Shown: positions 1 to 64,000 of the stretch, one piece after another
How positions within the stretch are numbered: position 1 is the stretch's first letter
Layout: each line of letters begins with the position of its first letter
NCBI GenBank assembly: GCA_964187785.1
Contig: OZ076409.1
Coordinates: 39,308,001-39,372,000, forward strand
Direction of reading: 5' to 3'
Length of the DNA stretch: 64,000 nt
Source: Amphiscolops sp. MND2022
Taxonomy: Eukaryota
Notes under the pieces: generated by a model
What the model was told of the DNA's origin: nothing
The model's database searches: none
The model's input: the letters and a program-made list of their open reading frames with translations, nothing else
Program-made: the position numbers and the translations under genes

Positions 1-129
1 GTTTGGTTGTTGGCTGAGTTGCCACTTTTTGGCTGGTTGGCCGTTTCCGTTTGCTTTGGCTATTTTGTGCTTTTGGCATAATCGTTTTCGGTCTCTCCTT
101 TTCAGGGCTTTTCTCGATTTGCGTGATCA

Positions 130-2573
130 TTATATTGTGGCCATTAAACTGGCTTCTGTGCTTGGTTCTGGTTTCGCAGTTTCTTCCTTGCCGTGGGCGT
201 TACCTGTGGTTCTTCTATTTTGATGACTGGCTCCGGCGTTTTGTTTTGAGTGTTTTCTGCTTCTTCTTCTTCTTCTACTTCTTCTTCTTCTTCTGATTCC
301 ATTTCTTCGGTCTGTTCCCATATAGTGGGCCTTTTTTTCTATCTTATTCAGTTTTTGTTGCTGTTTCTTTGTCGCGTTTTGTTTCAGTTTTGTGATGGCG
401 GAATATTTCTTCGTGGTTTGTTGTTTGTTTGGTTCGTCCATTATTGCTGGTTTGGATTTTGGCGGGAAATATGCGATTTTAGTTTTTGAATCGCTCGTCA
501 CACTTTGTCCTTCATTTGTGGTTGACAACTCGCTAGTAGTTAGCAACTTGTCTGCTGTGGCCATCTGTCTCTTGTTTGCTTCATTTCAACAATACGGTTC
601 ATTTGTCACTTTGTGGCGAAAATCGCGTTTTGAGAAGGCACTTGGTTGGCTACTGCATACAGGTAAGAATGTGATGATGTGGTTGGACTGTTCCAAGAGC
701 ACCACTTTTCTCTTCTAAAATTATCCTTCCAGCTTGCAGCCGCGTGATCTTTCTTCTATCAAGGGTGGAGAATCTTTGCCCGAGTCCTAATCAGTCTCCG
801 TTAGGGAATCTTTGGGTTGTCTGAAATGCGTTTGTCACTCTTTTTGATTATTTTTTTATTATTTGGCTCTACTACCGTGTAATTTTCGAAAAGCGATTTT
901 CCCGATCTAGAAAAACTCATTCTCAAGTCGAATAATATTTCCAATAGCCCAGACTTGTCCCATTTTACGACGATCTCTTTGTTAGTTCTTAATCTTTCGT
1001 TTATTGTCCTGATAAGTCATTCAATTTTTCCGTTTCCAGGGTGATCGCTTACAGGACACTCTACATGATTTATCAGCCACCTAGTGCAAAACTCCTAAAA
1101 CTTTTTACTTCGAAAGATTGTGGCTTGGTTTGTTCTTATTGTTTTGAGAATCCCATGTCTAGCTGTATAATTTTGTAGAAACTCAATTACATTATCAGAT
1201 GTAGGTGTACATAGAAACTTCGCTTCCGGCCAACTCGAAAAATGATCAATCGATACTAGTAAGTATTTACGCGCATTTGTTGCGTTTTGGAATGGCCCCG
1301 CAAAACTTCTAGCGATTTCTTGGTTAGTTTCAGAAATGATCGGTAGTTTTCCAACTTGTTTTTGCCTTAAAACATTTTTAATATTCTTACCGGCTTCACT
1401 GCACTGCTGAAAGCAACTCTTCACTATTGCTACAACTTCTCGGTGTAATTTGGGCCACCATACACTGCTAACTGTGGAGGGCATGCTGTCCCTACCGGGA
1501 TGGCCGTAATAGAGCGATCGCATGATAATTGGCCGTACCAATATTGGAAATACAAGGCGTCCGTCCATGTACATAAACTGGTGCTCATCTAGACTGATGT
1601 AACGGGAAATCTGGCGCCATGGCGTTGGCAGCCAGTTGATTTTCGTAGAGTCTGGTTTTTTAATTAGTCCAATTATCTTTTGTAAAAACTCGTCGGACTC
1701 ATATTGGGTAGCGAATTTAAAGGGTCCCAGAATTGCAAGACTTCAATTTGTTTTATTGAATAGCATTACGGCGTTTTTATTGGATGCTTGTCAGCCTTTA
1801 GCTCTAACGCGTCGTTCATCCGTTTGCGCGCGTCCCACAAAGTTTTTTTGTTGCCTTATGCCTTCTTCAAACGTGATTGCAAACCGCAACGCTTCTTGTG
1901 GTTGTTCTTTTGGTTCTGTAGAAAGACGCTCTTGTACTGTCTTGCTCTGCATACTCTGGATAAATGCATCGATGATGAGTCCTTCTGTTTAATCTCCAAA
2001 CTCGGCTTTTGCGGGCAGTCCTGTGAGGATATTCCAAAACTGTCTCAAAGCATGATTCTGTTGTTTTCGTGCGAAAAATTATTACCGCTCCAATGTTCTA
2101 TTTCGTGGCTTGTAGAATGACTGATTGCAGTTTTTTGAATTCTGCTAATATCGCTATGGATACTGTCATGTATGGGAGTTTGTCTGTCAAATCCTTTCGG
2201 CCGGCCACACCAAGTGATAGGAATAGTATGCTGGCAACTTTCCGCCCTGCAACCTGTTCGTTTAAGTTGTTCAAAAGTGTTGCCTGTCGCTGGTTATTTT
2301 TTGTAGGGGTTCTGAGTAACTCAGTTACTGGTGTTGCATGTTTGGCATTTACTGCCATTACGAAAAGTTCACACCACTTTTCCCATTCTGCTTAAGGTGG
2401 TACTTCTGAGCACTCCCAATAAGCTAGCACTCCCATCAGAGATGCCGAACTGCTTGTGGTTTGCTTCCCGCTGGATTCAAAAGAATTGTCTCGCAGCGCC
2501 ATGTTAAACCTGAGCTAAACTGCCGAAGAGTTGACAAAACTGATTGAGCTGATAACACTGTATTTCTGTCACA
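130..2573 (-). mobile_element. Decayed, internally deleted Ty3/Gypsy LTR retrotransposon (gag and integrase remnants)
   Basis: Minus strand: LTR-like end ...TTTAACA (2502) followed directly by a PBS-like TGGCGCTGCGAG (2501-2490). Gag-like segment LIIDAFIQSMQSKTVQERLSTEPKEQPQEALRFAITFEEG (~1860-1980). Integrase remnant 1095-1574 (HPGRDSM..WWPKL..C, LLVSIDHFSSWPEA, IRTNQATIF). Low-complexity tail 130-564. No PR/RT/RH recognisable. The LTR outer boundary is uncertain. Confidence 0.8.
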
Positions 2574-3505
2574 TTATGTGGCAAATAGTCACTCGCAATT
2601 TTTTGATTGATACACTTTCAGTTTGTAAACAACATTATAATAAAGTGTTCAACGACCTGCTCCTTTTTGACAAAGTTTAGATTAGAAAGTGTTCGAGAGT
2701 GCACTCTCTCACAAGCAGAAATATACGCTGGGACGAGCTAAATTTGAAAAAAGGCCCCTTTTTCAACGCAAACTTTGTCCGCTATAAAATCTAATGAGCA
2801 ACTTGTAACTGACAGTCAAAGTTATGGATAGGATTATGTCGACATCAATTATTTTTATGGACCAAAATTTCAACGCAAACGATGTCGACATAATGGTATT
2901 TGAACCTACTGTCTTATTCCCTAGCCCCCCCCCGCCGTAGTTTAGTGGGAATAGATGGCATGGTCCCTAATTTTGAATTATTCTACATATCAAAAGTTTT
3001 TGATCAAATTCTTTGCGAAACAATTTGGGAAAACATTCTTGAACTCGTGGAAAAGTCATGTTATATGCAACCTTCGATCAATTATCGCTCGAATATAAAA
3101 CAAACTAGGCATCACTTGAACAAATCTAAACTTTTTATTCTTTCGATTGGGAATACTTCCACAGAAATTGAGTAGAAAAACTCTGTTGAGAACTCCTCAA
3201 AATTGTTAAAATCTAACTATTTTGCATTCATTGTCACTTTTGGACCGTCACTTTTTGACAATAGAAAAGGAAAACGCGAAAATCTACCGCACACACAACT
3301 GATTTTGATTTTAAGTAAAATAATTTTCAGAAACATCTTGATTGGAAGCCAGGAAAATGAATTTCTAACAGTTGGAAATGTTCGGCAGGTGGATAGAAAA
3401 AGCGAAAAAAAACTAGGCCACATCCAATACTGCTTCGGAAGAAATTGTTTCCTGGTACACTTCACTACATGTAGATAACAAGTATGATGTAAACATAATA
3501 ATGCA

Positions 3506-6500
3506 TTAATAACCCATTTGCTGCACGAGTATCGGGCTGCAGCATTCAAGAAGAATAGTCACAAGAAATCGTCCATCACACTTTAGGTACTTGCTAAGAA
3601 ATGACGTCACTTTTTGATTGTCAGCTTGGGCCGCAAAGTGGCCACCATTTTCAAACTTTCTAGTTCCCTCTGTTGACTTCAGCGTACCAAGGATAGAGTT
3701 GATGTTGTTTGAATTTGAGCAACAAAAACAGCGTTTGAGCCACACGCCAAAACCCAATAAATTCAACATACTCAGGACTACGAACCAGATCCAAATGCAG
3801 AAAAATAACTTCTCGTACATATCCATTACATGCAGTTGACATTGGAACATGTGGTCATAACTGTTTCCTGAAACATCAAATCTATTACGTAACTTTAATA
3901 GCTAAATATATCAGCCAAAAAACAACATATTTTTAAATGTTCCGAAAAATTAGAATATTAATTACGCTAAATATTCTGAAGTTGCTGATCTAAGTGCACT
4001 GAGATTATTTGAATTTTTGTTTCCTTTGCATTCAAGCTGTCTAGGAGCTGTATCTACAGCTTAAAAAGTTAAGGGACAATATTTATACCTCTAATGCTTT
4101 ATATGAACCGCCAAAATATGGTATCTTAGAAGAGAAGTTGTAACGGAAATGAACAAGTAGGTTAACTTCATTTCGCAGGAATAAAAGGCAATATAGGCTT
4201 TCAACCATAAAAGTTAACATCCAGGATAATCTGGGAAACACTATGATCCAGCTAAGTTGAGTGGTTTTGTAGATCAAGTGAAAATGTGAAATATCCAAAT
4301 ATATTTCCAAGTGAACTTGCAATGGATTCGCTCAATTTTATGAACATAAGTTTTACTCCAAAAGTGTCAACCAATTAAATCTTCTAACCAAATAAAAATT
4401 GAAAAATACGAACCGTTCAATTGCTTCAAAGTCATGTAACAGAACACTTCTTTTTTCAACATTTCAGTTGACCAAGGAGTAATGTTGAAGAAATCACGAA
4501 ATGTCTCCGAGTATGTCATCAGATCATAGCCATAACTCAGAAAGTTAACATTTATCAGCCAACTGAAGAAGCCCCACACGTAAAAAGGGATCACGATATG
4601 AAGCAACTTCATTTCCAAGTAAGCCAATTGTAGAAGCACTCGACACCTCACAGGGCAAATGAAGGAACTCTGAAAAGTTTTTACATTTGATTCAACATAT
4701 GAAACTACTCATGAATTTCATTATGAATTTAAAAAATGATATGATTAAAAAATGAACATAAACCAAAATTGACAGCTGAAAAAATACAAGAAAACTTACA
4801 AATAAATGCATTTTAATTTTTTTCACTTTTATCTAACATCGATGTTAATCTGTTTCCAACCATCTTCCGAGTTCAAAATTCTTCACGTATTAAAAAATTG
4901 TAAACATAAAATCCATGAGAATATATGGATTATTATATAATTATTATATATATTAGAAAAGTTCTGAAACTTTCTAACCGACTTTATTCCAGCATTGAGG
5001 TACATATCAATCTGTTGGGCAGCCACTTCGGCTCTATTACGAAAATGAACTTCATCCTGTTCTGTTGAAACATTGTCCAAAACTTTCTTCAGTAGGTCCA
5101 CACTTAGACCGAGGAATCTGCTGATAGATTTCAATTCCAATATAGGGAGGAGAAATATGACGCCTAAAATAATTAATCATCCATTGTAAAAACAGATTGA
5201 AGCGTAAACGGTGGATGCCACTGGAACTCGCATATTTGAGCAAAGATTGAAAAACTAACAAAAATGTTTGAAAAATGAGTTGAAAAACTGATTGGAGCTC
5301 TTCATCTTTTTTCAGGTGTACAATAATTATCTTCCGCCCACATAAATTGGGGAAAAAATCATGATCTGTGTTGCCATAAATTGATCTGTGATCTGTTTTT
5401 TTTTCTAAATTCTGCCATAACTCCACTCTTCACTTCACTCTTCTCTACACTCTCTCACTCCACGTCACTTAGTTACTTGCCTATTTTTAGTAACTTGACT
5501 TTTTTACGAGTAACTATATGGCGCAGTTGGTAGTGCGTGTGCCTGCCATGCACAAGGTCATGGGTTCGAACTTGTGCTGATTTTTAGCGGAAAATATCCC
5601 GGTGCTTAGCAGGCGTCTTGTTTTCCTATAATTTCTGCTAACTATCAGAGTTCAACTACAAAAATACCCTAGTCGAAAGTGCTCGAAACATTTACATAAT
5701 TTTATAGGTTGCAAGGCAAATTTATTAGGTTTTTGGGAGTTACTTAGAGAAATTTTCATGCTCAATATTTTCATGCTGCGTCACTAATTTTTCAGGTATT
5801 TATCAAGATTTCTCTGCAACTTTCAAAGCAACATCAAGGAAATTAAAGACAAAACACACGCGAAATTTGCAAGTTTTCGCGGGGAAAATCTCAATTTTTG
5901 TAAGCGCAGACGCTACAATATGACATAAACAAATATTCAACTAACGCCAGTGTGGCAATCAAATTCGTACAACTGGAATTTTTTTCAGTGGAATATTTTT
6001 TGCATGAAAACTGTCGGAATAGGCAATATTCATCACTTTTTGTGTTTGAAAAAACAAAAACATTCCCATAATAAAGTTCTACACAGCTTTTTTAGGGAAC
6101 TATAGAGCGGAATATCAGAATGAGGCAATTTTGATTGGTTGAAATTTCAATTTTTTTTGATTGATTTGAATTTTTCCCATTGGACTGACTTTTTGATGAA
6201 CTACACTAGGTTTCAAGATGAACAGAAAGCGTTTGAATAGGTTTTCCAAAGTTGTTGCAGGTTTACCCGTACCGAGGTCCCATGCGATCCCATATATGGG
6301 ATCGCATGGTCCATGTAAAAAGTCACATCCCATGCACGGCCAAGCATGGACCATGCATGGCCATGCATGGGACTAATCGTGAAAATTGAAAAACTTCAAA
6401 TCGCGAAAAAAAGTTTTGAATTCATTTTTTTTTGAAAACTTGAAGTTGCGTCAAAGAAAAACTTCCATTTGAAAAAAAAATCTAACTTTGAAAAATTCGA

Positions 6501-8448
6501 AGTTGATTGATGGACGCGGCCATTTTGAACTTTATGATTTTTGGTTGTCATCCTTTATTTCAGAGCAAGGGAAGCAGGAAGCTCTCCTCCACATAATGCT
6601 GGGGCCCTTAGATAGGAGTGACAGATATCACAATTTGAGCGGACTTTCTTGAGCGGAATTTCACGGCGGACTCTTGTTTTTCTCGTATCGATCTTTCGCT
6701 TCTCATCCTCGTCACCGTCGTAATCAAAACCATCGAAAAAGTTTTGAAACGAAGAAATGTGGACGAACTAATAAAGTTTGGTTTTTAGAGATTGATGTTG
6801 TCAGATTTGGAATTAATTGAAGGTCTGACGAAAAACACGAGAAATTATGTCTATGATGGCTACATATTAGACGTTATTCCTTTGACATTTTTTTGGGTCT
6901 TATGAGATGTTTTTTTTTCAGATCCATGAATAATGAATGTTCACGATAGTAAATTTATTTCAACTCATCGTCCCAAAAGAACTTTCTTGGTAAGATTGTA
7001 TACATTGTGTATAAGAAATTTCGTCAAGTTCCTAATTTTAGGTCCTGAGAAATAGATGAAAATGTTCAAAAAATATGTCAAAAATCACGACTTTCCTAAT
7101 CACAATTCATCTAATTTCTCAAAACCTATTGACATGGTTACGCTATGAGGTCCACGTGTTACATGGTCCACCTTATGAGGATCGTGTGTATAAAATTTCA
7201 TCAATTTCCTATTTATAGGATCTGAGAAATAGCCAAAAATGATTGAAAAAATGCTAGAAATTGCGATTTTTCATCTCAAATTCATTATAATCTCAGGAAC
7301 TATCGAGACGATTTTGCTCAAACTTTCCACAATTGTTCTACATTTTATGAGGATTGTGTATAAGAAGTTTCGTCAAGTTCCTAATTTTAGGTCCTGAGGC
7401 TTTCCCCCAATATGCTTTTTACCCAATCTCTGAGGGCACATTTCTAACATTGTTTCTGAATTGAATATTTTTACTGAATTTTTTTCATCTCAGAAAAGGC
7501 CATAGATAAGTTTTTAATTAAGCCAGGTGTTTCATTGCCTTTCTAGAAGTCGTTTTCGGGCGTTTTTGCGATTGCTTTTCCCCTCAAAACCATGCATGGC
7601 CATGCATGGTCCATGCATGGCCATGCAATTCCATGCTTAAAAGTGACATGGTCATGCATGGTCCATGCATTGACCATGCATGGGATTAGCATGGACCATG
7701 CATGGGATCGCATGGGACCTCAGTACGGGTAAGATCGATCGGAGCCTTCGTTTTCTTGCTTCCCAATTTTTAAGAATTTCTGTAAACCGCTTGGAAGTTT
7801 TTTCAAAGTGCATGGAAGTGTTTCAAGCATTTTACAAACTGCTTGGAAGTTTTATAAAATTTTTCCATTGCATGCTCCCTGAATTTTCCATGTTTTAGCC
7901 TACATGCTTCCATGTAGCATGTAAAACGTTCAAGCAATCTCGACTAGGGTAGTCATATGTTCAAATATTCCATTAAACTACCCTCAGGTGTCTGTAATAA
8001 TTCGCTTTAGATTGTGCATACCGACATCGTTTTTCTCAAATTTATTGGCAGTAAGGCACAGCTATCGCTTCGCAAGTACAGCTATATCGCGCTATTCAGG
8101 AAATAATGACGAATTAATTGCGTGATAAAACAGCCGATTTTCAAAACCGGATAAAATACCCAATGCATATGTAAGAAAATCAATTCATTTTACAAAGGTA
8201 ACAAGTTAAATTTGACAACGATGGAAGATGAAAGAATTTGACAAAAAATGGGCTGAAAGAACCTGTGGATAAAAGGGCAACTGATATCCATCTGTATGGA
8301 ATGACAACAGGCACCATCTTTGTGTCATAATTCCCCGGCTCTTCAACTTTGATGTACTCGTGAAGTTCGGACGCCCAGCAGTGGCTGAGAGTATAGGCTA
8401 CCCAGTTGTGAGAAAATTGTTCAGGTGTCCAGCAGCTGATGGGGCTCC
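3506..8448 (-). CDS. Innexin (gap-junction/pannexin family), partial multi-exon gene; 5' exon(s) not resolved
   Basis: Four GT-AG exons join in frame: 8448-8263 (GSPISCWTPEQFSHNWVAYTLSHCW...PYRWISVALLST), 5163-4979 (GVIFLLP...), 4669-4414 (AYLEMKLL...FLSYG...VFCYM) and 3867-3514/3506 (FQCQL..MYEKLFFCIWIWF...YLKCDGRFL). These carry the paired Cys of both extracellular loops, the TM2 proline and the C-tail DG motif typical of innexins. Confidence 0.88.
5517..5630 (+). mobile_element. tRNA-derived (Gly-GCC-like) SINE-type repeat head
   Basis: A-box-like TGGCGCAGTTGG, stem-loop GTGC-CTGCCAT-GCAC and B-box GGTTCGAAC, but no acceptor stem. It is followed by GCGGAAAATATCCCGGTGCTTAGC..GCGTCTTGT, which recurs at ~60640-60680 together with the same upstream CT-rich flank. 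Confidence 0.55.
6266..7729. mobile_element. Non-autonomous TIR DNA transposon (CCC...GGG termini, TA duplication, subterminal CCATGCATGG arrays)
   Basis: Left end CCCGTACCGAGGTCCCATGCGATCCCAT matches the reverse complement of the right end with 1 mismatch in 28. TA flanks both sides (6264-6265, 7730-7731). It lies in an innexin intron. Confidence 0.85.
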
Positions 8449-8471
8449 CTAGAACAAACCGGATTGGTCAA

Positions 8472-8785
8472 AGGAATCTTTTCTCTTAATCCCCCCACCA
8501 ATTTAATTCCCCCCTGTTAGCAGGGCTACGAGATGCTAACACTTTGATTTTAGACGAAAATTATGCGGATACAACCTTGACACTTATTATTTTGGCTGCA
8601 ATTTTACCAAAAAAAGGGGACCCCCCAGTTAAGCGGTCAAGTGAAATTATCATTGAATTAATAGTAACAACCAATCAAATTGCAGTATTTCATAAATCTA
8701 ACTGCAACTGAAACTCATCGCTGATAGTGGTGGGGAATTAAAGGTTGCGCGCTTACTGTGGGGGGGGGATCAACAGAAAAGATCC
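8472..8785. mobile_element. Short MITE-like repeat (GGATCTTTT...AAAAGATCC), here interrupted by ~100 bp of another repeat
   Basis: Core CAGTTAAGCGGTCAAGTGAA...CTAACTGCAACTGAAACTCATCGCTGATAGTGGTGGGGAATT recurs at 37968-38163 and ~56795-57000. The insert 8522-8620 recurs at 15841-15940. Confidence 0.65.
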
Positions 8786-9176
8786 GGTCAAAGTTTTTCA
8801 CGAATAAAATGACTCATGAAAGACCGCATGTCGATGTTTTGAAATTTTTCCACAAATACCAGACAGATTTGATATTCCGAGTAATTTTGCTATATTTCCA
8901 TGCTCTTTGCTCTTTGGATAGCTTTTAGTTATTTCAATAATAATTTAGGTCTTTAGCTATAGTCAAATAAAATTAGATGCTCTTTTCTACATTTCCAGGT
9001 AGATTTTGTAAAGATGTATCATTATCGAGCGTTTCCCATCTTGACGCATGCTTGACACATTCAATGAACTCAAACCTAAAATCAATCTACCGCCTATAAA
9101 ATTACTGGTCTTTAGAAATCTGACGACCCGGGTCGACACTCCATGGATATCTTAGTAAGATCTTGGCAAGATCTTG

Positions 9177-9340
9177 TGTAGAGTGAGCTTAGAGGTCAGA
9201 CATTACATAATGATATGATGTAATTATATTAAAAGTACCTGCTAAAAAACTGCTAGCCACATTGATATATCATTTAGTATCTATACAATAAAGCTCGAAT
9301 TCAGTATTGACCTCTTATACTATTTTGTTATTTTCGAAGT
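9177..9340 (+). repeat. 5' LTR (3'-truncated) of the small Gypsy element
   Basis: Matches 14674-~14838 with about 6 differences; similarity stops after TTCGAAGT. The LTR end, PBS and leader are absent. Confidence 0.9.
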
Positions 9341-9344
9341 CGGA

Positions 9345-10337
9345 ATGGCTTCAAGTTGTCAAAAAACTATTACGAACGAGGCGACGGGACCAAATTCTTC
9401 CAGTGAAGAATCTGAGAGAAAGGGTAGAAAACCCCACCGAACGATTACACTACCCATATTCGAAAAGAAGACCATACAAGAAGCGAAACTATGGTGGAGA
9501 AGATTCATACAATACGTCAAGATGACTCGAGATATCGACTTGAACAATATGACAACTGATAAAGAAATTTTACCCGAATTTCGAGAAGAACTGGGAATGA
9601 AAATCAAAGATATATTCATCTGGGCATTGGGAGAAGCTGCAGTGACGGAGATGACAAAAACGGTAAGAGACAAGGACCCAAATAAGATGAATGTCAATCA
9701 GTTGTATGCTTTGTTTCGACTCCATTTCATACCCGAAAGAAGTAAATTCCATTGTCGGGCCGACTTATTTGGAATAACAAGGGAACCAAATGAATCGGCA
9801 GAAGATGTCTGGACAAGGATCTTGCAAACAGAGAAAAACTGTGAATTTGATAGAGTAACTCCAGCGGAACTAATTGCATCGAAGTTCCTATCCCTCATCG
9901 GAAGATCTACGGGGGATTACGAGTTGAAGAAAAAGATCCGGAAAAGTGACATGACAAAAGAAACAATAACGGACTTGATACGTGAATACATGTATGATCG
10001 GCTAAACGATTCAAACATTTCAAACAACGAAAGAGATGTCAAACATGTGCAAGAACGGCCACAAAAAAAGTGGCAAGAAAAACCAGTTACGAGAAAAACA
10101 AAAGAAGACCGGAGTACAACAAAGAATGGTACAAAGATAACCGATGCGACCATTATGGAACACCAAACTGGACAAGACAACATATATGTCCCGCCAAATC
10201 CGTTGAATGCAGAAACTCTAGAAAGAGAGGACAATACCAAAAGATGTGCCGTATACCTAAAAGAATACAGTATGTGGATAAAACAACATCATCAGCGAAA
10301 GAAGATAACTGGGATTATGACAATATCCAGAAAATAA
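9345..10337 (+). CDS. gag: Gag (frameshifted before the zinc knuckle)
   Basis: 330-aa ORF LPIFEKKTIQEAKLWWRRFIQY...CEF. The CCHC-like CDHYGTPNWTRQHIC / CRNSRKRGQYQKMC segment continues in the 10070 frame. Confidence 0.85.
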   Translation: MASSCQKTITNEATGPNSSSEESERKGRKPHRTITLPIFEKKTIQEAKLWWRRFIQYVKMTRDIDLNNMTTDKEILPEFREELGMKIKDIFIWALGEAAVTEMTKTVRDKDPNKMNVNQLYALFRLHFIPERSKFHCRADLFGITREPNESAEDVWTRILQTEKNCEFDRVTPAELIASKFLSLIGRSTGDYELKKKIRKSDMTKETITDLIREYMYDRLNDSNISNNERDVKHVQERPQKKWQEKPVTRKTKEDRSTTKNGTKITDATIMEHQTGQDNIYVPPNPLNAETLEREDNTKRCAVYLKEYSMWIKQHHQRKKITGIMTISRK

Positions 10338-13300
10338 ACAACAGCAAAACGAAAAACGATTACATCTATGTAACCCTATTGGTTAACAACGCACCAACAA
10401 AATTCATCATAGACAGTGGCTCCACAGTTATACTAATACCCCAACGCTTGTTCAACGAAGTAACAAAGGTGGAGAAAATGAACAACGACTACATAGATGT
10501 AAATGACAACAAGATAGAATTCATCGGACAAACAAATGCAACGGTGAATACAAACACAACCACACTACAACTGGCGCTACTAATTACAAAAGCAAACATA
10601 ACACCGTTAATGGGACTAGACTGGATGAAACAGCTGAAAATAACAATCAAATCAAACTCTAAAGCTATCAAAATACATAACATAAGAATGGACGAAAACG
10701 ATAAGAGGATTCTGAGACTGAAGAACGAATTCAAAGACTTGTTCTACAACAACACCGAAATAAAGGACACGGTAGTCAAGATAAATCTAAAAGAAAATGC
10801 GAACATTATACAACAAAAAAGAAAAACTAATACCAATACACTTACAAGACCAAGTAGCCGAAGAACTGAAGAGATTGATAAAAAACGGAGATCTGGAAAG
10901 GGCAACAGAAATTAACGAAGATTGTTTCGAAAGCCCTGCAGTGATAACGGTAAAGAAAGACAAATCAATAAAAATTGCACTGGACTCAAGAAAATTAAAC
11001 GAAGCAACAATCAGACGAAAAGCACAAATGCCAAACATGGAAGAATTAATATCAAGAATAACAAGAAAGATATCGGAAGTAAAAGAAGGCGAAATATACA
11101 TAACAAAACTGGACTTCGATTACGCATACGGCCAACTCAGACTAGATGAACAAACAAGAAATTTGTGCATATTCACGGTCACAGGCGGAGAATTCACTGG
11201 ATACTACCGTTTCTTAAAAGGATTCTATGGACTGGCAAATATACCGACTATCTTTCAGGAACGGATAGACAAAACACTCGAATTCAAACACCCCGCTTGG
11301 TTGGACAACATAAAAATTGTCACCAAATGAAGCGCAGAAAAAAACGAAGCGGAGATCAAAGAAACGATAAAAAATTTGGAAGAAGCAGGATACAAACTAA
11401 ACGCGAAAAAATGCGAATTTTTCAAGAAAGAAGCAGAGTGGATTGGGCACAAAATAGACCACAACGGAGTACGACCCCTACAAGATAAACTGGAAGCAAT
11501 AACAAAAATTGAAATACCGAAAAACTATAACGAATTAAAATCCTTCTTGGGGGCGATACAAAATTTATCGAAGTATATAGAAAATCTGTCGGCGCAGACA
11601 GATGTACTCAGAAAACTACTGAAAAAACAAAACAAGTGGGAGTGGACAGAAGAACATACAAACGCCTTCAACAATCTCAAAAAACTGATAACCCAATTAC
11701 CATACCTAGCACATTATAACCCGAAAAGCGAAAATATCCTAACAACAGACGCAAGCACAACGGGACTGGGAGCCACACTATGGCAGAAACAGAAAGACGG
11801 AAATTTAAAACCGATCGGATTCGCCAGCAGATTTTTCTCGGATATGGAAAAGAAATATGCGATAAACGAACTGGAATTGCTGGCAGTAGTGTGGGGATTG
11901 GAACATGTTCGGTTATATATTTATGGTAGACTGACAGAAATATTAACCGATCATCAAGCGCTGGAACCATTATTCAAAAAAATAGATCGAAAAAAACTTA
12001 CAGCGCAAGATTAACAAGATGGTTAGACAGATTAGCGCATTTCGATATTCAAATAAAGCACGTTGCAGGCAAACATCTGAAATTAACAGACTACCTAAGC
12101 AGAAATCGAATCTCAAATCCGGAGCCAATAGAAAATTACGATGAAGAATACGTAAATTGCATTATTATCCCCTTACTGGAGTTATCCCCTTATTATCTTC
12201 TTACTTAGTATCAATTGCATAATCCCCTTACTGGAGTTCATAAATAGTTACGGTAGCATCACCGTTGAAAGAGAAACAACGACGCGAACGAACCAAATGA
12301 ACTCACACAAAACGAACAACCAACCGAATTCAAGATACGTGCTGAAGCTACAAACGAATAACAACCAACAACAGGATCGCAGTTCGTTGATGCCACAACA
12401 AAATTCAGTTTACACTCATCGTTACAAAGACAAACAAACTCGAAACAACAAAATGGATCTTAAAATAGTAGAAGCAATTGAAAAAGAAGACCCCTCCGAA
12501 GAAACATTGAAACTAACAACTCGATGCAAGGAAATAACAAAACCTGGAGATTACCGCTACAACCAGGGACAATGGAAAAGATACAACCCTCCAAGAACAT
12601 TGAAAGCAGAACAAAAGAATATTGAAATCGAACTTTGGCAAAGAAAAAACAAGCTCTTGTGGCGAAGAATGGAAGGAATGAACAAGGAGACGCAAGAAGA
12701 AATTGAACGAAAAAGAGAGTTCCACAGAGTAATAGACAAAATACGAAACCTACAAAAGCCAAATGAAACCGCACAAGGAACAAGCCGACAACAAACGGGA
12801 GAAATACAACCAGACTCAGAAATACCGGAACTCGAAGACGCAGAAACAATGTCATCCGGTTCAGAAAACACAATCGCTGTACCGGCAATAAATTTCAAAC
12901 GATACTTGGGCGCAACCGGTGTCAGATATAAAAACATGGGAAAGGCCAGAAAAATACAAATAAACAGCGACTGGGATCTGGAAGAAACCGTTCGTCAAGT
13001 GGAGCAAAAATTCGCTACATATCTGAAAACCATCGCGGGGGAAACGACAAACGACGAGAAATTACTCAAAATACTGGTATGCATAGAGCGAAAAACAATG
13101 GAACAAATACCAGAAGAGTCCAAAGGACACACAAAACATTTATCAACGAGATTCGGCGTCGTCTTCTACGACGACAAAATAATAATCCCGCAAACACTGA
13201 GAAGGACAATAATTACTTTACTCCACAAAAAACACCCGGCAATCAACAAAATGTCCGCGGCAGCAAAACCATTTTGGTAATTAGAACTACAAAGGAACGG

Positions 13301-14376
13301 CTTTTACAGGAAACGAATTTAGATCTGCGTGTAAGAAACTAAACATAAAACTAATATATGGTACGCCATATATACATACAGCGACAGGCTTAGTTGAAAG
13401 AGGCATAAAAACGCTGAAAGATTCAATGATAAAAAATCTGGAAGATAAATGTACAGTGAGCGAAGCATTAAGCCGATCATTAAACGTGATGCGCACAACC
13501 ATCCATTCAAGCATAAAACAAACGCCGTTCGAAAGACACTACGGAAGAAAGCCACGAACGGAGGTAACAAGGTATTTAAACATACCAACGGATATAAATT
13601 AAATTGTTTCAGCACGACAGGAGACTCTACAGGTGTACTCTTTGAACAACGGAGATGGCGAGTAGGACCAACTCATAATGAAAGCGCCACGCAAGCTGAA
13701 ATGTGAAGTTAGTAACAAATTTCCATACCAATTTCTAGAAAAGAAAACACAAAACAAAAACAAATTTGAAAGCAACTACGAAACAAAACCCCAAACAGCT
13801 ATAACGGGAACAAAACACACAAAAACCACGGATACGAATAAAATCATACACCGAAAATTAATTAGTACCCCATTACCAAATTCAATTCAGAACCCCTTGT
13901 CAAGACGAGGAGAAAACAGGAGTGGACCAGACGGAAAATTTGCTCAGAAATCATCACCACAAGCAGAAGAAGAAGACACCGAAGAAGAACCAGAAGAAAT
14001 AGAAGAACAAGACCCAAGCACTCCAAACACATCAATCGAAACATTAGATGACACTTTCGACTTTGCGGCACCAATACAAGTGGTGAGAGGCAGAAAAAAG
14101 CAACCACAGAGCACAAAAACCAACACCACAGGAAAAGACAATCTCAAAATGCACGTTGAGAACATGAACGAAGAACAACAACAACAAGCAATGGAAACAA
14201 TAGCCGAAAACCCCAGAAATGTAACCATCATCGACAACAATGATAATGATGATAACTATAATATAAAAACGGAAAAAATAGAACCAGAAAACAATAACAA
14301 TGTACAAGACCGAAGATCAACACGTATTAAAACCACAAATCCTATAATTAGATTAGGAAACCCAATAACACATTGA
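10070..14376 (+). pseudogene. pol: pol remnants (protease, RT, RNase H, partial integrase, C-terminal tail)
   Basis: FIIDSGS protease; LDFDYAYGQL...GFYGLANIP..FQ..WLDN RT; TTDAS..GLGA..ELELLAVVWG..TDH RNase H; GTPYIHTATGLVERGIKTLK integrase. Split over at least six frames with stops. Confidence 0.92.
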
Positions 14377-14673
14377 TATTTACAGGAAATACAGTAGAGA
14401 AGATAATCAATCGGCAAACGGAGAACCAGTGGGAGTGAACACAGGCAACGGCAGAGAGAAGGAGAGAAGGAGAGAAGAAGCGGAACGGAGTAGAGAAGCA
14501 TCATAAAACATTCACCGGTGGTGAAAAGAAAAACAATAAAAAACACCAGTACCCGATGCTATTTATGTTTATTTCGTTTACATGCAACTCAACACGTACT
14601 TAAATTAATGTACCAAACTTATTTACATGAAGCTTTGTTATGTTACTTATTTGTTACCCAAGAGGGGGGGGAA

Positions 14674-14861
14674 TGTAGAGTGAGCTTAGAGGTCAGACTT
14701 TACATAATGATATTATGTAATTATATTAAAAGTACCTGCTAAAATACTGCTAGCCACATTGAGATATCATTTAGTATCTATACAATTAAAGCTAGAATTC
14801 AGTATTGACCTCTTATACTATTTTGTTACCTTCGAAGTTACAACACTTCGAAGGTACAACA
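14674..14861 (+). repeat. 3' LTR (188 bp, TGT...ACA)
   Basis: Follows the PPT and ends ...GGTACAACA before the TSD. Confidence 0.9.
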
Positions 14862-16478
14862 TCTTGGAAAAATCCTAGCTAAGATCTTGCCAAGATTTTG
14901 GCAAGAATTGCAATATGTCACGGTAAGATCTTATCAAGAGAGCCATGTTTCCAAGAAAACTTTTATGGTAAAATCCTATTTGGAAAGAAAAAAATCTGAA
15001 AGGAAGTCAACAAAAATCAACTTTTCTGCAAATTTATATTGTTAGACATTAAAACTTCTGTTAGCAATGTATAAAATTTAGTTGAAGAGATATTTATTTA
15101 GGAAGGCTGGTTAAATTGTTCTTTCAATTGCAAAGCTGCCGCCAACAACGGCGTCAGAAAAGCCTTGAGTTGAATCATTGCCCAATTTAGAGCAATGACC
15201 GACGTTTCTAGCAGTAATAAGGCTGTTGAAACAAGCTCAAAGAAAGCTGGAAATAAGATTTTTACAAAAATTTCCGGATTTTAAGGTCTTTCCTTTGTAA
15301 CTCCGATAGTGGGTCTGGACGTTTGAGAGCATATTTCTCCGTCTCTGGAATCGACAGGTGTGATAAATTACAAGTTTTGGAAAGCCCTTTAAATGACATT
15401 TCATTTGGTACATTCGCATTTCTCAGTCTTAAACAGGTGAGGACTTATTAGGATTCTCGTCAAAATTTCGGAAGCCAGACTACGTTATCGTAATTTTTCA
15501 CGCATTTTTGCATGCAAAATTTTTTCAGCTGGTTTAAGCATTTTGATTATGTAGTAGCAAATTTAGTAGAAATAGTCGTTTTGGGTGAAATGAGCCTTTA
15601 GATTGAGTCTCGGCTGCTTGTATCGAAGGTATAGTATTTTTTATAATCTTAAAATTTTGTCCATCGTGATAAGATACGATCTTGGAATAAGTATTATCTT
15701 AGTAAGATCTTAATAAGAATCTTGCCATGGGATCCATGGCTGCCAAGATGTAGTAAGAATTTGGCAAGAACTTGCCAAGACAGCCAAGATGCTAGTAAGA
15801 GGGTCAACCCGGGGAGACAGAACTTAGTTAATTATACGTCAGGGCTACGAGATGCTGGCGCTTTGATTTTAGACGAAAATTATGCGGATACAACCTTGAC
15901 ACCTAATATTTTGGCTGCAATTTTACAAAAAAAGGGACCGTTTCGGATTTTTCAACATCCACTCTGTCGCAAAATATCAAAAAATGAAGCGGGGAAACCC
16001 TTTGGAGAAAAAAATTTAAAAAAAAATCTTACAATGTCGAAAAAAGTGAAAGGGGACCATTTAGTCTTGCCCGGAATTGTATGTTACGCGGAAAAAAAAA
16101 GAAGAAACGACCTTTTTTGGTTCAGTTCCTTAGGCCAAATGCTTCACTTTGAGACCATAAATTTTTTGAGACTCCCTATAACTTTCAAGAACTATTTTGG
16201 TCAATTCGTGTGGAATGAAAAAAAGAGTGACTATAATAGTCGCGTTTCACTTCATGAAGCGCCGACTGAAAAACGAAAACCTGATTGATATTATTATTGT
16301 TTTGAACACGCTATTTTTGACTCATATTTTATTAGAACAAATTATTACCAGTAGAAATGTCTTTCAGAAAGTTTTATTGAAAATTAATATCGTTTGCATC
16401 CGTGTTTGTGAGGAACATCTATGGCAAACAATGCGAAAGTTCGCTTATATCACTTCTCGTGAATTACGATAACAGTAG

Positions 16479-16684
16479 ATGATGCTGAAAAACTGCGAAG
16501 CAACATTCGAAGTTCCTAAGCTAATCAGATGAAAACTCGAATTTTTGGAAAATCAATAAAACTTGAAAAATCTTTTCAGGAATTTAAAAAAAAACCTATA
16601 TTTTACTGACTTTTCAAAGATTTCGAGCTTTCATCTAATTAGCTTAGGAACTTCGAATGTCGCTTCGCAGTTTTTCAGCATCAT
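16479..16684. repeat. Fold-back (MITE-like) inverted repeat
   Basis: ATGATGCTGAAAAACTGCGAAGCAACATTCGAAGTTCCTAAGCTAAT... pairs with ...ATTAGCTTAGGAACTTCGAATGTCGCTTCGCAGTTTTTCAGCATCAT; arms ~80 bp, AT-rich spacer. Confidence 0.8.
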
Positions 16685-16685
16685 T

Positions 16686-17493
16686 ATGGCTTCTTCTTTG
16701 AGCAATCCAAGAACCTAATTTGTAATAAAAATTACAAATTAGTGTAACGACAAGCGCTGAGCGTTTGTGACGTGACGATAGAGTGGAGGAACTGGTACAA
16801 TGGATATGGTCCGGGACAAACCACATTGACACCAGCTCATCTTAGCCTCGTAAGGGATGCCGGTCCCGAGGAGGGGAACCGTCCTAATGGACGCTCTCTG
16901 GCCTGATACCAGTCTCTAATTGCTAGGAATCACGGGCATTGCGCTGGAATTCGCAACCACCGCGTAGATAGCTTGTAGAATGGTATGCCCGTAGATAACT
17001 GAATTTCTCCAGTGGGAATCTAGTAAATGTAAACACGAACATGAAAATAGTCATCGAGCATATTATAATCTAAATACAAAAAGCACACAAATTATGATAC
17101 CAGAGTCCAGTTCGGCGAACGCTGTGGATACTGGGGCGGCATATCACCAGCGCTCGAGCTGGGTACAACCCCTGGTCACGGGTACACTCTTTACGTTATC
17201 ATCGAAGTTCTGGGTTCAGCACCGTAAAATGTAGAATTCTGCGGGCAAACAGTGTGAATTTGGCACGTTTCAGCTTGTTTTACGGTCAATACTCTCTGTT
17301 GTCTCTCTTTCTCTCTCTCTATCTCTCTCGCAGCTTCTTTGACCGTCTTTCAACACTTTCGCTGCAAGTACTTCGCCAAAATCATGTTTGGGTGGCACGT
17401 CAGATTTGAACGAATTTTTCAAAAAGAGTCAAAATTTTGTTCATAACAGGATGCTGTTACATACGTTCTTGGATTGCTCAAAAAAGAAGCCAT
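16686..17493. mobile_element. Probable non-autonomous TIR element
   Basis: ATGGCTTCTTCTTTGAGCAATCCAAGAAC at 16686 is the reverse complement (1 mismatch) of GTTCTTGGATTGCTCAAAAAAGAAGCCAT ending at 17493. The interior is GC-richer than its flanks and has a (TC)n tract at ~17300-17330. Confidence 0.6.
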
Positions 17494-17823
17494 GCTGAAC
17501 ACATGTAAAACTGCAAGCATTTATCACCTGCACTTGGGACAAAACATTGTCCATTGCGCCGTAGTAATTTGACAGTTATCTCCCAAAATCATCAGCTCAA
17601 TCCTTAGGTTGACTTGGGCAAGAATTCGATTGATTTCTAGTTTTTTAATTGGAAAAAAATTCTTCCATTGGGTTGATCATTGACGACCATGATGGAATTT
17701 TTGGCTATTATGACAATCTGGCAGGTATATAAAATTCATATTATGGCATACGACGTTATCAAAATGAGAAGCTCTTCTTTATTTTCAAATGTTTTCATCG
17801 CAACTTGCAAAATTAGACCGTTT

Positions 17824-18012
17824 ATCGATTTTAGATACTTTCCCTCGGTTGGGCGTGGTCAACTTGATTTTGTTAACAGGATCTGAAGTAACGATACAAG
17901 TCTCTTAGATGCAGGGTCACCCTGCATCTAAAAGACTTGTATCGTTACTTCAGATCCTATCAACAAAATCAGGTTGACCACGCCCAACCGAGGGAAAATA
18001 TATAAAATCGAT
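17824..18012. repeat. Near-perfect ~190-bp palindrome with no spacer
   Basis: Arms pair from ATCGAT(17824) to ATCGAT(18012) with centre GCAGGG-TCA-CCCTGC at 17911-17925 and only a few mismatches. Confidence 0.9.
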
Positions 18013-20266
18013 CAGTGTAAAATTTTGACACCTTTGTCCATGCGTCAGGAAGGTGACGTAATCACTTTTTAGAACGTCCTTGTTTATTTTTGTGTAAATA
18101 AATATTCGCCCTCGCAGTGGTTTGTTTCAAAATTGAAAATTGATGCCATAGGAAAAGACGTCTTTCTCGTCTCACAAGGGCGTCGTAAATACACTTTTTT
18201 CCTTTTTGTTCTGAGGTGACGTTTGCCTTTTAGAGACGTATTGATTTGCAAAATTTACCATGCGCAAAATAATCTTACTGTTGTTTTGAATGTCTATTTT
18301 GGGATTTTAATTGTTTATTTGGTCTAGTTAGCGTAATCAAGATACTGACTTTAAAAACAGATTCACATTTGTTTTGAAAAATTTCAGCGTTCTACACTGT
18401 TATTCCTGGTTTGGTTATTAATTTTCATTAATTTCAGTTTTTTTCTGTGCTTCGGAAAAATTGTAATTGACTTTCCATCTTGCAACTCATCATTGTCTTC
18501 AAATTGCACTATCAAACTTTGAGGCCTTCAAAGTGTGCACGACCATGTCCACATCAGAGCATACAGTACACCGATTTTCATTGGACAAATTCAAATTTGA
18601 AAAATCTTTGAGGAGCTACGATTAATTTTCTTCTGATCTGTGCATGAAAATTGGAGTTAAATTCTCAGAACCAGGCAATATTGAAAATATAAGGCTCGAA
18701 GATGATGTTTAATATTTTATTGTTTTCGTAAGTTATCTGCGTATGCGCAATAAGGTATCTTGTAAAACACTGTTTTTGGAAAACGCTTGAAAATGATACC
18801 TGAGAAAAAATTCATCGATAGTCTATATGTTATCTCTCGAATGGCAACACTATGATAGTTAAATTGGCATACAAACCTATAGTTTGGTATACGGCTGATA
18901 CAATTACACTGGCGAAGAAAATAAAAGGCGTGAAGACGTAATTGAGTCGATCTACCCAGTCGCCAAAGTGAGAATTGTAAGAAGTAGTGAGAAAAGCGGG
19001 GATCATGACTCCTATTTGGTTATCTGCTGACCTAATTCACTGAAGCATATCTGCTGCGATTATGAAAAAGATGAAATATGAATTATTCTGTCGGGAATAA
19101 GCAGATCTATTACTGGAGCTTTCTGACAACTTTTTGGTATATGTGGTATATGGGTGTTTTTATACGAAAAGTTAGTACAGAGCCAGATAGAAAAGTAGAG
19201 CGAATGTGAAGCAGAATGTAAACATGATGAGCGAGACCCACCAGCACTGATCAGACATCGTTGTTACTGATTGGTTTTAGTTATATTCAGTCATAAATAA
19301 AGTTTGAAGTTCAGTTATAACTGACTATGATTATCCCAACAGGAAAACATCAGGAATATAACCATACCAACTAGTTAAGCCCCCCATGGGAACGTGGATA
19401 TTTCGCAACCGTTCGCTGTATCTAAACAAAAGACAGATGGCGAAATGCAAAATTTTGGCTCGAGCCAAGGGAATATAGGAAGGATATGGGAAGTGAACGT
19501 TTTCATTAGGGAAGTTATTCAGCGGTTGTTTGCAAATGTTAGTGTGTATGTATTTTCTAACCTTGATCTCCAGAAGGCGTCTGCCGTAAATCCTAGGAAC
19601 TCCAACATAACCAATTCAAGCATTTACTCTTATGCAAAAGTCAAGAACATTTAAAGAACACTTCTGTTCATTTAAAATGCATCAAATGCGGCTACAACCC
19701 TAGTCAAAACTACAGGTATTTTTGCATGCAGCATTAAAACAGGTAGGCTATTTTTCATCAGAAGACGCAGACTATAGTAGTGGCTTTTCTAAGACCAGCG
19801 AGCAGACAAATTTCTATAACTAAAGTCTTTGTAACTTGCTGCAGTACAATTTTAGTAGGGCCACGTGACATATGGGATGAGTACAAGGCTGCAAAGCAAG
19901 GGTCCGTGGACTCGAATCCCAGGATGCACATTTTTTTCTGATTTTCACCAAAGTAAAGGAGACAAAATGGTCCCCATTTGGGTTTTTTGACACTGTGTGA
20001 CTTTTTATAATACAAATTTCGTCGAATTATACTACCTTCTGTTTTTGGAAACTTTTGGTGCAGAAAATACGTTTAGCGAGCCTGAAAGGTCTCTTTGGTG
20101 GTTTTTGGCACTATGCGATTTTGAAAAAACTCATTGGTTATTTTTTCAAAAATGGGTTTTATGCTGATGCTTCCATTTCAGAGAAAAAATTTTGAGTCTC
20201 AATGGTACAGCATAATAAGTTGACAATATTACAAAATTTGTCCTTTGAATATTTCAAACACCTTGC

Positions 20267-21363
20267 TCTTCTGGGGATGTCGAACAAGTCGCCAACCTGT
20301 TTTATGAAACATCAGAGGACCCTGCAAGGAAGGATCATGTTAATTTTCATTCCTGGAAGCATTTTCTTTTGCTTTGAAAAATATCCAAGCAGCCTGAAGA
20401 AATTTTTTAGTCAATACAGGCCATAAAACTTTCCTCAAAATAAACGACATTTTTGAAAGTCTGATTCTCCTCTTATCTTTGTAGAAACGTTCTCTTTCAC
20501 TGAAAATCTCCAAAAAAAACTATAACGCCTAAAACGTTCGATATAGCTGAAAAATGACAAGAATGAAAAAATTTCAATAAGGAAGAAGACGAAACAACAC
20601 GCCCGCTGACAAGCAGGATAGTATCCGTCCAAGCTGTTCTAGCGATGACATATTTTGGAAGCTCAAAAGTATATGCTATACGTGTTCGGCATCTTTTCCC
20701 TAGTTCACTCATGTGTTTTCAGATCGTTTTCTCTAAAACTATAGTGGGGTACAGATGAATACATATTAGTTCAACACCAATTACAATATCTGTAACACTG
20801 GCAAAGTTCAGGGCGCAAGCCTTCAGTAAAATCACGCAGAAAGCAACGTCTTTATTCGATACTGGCAAAAAAAAATCAAACATGTGAGAAATAAATAAAA
20901 AGTAAGAAACTCCTGTAACTATCGAGCTTGGAAAAGTTATTTTTAGGCATTTCCTTGACTTTTACTGTTGTTGTTCATGTTTTTTGCACCCTCTTTTGTT
21001 TTTCGTATGAATCATCTGTCGAAGAAGTGCGCGTCGTTGTCATCGTGCATGCCATCAAACCTGTTGTCAAAATAAGCGAAATATCATTGCTTGAATATCA
21101 TCTGACACAATGGCGCTCTGGCAGATTGTTTTTTGGCTTCAAGCGTATTTTCCCTATTCTCTCCAGAATTTACAAAACCGAAAAATACAAATTTTTTGAC
21201 GCGCCTCATGACAAAAGCGTTAAAACGACCCATTTGCCAAATCCTTCATTATGTATGAATTTTAATCGCATCTCGACCTAAACGTTTCCCCGCTCCTAAG
21301 TTAGCACTCGAATTTCCATTTTCCAAACATTGAACAAATCTACCTGGAATTGCAATCTGTATG
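20267..21363. repeat. Tandem segmental duplication, copy A (left part; continues at 37328-38467 and 54305-55467)
   Basis: Colinear with 55468-~56554. After removing G1, G2 and a ~390-bp internal duplication (37370-37765), copy A reconstructs copy B (55468-58455). Confidence 0.9.
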
Positions 21364-22827
21364 TGTGATAATCCTCTTCCTCAGAGTCCTCATTTGAGAT
21401 CATTGTTTCGTCTAGGTCTATCTCCTTACGGTACAAAGGTTTTGCAGGATGTTTCAAATCCTTAGAACCTGAGGCTTTAAGAGGATAATCCTCGTTTTCT
21501 GAGTCAGTATTTTCGAAGTTAGATGCGTGTACTCCTATAGACTTAGATCCCGATGGTTGTGAATTTTGGGCTTCAGCTGCTTCTGACCTGGGATTCGTTG
21601 TTGTAGACATGATTTTATTGGATCTAATTTCCTTTAAGATGGACTCTAGTTTATTGTCCATTTCTTCCTTCATTTTGGTAATTCTGTCGTTGCTTTTTTG
21701 CTCTAAAATCTGCGTCCAAACTTGTATTTCGTTGCTAGTTTGACTGGGTTCAGCTAATTGATTTTCTGAGACGTTATCACCTAGATTTCCCTGTACATTC
21801 TCATTTAAATTAGTTAAAATTCATTACCTGTGTTGGGCGTTTCTAACTGGGTATTATTGGCTTCTCTCTCAGGGGAAGGTGTCTCTAATCTTCTAGAACG
21901 TCTGTTTCTCTTATTTCCCATCTTTACTTGATTGAAAACATCAGTTTACGAAGGAGAAAACAGTTGAATTTCTTCAGTGAATTGGTGAAAAAATCAAACG
22001 GTTGATGATCAAAATTGTAGATGAAAGGTTTACGGATTGAGCAAAAGAGGTACAATTAAGAAGCAACTGTACTCTGTGAAGGTAGAAAACAACTCTGACA
22101 AATTCTCTTATTGCACTCCTGGTTTCAAAAATGAAAGAATGACACTCTTTTTTATGAGAATCACGGTAGGAAAAGTACAAAAATAACATTACCTCAAAAG
22201 GACGTCATTCTATTTATATCCTGCACTCATCAGAACACGACGTTTAAAACGAACCTAATTGTCCTATTGGACCCTGGAAAGTAGTTAAAAAGCGACGTAA
22301 AAAGGTATTCCAAATGATATACAGCACCGTGTATGCATTGTCTATACAGTGTGATTAATCCTGCTGAAAATGTATAATACCGTGTGTGCATCACTTCGGA
22401 AAACGTATGAACCGTATGCAGGAAAACGTATAATAACGCATATGCGTTACTCTTAAAAACGTATAATGCCGCATATCAACATTGCGCAAATCAGTATTAT
22501 GCCGTACATGCGGCACTCTACAAACTACATAATGCCGTATTGCCAAATTGAATGGAAAAGATCATTACTGTATGAATGAAATAGCAAAAGCACTATAGCC
22601 CCGAAATTACGTCATATAAAGATGACTCAACTTAAGGTTCTGAATATTCATGACAAAAAGACTAATTTAACATTAACATCAAATCAAAGTGTCTTTGAAT
22701 GAGAAAATATTTAACATTTACATGAGTTCAAAAAATAAAACAAGTCTTCAAGTTTAGTTGAGTTTGGCTGCTTTTCTGTTTGTTCAGGGTTGCACTACGG
22801 CTCCATCGCAGCGCTGGGGCTCCGACA
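21364..22827 (-). repeat. G1 3' LTR (1464 bp)
   Basis: Direct repeat of 35863-37327 with roughly 30 substitutions and one 1-bp indel by eye. It contains a copy of the gag 5' coding segment. Confidence 0.95.
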
Positions 22828-23842
22828 GTCCCGCACTTTTAAAACAGAAGAGAGCTGCTTCGAAGCCGTCTATGAACGCCCTTGAACGTACCCGCCGATC
22901 TCTGACAGTCTCACCTTCGTAAGCAGTTGCCGCTAAGTATTCCCCCAGGGTTTCCAATGCTACTTGATCGTAGGACTTGTTACAGCGTTCACAATACCCT
23001 GCCACATTTGGCATGACCGTTGGGAACAGCCTAATGTTCATTCTCTCGTTCACTGGGATGAGTAGCAAGTTGGGACTATGGGCCACATGGAATGGAAATC
23101 CTATTTGCACTGCAGGGTGAGCTGGGACAGTGATTCTCTGAATCATACTTGGGGCTCCTCTTGGGGGTAGCTGGATCACTAGAGGGGTCATGTTGTTGAC
23201 TACTGTATTGTTCTGTTCTTCGTACAATGGCATAACGTGTATGTTTGTCCAATCTGCATTGTCAGTTGAGCTTCTAGGAATGTCCTGTTCAGCTGGTACA
23301 TTTGTAAGCCAAGGATGGAAACTTGACGTTTCAGCGTGAAAATTTGGTGGGTAAGTTGGTAAATGTCCGCTGCCGCCGTCTGGTTGATGCTTCGCGTTCC
23401 TTGGGGTGGGAAGGATAGCAGCTGACGGACGGCCATAACTGTTTATTCTTGGATTGGTATTCACAGTAGGTTCATCCGGAGAGCTTGTGGCTTCTTCAAA
23501 CTCACTGTCAATAAATGAGGAGTGAGAAATTGGGCTGGGCAACTGATTCTCTACTACTAATTCCATCAGTTCTTGTTCAATCCTTGTTCCTGCAGTGTCA
23601 ATTGTATCAGTTTGAGGTACTGAAACACTATTGGAAGGGAACAATAAGGCTGCAGTAGGGCCTATGAAGGCAGTCATTGCATCTTGCCCCATTGGATTAG
23701 CTCTAAATCTCTCTTCAATCTGTAGTATGTTCCCTGGTTCGACTAGGAAATCATTTTCCGAATCACTGGAAATATCCACTACATCAGGGGACAGTGGAGA
23801 GTATAGCGAATCTTCGTCGAAGTTGAATTGTAACTTGCTCAT
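22784..23842 (-). CDS. G1 ORF3: Ser/Pro-rich protein of unknown function with a C-terminal CxxC segment; ends inside the 3' LTR
   Basis: Uninterrupted 352 aa, GYCERCNKSYDQ motif, crosses the PPT/LTR junction as F-K-S-A-G-L-S. No signal peptide or TM segment seen. Confidence 0.7.
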   Translation of the reverse strand: MSKLQFNFDEDSLYSPLSPDVVDISSDSENDFLVEPGNILQIEERFRANPMGQDAMTAFIGPTAALLFPSNSVSVPQTDTIDTAGTRIEQELMELVVENQLPSPISHSSFIDSEFEEATSSPDEPTVNTNPRINSYGRPSAAILPTPRNAKHQPDGGSGHLPTYPPNFHAETSSFHPWLTNVPAEQDIPRSSTDNADWTNIHVMPLYEEQNNTVVNNMTPLVIQLPPRGAPSMIQRITVPAHPAVQIGFPFHVAHSPNLLLIPVNERMNIRLFPTVMPNVAGYCERCNKSYDQVALETLGEYLAATAYEGETVRDRRVRSRAFIDGFEAALFCFKSAGLSEPQRCDGAVVQP

Positions 23843-24740
23843 TTTGTTTGATGTTTGATGAGGCTAGAAAATAACTGACCCTTGTTTTGGAGAGGGTGAA
23901 ATAGTTTTAAATATTTATGAGGCAACTGAGTTTCAGATCTGTCAAGACCATGTGGTGATGGGTATTCAGCTTGCCTTCTTCTATGGTGGAAAGCCCGCGG
24001 GAAAAATGAGTGTCATGGTTTCCAAGCTCCTTGGCCTCCATATATGGTTTCCGAGACTCCCGCGGTGAAACCTTACTTCAAGCTTAAGGTGTAAACAACT
24101 TCCTTTTTAGGTGTTTCTTTCTCTTTCACCGAGCTTTACATCTTCCTCTGAGATTGTATTGCTTCGTTCAATCTTGGTTTTAATAGCACGTAAACAAATT
24201 CTCAACTACTTCCAAAATATAAGTTCTTACATGACTTCTGAATTTCAACACTTGCAGAAAAGACTAAAATTCACATTCATGTAATTTGCATGACTGGAAT
24301 GATTAGAAAATGGGTGAAGTTTTAGGTTAAAAATCATAGTTGAACAACTTTGGATGATTACTCACAATAAATTCATTCTCTGGTGATCATCTTTAGTCCC
24401 GCACTTGAAAAGTGCTTCAGAATTCTCTGTCAATCGACAATTGACTAGGCGTTAATCAACCAATATTCAGAAGATTGGTACCATAATTAAATATCATTCA
24501 CTTGTGAAAACAAGTGTAAAGAGTTTGTTGCAAATGTCACGTCAGTTCTAAACATGTAGTCTTTAATGTTTGAAAAGGTATATAGTTTTGTTTGTTTTGT
24601 TCTTTTGCTACACTGCTGTAAGACGCCGCAGCCTTCCAATTAGGTATACGCTATCTCAGCTTTATTCACATTAGCATCACACTGCAGCGCGTACTCTTTA
24701 TTTAGTGAATCTGTATAACGCCGCGCGCACGCTGTTAAGG

Positions 24741-24900
24741 TTTCTGTATGATGCCGTAGGCACGTCGTATGGGTTTCTGTATGATGCCGTAGGTACGTCA
24801 TATGGGTTTCTGTATGATGCCGCATATACATCATTGTTATTTCTGTATGATGCCGCATAGCTACCATCTCTTTTTCTGTATGATGCCGCAGGCACATCGC
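24741..24900. repeat. 33-bp tandem array, 5 units, invariant core TTTCTGTATGATGCCG
   Basis: Units start at 24741, 24774, 24807, 24840 and 24873; the 16-bp core is constant and the remaining 17 bp vary. Confidence 0.95.
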
Positions 24901-25359
24901 TTGTGAAAATGTAGTATTCCGCTTTAACTCTGACGTCATTTCAGTACAGTGTTGTGCACTGCTTGTCAATAAGAATATGCGGTACTGCACACGTCAATTT
25001 TGTAAACTAATTACGTAATCAGTCACTCTGGCAGCAGTGACCTATATTTAATTAGCCAATCAGATTTAAGCTCAAATCGCCTTGTTCACTGTATTTGTGA
25101 ACCATTTGCTTTTTGCCTCTTCTTTGAAACGCCACGCCAATAATTGTTACTCAGTACGCCAAATTTTTGATTTTCAGTACTAATTTAGAGTCTGTAGAAT
25201 TAGGTCAGTACAGTTGTTTTGTTCTTCAGTGTTTTTGTCTACATCTACTTCTGTTCCTGTCCACTCACTTGAATTTAACAGTTTATAAATCTCTTCTTTT
25301 CAACTTCCTTTTCAGTTCTCCGACAAATTACTGCAACATTTGACGTATTACCATTACGA

Positions 25360-28300
25360 ATGGATTCTGTTGACAAACGACGATCGCGCAAAGATCAACT
25401 TCCGAAGAGATTTCTTCCTTCTTCTTCGTGGGGGTACAAATCGTCTCCTGATTCTCCACCAGGTGCGTTCAACTCTGAATTCGATTTGGGTTTGGTTTCA
25501 GGTTTAGGTTTTTTCGTGATCACTTGAATTTAAATTGCAAAGATGGCCAGGCCTGCAAAAGAAATTGATCTAATTTTTTTCGACCAACTCTCAGGTTCTC
25601 TTGAAGTTTTTCAACTTCCGGTTTTGTTTTGAACGGAAAGTATCTTGTCATTTCCTTCTGCCGCGTCCGGTTTTGGGTAATTTTTGAACAATATCCGCTG
25701 TTTCGGTCCACTTCTGTTTCTATTCGCCAGCAGTTGACCAATTTGTTTCAGTTGAACCTGGTTCAATTCAAAAAGTGACAGAATCTTCTCCTGTCAAATT
25801 TTACGCACCACTCGAAGTCGTTTCTCCTGGCGAATGCAGTCGCCAACTTCCCGAATTGATTCCCCAGACAGACGCGGAGAACGAAAACGAAGAAGCTGAA
25901 CAATTGATTATTCACGAATTAGATCAGATCTCTTCTCCATCTGTGTTAGTCATTTACGAAGCTAAGGAAAATGAGGCCGATAGTTCAGGTCAATTAACGT
26001 CCCCTTCACAGCCACAAACTCCAATTACAACATAAACGACGGTAAAAAATTATCAACAATTGGCTTCGGTCAATACCCTGCACACACCATCCCCACGTTT
26101 TACCAGGTTTCTACGGCGAGAGGAAGAACCTGATTCACGGCGCAGCACCCCCACCATGGTTGATTGTGAAGAAAATGCTGATGATTCTAATGATGCAGAG
26201 GGTCCTAATGAACATGCTGAAAGTCAACCAGATGTAGTTCCAGTTGTCGAACCCGGTACACAGAATGATCGGAGTGTGACTGTGACTCGTCAAGAAGTTG
26301 TGACATTGATCAACATGCTAGAGAGAATCCCTCGCGAATTCTTTAATGTGGAAGGGGGCCAGACTAGCAGTCGGTTCTCTTTAAATGTCATTGCATATCC
26401 ACCAATTTCTCCTGTGAGAGATGCTCCAATCACAAGCCAAGAAGATACTCGAGAAACTGCCCAAGAAGGTAGTGGTACACAAAGCGAAGGTGAGAATCAA
26501 CTCGACTCTCGTAGGAAAAGACGGCGTCCCAGATATTCGCTAACAACCGCGATGCTGCGGAAACACTCTGTATTGCAATTCTTTGCTACTGGGCCTCGAA
26601 ATAGGGAGCGAGACCCACATCGTTGGTGGTGCCGAGTGTGTCGAGTGGAACTTTCCCTTAAAACGAGAGGGGCCCTTGAATTACTCTCGCATTACCGGAC
26701 CGATACTCACTTGACAAAAGAACACCGGATCAGGCTCGAGATCCCCGGGATGACTTTGTATGATAAACAAGAACGCGCACTACTAGGACTGGAGCTTCAA
26801 GAAGCTAAGCGAGCTGCGCGAGTTGCCCATCCAATTGTTCCACAGTTAGACAGTTGCAGGCTTCTTGTAGGACAGGAGAGGCTCCCTGATCTCACTTCAA
26901 ATTCTAGCCCAAGCGAAGATGTTCTGGCTCAAATCGGTCTCTTGGAACATGGGCTGAGACATGGAGGACATGTGAGCATCTTAATTGGCATCTGGGAGGA
27001 TATGGTAAAGCTATCTCCGAATAACTCGCAGTCATCTATCTACAACTGGAGCAATCATCGACTCTTTGTTAGTATTATTCCGTTTCCATCTTCAGTCTTC
27101 TAACTTTCCGACTCATAATCGTTCTATTAGACTCGTTCTGTATAGGGATTTGATTTGTTTTCTTGTTGTATAGTAATATTTCCGTTGCTTTAGGCAATTC
27201 TCACCTACATGTTCCAGGAATTAATGCAATTCTGCGTTACAACAATTGCTACCGCTGGGGCATATTCTCTGAGCTTCGACAGAACACAGACGGATGTAAG
27301 AGTGTTCTTGAATTTTTGGTCCGGCAACATCCACCACCAAGTCTGCATGGGTACTGGGCCAAGAGGTTTATATTTGCCCATGAGAAGTTTTTTGCTTATC
27401 TCTTCCTTTCTGAGCCTCCTTGAGAAACCCCCATCCTGTGTATGTATTTACGATTGTGATGAACGACTTGCGGCTACTCTTGCCACTTCTTTGCCTGGAG
27501 GGCGACGACCAACTGTAGCCGATGCTTTTTGACCACTTGAGTTAGAGAAAAGCCTGGCTCTGCTCACTTCACGAACTCTTGAAAGGCATGATTTCCGGAC
27601 GATTCTAGATTTTCTCCTGATGAAACTACGGACCGCTATGGACCGCGAGTGGTTACAATCACTGCCTGAGCTTTACAAGGTTATTATTTTTCTTTATATA
27701 GGGTTTCCAAATCCATATTGTTTCCTTTAAGAGGATGGTTTTGTTGCAGTGCGTCTCTAACTTGACCTACACCCTTTCTGAGGCATCAATGTTGATTGAG
27801 ACCCTCTCTGCTTATTGGGACAGGGTTCTGAACCATCTAAGTCGCGTGTCCCGTCTCCCCACGTTTCGCTTCCACATGAGAGAGGTATTATTTTGGAATC
27901 ATGAATTTCGGTTTTATTTTGTATTTTTGACTCGAAGTCATTGAATTTGTGTTACAGCCCAGCACTTTGGATGAATGCTTCCGGCTTGACACTGCGTATC
28001 TGGCTCGGCTTTTTGTTATTCGTTGTGTTCTGGACCATTGTGAGTATCGTTTACTTTATCACTTCCGTATCTTCTTTTCACAACACATTTTTCAAATTTC
28101 ATACTCAGCTATATTCAATTTTGATTTTCTTTTGTTGACTTTCCATAATTAGTGATAATTATGCTTGTGCGAAGTAGGTTTGAATTTCCTGTGTGATCTC
28201 TCCATACTTGGCGTGGAAAAATCTGGTAGTTGTAGAGTACCGTATACACATCACTCTCATTTCCGCATATTGCCGTATATGTGGCACTCGTATTTCCGCA

Positions 28301-29679
28301 TAATGTTGTATTGTTGAGATTGAAATTCTGTATAGTGACGTTTATGCGTCATCCAATTTTCCGCATATTTCCGTATGGTTAGTTCTTGAACTACTAAGCC
28401 ACGTGTACACGTCATTCAAAATTTTGTACGAGGATGAGTAATTGCGTTGTATACTTTTTTTGACTAGTTCTTTAGCATAATAGGTGATGTAATTTGAGTA
28501 TCCGTAGATAATTCACGGTAGTTGTACGGGTTGAATTTTGAATTATTTCTTCTGATTAGCTGCTGTATTTTAGACAAAGCTGCATTCTCTGAAGTGTATT
28601 CCCAGTACGGTGGTGGGTTCAAAATTTATAACCAGTACGCTGTCTTCGTTTACAGCCAGCTGCAAGCCATTCTCCCAGACAATTTCCTTGGGAGTATATC
28701 AGAACGGGACAAGTACCTTCAATTGGACTTGAGTCAGCCCAACTTGCCATTCAAAACTCCTGACCAGTTCGTGCTCAACTCAGACTATCATCGGCTTGTA
28801 TTATCCAGCAAGTTACCACGTCCGAGTAAATTTATCGAACAATCGATTGCATTTTGTAAAGCTTTCTGTCGGTGTTTATTATCACATCCCATCGTGAAAT
28901 CGGACCTTGTAAAAGGTCTGTCATGCTTCGATTCGGCCACAATTCTTGACAGTGAAGAAGAACGATACATTGCTGCTGTGGAACATTTGACCACAAACTT
29001 TGCTTCCAAGGGATGGTTGCGTTCGGCGGACAAGGCAAAGGCGGTGAGCCAATATCGTGCCATGGTCACCAAGTTTCGTGCTGGACAAGTTGATCGTTCC
29101 GGGGATTGGTTCCTTTATTTGTCATCCCATTATGAGCTGCAATGTCGGACTGAACTCCATCAGCTTTTCAAGTTGTCTTGTCTGTGTCTGCCCCCTAAGA
29201 TATCTTATCCTCCAGAACTTACAGTTCCTTTGACCGAGTTGGGCCCTGATGAGGAGGTGTTTCGCTCATGTGTTGCTGGTGTTCAAATTTCTTACAACAC
29301 GCTGCCCAATGTAACCAGTTTGTACAAGGATCCTCGGTCGATTAGTCGAGTTTTCCGTTTGCTCGGGAGAGGACGGGAGTTGTTAGCTGACCGAAAATTC
29401 TCCATTTGGAATTTCCTCCGAGGGAGTGCACTAAGGAGAGGTAAATGGTTTGCCAAGTTTGAGACTGCTTACAAGAGTGTAGTAGTTAGCCCTAGTGTCT
29501 TGCATCCTACAGAGGACAGTGACGTGGCAAGCGAGCCACAAACGTCGAGCAGTTCTGAATCGCCTACAGCCCGATTGAATTTGGGAAAGGCTACTGTTGC
29601 GGTGGCAAAGCTGCAAGATGAGGTTCCTTGTGGGTCAGGTGGAACAAAGAAAAAGTCGGCGAAGTCAAAGAAGAATTGA
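25360..29679 (+). pseudogene. G1 antisense multi-exon gene: zinc-finger, hAT-transposase-like protein; this copy has a premature stop
   Basis: In-frame GT-AG exons ..-27067, 27194-27679, 27750-27884, 27958-28039 and 28574-29679. WCRVCRVELS..H..TDTH finger. In-frame TGA at 27530-27532. The 5' exons (ATG 25360?, 25752-~25988, ~26107) are not fully resolved. It aligns along its length with the G2 gene. Confidence 0.75.
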
Positions 29680-29865
29680 ACTTTTGAGACATTCATTCCA
29701 TCGCCTCCGAGTTATTTTCATTGTATTTACATTTTGTTTTGGATTTCTTTCTGCATTTAGTATGCCATATTTAACCCTGTATGGGTCAATAAGATAAAAA
29801 AGGGCTCTGTAATACTCTAGAATGAGCCAGGACAGAAGAGATGATTTTGTCTTGAAGTTTGTTTT

Positions 29866-32800
29866 TTAGTATCTGTAAGAGTCAGAATAATTTGGGTTAG
29901 GGTTAGGTCGCAGGTTGTATCTTTTACCACGGGTATTAATGGGTTTTTCTTGCAATGGAGTATTTTGTGAGTTTTCTGGGGTTTTTGGGGTTTTTTCTTC
30001 TGGTGTAGTATCTTTGTCTTTTTGGGTGCTTTGGGGAGCATTTATCTCGTCACTATGAGTTTCTTGGGAAATTTCATTTTTACTTTCTTCTTCTAGATCA
30101 GTGGTCTGTTCCACTGGGCTCCCCCCACTCGTTTTTGAAATTTCGCGGGAGGGAGGGTGGTTAATTTCGGGTACTTGAGAAGGTACATATTCAACATCGT
30201 CATCGTTAAGTGTAACGTCTGCTGGATTTTCTTCGAATGGGTTGGGGCCAAAGTTTGTATTCCATGATTGGGCGTAAAGATCATCATGCGCCACAGAAAT
30301 TTGATCATCCTTTTGCCAATCAGTTTCTCTGACAAATATGTCAGCTAGGGGAGCTTGCGGGGTAAATTTCCGCAAACGGATTCGATGTAACAGTTGGGTT
30401 TTGTTCGTTCCTAGCCTTCTAACTATATAGTTATTGTTGGGAAGAACTTTTTCGACTTTATAGGGACCTTGCCATTGGAACTCCCGGAATGGTATCTTTG
30501 ATGCCTGTGATCTGCTTTCGGGTTTAAGATGTAGCAATAGTCGGTTGTTTCCAGTGGGGATGCTTTTGCTTTTCTATCGTAATATGCTTTGTATTTAAGA
30601 TAGGATTGCATTATGTTCTTTTTCGTTTGGTCAAGAAGTATTTTCATTCTTCTTTGTACTTCGTCTGCTACGTCAGTGTGTGGTAGATATTTGGGGTTGG
30701 GATTGTAACCCAGTTTATAATCAAGTATGTTATGTGGTATGCGCCCATGGAAAACTCGTGAGGGTTCGCAACCAAGTGATGCATGACAGGTTGTGTTGTG
30801 ATTCAGGATTGCTAGCGGGAGAAACTTGTGCCAATTGTTTCGGAATTCTCCCGTTGCAGCTTTAAGGTGTGTTTTTACTGATGCATGAGTCCTTTCTAGG
30901 AGTCCTATTGTTTGAGCGTGCTTCATCGTTGCGTGTTTAAGCTCAATTCCGAGGACTGCTGCAACTTCATGGGTTATTTGAGCATTGAATTGTGTTCCGA
31001 GGTCGGTGATTATTGTTGTTGGAAGGTATGTGTGTTTACATAGTATGTCCATGATGACACGGGCCGCTGCTGTAGCGGTAATGCGGGTAACTGGATATGC
31101 AAACAGGTATCGGGAAAAAACGTCTATAGCTGTTATTATATGGTCATATCCGCCACTGGGCGGGAGATTGGGTAGGATGTCCATCTGAAGTATATCTTCA
31201 GGGCCTAGATTCCATTCAGGGCAATTGAGCATTTCTGTCCTGAGGAGGTCATTGTTGATTCTCTTTGTTTGACTGCAAGTTTGACAATTAGTCACCCATT
31301 TTTTGATTTATTTGGCTATACATGGGTAGTAATATTTTTGTCTGGCTTTTTGTATCATCTTCGTGATGCCAGGATGGTTTGGGTTATGGCCATGCATGGC
31401 TTGAAGGAATTCTTCAAGAAGTTGAGCTGGTAGTAGGATTTGGTAGTGCGAAGTGGCTCCCGTGTCTGTATAGTATTTACGTGTCAGCAGCTCTTGTTTA
31501 ATTTCGATGCTTGTGATATTTTGGAGGTAGTGTTGGTATCGGTAATCAGAGGCCAAATCGTTTTCATTGAAGGGGTTCCCTTCTAGTTTGGCTCTGAGGT
31601 TTCTGAGAACGATGTCATTGTTTTGTTCAAGGCGAATTCTGGCGTTGTCTCGGAAGTGTCCCTCTGAAGCCAGGTTCAATCCAGATGTGGGTTTATGGAA
31701 TTGTTGAAGTTCAGTTACATTGTTTTCTGGATCGTTGTGGGTTTCGTTTTGGGCTTGATTTCGTTCGTTTTGTTTTTCTTCCCATAATTTGTTTTCGTCT
31801 AATTCATCATCAGGGAGAATGTAGATTTGTTCTTCTTCTACTATTCCAGATGATTGTATGTTGACTTCTATTGCTTTCGTCTGGATATCGTTTCGTATAC
31901 TCATTTCGAGTTTCTCGATCGGGTTTACTTCTGTCCTTGACAGAAAATCAGCTGCAGTATTCATCGAACCGGCAACGTGGGCGATTACAAAGTTGTATTG
32001 TAAAACATAATCGCATGCGTTCCAGAGTGCTGGGGGAATGAGTTTTGCATGGAAAAAGCGTGTTACTGATCTATTATCGGTGAACACGATAACTGGGAAA
32101 GTGCTTCCCCACATGAGGTGACCAAACTCAACAAACGCAAAATATATGAAGAGGAATTCCTTTGCATATATAGACATTTTGGTTTGTGTTGGGTTAAAGG
32201 TTTTGGACCCAAATGTTATGGGTGCGTAGGTTTTGCGTTTAGACTGAAGTTTTTGGCTTGGATCATCTTCTATCATTATAGCATATCCTGCTGCTGTGAA
32301 GCTTGCATCGGACATGACTATAAGTTGTTTGTCCTTGAGGGGTTGTCTCAAAGCTAACTGACATGAATTTTCAAGAAGTTTATTCAGGTTGGTGAATTCT
32401 TTTACTAGATTCGTTGGTACATAGAATTTGTTCGTTTCTTTGAGGAGCTGGAAAAACGGGGATAGTCTTTCAGAGAGGCGTGGAATATAGTTCCGATAAT
32501 AGTTTAGGAATCCAATGTAGCGCTGAAGTGCTTTTTTGGATTTGCTGAATCTGATTTTTGACAAGAAGTCCTTGAATTTGTCGGCTTGAGGAGCATCTCC
32601 TGCTGGTGTAATTGTACGGACCAGGAAGTCGACTTGTTTGACTCCGAAATGCCACTTGGACATGGTGAGTTTCAATCCAGCGTTTCGGATACACTCGAAC
32701 ACAGTTCTGATGTTCGCACATAATTGTTTTGCATCGTTTGCTGCAATTCCGATGTCATCTACATATTGTGCGCATTGATCGGCTTTAATAGCTCTATCGA

Positions 32801-34748
32801 GGTACTCTCTCATGAAGCTTGAAAATGCCGAGAGCGATCTACTCAGTCCTTGCGCTCAGTCCTTGCGCAGGTTCGGCTTGCAAAATTGAAAGCAAGCATC
32901 TGAATGGATTGATAGTCTGCCATTTGAAGGCAGTGGTAAGCCTGGGAGCAGTCGAGTTTGCAGAAAAGTTTCTTTCCAGCCATGTGTTGTGCTGCATCCG
33001 ATAAGGTGCTCACCGGGTGGTTGTTGTTGATGTAGTCTTCTGTGATTAAGTTATTGATTTTCCGGAGGTCCACCAGGAGGCGGAGTCGGCCATTTGGTTT
33101 TCGTTGGGCGAAGATGGGACTTGCGTATTTCGAAAACGGTAGTGTTGTTATGATTCCATATTTATGTAGAAGTGCTAGTTCTACTGTGATGTCGTCTTTC
33201 AGGTTGATTGGAGTTGGCAGACTTTGGCTATAAGCTGGTCTGTCGTCATTGGGTGTAAGTTTTACTTTGAATTCGCGATTTGTTGCGATGTCAAAACGAT
33301 GTCTTGCAAAAATGTCGTGAAAGTCAAAGAGAATTTCTTCGACTTGTTGTCGTTCTTCTGGACTGAGTGTTGTGTCAGACCAGTCAAAGTTTGAAAGAAA
33401 TTGATTTTCTGGATGTTTCATTCTCTTGTGGGTTGAGTTTTTCAAGTTCCTTTAGTTCAAGGAGTTCGTTATATATTCGTTGTTGAATTGGTGTGTATGT
33501 TGTTGGATCCCCGGGGTCTTCTGGTGTGGGAAACCAATATGATTCTTGGTCTGGATTTTGCGGAGGAACTTTCAGGAGTTCATTAATGTAGATCTCAGTT
33601 GTTTCTTCGTGTTGTATCATGAAGGATAACATCGCAGGATCTACTGGTTGTATATGTTTTATCTGTTCTGGAGTGAGGATTTTGAAATCCGCTAAATGAG
33701 TATCACAGGTTATTGTGTGTGGGAGTTCAGAAAAATTGATGATTTGGTACCCGATAGCGTTGTTATTAACTGTACTGAGTGACGATGTGATAAATATGCT
33801 ATCGTGATTTTCAAATTGTGGTGAAGGTGTAACTATTCCTGTTGCATCGTGGTCTAACAGGTGTGACAATCTGCTTGCTATTGCGAGGGTTTCTCCTGGT
33901 TGTAAAGTGTATGTGTTTTCGGCAAATAGAGGCGTTGCTTGTCTTATAGCAACTTGTGAGTCTGGTTTTAGTTGCATTGAGAGATATGGGAAAGTTAGGA
34001 TGCCTTGAGTGACATCAAAAATTGCGTTATTTCTTCTGAGGAAGCATAGTCCGATTAATGGATTTGGAAGATTTCTCATTATGATGAAATTTTCTCGTAA
34101 CATGAAGTCAGCGACCTCGAATTCAAGTAGTACTGTGTCGATTAGTACTTCTTATTGACCACTGGCTACCATAATTTGGAAATTTGGCGGTGGGCCAGTC
34201 TCTTTTATTCCCTCGTTGGCAAGTATTTTGATTTTGTTTAGGTCCTGTTCAGAAATTGCACTTGTCAGGGCTCCTGTATCGATGAGTCCATCAAGAGTGA
34301 GTTTTTCGAAGTCCATCGGCATATAGTACATGTGTCGTTTTCGCTTCAAAGTCAGAGAAGTTGAAATCGGTAGGTATGACAGATTTCGTTCATGGTCAAA
34401 CTGTATATGGTTAGAGATGTCTTCGTCTAAGAGGGGTTGTTTTTGTTCATTGCAAGGAAGGGTTGTTGTGTGGTGATTTTCTGGTGTGTTGTTTGTCTGC
34501 GACTGAGTCGTTCGTGTATTGTCTGAAAAGTAGTTGTCAGGTGCATCCCGTAGGAGTTGATAATAGGACTCTTGAGGAGGTTCATTGTCGTCGGAGTCTG
34601 TTAGGTCTTGAGGTTTTGTGTCTGTTTCGTTTGTAAGTTGTTTGAGTTGAATGCTTATTGTGTCCACGTGACGCTGCCAGTCGTCTTGCGGGTTCGTGTC
34701 ATTCAACTGTAAGTGCTGGTTTTTAGTGCGTGGCGTTTCTAGTTTAAA
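29866..34748 (-). pseudogene. pol: G1 pol (PR-RT-RH-IN), several frameshifts and stops
   Basis: LIDTGA protease; KLDCSQAYH and CAQYVDD RT; VMSDAS / TDNR RNase H; HPGITK..C..C, MDILP..DVFSRY..TDLGTQF..LERTH integrase; WQGPYKV GPY/F motif. Confidence 0.95.
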
Positions 34749-36421
34749 TCCTTTGAAGAGGATTGTTGCTGTCGTTCTATTTTGGGTTTTATCGGTTTTC
34801 GTGCTTGTTTGTATGTCTCAATGACTTTCTTTTGAGCTGCTTCCGTTAGGGTCCACTTGGGTGGGCGGTTTTCCATGTTAGCACCAAAGTAGCAGTTTTC
34901 TTCTTGATGCCCAGGTGTATTACAGTTCTGCCATTTTTCAGCCTCTGGGTCTTCTTCAAGCTTTCGTCGTTTTGCCAGTTTGGAGCAATCAGCCATCATG
35001 TGACCTGTCTCTTTGCAGTAACGGCATTGGTTATTTTTGAGGGTTTTATCTGGCACTGTTTTTGGAGTCTGTGTTTTGGGTTTTTCAGTTTGTTTTTTGT
35101 TGGATTTTTCGGTTTTTTGGTCTTTTTTAGTAACAGTCATTTGAGTTTTGACAACAGGTTCGTCAGCTTCAAGACTGTTAAGTTCCATCTCCCTTTCAAG
35201 ATGTTTACCGATTTGGTCGTATGATTCGTTCTCTAAGTATGCCTGATTATTTGATTTTTTCAGATGAGGGGGCATCTTTGCATAGAGTAAGTTTTCTATC
35301 ATTTGGTGCGCTTTATCACCAAAAGCCTTTTCTGCACTTTCTTGGAGTTCCTCAAGGAAATCTGGAAGTTTCTGATTTTCGGGTTCAAATGACAGTTTGT
35401 TGAATCTGTGTTTGGCGGATGCACTAGATTCTGGTTTTACGTATTTTCGGCGGAAGACTTTTAGGATATCTTGCAAAGTTGTAGTTGGGGTACGTTGGAT
35501 GTTTTTAAATGTTTTGAGTGCTAAACTTCTGAGATGGGCATGGAAATGGTTTATTTTCATGTCTTCTGTTAGAATCGGCTGCATTCGAAGAGTTGTATGA
35601 AATAAGTCTTCGAAGTACTCAAATTTCTCGTTTTTTTCATTTCGCCCATTGAATGTTAGTGTGTTTTTCGGATGAAAGAGAGAAGGTTGCGAGTTTTTGT
35701 TTGCCAGTTTTTCTATTGCTAGTGCAATTTGGTTACCTGGGTCGAGTGACTTTGCTGTCGGATTTGACGTGTTGTGGTCTGCGTGGGATCCTGTGGTGTC
35801 ATTTAAAGACTGAGGGTTTTGTGAGCTCTGTCTATGGAGTTGTCGGTTGGCTCCTGTCACCATGTGATAATCCTCTTCCTCAGAGTCCTCATTTGAGATC
35901 ATTGTTTCGTCTAGGTCTATCTCATTACGGTACAAAGGATTTGCAGGATGTTTCAAATCCTTAGAACCTGAGGCTTTAAGAGGATAGTCCTCGTTTTCTG
36001 AGTCAGTATTTTCGAAGTTAGATGCGTGTACTCCTATGGACTTGGATCCTGATGGTTGTGAATTTTGGGCTTCAGCTGCTTCTGACCTGGGATTCGTTGT
36101 TGTAGACATGCTTTTATTGGATCTAATTTCCTTTAAGATGGACTCTAGTTTATTGTCCATTTCTTCCCTCATTTTGGTAATTCTGTCGTTGCTTTTTTGC
36201 TCTAAAATCTGCGTCCAAACTTGTATTTCGTTGCTAGTGTGACTGGGTTCAGCTAGTTGATTTTCTGAGACGTTATCACATAGATTTCCCTGTACATTCT
36301 CATTTATATTAGTTAAAGTTTCATTACCTGTGTTGGGCGTTTCTAACTGGGTATTATTGACTTCTCTCTCAGGGGAAGGTGTCTCTAATCTTCTAGAACG
36401 TCTGTTTCTCTTATTTCCCAT
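34739..36421 (-). CDS. gag: G1 Gag (560 aa), first ~186 codons inside the 5' LTR
   Basis: Capsid-like TFNGRNEKNEKFEYFEDLF...KINHFHAHLR..F RRKY; CCHC CRYCKETGHMMADC plus a second knuckle with C>W. Confidence 0.95.
   Translation of the reverse strand: MGNKRNRRSRRLETPSPEREVNNTQLETPNTGNETLTNINENVQGNLCDNVSENQLAEPSHTSNEIQVWTQILEQKSNDRITKMREEMDNKLESILKEIRSNKSMSTTTNPRSEAAEAQNSQPSGSKSIGVHASNFENTDSENEDYPLKASGSKDLKHPANPLYRNEIDLDETMISNEDSEEEDYHMVTGANRQLHRQSSQNPQSLNDTTGSHADHNTSNPTAKSLDPGNQIALAIEKLANKNSQPSLFHPKNTLTFNGRNEKNEKFEYFEDLFHTTLRMQPILTEDMKINHFHAHLRSLALKTFKNIQRTPTTTLQDILKVFRRKYVKPESSASAKHRFNKLSFEPENQKLPDFLEELQESAEKAFGDKAHQMIENLLYAKMPPHLKKSNNQAYLENESYDQIGKHLEREMELNSLEADEPVVKTQMTVTKKDQKTEKSNKKQTEKPKTQTPKTVPDKTLKNNQCRYCKETGHMMADCSKLAKRRKLEEDPEAEKWQNCNTPGHQEENCYFGANMENRPPKWTLTEAAQKKVIETYKQARKPIKPKIERQQQSSSKDLN
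34742..34748 (-). promoter_or_regulatory. G1 -1 ribosomal frameshift heptamer T TTA AAC
   Basis: gag ends GAT TTA AAC TAG and the -1 frame is open into pol (LETPRTKNQHLQLNDTN...). Confidence 0.75.
35851..35862 (-). promoter_or_regulatory. G1 primer-binding site TGGTGACAGGAG
   Basis: Abuts the LTR end ...ATCACA and is identical to the G2 PBS. It resembles the complement of a tRNA-Leu 3' end (ACTCCTGACA-CCA type) with one mismatch. Confidence 0.85.
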
Positions 36422-37327
36422 CTTTACTTGATTGAAAACATCAGTTTACGAAGGAGAAAACAGTTGAATTTCTTCAGTGAGTTGGTGAAAATATCAAACG
36501 GTTGATGATCAAAATTGTAGATGAAAGGTTTACGGATTGAGCAAAAGAGGTACAATTAAGAAGCAACTGTACTCTGTGAAGGTAGAAAACAATTCTGACA
36601 AATTCTCTTTTTGCACTCCTGGTTTCAAAAATGAAAGAATGACACTCCTTTTTATGAGAATCACGGTAGGAAAAGTACAAAAATAACATTACGTCAAAAG
36701 GACGTCATTCTATTTATATCCTGCACTCATCAGAACACGACGTTTAAAACGAACCTAATTGTCCTATTGGACCCTGGAAAGTAGTTATAAAGCGACGTAA
36801 AAAGGTATTCCAAATGATATACAGCACCGTGTATGCATTGTCTATACAGTGTGATTAATCCTGCTGAAAATGTATAATACCGTGTGTGCATCACTTCGGA
36901 AAACGTATGAACCGTATGCAGGAAAACGTATAATAACGCATATGCGTTACTCTTAAAAACGTATAATGCCGCATATCAACATTGCGCAAATCAGTATTAT
37001 GCCGTACATGCGGCACTCTACAAACTATATAATGCCGTATTGCCAAATTGAACGGAAAAGATCATTACTGTATGAATGAAATAGCAAAAACACTATAGCC
37101 CCGAAATTACGTCATATAAAGATGACTCAACTTAAGTTTCTGAATATTCATGACAAAAAGACTAACTTAACATTAACATCAAATCAAAGTGTCTTTGAAT
37201 GAGAAAAAATTTAACATTTACATGACTTCAAAAAACAAAACAAGTCTTCAAGTTTAGTTGGGTTTGGCTGCTTTTCTGTTTGTTCAGGGTTGCACTACGG
37301 CTCCATCGCAGCGCTGGGGCTCCGACA
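35863..37327 (-). repeat. G1 5' LTR (1465 bp)
   Basis: Direct repeat of 21364-22827; TG...CA termini on the minus strand. Confidence 0.95.
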
Positions 37328-38467
37328 GTATGATATCAAAAAAATACCGGATGAACTGACATTGCATATTTCGTATGAATCATCTGTCGAAGAAGTGCGG
37401 GTCGTTGTCATCGTGCATGCCATCAAACCTGTTGTCATAATAAGCGAAATATCATTGCTTGAATATCATCTGACACAATGGCGCTCTGGCAGATCGTTTT
37501 TCGGCTTCAAGCGTATTTTCCCTACTCTCTCTAGAATTTACAAAACCAAAAAACACAAATTTTTTGACGCGCTTCATGACAAAAGCGTTAAAACGACCCA
37601 TTTGCCAAATCCTTCTATATGTATGAATTTTAATCGCATCTCGACCTAAACGTTTCCCCGCTCCTAAGTTAGCACTCGAAATTTCAAATATTGAACAAAT
37701 CTACCTGGAATTGCAATCTGTATGATATCAAAAAAATACCGGATGAACTGATATTGCTGAATGAGAGACATTTATGCTTCAATCAAAACCATGCATAATT
37801 TGAAATTCTTCAAAATCTATGCACAAATGACGTTTCAAATTACGTTGCAAATTGTTTTTGTAGCTTAACAAATAACATAACATCTACGAAATGTGCCCGA
37901 CTAGTAGTTGTAACTAGCTCATTTCCTTCCAAAATTCACATTGAACAAAACGTTTGATACAGAATCCGGATCTTTTTTGTTAATTCCCCCACTAATTTAA
38001 TTTACCCCCAGTTAAGCCGTCAAGTGAACTTATCATTGAATTAATAGCAACAACCAATCAAATTGCAGTAATTCATATCTCTAACTGCAACTGAAACTCA
38101 TCGCTGATAGTGGTGGGGAATTTCCTCGCTTACTGTGGATGGGGTTATTACCGGAAAAGATCCCAGAATTCCAAAGTTATTGATTTTTCAAATTTACACA
38201 ACTCAAACAGAGCGGAAATAATTGAAAGAGACTTGATCGATGAAAGTTAATCAAATGATTGAAAGGAAAATCATTACTTTCTTTAGTTTCGAAAACCTCA
38301 AACTTGCTTTGTTATAAATCAATGAAATGCTTTCTCTACATTTCCAAACTCAAAAACTGAAAAATGCCTGTGAGCAGTAATACAATGCTGTCCAATTTGT
38401 TGACGAGAAATGTACTTGTCCTAGACATCCTGGTGTAAGTTGTTTGGTATTAATTTAAGTGTCTTGT

Positions 38468-40630
38468 TGTTGGAACTCTCGTTCCTAGACAAACTAGTTT
38501 CTTCTAGCTCTACAGTAGGATTCCCGCTACTTTCAGTCCTGGTCGTCGAGTAACCTTGTTCAGAATAAACGCTCGATAAACTGTCAACTTTGGACGACAG
38601 GTTCTCAATCAATTTTAATATCTCACGTTGATTGAGTTCAGTGTCTTTGAGACGTTTGGAAATTCTATTCTCAATTTTATTGGATATGTCTTCAAAATCC
38701 CTTTCCGAAAGTGTGGTGTTTTCGTCGTTAACAGAGCTTGCGGTTTCTACGTCGAACTGGCTAGTCGACTGGTCACTCCTTAACTTCCGTTTTTGAGATT
38801 TCTCAGGCATCTTGTAAAAATAGTGGAGGAACAATATTCCAATTAAACTTGAATCGTTACAAACGTAATGGAGGCTTCAGTTCAATGATTTTCCAAAGTT
38901 TTCCGAAACAAAAGTAATTATATTAAGCAAAGGCAATTAACTCGATTATTACAAAAGTAAAATTTTCAGAGAATGATTAATCAAACGCACTTGAAAAAAT
39001 AAAATTGTCAACTATCTTTTCCTAATCCCGCTTCAGGTATTTATACTTTACGCTAGACACGCGGAGAAAACCCCGCGCGTGAATTCACACCTTGTTCACC
39101 TCGGCGTCCTTTCCGAAGCGGGGAAATCCAAATAAGGTATTCTTCCTCGGGACTCGGCATTCGGTTTCAACCCACTTTAAAGAAAAGTGGGAATTCACTT
39201 CCTGCCGCTTCCCAATTCCGCGTCCCTTTCTTCTTCATTCCCCGCCTTTTCAAGACGCCGAAGGTGAAGTTGGCACTGAAATTCATGAACCTAGCTACTG
39301 AAGCGGGAAAAGGAAATGAAATTATCACCGAACAATCCCAAATTTTACTACTAGTAATTTAAGGGAAACATCAAAGAAATAAACTAACAGCACTGATTTC
39401 TTCTAAATCAGATGATTATGGCCGTTAATTAGCACTTTAAATTGAAGCTAACGAAAAAGTCCTGGGTGAACGCCAGGTAACGAATTTCATTTAGAGTGAC
39501 CTGGCCGTTTGACCGGGCTATTGACTCAACTATGTATTAACAAAACATTGCATGTGAGGACTGGAAAAGGCAGCACTGGGGGTTGTTTTACTATATTATC
39601 GTCAAATATCACATTTAGCAGGGGCAACATTGTTATTAGGTTAACTATAGGGCATGTATTAATTGAATACGTTCGGTCAGCTGTCCAGGCTCTTGTGATA
39701 TTAAAGAAATTTAGCGCTTCGCCTGGGAAGTTGACTCAACTACAAGGTGGACCGAACGCGTTAAAAATACTACAAGCATCATCGATTATTACTCATTGGA
39801 AGTACTTTTGGTATTTAGCTTCTTTTAAGCCACAAAACATTTATCTAAAGTTAGCATCGATTATTTGTACTTGATTGATCAGTTAGAATGACTGAACGAG
39901 CGTCCCGGCGGTCGTCCCAGATTATAAATTTAGAACGGTCGTCCCGGTGGTCGTCCCAGATTATAAATTTAGAACGGTCGTCCCGGCGGTCGTCCCAATT
40001 ATCGGGATCGGCAAATCTTCAATCACACCTTTTCATGCTATAAATATCACGTTTTCGATCTTCACTATTGAATACTGCACAATTTAAGCTTCTTCTAAGC
40101 TTTGGATTTGTATTCACTTCACACGTGACGTCACTTAATATGTTAGCACTTTGATTAATTCGATCGAGCTCCCAGGCGTGCGTCCCAGTCTTTGCTGACT
40201 GGTGGCTTGACGAGTATAGTAGCTGAGTTAATACTGCACATTCGCGCTTGGCGCTGATTGGTTAATTAAAAGGACAGTGAGAATTAATGTGTTTTGCTAC
40301 GCAGATATTGGGACGGTAGGCTGGTCAGTGCGCTGGTTGGAATAACTTCAATCAGCGTATTGGTCAAGCTACTGCAAACAAATCACATTTACAACAAGTT
40401 ATTATTATTTAATTACTTACATATTTATGTATTTCAGGTACTGCAGAGGATTGATGATATTAATATTATGCACTTACAGGGTTGTTCAATATCAATGAGT
40501 GTTTGTTTGTTGATTGTTTCCTTTCAGGTTTGTGATGGTTTATTAGCTTCTTCTTGGTTAATTTCTCCATTTCTTTCCTCTGGCGTTCTCTCTGTTCTTT
40601 TTATTTCACGGCCCTGTGGCGGCTGTGACA
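38468..40630 (-). repeat. G2 3' LTR (2163 bp)
   Basis: Same length as 52142-54304; only 4 substitutions noticed by eye. Confidence 0.97.
39901..39997. repeat. 39-bp tandem repeat (2.5 units) in the G2 LTR; copy at 53575-53671
   Basis: Unit CGTCCCGGCGGTCGTCCCAGATTATAAATTTAGAACGGT. Confidence 0.92.
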
Positions 40631-41228
40631 GTCCCCTTCTTTGATGGGAGACGTCCATTGTGGGAAGAAGTGGTGAAATTGGCCTGAATGGGGAAGAGAT
40701 GGGAGGTTGAAATATAGACTGTACCATTGAATCATAAGACATCCAGGACGAATCTGTTGACCAGTCACTTCCTGAGAAGTAACCTATCGAACTAGAGTTA
40801 CTAGAGATGGGGCTTATTGTCCCATCGTGCGGCCCGTATAGCCAATTGTCCATATTCTCGTAGTTTCTAGGGGGGCTCATGAATTCGTCATCCGGGATAA
40901 TTGGGTTGAAGTTTGTAAATTTCCTGGATGGTAATGTATCTGATTGGGCTGTTTCTAGTATAGATATCGGCGCCGACTCATGGTAAAGGACAATATGTTC
41001 TGTCCCAGTATTGATAATCTCGTAAATATCCTCGATAATTGGTGTTTGAGTATTTTCGCAATTATCACCAAGCGCTGTAGGTGTTGAATGTGCGCGGGGG
41101 TTTACTGGGGCAGCGTCTTGGTCGCGGTCCAAAATGAAATAATCGGTTGAGGAATTGAGTGTCGATGAATTCATTTGATCCGATGAGTAAATAAATTGTA
41201 TGCAATAAATAGTAATAGTTGTAAGCAA
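40524..41228 (-). CDS. G2 ORF3: Ser/Pro-rich protein of unknown function; ends inside the 3' LTR
   Basis: 234-aa ORF at the same position as G1 ORF3; crosses the PPT/LTR junction as Q-R-R-G-L-S. Confidence 0.6.
   Translation of the reverse strand: MLTTITIYCIQFIYSSDQMNSSTLNSSTDYFILDRDQDAAPVNPRAHSTPTALGDNCENTQTPIIEDIYEIINTGTEHIVLYHESAPISILETAQSDTLPSRKFTNFNPIIPDDEFMSPPRNYENMDNWLYGPHDGTISPISSNSSSIGYFSGSDWSTDSSWMSYDSMVQSIFQPPISSPFRPISPLLPTMDVSHQRRGLSQPPQGREIKRTERTPEERNGEINQEEANKPSQT
40631..40642 (-). promoter_or_regulatory. G2 polypurine tract AAAGAAGGGGAC
   Basis: Immediately 5' of the TGTCACA start of the 3' LTR. Confidence 0.85.
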
Positions 41229-41456
41229 TGCTGAGCGGCTGTTCTGCGGAATGGTCGAGTAATTGAATGATAATTCCGTTCTTTTCTTCTGTTCACGCCG
41301 CTTGCATGAATGGGAAAGTTTTCAGCTGGCAGACTGAATGACTTCCATTACGTCATACTAATAGTATCGAATAATAATAATCTCATTGGTTTTACGCCAC
41401 GTCTTCTGTTGGTTTATCTCGGTAGTTATCTTTTAGATTGCTTTGGATAGTAGAAA

Positions 41457-44400
41457 ATGGCTGAGTCGACTGATGAGGATGCCGCGCGCTTTATGCGTTC
41501 GCGGGAGATTGGAGTATTGGAAAGTGAGTTCGAGTCGCGGGGCGGTGATGGAGAAAATACGGAGTGTGAGTTGACTTCTGGGAACGAGCAAGGATTGGGT
41601 GACGACAGTTCTGCTGCTGAGGGTCAATTGGTGATCGCAGAGGAGTCAGCTGATGTTGATCGTGAGGAAGTAGCACAGTCTCCTGTGATTGCTGGTTCTG
41701 CTGTTCGGCCCGCGGCTGGTTTCGGCCAGATTGACGAGAGTGATAGTGGAGAAGGCGATGTTGAAGGAGATGGAAACTGTGGCAACTCGGATCATTCCAC
41801 TGAGAGTGACAACAGACATTCTCTGGATTATCTTTGTGACCGACAGGGTAAGTCCTTTAGCTATTTGTTAGTGGCCAGCTAACAGTTTTATGCTAGTAAA
41901 CAGACGCGTCATTCTTCTAATGGAATATGGGTTTTGTGCAGGTGATAGTGATGATCCTCGTGATGCAGATTTTGTACCCGGTAGTTCTGTCGGTGGTTCT
42001 GGTGGGCGCCGTAGCAAGCGATTGCATTCTGTTCTTCCGGATGAGGCTACGAAACGCTCTCGGGTGTCTGTTGTGGATTCATCAGATGACGAGGGTAGTG
42101 ATGACTCACTGTTTCTGCAGTTGCCCAAATCCAGTAGGTATTCGTTCTGTCATGGTCGTGTTACATCAGGACTGGTGATGTTGAGTATTGATTGTTTTCC
42201 AGGTAATGCTTCGCCGATGCGTGGTGCGGGTACTCACCATGAGTCTGGTCCAGCTTCTGGCGATGTGACTTGCGGGACGTCTGCTAGCGTGGGTGGCACT
42301 GTTGCTTTCGAACCCGGGCCCTCTTCTGGGAAATCTCGGGAGCGCACCCAGCATTCTCGGCCTAGTGTAGGTCTGGAGCGTTCAGTCCTCCACAATGAAT
42401 GGGAGAAAGGTAACTATTTTTGGCGTTATGAACTTCGCTGCTTTATTTCCATGTCCTTCTTCGTATGCTCTGTAGGCTTGTGTCTCATCCTGGTTGGTTT
42501 CTTTAGCGGGTCTCTCGGATATCCCAGCTGGAGCGGTGTGCCTGTCCTCCTCACAAGTGCTGGCTTTCGGGCAGGCTGCTGTTCGACTGGAACGGAGTCA
42601 GAAACGGGAAGATGATCGTAGTCTGTCAAAACGTTAGTTTTCGTTGCATTTGAGTTTATTTATGTGTTTGTTGGTTGATCTATCGTCTGGTCTGTTCTCA
42701 CATTACTGGTTGTCTTCTATCAGTGTATGCTTTGGTGTATTGGTTTGTTTGTGTGTTTAGGTCTCACTGAAATCGTCCGCCTGTTGAAGTCAAAAGGGAT
42801 TTACATGCAGTCCAGACAGTCCCAGATAAGTGTGGAAGAAGAGACAAAACGCCGGCTCTTTGCTAAGTATGAGAGGAGGAAACTGCGACAAGTGGAGCGG
42901 AATGTACTGCGAAAGGAAATGGCTAGTCATCCATTGCCGCAGCTATTTGTGAGTCGCAGATCTGACCGGAATCCCAATGGGTTCAATTGTGCTGTGTGTC
43001 GCCGAGACGTGTCTTTCCTCAGTCGGGGTGAGCCGGAGATTTGGCGTCACTTTACCCGCAAGAGCCATTTCTTAAAGGATCGGCGTTATCGTCTGGACCA
43101 CGAAGATGTACTGTATACTACCCGATTCGATGAAGTGCCTGTGTCGTCTATTTCGGCTGAGTTGCGTGCAGAGATCGAGGAGACTCCTGTGGTAGTCTTG
43201 GGCAAGAAGAATCCTTTCATAGAAGATGAGGTCGATGCGTTAGTTGGGGTGGTGTCCAACGTGCCATCTTCAACTCTGGTTGGAGGCCTATTTGAATTGC
43301 TTCGGAGTGGGGGTTCTCATCGTTTTCTGAGACGGTTGTGGAGCCAATTTCAAGCGGCACTTCCAGTGGATTCAAATTGCGCGCAGGCGACCTGGAGCAA
43401 GACTGAAACGTTGGTGATTATTGGACAGACTCTATACCCCCGGATTCTCCGCCGGGTGCAAGGATGGGTGAAGGATTCCTTTGCCAGTGTTAGTCTGCGG
43501 GAGGATCGTGATGGTTTGCGTTTCAATGTACACTGTTTTGCTAGTGGTACTCTGCGTGAAGTTTGCATTTTGTGGGAACCTAACTCGCCGGGTCTCTGTG
43601 ATTCTGAAATTATTGGTCTGACGCGGATATTTGCAATTCTACCAGCCGGGCAGTCACCTGTTTGCCTGCGAGGGTTTTCATCGACTCTCTTCAATGTGGT
43701 GACCGAATGGTGTGTCGAGCAGTGTCGCCCCAAGCCCATGTTCATTTCTGAATATACCCCAAAAGTATTCAAAGAGCATGTGCAAGAAGCTGGTAAAAGT
43801 GGTTCTAGTGCTCTGGACTGCTTCGCTCTTCTGGACTATCTGTTGTTGCGTTTACAACGTGCTGTAAATCAGTCTTGGATGCTTGGACTTGCGACCTTGC
43901 GCCGTTGCATTCAACAGCGAGATATCCCTTTCACCTCTCTCAGTGTTGTTCTCGATGAGATCGTCAGTCATTGGGGAGATATTAAATTGTTCTTGGGGGA
44001 GGGTGGTGTTGTCTCGTCATCCCGGAGCAAAGTTCCGCAGGACCTGAGTCAGATGGTGTTGGCCGATGACCATATTTTGCCCCGACTGTGTGTGCTTCAA
44101 GTGCTGGTTCTGTGTTTCATGGCCAATTTTGAGAAACAGTTCGTGATGGAAATTACCGACTACAGTTGTCGAAATTATAGTGAATTCTGCTTCTTTTATT
44201 GGAGTCTTCTTGGCAAAGTTAAGAAGCTGTCCGAACTTCCTGAAATTGATGCCTGGAGCGAGTATGTCGGCAAACCCTTGACTACCTGGTCAAACCTCTC
44301 ATATGCGGAGTGTCTGGTTGGAGAGCCCATTGTGGTGAAGGCATTGGTTGGATCTACTGCTGCACTACGTCGTTCTTTCCTTCGCGAGGGTCACTCGCTG

Positions 44401-45384
44401 CTCATGGGATTTTTGAGAGTGTTGAATGAATCTGCCTTTATGAATTCTCGCTTGTCCTCCAGTTTGAGTTGTTTTTCGCCGGATATGTTGCTTCTTGGCG
44501 AGGAATCATATACTGTTGAGCTCTTTCGTGGTCTGGTTGCTTGTTACCTAGAGTGTGGACGTTTGACTGATGTAGAGGCCGAAGGGTCCTGTAATGAATT
44601 CAAGTCCTTCTTAGTGGAATTGCGTCGACGGAATCGCCGAGTGGTGTCCAACATCAAAGACACTTTTAGCTTCATGCGGGAGTCTGAGGCTTTCGGTTGT
44701 CGGGACCATTTGTCGCGTGTTGTTCAGTTGTCCTCAGTTCTGGTGGTACCCCGTGAGGTGTCATATCCTGATGTGGATATCTCGTTGAGTGGTGTAGCTG
44801 TTCCAGCAAAGATTCTTACTTCAGCTATTCTCTCTGTGCAGTCTTACGTTTCCTTCTCTGGGTTCAGTTCCGGGGAGTTGTTGACAAAAGACTGTCTGGA
44901 TGATTTAAAGGTCAATCTCCCTGCTGGAAAGAGTTTCATCGATGACGTTAGTTTCTCTCCATGGACATCGGTATATCAGCATTGCCACCAGGAGTTGTAC
45001 CGCAGTTTGCGTGATCGTTTCGACGCGTATTTCCTGGAACAGGTGGATGATTGGCGTCATCGTCTGGGCACTCTGTCAAAGATGGCTGTTGCAGGTACTG
45101 GTGGTTCTAGTGTTGCGCCGTCTGCCGATGCTGCTGTTGTCAGTCCGCAAGCTGGGGCAAGTGTGTCCCGTGATGCTGGTAGTATTCAAGGTGTTTCTCC
45201 CAGTGCGCCACCTCCTTCAGCTGCTAATGTTGTTGATAAGTCGCTACTGATGTGTAGTCCTGTGCGGTCAAGTGACGTTACCCGGGTTTTGCAGCAAAGA
45301 CGCCAGGAACGGAAAGAAATGTTGTCTTCGAATCAAGCTTCATCGAGTGCTTCAAAGGACAAGAAGAAAGGAAAGAGGCGATGA
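41457..45384 (+). CDS. G2 antisense 5-exon gene: 1174-aa zinc-finger, hAT-transposase-like protein (probably catalytically inactive)
   Basis: Exons 41457-41847, 41942-42133, 42203-42409, 42507-42617 and 42761-45384 total 3525 nt with no internal stop; all four introns are GT-AG, phase 1. Acidic N-terminus, FNCAVCRRDVS..H..RKSH finger, hAT-like blocks and a basic C-terminus KDKKKGKRR. Confidence 0.8.
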
Positions 45385-45706
45385 TGATTTCATAATTTGT
45401 TGGAACGTTGAACTGTGTATCTTTATAGTTTGGTCTTTATTGTTGTTGGCACTTTGTCTACTTTGTTCTGTATTATGTATGTTGTTGAATGGGCTGAGGT
45501 CTTTTAATCAAATGTAGTTAGTATTGCAGCCAAAGAAAAGGGAATGGATATATTTGTCCGTAGTGGGCATGGAGAGTCTGTAGTACATTTTTGGCTCTTT
45601 GTATTGTTTTTCCTTGAGTGCGTAGACGAGTTGTAGGGATTTGAGTCAGTTTTAGGTCAATTGAGTGAGTAGTAGGTGTACCATTTCATGAATTCATATT
45701 GGAAGT

Positions 45707-48700
45707 TTATTCATTTGAGCTAACAACCATTGGGTTGTAGTAGGCGTAGTCCCTTTTCCAATTTGAAGGGGGGTTGCTGCGAAGGTTATATTTGCCTTTG
45801 CGGGGGGAACTAGGCTCTGGGTTTGGGTTGGGTTCTGGTTGGGATTCCTGTTGTTCGGGTTGGGGTTCCGTTAGGATATCGTGGGTGTCATCCTGGGCAA
45901 TGTTTTCTAAGACGTCATGACTATCTGTCGGGTTGATTGCCGATTCGTTGTTGGAATCGTGGTTATGGGTCATCACAAAGTGTTCAAACCCTGATTGCCA
46001 GGCTAGGGCGTATAGATCATCGTGTAGGATTTCGACTTCATCGTCTGGTTGAAAGTCCTTGGTTTGAACTTGTATATCGGAAAGGCGATTTTTCGTGGGA
46101 CATGGTTTCAGTCGTATTCTGTGTAGAATTTGGGTCTTGTTCGTTTGTAATTTACGAACTAGGTAGTTGTTGTTGGGAAGGGTTTTAACTACTACGAATG
46201 GTCCTGTCCATAAATACTCGCGGAAAGGTAGTTTCGATCCCTGGTTGTTTGCCTGGGGGTGTAAGGCGTAGCAGTAGTCGTTTGCTGCTAGGGGGTGGGC
46301 AGAAGCTTTTTTATCGTAGTACTGTTTGTACCGTATGTAGGAGTGGAGGAGGTGTTTGGTTACTGATTGGTGTATCATCCGGGTCTTCTGGACGACTTCT
46401 TCGCCTATGTCTGTTTTTGGGTTTTGAGTTTGGTTCTGTTTGAGACCGAACTTTAAGTCAAGCACATTGTATGGTATTCTGCCATGGAATACTCTACTGG
46501 GTTCGCACCCTAGTGCTGAGTGGTAGGTTGTGTTGTAGTTTAGTGTGGCGGTTGGTACGAACTGGTGCCACATTGTTCTCCTTTCTCCTGTTGATATTTT
46601 CAGGGCTTCTTTTAAGGATGCATGACAGCGTTCTAGGATACCAATTGTTTGGGCATGTTTGGTAGTTGCGTGTCTCAATTGGATGCCTAGAACGCGTGTG
46701 GTGTCAGCCATTACTTCGGACATGAATTGAGTTCCTTTGTCAGTTATGATCGTTGTGGGCAGGTAAGCATGTCTTGTCATTATGTCTACCAGTACTCTTG
46801 CGATCGAGCGGGCATCTATTTTGGTGACACAATAGGTAAATAGATAGCGGGAAAAGACGTCCATGGCGGTGACTATCGCTGTGAATCCGTTGGATGGCTC
46901 GTCGAAGGGGACGATGTCCATTTGTAGGGCATCTTCGGGTCCCATTGCCAGTTTGGACGTGTCGATCATTGGTGGGGTTAGGAGGCGATTGTCTGTTCGT
47001 TTTGTTTGCATGCATTTCATGCATTGGTTGATATGTTTGGCTATCCTTGCTGCGAGACTTGGGTAGTAATACTTTTCTCTGCATTGTTGTATTACTTTCG
47101 TTATTCCCGGGTGTTTGTTATGCATTCCATGGTGTGCCTCGATGAAGGAGTCGACCAGATGCTCCGGGAGTAGTACTTGCAGGTGTTTGACTGTTCCGGT
47201 TTCTCCGAAGTACTGCCGGTATAGCAGCCCGTCCTTGAGTATGATTCTCGATTCTTGCGCTGTGTAACGGAGTGCCCTGTGGTCTGTGGCCATCAGGTGT
47301 TCATCGTATGGTTCCTTGAGGAGGCGCAGTTTGTAGTTTCTGAGGACACTGTCTTGGTCCTGTTGGTGTCGCATGTCAGTTGGGAGGGTGTTTTCTTTGT
47401 CTTCGGTGGTTTTGTTGTGTCTTGTTATTTCCGTTTGAAATATGACTGTGGTGTCTTCTGTTTGGACTGTTTCATTATTTGCTTCTTCTCCTGGCGTTGG
47501 CGGGGTGTCGTTCCCTAGAATTTTCTTGCGGGCTCTTTGCTTCCTCTCCCAAATCTGTTCTTCGGTTTCAATATCATCGTCGGGGAGGAAGTAGAACTGT
47601 TCCTCTTCTGCGACGTTGGAGGATTGAATGTGCACCTCTATTGGTGTTGTTTGAATGTCGTCTCGGATCAAGAGTTGGACTTTTTCCTTTGGGTCTAGGT
47701 CAAGTCGGGAAAGGAAATCAGCTGCGGTGTTCATGCGCCCTGGGACGTGGGCGATCGTAAAGTTGAATTGTAGGACGAAATCGCAGGCGTTCCACAAGGC
47801 TGGTGGTATTATTTTGGTTTGAAAAAACCGTGTGACGGACTTGTTGTCTGTTAGGACGATGACCGGTTTGGTCGATCCCCACAATATGTGGCTGTATTCC
47901 ATGAAGGCGAAATATATAGCCAAGAATTCTTTGGCATATATTGACATTTTGATTTGGGACGGAGAGAATGTCTTGGAACCAAACGCTACCGGGGCGTAAG
48001 TCTTTTTAACTGAGGTCAGTTTTTCATCAGCGTTTTCTTCAATCATGAGGGCGTAGCCTGCATTTTTGAAGTTCGCGTCTGTCATGAGGACGTACTGTTT
48101 GTTGGGTAGTGGTTGTTTCAGCCATAGCCCACAAGCGTTGTCAAGTGCCTTGTTGATGTTGTCAAATGTCCCTATGATCTCGTTTGTGATCTTGATTGGT
48201 TTGTCTGCCTTGACTAATTCGTGGAAGGGTGCTATCTTTTCGGAGAGGCGAGGTATGTAGTTTCGATAATAATTAACGAAACCAATATACCTCTGGAGGC
48301 CCTTTTTGGTTTTTGGGAACGACAGTTTTTGTAGGTAGTTCTTGATCTTGTGACTCTGTGGGGCGATTCCTTCGGGTGAGACTGTTCGTCCTAGGAATTC
48401 GACTTCCTTGGCACCGAACTGACATTTAGCCATTGTCAGACGCAGACCTGCTTCTCTTATGCACTGAAAGACCTCACGCAGGTTGTTCTTCAGCTCCTCG
48501 GCAGTATGGGTAGCTATCCCGATGTCGTCGACGTACTGGGCGCACTTGTCGGCTTTGATGACTCGGTCAAGGTATTCCCGCATAAAGCTCGAGAAGGAGG
48601 AGAGAGATCTGCTGAGCCCTTGTGCGAGTCGCAGGTAGGCGAATGTCCGACTGGCAAAGTTGAACGCCAGGAGTTCCACTGATTTCTGTCCGCCATTTGC

Positions 48701-51081
48701 AGGACATGGTAGGCTTGAGAACAGTCAAGCTTGCAAAACAGTTTCTTTCCGGCTAAATGCTGAGCTGCATCCGAGAGGGTGCTCACAGGGTGATTATTGT
48801 TTATATAATCGTCGGAAATGAGGTTGTTGATCTTTCGTAAGTCAACTAGCAATCGTAGGCGTCCGTTTGGTTTTCTTTGGGCAAATATTGGGCTTGCGTA
48901 CTTGCTGAAAGGGAGCGTGGTGATTATGCCGTAGTAGTGCATTAACGCCAATTCGACTGTCAAGTCGTCTTTCAGGTTGACTGGGCAGGGTAGGCTTTGA
49001 GTGTACGCTGGCTGTTCGGATTTGGGGGTGAGCTTTATTTTGAATTCGTTGTTAATTCCGATATCAAGACGGTGCCTTGCGAAGATATCGTTGTATTCTA
49101 CAAGGATTGCTTCTATGTCCTTTTTGTCTTCATCACTGAGTTGTGAATCCGTCCACTTGAAATTGGATAGGAAAGTTGCTCTGTCCTCAGGGCTGTCATG
49201 AGGATTGAGTTTCTGGATGTTTTCCAGTTCTTCTATCTCTCTCAGTATCCTGCTCTGGATAGGTGTGTGTGTTGATGGGTCTCCTGGGTTTTCCGGTGTG
49301 GGGAACCAGAAATTTTGAACAGTCTGAGGCTTTTCAGACGATTTGAGGAGTTCGTTTACGTATTCTAGCGCCTGTTCGGAATCGTCTTCTGCTAATACCT
49401 TTAGGGCTGCAGAGTTGAGTGGGTGGAGTTGCTTGGCTTCCTGGGGGGATAGAATGGTGAATTCTGCAAGATTTGTGTTCTTTTTGAGGGTGAATGGATT
49501 TGGAGATGTGTTGGTAACCCTGATTTCGATTTTGGAGTTTGTGACTGTTGATAGAGAGCTGGCTACTACCAGTTGGTGTTCTCCGGAGTATGGTTCAGTA
49601 GGGTTGATGATTCCTGTGGTGTTTGTCAGGGTACGTAGGTTGATGCCGGCTTCAATTGTTACACACTGGTCGGGCATGATGGTGAGTTGGGTTTTGGTAG
49701 TGACTTTATGGTGTCTTGAGATTGTCTCGTTATCGTCTGCAGAAATTGCGTAAGTCAGGTGAGGGAAATGTAAGAGGGCCTGACTGACGTCGAGGATTGC
49801 GCTATTGTTTTTAAGAAAGGTGAGTCCGAGGATGGGCCCTGTCATCTTTGTGGCTACGATGAACGTCTCTTTGAACGTCCAGTCGCCTAGTTCAAATTGT
49901 AGTTGAACTGTTTTTGTGGGGGTTTCTATTTCGCCGTTTGCGACCTGCAATTTAAATGTTGGTGGATCCATTTCCTTGAGGATGTTGTCTGGGCTTACCG
50001 TTTTGATTTTCTGGAATTCACTTTCTGGTAAGCAGTTGACGAGTGCTCCGGAGTCAACAAGCGCGTCAACTGAAATGTTGTTGAAATCCATCGGGGCGAA
50101 GAGCATTTTCCTTTTCTTTTTCAGATTGATGGCCGAAAAAATTGGTATGCATTTTTCGCTTGTTTCTGGGTCTGTAATTGCAATTTCATGCAATTGTTTG
50201 TTGGTTTGAATCCATTCTTCATCTTGTTCTAGATTGGTTGGCTCTTCTCTTGAGGTTTGGGTAGTGATGAGTGGGCTGTTTGTCGGTGTTTTAGCTTCTG
50301 TTTGCTGATTGAATTCGCAGGTCAGAGTTCGTTTGACGCGGCGAGTTCTCGGTTGTGTTGTGGGTTGACTTGCAATTGTTTGGTCCCCGGCTTTTGCGTC
50401 GTCAACCAGGGTTTTAGGGGTGGAGTATTTATGTTCAGGACTCTCTGGACTGGAGGGGGACGACGTCATAGCTGCCCGGATTTCATTGGGGGTGGCTGGG
50501 AGTTTCGTGGGTGACTGGAAGTCAACCAGTGGCGATTGATTGTTGTGTTTGAGGATTGACTTGAGGGAAGTCGTTGGGGGTGTTACGATCACAGTGATTT
50601 CTGTGTCGTATTCTTCTTCAGCCTGTGGTTCGGGAGTATGACTGAGGTCGTCTTTCCTTCTTGGAGTTGTCGAGATGTCCATGTTGGTTTTGGCTATGAA
50701 TTCATGAAATGGTACGTTGATTGACTGTCTGAAGACAAGGTTTGTTGAGTCATAGAGAGTGTCGTTGTAGTATGGGTCGCATTCGAAGTCGGGGTCGTAG
50801 ATGTAAGTTTCGGGTGTGGAGCTGGGAAGTAAAGGTCTGCGTGTTGTGTTGTATTGGGTGGGGTTTTGGGTGTACCAGTCTGGATAGGGGAGTTTGTCCA
50901 AGGTGTTTTTGTTGAATTTGATGATGCGTCTTATGAGCCATCGTCGCTGCCAGTCGATCGATGGTTCACCTGAGCATTCCATAAATAATTCCTTGTCGAA
51001 GTCCTTCGGGGGTTCAGATATGGTGTAGTATCTGAAGTCGGTGTAGTCCCCGAAGCGAAGACGTGGCTTTAGTAGTTTTTT
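45707..51081 (-). CDS. pol: G2 Pol (long N-terminal spacer, PR-RT-RH-IN); one frameshift near 48688
   Basis: ALVDSGA; KLDCSQAYH; CAQYVDDIG; VLMTDAN..TDNK; HPGITK..C..C; MDIVP..DVFSRY..TDKGTQF..LERCH; WTGPF. ORFs 48514-50982 and 45707-48679 join if one base is restored in MAD(Q)KSVELLAFN. Confidence 0.96.
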
Positions 51082-52508
51082 GGCTGGTATTGTGGTTGTT
51101 CCACGGTTTGTGGCTGCTGATTTGCTGAAGGTTGTTGGATAGTTTCGGGTGCAGAGTGTTGTGGTAGGGGTATACTGTTGGCGCCTGTTGGTTTAGGCAT
51201 TTTCCACCATGTAGGGCGGTTTGCCCAGTTCGCCCCAGAATAGCAGTCTTTAGTCTCGTGGCTTAATTTGCCACATGTTTCGCAGGGATCGGTGATGTTA
51301 TTGCTGGGGGGTTTTTGGTTCCGTTTGTCTCGGTTTGTCTTCCTGCAGTTGCGGAGGAGGTGGCCCTGGTGTCCGCAGCCAAAGCACGTGCTTGCAGTTT
51401 TCGGGTGTCTCCCCTGATTGGATGTGTTGGCGGGTTCGACATTGTGTATGCCGGTAAATGTAGTGGATTCTGGATTTGCCAATCCGTTGAGCTCCATCTC
51501 CCGCTCTAGGTGCTGGACCATCGTTTCATATGATGCTGTTTCGAGGCGTGCCTGATTTAACACTCTTTTGAGATGTATCGGCATTTTTGCGTAGAAGGAG
51601 GTTTCTATAAACCGGGGTGCATCGTCGGCGTATGCCTCTTGGGCAAGTTTCTGGTAGTTCTCCAAGAAATCTTGGAATGTTTGGTTCGCCGGGTCGAATG
51701 TGAGGTTTTCCCACTTACACCTAGCAGTGGCTATTGACTGGGTTTTTACATATCGTCGTCTGAATCCGGCGATGATGTCGTTCAGGTTGGTTTTGGTTGT
51801 TTCGGTCATGTTCCGAAAGGTTTGCAAGGCGTCTCCTCGCAGTAGGGAGTGGAAATAATGTATTTTCTCTTGCTCCGTTATTTGGGGATGGACCTTCAAG
51901 CTTGTTTGAAACAAATCCTCGAAGAGTTCAAACTTTTCGTTTTTGCCGTCGAATGTTGGCATTGTCGTGGCAAGCGTTTTTGGTAGACGGGGTAATTGTG
52001 CTGTCTGTTGTTGTGTTGCATACAGGGATTCTAACAGCTTGTCAATGATTTCGTCGGAGTGCCTCTGGTTTGGAGGCGGCAGGCTCGAAGACCGGGGGTG
52101 GGTGTTGCTGGAGGTCGGTTCGCTAATTACTCCTGTCACCATGTTGGAACTCTCGTTCCTAGACAAACTAGTTTCTTCTAGCTCTACAGTAGGATTCCCG
52201 CTACTTTCAGTCCTGGTCGTCGAGTAACCTTGTTCAGAATTAACGCTCGATAAACTGTCAACTTTGGACGACAGGTTCTCAATCAATTTTAATATCTCAC
52301 GTTGATTGAGTTCAGTGTCTTTGAGACGTTTGGAAATTCTATTCTCAATTTTATTGGATATGTCTTCAAAATCCCTTTCCGAAAGTGTGGTGTTTTCGTC
52401 GTTAACAGAGCTTGCGGTTTCTACGTCGAACTGGCTAGTCGACTGGTCACTCCTTAACTTCCGTTTTTGAGATTTCTCAGGCATCTTGTAAAAATAGTGG
52501 AGGAACAA
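51069..52508 (-). CDS. gag: G2 Gag (479 aa), first ~122 codons inside the 5' LTR
   Basis: MPTFDGKNEKFELFEDLF..KIHYFHSLLRGDALQTF; two CCHC knuckles CFGCGHQGHLLRNC and CETCGKLSHETKDC. Confidence 0.96.
   Translation of the reverse strand: MFLHYFYKMPEKSQKRKLRSDQSTSQFDVETASSVNDENTTLSERDFEDISNKIENRISKRLKDTELNQREILKLIENLSSKVDSLSSVNSEQGYSTTRTESSGNPTVELEETSLSRNESSNMVTGVISEPTSSNTHPRSSSLPPPNQRHSDEIIDKLLESLYATQQQTAQLPRLPKTLATTMPTFDGKNEKFELFEDLFQTSLKVHPQITEQEKIHYFHSLLRGDALQTFRNMTETTKTNLNDIIAGFRRRYVKTQSIATARCKWENLTFDPANQTFQDFLENYQKLAQEAYADDAPRFIETSFYAKMPIHLKRVLNQARLETASYETMVQHLEREMELNGLANPESTTFTGIHNVEPANTSNQGRHPKTASTCFGCGHQGHLLRNCRKTNRDKRNQKPPSNNITDPCETCGKLSHETKDCYSGANWANRPTWWKMPKPTGANSIPLPQHSAPETIQQPSANQQPQTVEQPQYQPKNY
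51075..51081 (-). promoter_or_regulatory. G2 -1 ribosomal frameshift heptamer A AAA AAC
   Basis: gag ends CCA AAA AAC TAC TAA and the -1 frame is open (KKLLKPRLRFGDY...) into pol. Confidence 0.75.
52130..52141 (-). promoter_or_regulatory. G2 primer-binding site TGGTGACAGGAG
   Basis: Abuts the LTR end ...TCCAACA. Confidence 0.88.
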
Positions 52509-54304
52509 TATTCCAATTAAACTTGAATCGTTACAAACGTAATGGAGGCTTCAGTTCAATGATTTTCCAAAGTTTTCCGAAACAAAAGTAATTATATTAA
52601 GCAAAGGCAATTAACTCGATTATTACAAAAGTAAAATTTTCAGAGAATGATTAATCAAACGCACTTGAAAAAATAAAATTGTCAACTATCTTTTCCTAAT
52701 CCCGCTTCAGGTATTTATACTTTACGCTAGACACGCGGAGAAAACCCCGCGCGTGAATTCACACCTTGTTCACCTCGGCGTCCTTTCCGAAGCGGGGAAA
52801 TCCAAATAAGGTATTCTTCCTCGGGACTCGGCATTCGGTTTCAACCCACTTTAAAGAAAAGTGGGAATTCACTTCCTGCCGCTTCCCAATTCCGCGTCCC
52901 TTTCTTCTTCATTCCCCGCCTTTTCAAGACGCCGAAGGTGAAGTTGGCACTGAAATTCATGAACCTAGCTACTGAAGCGGGAAAAGGAAATGAAATTATC
53001 ACCGAACAATCCCAAATTTTACTACTAGTAATTTAAGGGAAACATCAAAGAAATAAACTAACAGCACTGATTTCTTCTAAATCAGATGATTATGGCCGTT
53101 AATTAGCACTTTAAATTGAAGCTAACGAAAAAGTCCTGGGTGAACGCCAGGTAACGAATTTCATTTAGAGTGACCTGGCCGTTTGACCGGGCTATTGACT
53201 CAACTATGTATTAACAAAACATTGCATGTGAGGACTGGAAAAGGCAGCACTGGGGGTTGTTTTACTATATTATCGTCAAATATCACATTTAGCAGGGGCA
53301 ACATTGTTATTAGGTTAACTATAGGGCATGTATTAATTGAATACGTTCGGTCAGCTGTCCAGGCTCTTGTGATATTAAAGAAATTTAGCGCTTCGCCTGG
53401 GAAGTTGACTCAACTACAAGGTGGACCGAACGCGTTAAAAATACTACAAGCATCATCGATTATTACTCATTGGAAGTACTTTTGGTATTTAGCTTCTTTT
53501 AAGCCACAAAACATTTATCTAAAGTTAGCATCGATTATTTGTACTTGATTGATCAGTTAGAATGACTGAACGAGCGTCCCGGCGGTTGTCCCAGATTATA
53601 AATTTAGAACGGTCGTCCCGGTGGTCGTCCCAGATTATAAATTTAGAACGGTCGTCCCGGCGGTCGTCCCAATTATCGGGATCGGCAAATCTTCAATCAC
53701 ACCTTTTCATGCTATAAATATCACGTTTTCGATCTTCACTATTGAATACTGCACAATTTAAGCTTCTTCTAAGCTTTGGATTTGTATTCACTTCACACGT
53801 GACGTCACTTAATATGTTAGCACTTTGATTAATTCGATCGAGCTCCCAGGCGTGCGTCCCAGTCTTTGCTGACTGGTGGCTTGACGAGTATAGTAGCTGA
53901 GTTAATACTGCACATTCGCGCTTGGCGCTGATTGGTTAATTAAAAGGACAGTGAGAATTAATGTGTTTTGCTACGCAGATATTGGGACGGTAGGCTGGTC
54001 AGTGCGCTGGTTGGAATAACTTCAATCAGCGTATTGGTCAAGCTACTGCAAACAAATCACATTTACAACAAGTTATTATTATTTAATTATTTACATATTT
54101 ATGTATTTCAGGTACTGCAGAGGATTGATGATATTAATATTATGCACTTACAGGGTTGTTCAATATCAATGAGTGTTTGTTTGTTGATTGTTTCCTTTCA
54201 GGTTTGTGATGGTTTATTAGCTTCTTCTTGGTTAATTTCTCCATTTCTTTCCTCTGGCGTTCTCTCTGTTCTTATTATTTCACGGCCCTGTGGCGGCTGT
54301 GACA
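52142..54304 (-). repeat. G2 5' LTR (2163 bp)
   Basis: Direct repeat of 38468-40630. Confidence 0.97.
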
Positions 54305-55467
54305 CTTGTCCTAGTGAACACTTTGAGAACATTTTCAGAGATACTTTTTTGCCACAGCTCTACTACTTGCATTGAAAGTCTTTTTACTGATCCAATTGAA
54401 TAATTTTCACTGGAGCCACCGTCTTAAGGTACCATTTAGGCCCTGTTAACCGTGATAAATATGTATTGGAAGTTGAAAGTTTCATTTCCCTTGGATAATA
54501 AAAGCAAAACATATCAATTAATGAATTACTTTATATACAAAATATCCATTAAAGATTCTTATCCCGAAGAATCAACTAAAAGGCACACTTTTTCGCGACA
54601 TCGAAACATAGAACACGGAGAGACTTTTAAAAAAGTTTCAAAAGTTGATAATTGTCAACGATGTAGAGTCTTTCAAGTTTTTAGTCGGCGTTTTCGAAGA
54701 AAATCCCGACTCTTACAGTGGCTAGTTTTTTTTCGTCAGTTCAACGCGAAACGTCCACTTTTGTGCATTAATGCACATTTACGATCTTTTACCATATGTA
54801 CTTAGTACTTCTTTTTCAACGCATCCAAAGCCTCTAACTTGAGATAAAAAGCCATTCCAAAGCAGAAGGGTCCACTTTTTTCGACACTGAAACTTTCCTC
54901 TTTTTTTCGGCACTGTGAGACTGATTTTTTTCTGAATTTTTTTCAATTGTTCCTCCCATCAATTTTTGATATTTTGCAACAGAATGGATGTTCAAAAAAA
55001 CCCAAAGCGTCCCCCTTTTTACATTTTTCGGCACTATGCGAATTACCGGAAACTTCAAAAAAAAATTCGAAAAAAATTCGGAATTTTTTTTCTCAATTTT
55101 TAGTTTTTTTGAGAGCTTTTGTTGTCTCCAGTTGTAGAAAAAGTGGTTTTCGTTTTCGAGTCTTTTGAGCCTTAGATATGGCGCCGACTTGGGTCGTTCC
55201 CGGCTTGTTCTATATAGGTACGTATTTGTGATTTGGTCATCAAATGCATGTCACAGGGTAAAAGATTGAATTGACTTGACCAATTGTAATTTTTGCATTT
55301 TGAAGGCATTTTCTTTTGAATAACCTACGTCCTTTAGCCAGTGGTAATGAATAAATCCTTCGAAAGTGGTAATGAATAAATCCTCCGAAATCTCGTTGTT
55401 ATGCGCCTAGTTAACAGTAGTTTCAAGTTGGGCAAATTGGCAATTACATACCACATATTTCATTACA

Positions 55468-58455
55468 TCTTCTGGGGATGTCGAACAAGTCGCCAACCTG
55501 TTTTATGAAACATCAGAGGACCCTGCAAGGAAGGATCATGTTAATTTTCATTCCTGAAAGCATTTTCTTTTGCTCTGAAAAATATCCAAGCAGCCTGAAG
55601 AAATTTTTTAGTCAATACAGGCCATAAAACTTTCCTCAAAACAAACGACATTTTTGAAAGTCTGATTCTCCTCTTATCTTTGTAGCAACGTTCTCTTTCA
55701 CTAAAACCCTCCAAAAAAACTATAACGCCTAAAACGTTCGATATAGCTGAAAAATGACAAGAATGAAAAAATTTCAATAATGAAGAAGACGAAACAACAC
55801 GCCCGCTGACAAGCAGGATAGTATCCGTCCAAGCTGTTCTAGCGATGACATATTTTGGAAGCTCAAAAGTATATGCTATACATGTTCGGCATCTTTTCCC
55901 TAGTTCACTCATGTGTTTTCAGATCGTTTTCTCTAAAACTATAGTGGGGTACAGATGAATACATATTAGTTCAACACCAATTACAATATCTGTAACACTG
56001 GCAAAGTTCAGGGCGCAAGCCTTCAGTAAAATCACGCAGAAAGCAACGTCTTTATTCGATACTGGCAAAAAAAATCAAACATGTGAGAAATAAATAAAAA
56101 GTAAGAAACTCCTGTAACTATCGAGCTTGGAAAAGTTATTTTTAGGCATTTCCTTGACTTTTACTGTTGTTGTTCATGTTTTTGCACCCTCTTTTGTTTT
56201 TCGTATGAATCATCTGTCGAAGAAGTGCGCGTCGTTGTCATCGTGCATGCCATCAAACCTGTTGTCATAATAAGCGAAATATCATTGCTTGAATATCATC
56301 TGACACAATGGCGCTCTGGCAGATCGTTTTTTGGCTTCAAGCGTATTTTCCCTATTCTCTCTAGAATTTACAAAACCAAAAAATACAAATTTTTTGACGC
56401 GCCTCATGACAAAAGCGTTAAAACGACCCATTTGCCAAATCCTTCATTATGTATGAATTTTAATCGCATCTCGACCTAAACGTTTCCCCGCTCCTAAATT
56501 AGCACTCGAATTTCCAATTATTGAACAAATCTACCTGGAATTGCAATCTGTATGATATCAAAAAAATACCGGATGAACTGATATTGCTGAATGAGAGACA
56601 TTTATGCTTCAATCAAAACCATGCATAATTTGAAATTCTTCAGAATCTATGCACAAATGACGTTTCAAGTTACGTTGCAAATTGTTTTTGTAGCCTAACA
56701 AATAACATAACATCTACGAAATGTGCCCGACTAGTAGTTGTAACTAGCTCATTTCCTTCCAAAATTCACATTGAACTAAACATTTGATACAGAATCCTGA
56801 TCTTTTTTGTTAATTCCCCCACTATTTTAATTTACCCCCAGTTAAGCGGTCAAGTGAACTTATCATTGAAATAATAGTAACAGCCAATCAAATTGCAGTA
56901 ATTTATATCTCTAACTGCAACTGAAACTCATCGCTGATAGTGGTGGGGAATTTCCTCGCTTACTGTGGATGGGGTTATTACCGGAAAATATTTCCCAGAA
57001 TTCCAAAGTTATTGATTTTTCCAATTTACACTACTCAAACAGAGCGGAAATAATTAAAAGAGTCTTGATCGATGAAAGTTAATCAAATGATTGAAAGGAA
57101 AATCCTTACTTTCTTTAGTTTCAAAAACCTCAAACTTGCTTTGTTATAAAACATTGAAATGCTTTCTCTACATTTCCAAACTCAAAAACTGAAAAATGCC
57201 TGTAAGCAGTAATACAATGCTGTCCAATTTGTTGACGAGAAATGTACTTGTCCTAGACATCCTGGTGTAAGTTGTTTGGTATTTATTTAAGTGTCTTGTC
57301 CAATTGAAAACTTTGAGAACATTTTCAGAGATACTTTTTTTGCCACAGCTCTACTACTTGCATTGAAAGTCTTTTTACTGATCCAATTGAATAATTTTCA
57401 CTGGAGCCACCGTCTTAAGGTACCATTTAGGCCCTGTTAACCGTGATAAATATGTATTGGAAGTTGAAAGTTTCATTGGATATTAAAAGCAAAACATATC
57501 AATTAATGAATTACTTTATATACAAAATATCCAATAAAGTTTCTCACCCCGCAGAATCAACTAAAAGGCACACTTTTTCGCGACATCGAAACATAGAACA
57601 CGGAGAGACTATTAAAAAAGTTTCAAAAGTTGATAATTGTTAACGATGTAGAGTCTTTCAAGTTTTTAGTCGGCGTTTTCGAAGAAAATCCCGACTCTTA
57701 CAGTGGCTAGTTTTTTTTCGTCAGTTCAACGCGAAACGTCCACTTTTTGTGCATTAATGCACATTTACCAACTTTTACCATATGTACTTAGTACTTCATT
57801 TTCAACGCATCCAAAGCCTCTAACATGAGATAAAAAGCCATTCCAAAGCAGAAGGGTCCACTTTTTTCGACACTGAAACTTTCCTCTTTTTTTCCCACTG
57901 TGAGACTGATTTGTTTCCGAAATTTTTTCAATTGTTCCTCCCATCAATTTTTGATATTTTGCAACAGAATGGATGTTCAAAAAAACCCAAAGCGTTCCCC
58001 CTTTTACATTTTTCGGCACTATGCGACTTACCGGAAACTTCAAAAAAATTTCGAAAAAAAATCGGAATTTTTTTTCTCAATTTTTAGTTTTTTTGAGAGC
58101 TTTTGTTGTCTCCAGTTGTAGAAAAAGTGGTTTTTGTTTTCGAGTCTTTTTGAGCCTTAGATATGGCGCCGACTTGGGTCGTTCGCGGCTTGTTCTATAT
58201 AGGTACGTATTTGTGATTTGGTCATCAAATGCATGTCACAGGGTAAAAGATTGAATTGACTTGACCAATTGTAATTTTTGCATTTTGAAGGCATTTTCTT
58301 TTGAATAACGTACGTCCTCTAGCCAGTGTTAATGAATAAATCCTTCGAAAGTGGTAATGAATAAATCCTCCGAAATCTCCTTGTTATGCTCCTAGTTAAC
58401 AGTAGTTTCAAGTTGGGCAAATTGGTAATTACATACCACATATTTCATTACATCT
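55468..58455. repeat. Tandem segmental duplication, copy B (~3 kb; empty-site copy)
   Basis: Has single GTATG (56550-56554) and single CTTGT (57295-57299) where copy A carries G1 and G2. TCTT occurs at the junctions. Confidence 0.9.
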
Positions 58456-59100
58456 TTTCGGACGTTTAACCAAGCCACATATGTGATCATATATTCCACT
58501 AGTTGATACGAACGACTTATAGCCACCAAGAAAAGTTTTTGCAAATTCGAGAAACATAGAAATGTTTTCAAGAAAAAAAATTTGCCCAATTCTCGTCCTT
58601 CAGCAAAATCTAGAGCTCTGGACTTGAGTTCCCTCAAAAATTGTACCCTAGGGAGATGGGACATGGAGCGATCGTTTTCAAAATATGGAGACCTACTATC
58701 TGACAAACGCCATTCGGGAAACAAATTTTCTGCATATGCAACTAAAAAATGAACGTGTTTGGTCGCCTTTTCCACTGTTTTTACGTTTTATAGGTTAACT
58801 TACTACCTTCCCGTTCAATTATTGCGTCTCTCAATGAATTATTGTCTCCGCAATATTTGGCCATTCCTGATCATAATCTTTAAAATTTATTTCTATTCTG
58901 AAAATAATTTTTTCACAGTTTTTTTGTAAGATATCAGATCATTTCTAAAACATACTGACAGCCGGGAACTTTTCATCGCAAAAGAATAATCATTTATTGA
59001 ATCGATTTTTTGCTCATTCTCATCAATAGCCATTATCATTAATACAGTCAAAACATGCATGTTTGAATTAAGTTGCATAAAAATTGAATTTTTGTTTCAT

Positions 59101-61978
59101 TCAAGAGCTCGCAAGCGAAAGGGTGCTGTCCATGTCTTCCAATCTGGCTTCGTATAGGGCGCTGCTGGGCAGCATCTCGCGTAAGATGTTAGCATCCTCG
59201 GACTCCTCCCCCGAAACGGGACCAGATTCAGACTCTGCGAGCTCGTCATACAACTCGAACAGTTCCGCGGCTGAAAAGAACACGGTTGAAACTATCGTGG
59301 AAAATCCATCCAAATGATTAAAAGTACTGATTGTTTGTTTTCCTAAAATGGTTCCAAGAATGCAGCTTTCTTCAAACAGCTCTTCAGACAGCTTCAATCA
59401 CAAGATCCAACAAAATTTTTGCCTGAAATGAACTCAAATGCTGATTCAAAACAGCATGTAACAAGGTCTAACTTGAAGGGTTTTTTGTCTCCTAAGTAGA
59501 GGAAGAACTCTAATGGAACGGAAATGCCTACAAAATGCACTTTGTAAAAGCTACAATTGGTTGACTCATCTCAATCTTCTACCCACCAACATACACTCAA
59601 TGACCAAATTGCAAACACAAAATTTAATTAGTAAACTGACAAAACTGTACATTTTGACATGACAATAAGCAACTCTTAACCCTCTTTTTAGTCGGCGCTT
59701 TTCTTTAGGTTTCCCGCGGAACATACAATACCGGACGAGACCAAAGGGTCCATTTTTTCGGCACTGTGCGACTTTTCTCAAAAAAAAATTCCCACGAAAG
59801 ACCCCCCCCCCTTCAATTTTTTTGGAGTTTTGCAACAAAAAGGATGTTGAAAATCCCAAAGGGTCCTGCCTTTCAGTTTTTTTCGGCATTGTGAGACTTT
59901 TTTTCAATTTTTTCAAATAAGCAGTCCTAATTCACAAATACTTGGAAATTTTGAAGTCCTTTTGCTATTTTTGTGCCTTGGATATGGCGCCGACATGGGC
60001 CGTTCCCGGCTTGTTTTTAGTTCGTTTGGATCTTCTATTTGGACACTTAACAGATGTTGATTCTCAAGGGTGAGAACACGATGAACCATTAGGCTCGTTT
60101 CTCATCCTAATTGAATATATTTGTTTCTCCCAATGCTTTGTTCAAGTGAAACCGTTTACATATCCAATTGAATTAACGTTTCTTCTTTCTTTCTTCAACT
60201 TGAGCGGAAAAATAATGTCTTTGCTCCAAGCACACCTGTTTGAAAGCTTCAAAATTTGAAGTATTTTGTGTTGCCAAAACATCCTAATAACTCAATACAT
60301 GGCCGCAAAATTAATTGTGAGTGCCTGGCTGGCTGGCAGGCTAATATCCAAACTTTGTTATTTTCCGACCACACATTTTTAATGTTTTTTTCCAAATTCT
60401 GCCATAAATCGACTCTTCACGTCATCCACTCTTCTCTCTCTCACTACACTCTCTCACTCACTTAGTTCTCGCTCTCACTACACTCTCTCACTCACTTAGT
60501 TCTCACTCATTTAGAGGGGGAATAATATCTAAAGTCAAAAAAGGGAGTAAGATCTAAAATCAGTAAATTTTAGATCTTATTCTTTAGATCCTCTTCCCAC
60601 ACTCCCAAAATAGCTATGGTTCAGTTGGTGAAGGCGAAGAGGGCGGAAAATATCCCGGTGCTTAGCGGGCGTCTTGTATTACATTAAGGTCTCTTTTAGT
60701 GTTTGAACACTGCCAATTGCGCTTAACCTGGTATAAATTCTGTTGTTAACAGTACGTCTCTCAACAAGCTGGGAACGACATGAGTAGGTGCCACGCTTGA
60801 GACGTGAAACTACACCAGTGGATAAATGGAACGCAAGCATCTAAATAAATCGCGTGAATATTGATATTGATAGGCTACTACAGCAACAGTTGGCCCCAAC
60901 ACTCAAATTTTTCGATCCTCTTGTAAACTGTTACTTTTTTCACATATTTTTGTCATACAAAAGAGGTGCACGGATATGAATTCACGAGGTTTGCACTTCC
61001 AGACCGTGTTCGACATTTTTATTTAAATTTTACCCAACTTTATCTTAGTTTCGTTTTCGTCACTTTAGACATTACGGAATCTATGTGCTTTTTCTAACGA
61101 CTTCACGAAGGGCACCATATGAGTTCATGCATGGAAACGGCATGAAAATATCGTTTGCAATCATATAGTTCCACATGGGCGGGTGGTTATGAATTTCAAG
61201 AGCCGAAAAACTTTCATATCTACAAATCTAAATCTGGATATAAACAATTGACCGTGCTCAAGAAGAAGAAAAGTTCCCCATATCCACAGTTCTGCTTTCC
61301 TAATCGCCGCCCTTTCGGATACGGCCTCCCCATAGCAAGCTATGGTACCATACTTGCAGCCAAGTGGTCAATCAATAGTGGACTTGAAGCTGTGGTTTTA
61401 AAGTCACCTGCTCAAGGTCACAAAGGTCTGACTACTCGTTGCTTTTTTTGTATCTGTTTTTGACCGCCGAATGCGTTATTTTCTGTCATTGACCATACCA
61501 CTTAGCTGGGAATGAAGGACTTGCTTAAGTCCCAACGGAAGTTAATTGAAAGAGATTCTAACCGATACCGCCCCAGTTCGAGCCGAATACTTTGACCACT
61601 ACAGTCGTACCAGAGCAAGTTGTTGAACTTTATATACCGGTCCGTTCACTTGTCTTCAGAAAAAGGAAAGCCACCACTATGATATGCATTTTTAAACGAA
61701 AGTTCCAGCTAAAAACTGGAGAGTTCTTTAATATCGTAACTACAAACAAAACACGAATATCTCACCGACTTGATTCACCAGAAGTGGGTTACAGGTATCC
61801 TGGAGGAGAGCAGTTATGAGCCTTCCGTCACATTTCAAGTAAGTTTTCACAAATGATGTCATGTTAGGTTTGGTGAAGTCTGCAGCCAGGGGTCGCCCAC
61901 TTTGTGCTATTCTTCTTTCTTCAGCTGTTTTTAGCAAGAGATTTCCAATGAATAGCGTGTTTGAATGAGTTTTGGTTT
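59101..61978 (-). CDS. Second innexin-like gene: C-terminal exons only
   Basis: Exon ending at 61766 (MTSFVKTYLKCDGRLITALLQDTCNPLLVNQV) aligns with gene 1 (VTSFLSKYLKCDGRFLVTILLECCSPILVQQM). Phase-1 donor G|GTGAG at 61765 and acceptor TTTTCAG| at 59271 give ...NQVAAELFELYDELAESES...SLASS* (59270-59101). Upstream exons not found. Confidence 0.65.
59685..60015. repeat. Abundant dispersed A/T-run-rich repeat ending GGCGCCGAC(T/A)TGGG(T/C)CGTTCCCGGCTTGTT
   Basis: Related copies at ~54680-55209 and ~57660-58195, and in inverse orientation at ~15940-16281. Family class not determinable. Confidence 0.7.
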
Positions 61979-63370
61979 CTAGATTATTATTTGAATTTTC
62001 TTGATTGATTTCAACCAGAATATACCACAGTCATAAGACATTGTTTCAAGTTTTTATTTTGAATTCCATGAAATAGGTTTTGTACGAATTCTATGACATT
62101 CTATTTGGCCTTTCTTCTGCATTCTGATCGAAGACCGAAAAGTGAACTTCGAAGCTTAAAATGGTTGAATCGTAAAAAATCACGTATGAAACATAGTGAT
62201 ACAGATCGTCAATTGAATCATCAAGGTTTTAACGTAAGTCAGAGTCATTTCATTAGAGTTGTATGTGTGAAAGTTCAATCGTTTTGGAAAAAAGTTGCCA
62301 AAAATAGATTAATAACACACGAAGAAATTAGCAACTTTTCTTCGAATCGATTGAACTTTGAGACTATGAAACATTCGCAGTTCCTTGTTTACAATAATTA
62401 CTATTTTCGAATAGGACGTTTTTGTGCCTTTTGTTTTTCGTCAGATACTTTGATTTTGAAACGATAGCTCTTATTAAAACAGGTGTTTTGGTCTGGATGA
62501 TTGACTAGTGACAAAATTGAACCTTTTCTCTCCCTAGTTGAGACTGCAGGAACTTTTTGCATGCTGCAGGCCTGCATTCAGGGTAATTGTTTATAAAACC
62601 TAGAAAATTCAGTGGTAATTCAGGTGGTAAATCTTGTAGAATTACACTGCATTTTCCACTACTGCAATTAAATTTGAAAATAAATACCACTTCATCACCG
62701 ACACAATCACTTTGGATTTACACTTTGTTTTCTCAATTACCATCTTCTGTGATCACCGCCTCTCAAATAGCACGCTAAACATGACACAAATTTGCAGTTT
62801 ATTAGGCGACTGAAGTTATTTTGCATGTTATACTGATATCAACTTATTCGCTTTTAAAATGCTGCTTAATGAAACCTGCAAAACTTTAAGGCTTAAAATT
62901 GCCGTCAAAACTTTGATGAATCTTTCAAGCAGCTTGATAAAAGTTAGATACAACAGGTAAATATTTCCGCATGAAAGTTTCCGTAAGAATTTTAGAAAAT
63001 CATGATAAAAGTTGCTGGCAACATTAAAGTACATGCAAAAAGTTCAAGAAGTTTCAACAAGGGCTGTCAAACGCTCACGCTTCAAAAACCCTTCGTAAAC
63101 CTTTGCACTCAAATTTCAAAATATTTGTCAACAACTATTCTGAACAAGCTTTGCAACTCTCTTTGCAATTTCAGTTTGTCAATCATCAAAATTTATACCA
63201 TTGTTAGAGTTGCATTAGTCTCACTCATCAAAAATGAGATTGAAACGGCAAATTGCTTTGACTCAAAAGATCATCAGACATTCCCAGAAGGCTTGACGCA
63301 TTTTTGCCACAGTGTTAAGATCGCTAAATCTAAGTTTAAAACAGGTTAGGTACAGTAGTTTCTCTTCAGC

Positions 63371-64000
63371 TGTATTGTATCTATCTCAAATGTATAATGG
63401 TAAAGTATGTATCTTTTACACCATATCAACTAAACATAAATAGAGCAGTAGCTAAGTCAGTTGTTTATGAGTTTGTTTGACAACAACACTGTTGCTCTTT
63501 TTGGGTTGTGACCTTCGTATGTCACATTCCTCCCTCTTCATGTGGGTTTGTGGTTTGGGGGTTTTGGGGTGTTGATCCCGTATAATACGGTAGACTTCTT
63601 CTTTTGTCCGTATGTTACGGTCTTCTTCTTCTTCATTGTTTTGTGGTGGTGTCGTCCGTTTTTCCTGTAACAAATTATGGGTATATTTATTTCTTTTACG
63701 GTTATTATTGGTTTGGTAAGGGATACCGCCTAGTTTATCGGTTTGTTTTGCAAATGGTAGTATTCTAGACCTTCTTACGGGTGTTGTTGGTTTAGTTATT
63801 ATGTAGTCGTGGTTTATACCTGTCTCCGGTGATAGTCTCGTTTCTTTCGGGTGAATTTGTAGTTCGTCGTCTACATTCACGTTTATTGGTCTGCCTTCAC
63901 TGTTGTTGTAGCAGTTGAATTCGTCATCTGAGAAGATGCTCAGGTCTAGGTCCGTCATGTTGCCGGTATTCTTTTGTGGGGAAGTAAATTGTCCCTTCTC
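63371..64000 (-). mobile_element. 3' end of another Gypsy element (pol tail, PPT, short LTR)
   Basis: Tail RRSRILPFAKQTDKLGGIPY resembles the RRSTRIKTTNPIIRLGNPI tail at 14300-14370. PPT GAAGAGGGAGGAA is followed by TGTGACA at 63526. The LTR inner-left boundary is approximate. Confidence 0.7.

What the first reader, a model, noticed from the sequence alone, without database searches (positions are those of the whole stretch)
24741..24900. A 33-bp array in the divergent intergenic region shares its core with ~33-bp-spaced motifs in the G1 LTR
Seen: five units with invariant TTTCTGTATGATGCCG lie between the divergent starts of ORF3 and the antisense gene. The LTR (22366-22535 and 36866-37040) has a run of related motifs on the same strand at similar spacing (AAATGTATAATACCG, AAACGTATAATGCCG, CAGTATTATGCCG, TACATAATGCCG), and the large intron has CCGCATATTGCCGTAT-type variants (28260-28380). 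Established: hAT zinc fingers bind multiple short subterminal repeats. Inference: these could be binding arrays for the element's own zinc-finger protein, forming an autoregulatory circuit. Alternative: the array encodes an 11-aa RHHTE repeat (minus ORF 24640-24990).
Basis: partly seen in the sequence, partly recalled or inferred. Interest (0 to 1): 0.7.

Follow-up and report, generated by a model that had tools for sequence, protein, structure and literature searches.

The report
Retrotransposon's three matching binding-site arrays
A large animal retrotransposon carries the same short DNA motif in regularly spaced arrays at three non-coding places and also carries a gene derived from a DNA-binding transposase, which suggests, but does not show, that the element makes a protein that recognises and switches on its own copies.

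Summary
Five 33-bp units share an invariant 16-nt core while 15 of 17 spacer columns vary, and two weaker units flank them. The same motif (YGYAT-N5-CGYAT, often followed by an inverted third half-site) forms 33-bp arrays in both LTRs and in an intron of a 16-kb Ty3/Gypsy element, all on one strand. A matrix trained on the LTR alone ranks 11 of the 12 other units 12th-24th of about 128,000 positions. The constraint is on DNA, not on the RHHTE peptide: pN/pS is 0.9-1.2 and synonymous core sites are frozen. The antisense gene is hAT-transposase-derived: the sister element's homologue folds like Hermes (Z 12.6), keeps a CCHH finger and lacks conserved catalytic aspartates. Best reading (0.5): arrays bound by the element's own protein, working like plant VANC/TnpA self-recognition systems. 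Binding is untested. The sister element has a different array, in its LTRs only, and host transcription factors remain a real rival.

The parts
24708..24924 (+). Intergenic 33-bp array, 7 units; five with an invariant 16-nt core (24741, 24774, 24807, 24840, 24873)
   Evidence: 8 of 8 sister translations lack one of the five units
24617..24631 (+). Single off-register copy of the core motif
   Evidence: rank 6 with the intergenic-trained matrix
22367..22540 (+). 33-bp array in the 3' LTR (5 units, one 56-bp step); U3 position inferred from a minus-strand TATAAA at 22218
22508..22522 (-). Inverted full copy of the core directly abutting the unit at 22493 (head-to-head pair)
   Evidence: found by all three matrices
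36867..37040 (+). Same array in the 5' LTR
28227..28376 (+). 33-bp array (5 units) in the intron of about 28041-28574 of the antisense gene; intron ends inferred from GT/AG and flanking frames
21364..37327 (-). Ty3/Gypsy element G1: TG...CA ends, 5-bp target duplication GTATG, gag-protease-RT-RNaseH-integrase; pol interrupted in this copy
21364..22827 (-). 3' LTR of G1
   Evidence: 97.9% identical to the 5' LTR, 31 differences
35863..37327 (-). 5' LTR of G1, containing the gag start
25360..29679 (+). Spliced antisense gene derived from a hAT transposase; start codon and exon structure inferred; interrupted by stops in this copy
   Evidence: homologous to G2's 901-codon frame (E 1e-9 and 1e-4), which folds like Hermes
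26630..26710 (+). C-x2-C-x16-H-x5-H zinc finger of the antisense protein
   Evidence: nearest ESM Atlas cluster is 83% zf-BED, score 0.92
22784..23842 (-). ORF3, sense to gag-pol, function unknown; splice acceptor inferred at 23864
   Evidence: no Pfam hit above cut-off, no usable Atlas hit
24640..24993 (-). Open frame reading the array as an 11-aa RHHTE repeat; probably a by-product
39894..40002 (+). Comparison: unrelated 39-bp array (two direct GGTCGTCCC half-units per unit) in the LTR of sister element G2; twin at 53568-53676
42679..45384 (+). Comparison: intact antisense frame of G2, hAT-transposase fold

Best explanation
The arrays are clusters of binding sites on double-stranded DNA, kept by selection, and the likeliest binder is the element's own transposase-derived zinc-finger protein. 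SHOWN: (1) One motif, two pentamer half-sites 10 bp apart and often a third inverted half-site, repeats every 33 bp, in one orientation, in the LTR, in the region between ORF3 and the antisense gene, and in an intron. (2) The core is frozen while the spacers drift, without regard to codon position. (3) Units are gained or lost whole. (4) The antisense gene family has the hAT transposase fold, a conserved CCHH finger and no conserved catalytic aspartates. INFERRED: (5) An ancestor captured a hAT transposase gene that lost cutting but kept multimeric DNA recognition. (6) The element amplified the recognition site by tandem duplication beside its promoters. (7) The protein coats these arrays on one helical face (10 bp is about one turn, 33 bp about three) and keeps the LTR and the internal divergent promoter active or protected from silencing, including its own gene, which gives positive feedback limited to its own family. 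Activation is more likely than repression only by analogy.
For: Cross-validated motif sharing. Core 0 of 16 columns variable against spacer 15 of 17; 0 of 200,000 shuffles give such a run. Core identity between arrays is 0.60-0.71, against 0.33-0.38 for the next 8 nt and about 0.25 by chance. Half-sites within 1 mismatch of YGYAT: 17 of 17, 16 of 17, and 8 of 17 for the inverted third (background 4.9%; 6 of 13 after dropping four similar intergenic units). Dyad matches 95 of 255 against 65 +/- 7, with no unit-specific covariation (p 0.28) and no unusual RNA folding (z 0.63, -1.12, -0.03), which favours a DNA site over a hairpin. The motif words are the top over-represented 7-mers of G1's non-coding DNA, and G2's top words are those of its own array. 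Hermes transposase chains fill Foldseek ranks 1-10 (best E 1.2e-4); VIA Z 12.6, rmsd 4.6, 384 aligned, next non-Hermes row Z 6.3. Finger ligands are kept in 22-23 of 23 rows. Literature passages: VANC21 binds motifs arrayed in one orientation in introns, intergenic and terminal regions, gained and lost as tandem repeats (PMC5735166). Hermes BED domains bind a quasi-palindrome plus a third site, and Tol2 has a palindrome with a third site 10 bp away (PMC10368747). Transposases and derivatives that lost catalysis act as sequence-specific activators (10.64898/2026.08.24.746577).
Against: There are no binding data of any kind. G2 has the homologous gene but no array in its intergenic region and no further clusters of its motif outside the LTRs, so the three-site layout is not general, and protein-motif co-variation rests on two elements. 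The fold was predicted for G2's protein; G1's is linked by weak sequence matches (27% and 20% identity). The isolated G1 finger gave no significant structure match (best E 1.7, BED fingers at ranks 3 and 5), and the best VIA rows were RNA-binding fingers at Z 3.6-4.9. There is no CpG hypermutability (transitions at 11 of 511 CpG sites against 42 of 2108 other C/G sites), so a VANC-like demethylation mechanism has no support. CRE-, AP-1- and CCAAT-type words (labels recalled) flank the arrays, which fits ordinary host-factor enhancers. The dyad axis was picked after scanning 66 axes, the units are not independent, and the pentamer is partly self-complementary, so other offsets also score 6-9 of 17.
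Confidence: 0.5

Rival explanations
1. The arrays are enhancer or insulator clusters for a host transcription factor, as the su(Hw) array is for Drosophila gypsy (recalled); the hAT-derived protein does something else, such as integration targeting.
For: All DNA-level constraint evidence fits equally well. The arrays sit 128-153 bp from minus-strand TATA-like boxes and beside CRE, AP-1 and CCAAT words. G2 lacks the internal arrays despite having the gene.
Against: Outside G1 the motif is at about background in the window (1 match against 0.53 expected). Two related elements in one host use unrelated motifs. The half-site geometry resembles hAT subterminal repeats. No motif library was available, so a host-factor match was not tested.
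Confidence: 0.25
2. A neutral minisatellite copied to three places by template switching during reverse transcription, with cores homogenised by recombination.
For: Spacers are weakly homologous between arrays (0.33-0.38, p at most 0.001), so the arrays share an ancestor. A whole unit was recently gained. Arrays of unknown function are common between pol and the 3' LTR (PMC11963269 passages).
Against: Neutral homogenisation should carry spacers with the cores, yet the contrast is sharp and holds in three long-separated arrays. The 33-bp period is kept in 12 of 14 steps. The flanks show no shared ancestry (1 of 30 comparisons at z 3.1).
Confidence: 0.1
3. The array is, or doubles as, a coding exon: an 11-aa RHHTE repeat, possibly spliced onto ORF3.
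For: The frame is open for 117 codons here and runs on for about 50 more in 6 of 8 sister translations. A naive model gives P about 0.007 for such a frame. Two GTGAAT donor-like words lie in phase 0 of this frame, and ORF3's acceptor is also phase 0.
Against: pN/pS between units is 0.88 (5 units) and 1.24 (7 units); core pS is 0.10 against spacer pS 0.61-0.67. The same motif persists in the LTR and intron arrays, where the frame is broken by 56- and 32-bp steps. The only protein hit among 166 candidates was a sister copy. The sisters were ascertained as called ORFs, and 2 of 8 change frame downstream. Control DNA holds 10 frames of 117 codons or more where the naive model expects 1.
Confidence: 0.08
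4. The motif acts on the genomic RNA as a repeated export, splicing-control or packaging signal bound by the finger, in the manner of retroviral Rev/Rex (recalled).
For: All arrays share one orientation and lie in the 3' part of the genomic RNA, which must escape splicing. The finger's best VIA rows are RNA-binding fingers of TUT4, TUT1 and SF3a (Z 3.6-4.9).
Against: No RNA structure beyond shuffles, no covariation, no Rfam match better than E 0.65. The 10-bp and 33-bp spacings and the dyad fit double-stranded DNA, and the whole protein has a DNA-transposase fold.
Confidence: 0.07

Closest known systems
VANC proteins and their motif arrays in Arabidopsis VANDAL transposons (PMC5735166, passages; PMC10398659, search listing only)
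   Same: Element-encoded accessory protein plus a short motif in one orientation, at high density, in terminal, intergenic and intronic non-coding DNA; gain and loss of tandem units; different motifs in related families.
   Different: Host element is a plant Mutator-like DNA transposon, not an animal LTR retrotransposon. VANC is related to MAIN (PMC13547354 passage), not to a hAT transposase. It acts through loss of DNA methylation, for which this window shows no mutational trace. Its binding is proven.
Spm TnpA and transposase-derived regulators (bioRxiv 10.64898/2026.08.24.746577, abstract and passages)
   Same: Regulator descended from a transposase, catalysis lost, binding dense motif clusters of its own family.
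   Different: There the regulator stays in a DNA transposon or is domesticated by the host. Here it sits in a retrotransposon; the word 'retrotransposon' does not occur in that paper's main text.
hAT subterminal repeats bound by BED fingers: Hermes, Tol2, Ac (PMC10368747, passages)
   Same: Same protein fold; N-terminal zinc finger; short half-sites as a quasi-palindrome plus a third site about 10 bp away.
   Different: Those sites lie beside terminal inverted repeats, are irregularly spaced and serve excision. Here there are no inverted repeats around the gene, the period is a strict 33 bp, the sites lie by promoters and in an intron, and the catalytic aspartates are not conserved.
Retand/Grande plant Ty3/Gypsy elements with antisense TRP28 ORFs and tandem arrays (PMC11963269, first fifth plus passages; PMC7264820, passages)
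   Same: [quoted passage not shown]
   Different: Plant lineage, with a TRP28 domain not found here. In the passages read, no motif shared between LTR, intergenic and intronic arrays is described, and the function is stated to be unknown.
Drosophila gypsy su(Hw) insulator array (recalled, no call)
   Same: Tandem cluster of zinc-finger binding sites inside an animal Ty3/Gypsy element.
   Different: The binder is a host protein and there is one array in the 5' untranslated region.

Membership tests
Ty3/Gypsy LTR retrotransposon (G1) | Two LTRs with TG...CA ends and a short target-site duplication | tested here: met
   97.9% identical LTRs, 5-bp GTATG duplication
Ty3/Gypsy LTR retrotransposon (G1) | Domain order gag, RT, RNase H, integrase | tested here: met
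   Pfam zf-CCHC/Ty3_capsid, RVT_1, RT_RNaseH, rve in that order on the minus strand; G1's protease frames were not scanned, G2's protease was found
hAT transposase (antisense protein) | RNase H-like core with helical insertion, as in Hermes | tested here: met
   On G2's homologue: Z 12.6, rmsd 4.6, 384 aligned; Foldseek E 1.2e-4. G1 is linked by sequence only
hAT transposase (antisense protein) | N-terminal BED-type zinc finger | tested here: inconclusive
   CCHH ligands conserved; Atlas top hit 83% zf-BED at 0.92 with 156 shared features, below the 170 typical of the same family; no Pfam hit; structure searches not significant
hAT transposase (antisense protein) | Conserved DDE catalytic triad | tested here: not met
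   No conserved Asp at the end of the first core strand (column 274: 0 of 23 D; neighbours 275 and 276: 0 and 8 of 23) or at columns 329-333 (at most 4 of 23); an acidic residue is kept at column 700 in 23 of 23. Register inferred from secondary structure, not from a residue-level superposition. G1 has Asp at the first position, but a 55%-identical relative does not
hAT transposon nested in the element | Terminal inverted repeats flanking the transposase gene | tested here: not met
   None among the 25 inverted pairs listed at 25 nt or more; shorter ones not tested
hAT subterminal repeats | Short half-sites as a quasi-palindrome plus a nearby third site | tested here: met
   17, 16 and 8 of 17 units; moderate, see caveats on self-complementarity
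hAT subterminal repeats | Bound by the cognate zinc finger | not testable with these tools
   No protein-DNA assay or model available
VANC/VANDAL-type system | Motif arrays in terminal, intergenic and intronic non-coding DNA, one orientation | tested here: met
   (G1 only; G2 has the LTR array alone)
VANC/VANDAL-type system | Gain or loss of whole units between copies | tested here: met
   8 of 8 sister translations lack one unit
VANC/VANDAL-type system | Motif differs between families in step with the protein | tested here: inconclusive
   G1 and G2 differ in both motif and finger; two elements only
VANC/VANDAL-type system | Protein homologous to VANC, in a Mutator-like element | tested here: not met
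   Protein has the hAT fold and the element is Ty3/Gypsy
VANC/VANDAL-type system | Acts by removing DNA methylation | tested here: inconclusive
   No CpG depletion (o/e 0.89) or CpG hypermutability; methylation itself not measured
Retand lineage | Antisense ORF and tandem arrays between pol and the 3' LTR | tested here: met
Retand lineage | TRP28 (PF04195) domain | tested here: not met
   No hit in 14 window frames or 32 relatives at E 0.1
Retand lineage | RT phylogeny within Retand | not tested
   No tree built; an innexin exon at 3506-3901 (E 1.6e-11) points to an animal host
Protein-coding tandem repeat | Synonymous bias between units | tested here: not met
   pN/pS 0.88 and 1.24; synonymous core sites frozen
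Protein-coding tandem repeat | Transcribed and translated | not testable with these tools
   No RNA or peptide data

The most novel reading that the evidence does not exclude
A family of animal LTR retrotransposons captured a DNA-transposon (hAT) transposase, lost its cutting activity and turned it into a private sequence-specific activator or anti-silencing factor, with each subfamily evolving its own finger and its own helically phased site arrays. This would be a class II protein regulating a class I element, and an animal counterpart of VANC/TnpA that may work without DNA methylation.
Probability: 0.4. Interest if true: 0.82.

Novelty: new variant of a known kind. Interest (0 to 1): 0.62.

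Why it matters
[quoted passage not shown] This element supplies a candidate protein with a recognisable DNA-binding ancestry and a precise candidate target in the same element, so the question can be tested with one binding assay and one reporter assay. If true, sequence-specific self-activation, so far shown for plant DNA transposons, extends to animal retrotransposons. The many divergent family members (830 profile hits at E 0.001 or better) would then be a natural set of finger-motif pairs.

Tried and rejected
RNA structure: no array folds better than shuffles, no compensatory pairing, Rfam nothing below E 0.65. Intergenic or intronic region as an old LTR copy: flanks do not align (1 of 30 comparisons at z 3.1). 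Pfam found nothing for the antisense protein, ORF3 (one weak hit below cut-off) or the RHHTE frame. A profile search of PDB sequences gave only two hits at E 0.11 and 6.7. The isolated G1 finger model (mean pLDDT 69) gave no significant fold match. ORF3 residues 240-352 gave no usable Atlas hit and no similarity to G2's ORF3. DNA of related elements: two scans of bacterial and archaeal genomes found nothing, as expected for an animal element; metagenome and viral contigs stayed unchecked, so arrays of other subfamilies were not seen as DNA. A spacer-only matrix does not find the other arrays. No array was found in G2's intergenic or 3' regions, or in the short LTRs of a third Gypsy element that lacks the accessory gene (one negative control only). 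Prior description: searches (listings and abstract starts only) showed no report of an LTR retrotransposon with a hAT-derived gene or with matching arrays. The library lacks most subscription journals and Repbase-type reports, and no supplements were read, so this is not proof of absence. Search 51 and passages of PMC9911081 held nothing on accessory genes, arrays or methylation; no link between that paper and this window was tested or is claimed. No host-factor motif library was available; resemblances to DMRT, POU, PAR-bZIP and Sap1 sites (recalled) were considered by eye and none fitted all units.

Full report
Context. The finding lies in G1, a 16-kb Ty3/Gypsy element on the minus strand (21364-37327), with LTRs 97.9% identical, TG...CA ends and a GTATG target duplication. 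Gag, RT, RNase H and integrase come in Gypsy order; pol is in several pieces in this copy. Between pol and the 3' LTR lie a spliced antisense gene (about 25360-29679, +) and ORF3 (22784-23842, -), pointing away from each other. The array lies about 870 bp from ORF3's first ATG and about 440 bp from the antisense ATG. A second element, G2 (38468-54304), has the same layout. An innexin exon indicates an invertebrate animal host, which I did not identify.

Observation. Five units carry TTTCTGTATGATGCCG at exact 33-bp steps, with two weaker flanking units. Among the five, 0 of 16 core columns and 15 of 17 spacer columns vary; a run of 16 invariant columns arose in 0 of 200,000 shuffles. LTR and intron arrays have 5 units each, and 12 of 14 steps over the three arrays are 33 bp. 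A matrix trained only on the LTR units ranks 11 of the 12 other units 12th-24th of about 128,000 positions, and the twelfth 37th. Training on the intergenic or intron units recovers the others less cleanly (ranks up to 338 and 360). All units are on one strand.

Anatomy of the unit. The core is two pentamers, YGYAT and CGYAT, 10 bp apart (17 of 17 and 16 of 17 units within one mismatch). An inverted third pentamer follows immediately in 8 of 17 (background 4.9%). The spacer is a decayed inverted copy of the core: 95 of 255 matches against 65 +/- 7 by chance, and one full inverted site at 22508-22522. This symmetry exists at consensus level only. Swapping arms between units does not reduce it (p 0.28), and none of the arrays folds better than shuffles as RNA. 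The caveats are that the axis was chosen after a scan, the units are related, and the pentamer is partly self-complementary. Spacers are weakly alike between arrays (0.33-0.38 against 0.25), so the arrays share an ancestor, but their flanks do not align.

Coding alternative. Between units pN/pS is 0.88 (5 units) or 1.24 (7 units), and synonymous sites in the core are nearly frozen (pS 0.10) while those in the spacer are close to saturated (0.61-0.67). The LTR and intron arrays keep the motif across frame-breaking steps. The only database match among 166 candidates was a sister copy. All 8 members of its cluster lack one unit, so the fifth unit is a recent private gain. In favour of coding: 6 of 8 sisters keep the frame open about 50 codons further, and donor-like words lie in phase with ORF3's acceptor. 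Those sisters were selected by being called as ORFs, and the chance model undercounts long frames tenfold in control DNA. I conclude that the constraint is on the DNA and that translation is a minor open possibility.

The candidate binder. G1's exons match G2's intact 901-codon antisense frame (E 1e-9, 27% identity; E 1e-4, 20%). The family is large: 33 and 74 hits in two searches, all from unnamed records, and 830 profile hits. A model of G2's protein (23-row alignment holding 22 of the 33 hits; mean pLDDT 71) matches Hermes transposase in Foldseek ranks 1-10 and at Z 12.6, rmsd 4.6, 384 residues. The CCHH ligands are kept in 22-23 of 23 rows. No aspartate is conserved at the two strand ends where the first two catalytic residues are expected, although an acidic residue is kept near the third position (register inferred). 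The G1 finger's nearest Atlas cluster is mostly zf-BED (0.92), but structure searches with it alone (36-row alignment, 35 of the 74 hits) were not significant and also listed RNA-binding fingers. So 'hAT-derived, probably non-cutting, finger retained' is well supported, and 'BED-type' is likely but not proven.

Internal comparison. G2 has a 39-bp array of a different bipartite motif in both LTRs, and its words are the most over-represented in G2's non-coding DNA, as G1's are in G1's. That fits family-specific recognition. But G2 has no intergenic or intronic array, which weakens any claim that the three-site layout is required. A third Gypsy element without the accessory gene has no LTR array (a single control). 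Paralogous repeats show no CpG hypermutability (11 of 511 against 42 of 2108), so if the protein counters silencing, the mark is probably not CpG methylation.

Mechanism. Most likely (0.5), a captured, catalytically dead hAT transposase binds the phased half-sites as a multimer and keeps the LTR and the internal divergent promoter active for its own family. The arrays, their constraint and the protein's ancestry are shown. Binding, promoter positions and direction of effect are inferred. Rivals: host-factor enhancer or insulator (0.25), neutral minisatellite (0.10), coding repeat (0.08), RNA signal (0.07).

Comparison with known systems. It works like VANC/VANDAL, where one motif is arrayed in one orientation in terminal, intergenic and intronic DNA and evolves by tandem gain and loss (PMC5735166, passages), and like transposase-derived TnpA (bioRxiv 10.64898/2026.08.24.746577, abstract and passages). 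It is a member of neither: the element class and the protein differ. The half-site geometry recalls Hermes and Tol2 subterminal repeats (PMC10368747, passages), but there are no terminal inverted repeats around the gene. In layout it parallels plant Retand elements (PMC11963269, first fifth and passages; PMC7264820, passages) without their TRP28 domain. PMC13547354 (passages) lists other captured accessory domains but, in the passages seen, no transposase in an LTR element. Six searches showed no prior report of this combination, within the limits of the library; no supplements were read.

Verdict. A real, selected, element-specific motif system: a new variant of a known kind of transposon self-regulation if the binder is the element's own protein. 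Interest 0.62; the boldest reading has probability 0.4 and interest 0.82.

Noticed in passing
window 38468-54304: Sister Ty3/Gypsy element G2 with 99.8% identical LTRs (very young), a CTTGT target duplication, the same ORF3 plus antisense layout and an intact 901-codon hAT-fold frame; the best natural source for binding tests.
   Followed up: partly
window 35863-36445 and 52142-52550: In both elements the gag frame starts inside the LTR and ORF3 ends inside the LTR, so the long LTRs (1.46 and 2.16 kb) carry coding DNA at both ends.
   Followed up: no
window 35851-35862 and 52130-52141 (minus strand): G1 and G2 share the same 12-nt primer-binding site start, TGGTGACAGGAG; the matching tRNA was not identified.
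   Followed up: no
window 22212-22218 and 22607-22629: The LTR array lies between a minus-strand TATAAA and a plus-strand CRE-like word plus TATAAA plus AP-1-like word (labels recalled), suggesting a bidirectional LTR promoter that could fire antisense into ORF3.
   Followed up: partly
window 22784-23842: ORF3 has a low-complexity N-terminus and a compact C-terminal region with a CxxC; no Pfam, Atlas or G2 match.
   Followed up: partly
window 20267-21363, 37369-38467, 55468-57299: G1 and G2 are inserted into copies of the same roughly 2-kb repeat, which also occurs uninterrupted at about 55468-57299; possible insertion preference or nesting in a tandem duplication.
   Followed up: no
window 9177-14838: Third, smaller Gypsy element (+ strand, LTRs about 164 bp, broken frames) without accessory genes or arrays.
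   Followed up: partly
window 6263-7732 and 5665-7951: Nested inverted repeats with CCATGCATGG subterminal repeats and an internal repeat at 7004-7398; looks like a non-autonomous DNA transposon.
   Followed up: no
window 17824-18012 and 16479-16684: Two long near-perfect palindromes (94-nt arms at 94%, 74-nt arms at 92%).
   Followed up: no
window 3506-3901: Innexin exon (Pfam E 1.6e-11), the only host gene piece recognised in the window.
   Followed up: partly
window 63580-63592, 55040 and 58025: Isolated matches to the G1 motif outside the element, at about the number expected by chance.
   Followed up: partly

Follow-up and report, generated by a model that had tools for sequence, protein, structure and literature searches.

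Host genomes domesticate transposases, and host-domesticated hAT proteins, including the ZBED family, DAYSLEEPER, and GTF2IRD2, have kept the BED finger and helical domains, have lost catalysis, and act as DNA-binding regulators. These are single-copy host genes, whereas at the locus described here the domesticating entity would be a multicopy mobile element, the LTR retrotransposon G2. The domain architecture of hAT transposases is listed in PMC6027215, and the catalytic residues of Hermes comprise D180, D248, and E572, plus R318/W319 (PMC6027215). As modeled, the protein encoded antisense in G2 has the same fold and domain order as Hermes/hAT transposases (2BW3, 4D1Q, 8EDG), with a putative N-terminal Cys2His2 (BED-like) finger, a presumed helical DNA-binding domain, an RNase H-like core with an all-alpha insertion, and a helical C-terminus. 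It differs from hAT transposases in its low identity (~11%), the lack of any Pfam or profile match, two non-acidic residues at the Asp positions, and an extra 305-aa acidic N-terminus derived from four small exons. Unlike hAT transposons, its gene has no terminal inverted repeats (TIRs) and no 8-bp target-site duplication (TSD), and is carried and copied by a retrotransposon.

In position and orientation, the closest described genes are the antisense ORFs (aORFs) of plant Ty3/Gypsy elements, such as maize Grande gene23, rice RIRE2, and Silene Retand ORF4, the last of which carries a TRP28/PF04195 domain (PMC7264820, PMC11963269). Plant aORFs are conserved within lineages, have a promoter of their own in the cases examined, and are reported to be nuclear for Grande, while their function is unknown (PMC7264820, PMC11963269). 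In contrast to the G2 protein, plant aORF proteins have no recognized transposase fold; introns are not mentioned for them in PMC7264820 and PMC11963269, whereas the G2 gene has four, and no sequence relationship to the G2 family was found with Pfam. HTLV-1 HBZ and other antisense genes of complex retroviruses likewise provide a minus-strand regulator near the 3' LTR (PMC7264820), although HBZ is an unrelated bZIP factor of a vertebrate retrovirus with its promoter in the 3' LTR, the promoter in G2 being proposed as internal. A further parallel is offered by LTR elements of bdelloid rotifers, which carry foreign extra genes downstream of pol in a modular manner, including ORF3s encoding a GDSL lipase, a DEDDy exonuclease, and env-like proteins; these are described as expressed from spliced messages, with no antisense orientation reported, and none is derived from a transposase (PMC5408684).

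The reading preferred here, to which a probability of roughly 0.6 is assigned, is that the Ty3/Gypsy lineage of G2 took up a hAT-transposase-derived gene in the distant past and has retained it for itself as an accessory gene. A search of the full-text literature returned the plant aORFs and the rotifer ORF3s and no description of a hAT-like gene in a retrotransposon. If this reading is correct, the domestication of a DNA transposase by a retrotransposon would represent a new route of gene flow between classes of mobile elements, and animal LTR retrotransposons would have an accessory gene of the sort known from complex retroviruses, amenable to experiment owing to its folded protein, conserved finger, and many natural variants.

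Within the window (the whole 64-kb stretch of DNA that was analyzed), G2 is a complete LTR retrotransposon on the − strand at 38468-54304, composed of the following parts:

38463..38467 and 54305-54309, no strand: left and right copies of the target-site duplication, CTTGT, 5 bp
38468..40630, − strand: 3' LTR, 2163 bp, TG..CA
39324-39936, within the 3' LTR: variable LTR block, differing among otherwise similar elements
40524..41228, − strand: ORF3, a sense-strand accessory ORF, conserved and without known domain
40631..40642, − strand: polypurine tract, AAAGAAGGGGAC on the − strand, abutting the 3' LTR
41380..45640, + strand: hypervariable cassette, comprising the whole antisense transcription unit (approximate boundaries)
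45707..50982, − strand: pol (PR-RT-RNase H-INT), split in two ORFs in the G2 copy
51069..52508, − strand: gag (DUF1759 / Retrotrans_gag), with the ORF start inside the 5' LTR
52130..52141, − strand: primer-binding site, TGGTGACAGGAG on the − strand, beside the 5' LTR
52142..54304, − strand: 5' LTR

G2 is a young Gypsy-type retrotransposon: its two LTRs, each of 2163 bp with TG..CA ends, are 99.8% identical, and the LTRs, TSD, primer-binding site, and polypurine tract are all as expected of Ty3/Gypsy. On the − strand, Pfam detects in order Retrotrans_gag/DUF1759, gag-asp_proteas, RVT_1, RT_RNaseH, Integrase_H2C2, rve, and Integrase_p58_C, so that, as judged from Pfam domains, gag is followed by pol in the Gypsy-type order PR-RT-RNase H-INT. 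The split of pol is due to a 1-nt deletion near 48687 relative to the related elements L004, L006, and L009. ORF3 encodes 234 aa from a TTG, or 216 aa from the ATG at 41174, and extends ~100 nt into the 3' LTR. The flanks of five full-length copies share no common repeat or TSD consensus that would indicate a shared integration target (the duplications being CTTGT, GTCAA, ATATC, GTATT, and GTATG), and the 64-kb window contains no tRNA genes. Nested insertions are frequent within the window.

The antisense gene is located inside the LTR-bounded element, on the + strand between pol and the 3' LTR, where + strand ORFs are found at 41457-41882, 41890-42615, and 42727-45384 and no long overlapping sense-strand ORF was found. 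It consists of five exons separated by four short phase-1 GT-AG introns:

41457..41847, + strand: exon 1, with the ATG at 41457; acidic, Ser/Gly-rich, and probably disordered
41942..42133, + strand: exon 2
42203..42409, + strand: exon 3
42507..42632, + strand: exon 4, with the donor revised to 42633, GTTAGT
42761..45384, + strand: exon 5, stop codon included, encoding all structured domains

The exon join first proposed from the sequence, in which exon 4 spanned 42507-42617, is reproducible (3525 nt, 1174 aa, four GT-AG phase-1 introns), and the peptide strings quoted with it are present in the 885-aa translation. Its fourth donor, however, needs correction: 42618 (GTAGTC) is not conserved in relatives, reading AA in L005 and GC in L002, whereas a donor 15 nt downstream, also in phase 1, is kept in every lineage, as GTTAGT at 42633 in the window and as GTAAGT or GTGAGT in L005, L002, L006, L001, L003, and L007. 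The five codons thereby gained (RSLSK) are homologous to RSLLK / RSVFK in relatives. With the conserved donor at 42633, exon 4 covers 42507-42632 and the protein length rises from 1174 to 1179 aa.

The claim of an intact, intron-containing antisense gene otherwise holds up well in comparison with diverged elements, which supports its splicing. Between the window and L009, exons 1-4 have the same lengths, with 0 indels in 916 nt at 19-28% divergence, and all eight indels (8/8) fall in introns, none being a multiple of 3. All splice dinucleotides (8/8) are conserved among related elements, and L003 and L007, from another sample, are without intron 3 and read ...HNEW(Q/E)K-A-GLG..., which is the predicted exon 3/4 junction. 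Across the elements compared, this agreement far exceeds chance expectation. Expression of the gene is presumed, its transcription start, poly(A) site, and four junctions are putative assignments made from these comparisons, and AATAAA is absent between the stop codon of the gene and pol. The mRNA of HTLV-1 HBZ is spliced. In G2, the introns are in the wrong orientation in the genomic (sense) RNA, remain unspliced there, and are thus faithfully copied at each retrotransposition, a layout that constitutes a natural counterpart of the antisense-intron logic of retrotransposition reporter cassettes.

A comparison of dN/dS across copies had been suggested by the sequence-only reading, and the values obtained with NG86 lie between 0.05 and 0.22, with 0.05 (window vs L009) and 0.18 (window vs L004) for the exon-5 core and 0.22 for exons 1-4, dS being saturated in all deeper exon-5 pairs. 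As judged from these substitution patterns, the antisense gene is under strong purifying selection as a coding sequence. Regulatory, non-coding antisense transcripts of retroelements have been documented (PMC7264820), which lends some weight to an alternative in which the conserved signal reflects a function of the antisense transcript, such as dsRNA- or small-RNA-based self-regulation, with the ORF being incidental. For the coding part, this alternative is contradicted by indels that respect the reading frame in exons only, by dN far below dS, by an ORF that stays open in 38 clusters at 43-98% protein identity, and by the prediction of a confident globular fold, leaving it an extremely slim chance; an additional regulatory RNA role alongside the coding role is possible.

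At 8 further loci, drawn from two samples, the gene occupies the same antisense position beside a Gypsy pol, and it is present in every relative examined, down to 54% pol identity; these loci were retrieved through intact ORFs from metagenome-style assemblies, which introduces an ascertainment bias. It thus corresponds to an aORF-3R in the sense of PMC7264820, that is, a conserved antisense ORF between pol and the 3' LTR in most copies. Elements with the gene at the same position and with its introns span 54-98% pol identity, and G1, the second element in the window, carries a collinear, degenerate homologue with 22-32% identity. A G- and T-rich skew is seen on the + strand of the gene just as in the pol region, in keeping with a gene that has resided in the element for a long time.

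Since host sequence can be transduced by LTR retrotransposons and the 64-kb window has many nested insertions, the gene might be a passenger that does nothing for the element, namely a hAT transposon or host gene that reached a single Gypsy copy by nesting or transduction. The region 40631-45750 contains only chance-level inverted repeats, and the gene has no TIR or TSD of its own; neither TIRs nor an 8-bp TSD characteristic of a hAT DNA transposon surround it, the TSD of G2 being 5 bp. Together with the shared position and introns at 54-98% pol identity in two samples and in G1, with dN/dS of 0.05-0.22 while synonymous sites are saturated, and with tens of members per 90% cluster, most of those listed being full length, this contradicts the passenger explanation, which retains virtually no probability. 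The proposal that the gene is an integral component of the element rather than a separate nested insertion is therefore borne out by the lack of TIR and TSD, the same position in all relatives examined, and G1.

At the sequence level, no known relative was found in Pfam, in the PDB, or among about 7.6 billion proteins. The sequence-only reading had likened the protein by eye to hAT-type (ZNF862/DUF4371-like) transposases; no sequence match to DUF4371, ZNF862, zf-BED, or Dimer_Tnp_hAT was found even at E<=10. Pfam returned nothing relevant for the window protein (E<=0.1), for 23 aligned members (E<=10), or for 10 distant relatives, and neither a PF05699 dimerization domain nor DUF4371 was detectable by Pfam or by PDB sequence/profile searches; phmmer and profile searches against PDB sequences gave no match, Hermes included. 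Word-indexed protein searches, with a single sequence or a profile, recovered only the family itself, all from ENA; the matches to the pol protein also came from ENA only. An exhaustive profile search of 1.84 billion representatives yielded 828 matches, the best 150 of which belong to this same family, either as fragments or as C-terminal halves. No relative was found in JGI metagenomes or IMG/VR, and no NCBI/UniRef or named member of the family was found; the Logan member of one cluster is a 36-aa piece whose contig has no DNA similarity to the window.

The predicted domains, with residues in exon-5 numbering, are as follows:

42988..43068, + strand: zinc finger C-x2-C-x16-H-x5-H (C76, C79, H96, H102), predicted beta-beta-alpha
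43213..43473, + strand: helical domain, residues 151-237, the presumed DNA-binding domain
43474..43812, + strand: RNase H-like core, residues 238-350 (b1-b2-b3-a1-b4-a2-b5-a3)
43813..45087, + strand: all-alpha region, residues 351-775, matching the hAT insertion and C-terminal domains

The AF2 model (mean pLDDT 74, core mostly >85) places b1-b2-b3-a1-b4-a2-b5-a3 at residues 241-344, followed by ~430 residues of helices, and shows domains arranged as in Hermes: a putative BED-like finger, a strongly conserved helical segment, then an RNase H-like core, and finally an extended all-alpha region, the latter containing the invariant W372 and the motif P-x-V-[DE]-I-S-x-S-G. In a Foldseek search of the PDB, the best 12 matches were all Hermes (probability 0.99-1.0, the next match being 0.13), covering 516-626 aligned columns at ~11% identity with a modest TM of 0.38-0.56 normalized to Hermes. 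The sole credible match in the viral structure library BFVD was a Pandoravirus hAT-domain protein (probability 0.98). The model and Foldseek matches, with an RNase H-like domain and a large all-alpha insertion as in Hermes, support a hAT transposase fold for the antisense-gene protein, in agreement with what had been suspected from short motifs. The model of A2, a distant branch represented by C-terminal halves, had a pLDDT of 61 and no significant Foldseek match, and is uninformative. The finger noted earlier as C-x2-C-x~15-H-x5-H is conserved with a spacing of x16, which is also kept in G1, and its ligands are conserved in 21-22/22 sequences; it is modeled as beta-beta-alpha with pLDDT of 53-85, and Pfam zf-BED is undetected there at E<=10. 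Conservation is highest in the finger and the helical domain 151-237 and, among the structured parts, lowest in the RNase H-like core.

This distribution of conservation bears on whether the protein could be a still-active nuclease or transposase with a non-canonical active site that the element uses, for example, for a step at the DNA level. In its favor, the hAT architecture is preserved in full, selection over the whole protein is strong, the acidic residue 672 is invariant in the main family, and the invariant W372 lies about where the spacing would place the conserved Trp of hAT proteins, with a preceding residue that is A/P/S and not R. However, position 246 in beta-1 is Q/R/K/H/L and position 305 after beta-4 is C/F, so that both Asp positions are non-acidic in 23/23 sequences, as placed by secondary-structure register and motif spacing rather than by superposition on Hermes. 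By this register, the two catalytic Asp of hAT transposases are not retained, in line with the earlier observation that the first catalytic Asp is absent. The accompanying statement that the terminal Glu motif is lost is doubtful, since D/E672 is invariant in the main family (A1) at the matching motif; the acidic residue is lost in branch A2. Considering also the low conservation of the RNase H-like core, the lowest of any structured domain, and that no substrate inverted repeats surround the gene or the element, an active enzyme is judged highly improbable.

Under the preferred reading of a domesticated accessory gene, the protein would not be a transposase, given the substitution of the two catalytic Asp positions, and would probably be a nuclear, multimeric, sequence-specific DNA- or chromatin-binding factor, whose acidic, disordered 305-aa N-terminus may contact host factors. 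Between the gene and ORF3, which point in divergent directions, lies a spacer of ~230 bp that may contain a dedicated promoter from which the gene would be expressed. By analogy with the internal-promoter or antisense regulators of complex retroviruses, the protein might tentatively be considered a regulator of transcription or silencing of the element. That it serves as a tether guiding integration is a doubtful proposal, and a role as a self-repressor or "immunity" factor is unlikely.

In the elements compared, the antisense gene varies far more than the rest of the element. Elements with ~97% identical gag-pol have antisense genes that are only 60-83% identical, with sharp boundaries, and where the flanks of two elements are 90-98% identical, their cassette DNA is 59-76% identical. 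The extent of the variable block matches that of the antisense transcription unit, a region able to form sense-antisense duplexes, as would be expected if the hypervariability arose from local hypermutation, such as editing of sense/antisense dsRNA, rather than from recombined old alleles. The substitution spectrum is nevertheless ordinary and symmetric (A-G ~ C-T) and free of strand bias, transversions being frequent (ts/tv 0.8-1.5), and lends RNA editing no support as the cause of the variable cassette; introns 2-4 are diverged as much as exons, the dN/dS of 0.05 together with saturated dS is consistent with a long divergence, and other LTR blocks are also reassorted independently among elements. 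Hypermutation is thus considered very unlikely.

Deeply diverged variants of the transcription unit have been placed by recombination on nearly identical gag-pol backbones, which points to selection for diversity at the gene. It is possible, though somewhat unlikely, that the unit is a swappable "specificity" or "immunity" cassette, with ancient alleles maintained by diversity-favoring selection (a host-silencing arms race, or competition and exclusion between elements) and shuffled among backbones, in the manner of retroviral env modules or the immunity regions of lambdoid phages. If so, it would be the first retrotransposon accessory gene domesticated from a DNA transposon and would define functional "types" of an otherwise uniform element. 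With the sharp contrast between cassette and backbone, comparative data can be brought to bear directly on an old question: whether retrotransposon activity is limited or directed by the host, by competitors, or by the element itself. The variable LTR block was also considered as the cognate binding site of the protein and rejected: L009 and L006 share this block at 96%, and their genes are 59% identical.

The 15.8-kb interval 38468–54304, minus strand (G2), is a complete, recently inserted Ty3/Gypsy element, because it has long terminal repeats (LTRs), a target duplication, a primer-binding site, a polypurine tract, and gag and pol in Gypsy order. Self-comparison of the window identified the LTRs as two direct repeats of 2163 bp that are 99.8% identical.

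38468–40630 and 52142–54304, minus strand: LTRs of G2, TG start and CA end
Flanking both LTRs: 5-bp target duplication, CTTGT
Adjoining the upstream LTR, minus-strand sense: primer-binding site, TGGTGACAGGAG
Adjoining the downstream LTR: polypurine tract, AAAGAAGGGGAC
Between the LTRs, minus strand: gag (DUF1759/Retrotrans_gag in Pfam)
Between the LTRs, minus strand: pol (protease, RT, RNase H, H2C2 finger, integrase core and p58_C in Pfam)
48514–50982 and 45707–48679, minus strand: the two ORFs into which pol is split
41457–41882, 41890–42615 and 42727–45384, plus strand: ORFs between pol and the 3′ LTR
40524–41228, minus strand: ORF3, conserved and on the sense strand beyond the antisense gene, overlapping the 3′ LTR by about 100 nt
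21364–37327, minus strand: second Gypsy element (G1), LTRs 21364–22829 and 35863–37327, about 98% identical, target duplication GTATG
22784–23842, minus strand: ORF3 counterpart in G1

Relative to three close relatives (L004, L006 and L009), pol of G2 is disrupted within RT by a 1-nt deletion near 48687; pol is thus broken, yet LTR identity is 99.8% and the antisense gene has remained intact. The gag ORF starts approximately 370 nt within the 5′ LTR (52142–52508; 3′ counterpart 38468–38834), so the N-terminal part of gag is repeated in the 3′ LTR (ORF 38421–38834), and gag of G1 likewise starts inside its LTR, at 36421 within 35863–37327.

The plus-strand gene downstream of pol belongs to the element itself. 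It had been proposed as an element component rather than a nested insertion, and this is borne out in the window, where no meaningful inverted repeat or duplication surrounds it; no overlapping sense-strand ORF that could explain its conservation was found there either. Eight further loci, all from two ENA assemblies, were reached through homologues with intact ORFs and 26–98% protein identity. In seven of these, the gene and a Gypsy pol converge tail-to-tail, 290–470 nt apart; the 4-kb contig of the eighth (L007) stops before reaching a pol. Pol of these loci ranges from 98% down to 54% identity with that of the window, indicating that the association of gene and element is old. On its plus strand the gene is skewed toward G and T just as the pol region is, whereas DNA outside the elements is not; this is consistent with the gene having long been replicated within the element. 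Additionally, G1, whose primer-binding site opens with the same 12 nt as that of G2, carries an antisense, collinear, frame-broken homologue at 26498–29484 (plus strand) with 22–32% identity (hhalign probability 95%; HMM E-values 1e-16 to 4e-4), in which the finger spacing C-x2-C-x16-H-x5-H is kept. G1 is older than G2 and its pol is split into several ORFs.

The sequence-only reading had described five exons joined by four phase-1 GT-AG introns into an open frame of 1174 codons. The frame and the introns stand, and the fourth donor is revised: the original site (42618) is not kept in relatives (AA in L005, GC in L002), whereas a donor at 42633, also phase 1, is kept in all lineages (GTTAGT in the window, GTAAGT or GTGAGT elsewhere). 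The protein therefore comprises 1179 aa, with introns of 94, 69, 97, and 128 nt.

41457–41847, plus strand: exon 1
41942–42133, plus strand: exon 2, length a multiple of three
42203–42409, plus strand: exon 3, length a multiple of three
42507–42632, plus strand: exon 4 with the revised donor, length a multiple of three
42761–45384, plus strand: exon 5

The introns were tested by comparison among related elements. The window, L004, and L009 share the ATG and every one of the eight splice dinucleotides; in L005, L002, and L006, seven of the eight align cleanly (donor 4 being the revised site, and acceptor 2 unaligned in L002 and L006). The encoded proteins share only 59–98% identity over the conserved part and about 35–40% over exon 1. 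The reading frames of homologous exons differ from locus to locus, and similarity ends at the predicted boundaries. Between the window and L009, exons 1–4 have equal lengths and no indels in 916 nt at 19–28% divergence, while all eight indels fall in introns and none has a length divisible by three. Two loci from another sample, ERZ1742291, do not have intron 3, and their uninterrupted sequence ...HNEW(Q/E)K-A-GLG... is the exact junction predicted for the window. Short of RNA proof, the exon–intron structure can be regarded as established on this comparative evidence. Gene finders place the ORF start at different in-frame ATGs from one subfamily to the next, so no start belonging to exon 5 itself is conserved. 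In the ERZ1742291 lineage exons 3 and 4 are fused (L003:248–442, L007:694–885) and intron 4 is retained. Either intron 3 was lost precisely from this lineage, possibly via a cDNA of the spliced antisense transcript, or the remaining lineages gained it. Intron 1 (41848–41941) diverges by 8.6% between the window and L009, compared with 19–27% for the flanking exons and 29–43% for the other introns, and may harbor a regulatory element or may itself be a recombination patch.

Sequence searches linked the protein to nothing known. Neither the window protein nor its 22 aligned relatives (E ≤ 10) nor 10 distant relatives matched a Pfam family; the PDB gave no match by sequence or profile; JGI metagenomes and IMG/VR contained no relative; and the matches listed from 5.8 billion and 1.84 billion proteins were all unnamed ENA proteins. 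An AlphaFold2 model built from 23 sequences (mean pLDDT 74, core mostly >85) shows, in order, a beta-beta-alpha finger (C76, C79, H96, H102; exon-5 numbering), a helical domain, a b1-b2-b3-a1-b4-a2-b5-a3 unit with RNase H-like topology at residues 241–344, and about 430 helical residues; a second structural model was uninformative. Chains of Hermes, a hAT transposase, make up all 12 of the best Foldseek matches in the PDB (E 1e-4 to 6e-3, probability 0.99–1.0, 516–626 aligned columns, TM 0.38–0.56 normalized to Hermes), the next PDB match having a probability of 0.13, and among predicted viral structures a Pandoravirus protein with an annotated hAT dimerization domain is the sole credible match (probability 0.98). 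The suggested hAT resemblance is upheld at the level of fold by these matches, while the absence of any Pfam match leaves the more specific DUF4371/ZNF862 link without support.

Active hAT transposases are defined by residues equivalent to Hermes D180, D248, R318, W319, and E572 (PMC6027215). Assigned by secondary-structure register and motif spacing rather than superposition, the beta-1 position (246) would be Q/R/K/H/L in the 23 sequences, in agreement with the earlier proposal that the first catalytic Asp is absent, and the position following beta-4 (305) would be C in 21 of 23 and F in two. W372 is invariant at roughly the expected distance but preceded by A, P, or S. The terminal Glu motif had been considered lost; an acidic residue (672) in P-x-V-[DE]-I-S-x-S-G is nevertheless present in 23/23 sequences, and loss applies to the distant branch A2. 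Among structured domains, identity between variants is highest in the finger (70–95%) and residues 151–237 (71–97%) and lowest in the RNase H-like core (29–77%), the pattern that would be expected of a transposase with DNA binding kept and catalysis lost. In the exon-5 structured core, dN/dS is 0.05 between the window and L009 (dN 0.09, dS 2.0) and 0.18 between the window and L004, deeper pairs having saturated dS and dN of 0.2–0.5; for exons 1–4 it is 0.22. Clusters at 90% identity contain tens of members, full length in most among the members listed.

The gene is a variable cassette on a uniform backbone. Gag-pol DNA of L009, L005, and L006 is 97% identical to the window, and the stretch from the downstream part of the LTR to the gene start 90–92%, while the antisense proteins are 83%, 69%, and 60% identical, respectively. 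In a five-way comparison, pol is 97–99% identical in every pair and gene DNA 58–76% in all pairs but window/L004; at 90% identity, one pol cluster of 234 contrasts with many gene clusters of 19–104 members. Identity drops at about 41380–41420 and returns at about 45620–45660, apart from a small conserved stretch around the start codon, so that the variable block corresponds to the antisense transcription unit. Local hypermutation as its source is disfavored by strand-symmetric, transversion-rich substitutions and saturated synonymous sites; cassette diversity appears to be old divergence recombined onto similar backbones. A second variable block of about 600 bp lies inside the LTR (39324–39936; 5′ LTR 52998–53610). 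It is unalignable or <50% identical between elements whose flanking LTR sequence is 87–97% identical, and its edges coincide in L009, L005, and L006. It was considered as a binding site of the protein, for which no supporting evidence was found, because block and gene variant assort independently (L009 and L006 share the block at 96%).

Hosts have domesticated hAT transposases. Full-text literature searches found no report of a retrotransposon with a hAT-derived gene; likewise, none of the sources searched contains a named protein of this family. The plant Gypsy elements Grande, RIRE2, and Retand carry antisense ORFs in the interval from pol to the 3′ LTR, of unknown function and without a transposase fold (PMC7264820, PMC11963269), whereas the G2 gene has a predicted hAT fold. 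Antisense genes also occur in complex retroviruses (as cited in PMC7264820), and LTR elements of bdelloid rotifers take up foreign ORF3s, which the paper describing them does not present as antisense (PMC5408684). The G2 gene falls into the known category of antisense accessory genes of LTR retroelements, with apparently unprecedented content and an unusual population structure.

Antisense orientation shields introns from splicing of genomic RNA, and those of the G2 gene are protected in this way. Expression would start from a putative promoter in the spacer of about 230 bp shared with the divergent ORF3, a Ser/Pro-rich protein of 216 aa from its ATG with no Pfam match, whose motifs IYEII.T..HIVL, NP(I/V)IPDD, SSxGY(F/W)SGS.W, FRPISPL, and GLSQP recur in subfamilies down to 39% identity. 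The product is probably a catalytically inactive, DNA- or chromatin-binding, multimeric nuclear protein with an acidic, presumably disordered N-terminus (305 aa with 59 D/E versus 30 K/R) and a C-terminal tail that is basic. The comparisons show an integral antisense gene with a hAT fold, a conserved finger, purifying selection, and modular diversity. Its most likely role would be regulation of the element's transcription or silencing, followed by that of an integration tether, although five target sites have no common sequence, and, third, that of a self-repressor or immunity factor. Cassette diversity suggests conflict, with the host or between elements.

G1 and G2 both lie within a single unit of a ~2985-bp tandem repeat (20267–21363, 37333–38467, 54305–58456), with about 1.1 kb between the two insertions, the next unit being 55468–58456; flanks of related elements elsewhere match this repeat only in short, scattered stretches. 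In L005, the segment 12836–16108 has a duplicated stretch of integrase and, inserted within pol, a further partial copy of the hAT-like gene (residues 553–851, about 65% identical to that of the window); it is a rearranged or nested copy. A third LTR retrotransposon-like region (9177–14838, plus strand) has gag, protease, and RT-RNase H matches and short direct repeats (9177–9340 and 14674–14838).

Follow-up and report, generated by a model that had tools for sequence, protein, structure and literature searches.

Two LTR retrotransposons in the window, the whole stretch of 64,000 nucleotides that was analysed, carry a gag reading frame that opens inside the 5′ LTR, runs through the LTR end and the primer-binding site (PBS) and continues into the capsid-coding region. 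We consider it likely, with a probability of about 0.8, that this gag is transcribed from a TATA box 235–297 nt upstream and gives one long Gag from the first ATG, with a predicted coiled coil in the part that the LTR encodes. The element boundaries, the open frame and its conservation in relatives are established directly; the remainder we infer. The gag frame opening in the LTR is a real feature, replicated across a large lineage and, judging from the sequences, probably functional.

The two elements, termed G1 and G2, lie on the minus strand, as do the features given below without a strand. G2 (38468–54304, 15.8 kb) and G1 (21364–37327, 16.0 kb) both have TG..CA ends and are flanked by 5-bp target-site duplications (TSDs), CTTGT (54305–54309 and 38463–38467) and GTATG (37328–37332 and 21359–21363), respectively. 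The 5′ LTR of G2 (52142–54304, 2163 bp, TG..CA) is 99.8% identical to the 3′ copy (38468–40630, 2163 bp), with four differences. The corresponding LTRs of G1 (35863–37327, 1465 bp, TG..CA, and 21364–22827, 1464 bp) are 97.9% identical with 31 differences. The PBS, TGGTGACAGGAG, is the same TGG-starting 12-mer in both elements (G2 52130–52141, G1 35851–35862) and adjoins the terminal CA of the 5′ LTR with zero spacer; in G2 it encodes part of M-V-T-G-V. A polypurine tract (PPT), at 40631–40643 in G2, ends 2 nt before the 3′ LTR, a gap of the same length in G1. The att spacing is asymmetric, with 0 nt between CA and the PBS as against 2 nt (AC) between the PPT and TG (52140–52143 vs 40629–40643, and the equivalents in G1). 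Direct LTRs, TG..CA ends, TSDs, PBS and PPT, the features by which LTR retrotransposons are recognised, were thus all found in G1 and G2.

The window contains nested repeats and at least three LTR elements. G1 and G2 sit approximately 1.1 kb apart inside one copy of a tandem unit of about 2985 bp (20267–21363, 37328–38467, 54305–58456), an intact neighbouring copy of which occupies 55468–58456, and a portion of this unit of about 360–400 bp is duplicated around G1. A 39-bp tandem repeat in about three copies lies in the upstream part of the G2 LTR (53568–53676 and 39894–40002). A third LTR element, a decayed Gypsy element on the plus strand (9176–14840), has LTRs of about 165 bp and a non-canonical 5′ LTR end; the ATG of its gag ORF, at 9345, is formed by A+TGG just past the repeat and has an in-frame stop upstream. 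No tRNA genes were found in the 64,000-nt window.

The domain order revealed by Pfam is Gag, aspartyl protease, RT, RNase H and integrase. The Gypsy-type profiles matched are RT_RNaseH (E 8.9e-16), RT_RNaseH_2 (E 1.5e-12) and Integrase_H2C2 (E 2.1e-9), together with Integrase_p58_C at E 1.4e-5, which is below its curated cut-off. By this pol order and the RNase H and integrase profiles, G1 and G2 are members of Ty3/Gypsy (Metaviridae). Membership of Ty1/Copia is ruled out, as integrase comes after RNase H rather than upstream of RT. The profiles associated with BEL/Pao are DUF1759 in Gag and Peptidase_A17, DUF1758 and DUF5641 in pol; DUF1759 is matched by the Gag of G2 but the BEL-type pol families are absent at E ≤ 0.05 in Pfam, and assignment to BEL/Pao (Belpaoviridae) was rejected. 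The pol of each element is split into several ORFs. In G2 (PR-RT-RNaseH-IN, 45707–50982) there are two, 48514–50982 and 45707–48583, with the frame break in RT. A sequence search of the PDB with the first pol ORF gave no match. In G2, pol lies in the −1 frame relative to gag and the two overlap where gag ends (50982–51120, minus strand); the first pol ATG is at 50982, and this arrangement is consistent with ribosomal frameshifting.

The gag ORF of G2 (51069–52484, 471 aa) begins with an ATG at 52484, which leaves 343 nt to the LTR end. The preliminary description correctly placed this start inside the LTR, but its figure of about 370 nt corresponds to a TTG in the same frame, at 52508. The G1 ORF (34739–36421, 560 aa) has its ATG at 36421, 559 nt before the LTR end, matching the earlier value of about 560 nt. 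The LTR encodes codons 1–114 and the A of codon 115 in G2 (52142–52484), and codons 1–186 in G1 (35863–36421). At the junction the terminal A of the LTR and the TG of the PBS form an ATG, Met115 in G2 (52140–52142, within S-S-N-M-V-T-G) and Met187 in G1 (35861–35863, within D-Y-H-M-V-T-G), so both frames do cross the LTR end as (N/H)-M-V-T-G, as first described. A dual-coding role had been assigned to U5, the att site and the PBS. This holds for the att end and the PBS as well as for the distal LTR, whose coded stretch would be either U5 alone or R plus U5. The complete G2 Gag comprises a basic N-terminus, a helix (residues 36–80), a linker, M115-V-T-G, a capsid region at approximately 166–335 and two CCHC knuckles, with Pfam matches to DUF1759 (E 1.5e-8) and Retrotrans_gag (E 3.1e-5).

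A stop-free frame of the observed length arose in seven of 20,000 base shuffles for G2 and in none of 20,000 for G1, and the two other frames of the LTR-coded segment carry 6 and 18 stops in G2, 14 and 24 in G1. That both elements cross in the same frame is only modest evidence, because the TGA in the PBS blocks one frame in three and the elements are related; the two Gags share 39% identity over 341 columns covering capsid and knuckles. The 3′ LTR of G2 contains the same 114-codon frame, which continues for 18 codons into the flanking DNA before a stop, and the 3′ copy of the coded segment in G1 has a 1-nt deletion.

Is this layout peculiar to two insertions? Homologue searches at E ≤ 0.001 returned 3419 proteins for G2 Gag and 1990 for G1 Gag, and the top 120 of each were examined. 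At least 100 residues stand ahead of MVT[G/E] in 86 of the G2 list and 111 of the G1 list, fewer than 100 in 12 and 8, respectively, whilst three and none start directly at the motif and 19 (fragments or variants) and one lack it. These counts favour full-length forms, the lists being ranked by score and length-filtered. A less biased sample is provided by a profile search of 50%-identity representatives. Among the 150 listed, 114 (mostly fragments) are without the motif in their first 300 residues; the other 36 have MVTG, 26 being extended, 12 of them by at least 100 residues, and 10 starting at the motif. Two short forms starting at MVTG (P0255, P0285) cluster with full-length proteins, and the remaining ones may be broken copies or families truly starting there. 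Distant families have 126 to 223 residues ahead of the motif, again with a basic patch at the N-terminus. Between the basic motif and the junction Met, 11 different distances occur in 83 G2 homologues and 13 in 97 G1 homologues, with the frame kept; frame conservation in the LTR segment, whose absence the preliminary description named as a refutation, is seen across many relatives.

The LTR ends of the homologues were inferred from protein motifs, and two independent signs place them at MVTG. The residue before MVTG is His, Asn, Asp or Tyr in 268 of 269 cases, compared with 578 of 3377 before other Met residues; these four have the xAC codons that are required where an LTR ends in ACA. The second sign comes from the cluster represented by P0085, which has 37% identity to G2 Gag. 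Here P0279 and the first of the repeats in P0274 track P0085 as far as residue 127 and part from it precisely at the junction Met128. The departing residue in both is Thr, with a codon beginning with the last A of the LTR. Divergence at the junction occurs in these two of the 14 other listed members, and the pattern is as would be expected of a 3′, solo or duplicated LTR. In P0274 the LTR-coded segment is present in full as two in-frame copies, and P0301, P0322 and P0422 show junction-like motifs repeated two or three times in tandem, in frame, as repeated att/PBS units. No related loci were found in the metagenome contigs or viral contigs searched. On these protein sequences the layout is lineage-wide, with an LTR-start gag across a large Gypsy lineage.

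The LTR part of Gag looks to be selected as protein. Identity to G2 among 33 near-full-length relatives is 0.89 in the basic patch, 0.79 in the helix and 0.87 in the capsid, with 0.60 and 0.37 in the linkers; for G1, with 81 relatives, the values are 0.88, 0.68 and 0.89, with 0.51 and 0.60 in the linkers. In an alignment of 31 sequences, hand-picked from the 120 top G2 homologues and spanning 35–86% identity, positions 34, 39, 42, 46, 50, 54, 64, 65 and 68 are I, L, V, M or F in every sequence, exchanging freely. The spacing of these nine invariant-hydrophobic positions is 3-4-4 and 3-4, and most positions between them are hydrophobic in 0–3%. Comparison of the coded segment of G2 with two contigs from run X1 gave 10 synonymous and 4 non-synonymous differences (p = 0.006, against an expected synonymous share of 0.35 for transitions), although we caution that this concerns 14 sites, one run and two short depth-2 contigs. 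These contigs cover parts of the segment, and differences near their ends were left out. The LTR pair of G1 displays 5 synonymous and 9 non-synonymous changes, with a frameshift in the 3′ copy. This is near the neutral expectation (0.20–0.33); the changes represent neutral drift after insertion and lend no support to selection. RNA folding across the two LTR–PBS junctions is no better than that of shuffles (z −0.64 and −0.51), and a search of Rfam with 50800–54400 gave one match only, at chance level.

AlphaFold places one helix in each LTR part. The G2 helix, a predicted coiled coil, comprises 45 residues (36–80; 52245–52379) and includes a block with pLDDT 83–91 at residues 41–70; in G1 (residues 61–105; 36107–36241) the block has pLDDT 88–93 at residues 71–100, and the flanks are disordered in both. 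The two heptad peptides quoted in the preliminary description were found in the LTR-coded parts, and the coiled-coil-like character ascribed to them agrees with the predicted coiled-coil-type helix and, for G2, with the hydrophobic periodicity in 31 of 31 sequences. Three copies of G2 residues 28–84 were modelled as a parallel bundle with a score of 0.74, the best control giving 0.02, and with contact agreement of at least 94% between runs and pLDDT of at least 80. In calibration, 21 of 30 proteins with structures solved as pairs attained this mark, as did none of 23 single chains; for eukaryotic proteins the counts were 17 of 29 and none of 30. The calibration set consists of two-copy, microbial cases, so the three-copy model is outside its chain number. 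The modelling supports self-association of the G2 helix, with the number of chains not fixed by the model.

The domain downstream in G2 Gag has its best fold matches, both weak, with the capsids of PNMA2 (E 1.7e-3) and dArc1 (E 1.1e-2). Gag residues 1–165 gave no match above 0.78 in the ESM Atlas. Homology between the LTR-coded parts of G1 and G2 was not detected by hhalign (probability 0.19%; score 12.5, within column-shuffled controls that reach 15.4), and G2-like and TTRSQ-type families align weakly (probability 86%, E 5e-6, 15 columns). The LTR parts of G1 and G2 have the same architecture either through fast divergence or as separate extensions.

Ahead of the gag ATG each LTR has one TATAAATA (52719 and 36718), and a leader rich in T comes after it. 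The candidate TATA boxes assigned by motif scan are at 52714–52719 (TATAAA) in G2 and 36713–36718 in G1. They suggest that transcription starts upstream of the gag ATG, though it need not start far upstream in the LTR as had been proposed, since the distances to the ATG are 235 and 297 nt. AAG precedes the gag ATG in both elements. From TATA box to gag ATG the G2 leader contains no ATG and the G1 leader two, one at 36689, near the expected start, and one at 36441 that opens a 5-codon frame.

Below the TATA boxes, AATAAA hexamers occur only within the coded part, in frame as Asn-Lys in G1 and G2. The sole one between the TATA box and the LTR end of G2 (52350–52355, Asn44-Lys45) is a candidate poly(A) signal and, if it is the signal, the gag ATG would lie in R. 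The Asn-Lys pair is kept in 21 of 49 close G2-like relatives and in 74 and 43 of 90 at two sites in G1, and no GT-rich element was found downstream of the in-frame hexamer. Its poor conservation and the lack of such an element after it weaken the case for the in-frame hexamer as the poly(A) signal. In animal Metaviridae LTRs, as described in PMC3601003, AATAAA is usually retained and in some groups a TATA motif can double as the poly(A) signal.

Expression of the long Gag would probably proceed as follows. Pol II would initiate some 30 nt below the TATA box, after which ribosomes would scan a T-rich leader of 200–270 nt to the first AAG-ATG. In the product the basic N-terminal patch from the LTR part may act in nuclear import or in binding nucleic acid or membrane, and the 45-residue LTR-encoded helix would oligomerise Gag upstream of the capsid domain. 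M-V-T-G would serve passively as a linker, selected neither as a peptide nor as a start site, and would be conserved because integrase needs the CA of the DNA end and because the primer tRNA has to pair with the RNA. Reverse transcription should not be hindered in principle; minus strong-stop DNA would be longer, roughly 550–830 nt, and would copy the first gag codons into both LTRs.

The junction ATG was suggested in the preliminary description to be the start of a second, shorter Gag. A long form would then begin at the LTR ATG and a short one at the junction, by leaky scanning or from a second transcription start further downstream, and the short one would regulate assembly like p22 of Ty1. 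In all cases seen, the junction ATG shares the gag frame and precedes the entire capsid. Its context in G2 is a strong one, with A at −3 and G at +4, and no ATG intervenes in any frame in the 343 nt of G2 before the junction (0.1% of shuffles), which would permit leaky scanning. In addition, 10 of the 36 motif-bearing representatives start at the junction Met and Ty1 is described as making an N-truncated Gag from an internal transcript (PMC4974528). However, the letters of the ATG and the G at +4 are all forced by att and PBS and, as CA and TGG are both required for replication, the codon would be conserved even without function. G1 has 10 other ATGs, four in frame, between its first ATG and the junction; 2–8 Met residues precede the junction in 90 of 90 G1-family proteins and at least one intervenes in 53 of 80 G2 homologues; and His, which puts a pyrimidine at −3, precedes the junction Met in 150 of 269 cases. 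These comparisons lean against the suggestion, and we judge two isoforms, with the regulatory role for the short one, to be unlikely. It is very improbable that Gag truly starts at the junction and that the upstream frame is an untranslated accident or relic, conserved for signals that U5 carries as RNA or DNA. Capsid and zinc knuckles do lie entirely downstream of the junction and some database proteins begin at MVTG, but the stop-free run, the in-frame length variation, the synonymous excess and the I/L/V/M/F periodicity are signatures at the level of protein, and RNA folding at the junction is not unusual (z −0.64 and −0.51). A mis-set or mis-assembled LTR boundary, with an ordinary gag duplicated at the 3′ end, has nothing in its favour beyond the unusual layout, and is refuted by the TG..CA ends, perfect 5-bp TSDs and adjoining PBS and PPT in two independent insertions; relatives also diverge at the same codon.

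A further possibility involves the other end of the elements. Sense ORFs cross the PPT into the 3′ LTR in both (G2 40524–41174, minus strand, 216 aa; G1 22784–23842, minus strand, 352 aa). A stop-free frame of this kind arose in none of 20,000 shuffles, and the two cross in the same frame (G-L-S-Q/E-P), so that the other LTR junction is also dual-coding. The LTR-coded segment could then be a first exon common to Gag and to a spliced accessory protein, for example one joined to the PPT-crossing ORF, in the manner of Cer1, whose CERV and GAG are described as sharing exons, a leucine zipper and a KRKK signal (PMC10309623). These otherwise unexplained ORFs in G1 and G2 invite such a reading, but they have neither mutual similarity nor a Pfam match, and we hold it to be quite unlikely; it supplements the single long Gag as the best explanation and does not replace it.

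On the opposite strand, between pol and the 3′ LTR, G2 has an intact ORF of 885 aa (42727–45384, plus strand) without a Pfam match, and the Atlas neighbours of its product include hAT-transposase-derived ZBED/FAM200-type clusters (0.90–0.92). A 241-aa ORF directly upstream (41890–42615, plus strand), also without a Pfam match, is possibly its first exon. The G1 antisense gene, between pol and 3′ LTR (26156–27103 and 29062–29679, plus strand), matches the G2 counterpart with E 4e-7. The sequences suggest a DNA-transposon-like antisense gene in two divergent Gypsy families.

How does this compare with known systems? In retroviruses gag starts downstream of the PBS, and the preliminary description, which took this as the normal arrangement, is right in that respect; Ty1 and Tca5 are published exceptions. 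In Ty1 (Saccharomyces, Ty1/Copia, Pseudoviridae) the PBS directly abuts the LTR. It is described as lying inside the GAG ORF (PMC4974528), and the RNA is reported to have a 53-nt 5′ UTR with the PBS at nt 95–104, so that about 14 codons precede it (PMC5454406). At the sequence level G1 and G2 have this same layout, with the gag start codon in the 5′ LTR and the PBS within the gag frame. They differ in belonging to another superfamily and in scale, some 41 nt of coding sequence before the PBS in Ty1 as against 343–559 nt here and up to about 220 codons in relatives, and the Ty1 LTR has no separate predicted domain. Tca5 of Candida albicans, a Ty5-like Copia element, is described as having a single ORF with the first ATG 382 bp into a 685-bp LTR, about 100 codons being inside the LTR, and an in vivo start site that is unknown (PMC4139406). 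Tca5 is a low-copy, single element, unlike the large Gypsy lineage with protein-level conservation described here, and that review, in its account of Tca5, mentions neither conservation nor structure for the stretch that the LTR encodes.

With Ty3/Gypsy elements G1 and G2 share the PR-RT-RNaseH-IN order and a Gag capsid weakly like those of PNMA2 and dArc1, but the PBS of Ty3 is described as adjacent to the 5′ UTR, whereas in G1 and G2 Gag starts in the LTR. Cer1 of C. elegans, also Gypsy, is similar in its description: ahead of a capsid-like domain its GAG has a long N-terminal region that contains a leucine zipper and a basic signal. The account in PMC10309623 does not place the start codon in the LTR. 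By layout G1 and G2 work like Ty1 and Tca5, and by pol they belong to Ty3/Gypsy, not to Copia. Literal matching among open-licence papers found none on a Gypsy lineage with 110–220 LTR codons and a conserved helix. The principle of an LTR-start Gag is already known; what appears to be new is its scale, along with the domain that the LTR is predicted to encode in Gypsy.

A more speculative extension, to which we give little credence, is that the LTR is a self-contained mini-gene with TATA box, leader, ATG, basic signal and trimeric coiled coil, which provides LTR-encoded control of copy number. If so, 3′ and solo LTRs would emit a capsid-less N-terminal fragment of Gag or a fusion with downstream host sequence, the capsid-less fragment would co-assemble with full Gag through the coiled coil and damp particle formation, and the att/PBS ATG would yield a complementary coil-less Gag. 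Two predicted products have the appropriate shape, the frame of 132 codons in the 3′ LTR of G2 and P0279.

The long Gag opening in the LTR, our preferred reading, has practical and biological consequences. Annotation that translates the internal region alone would shorten these Gags by 110–220 residues, and the N/H/D/Y-M-V-T-G motif allows the end of the LTR and the PBS to be recognised in a protein sequence by itself. The exception represented by Ty1 and Tca5 is extended to a very abundant Ty3/Gypsy lineage, given the 3419 and 1990 database matches, and an LTR can carry a conserved, predicted protein domain rather than a few codons. A solo LTR would then be a portable module of promoter, start codon and oligomerisation domain, which bears on host gene fusions and on self-restriction.
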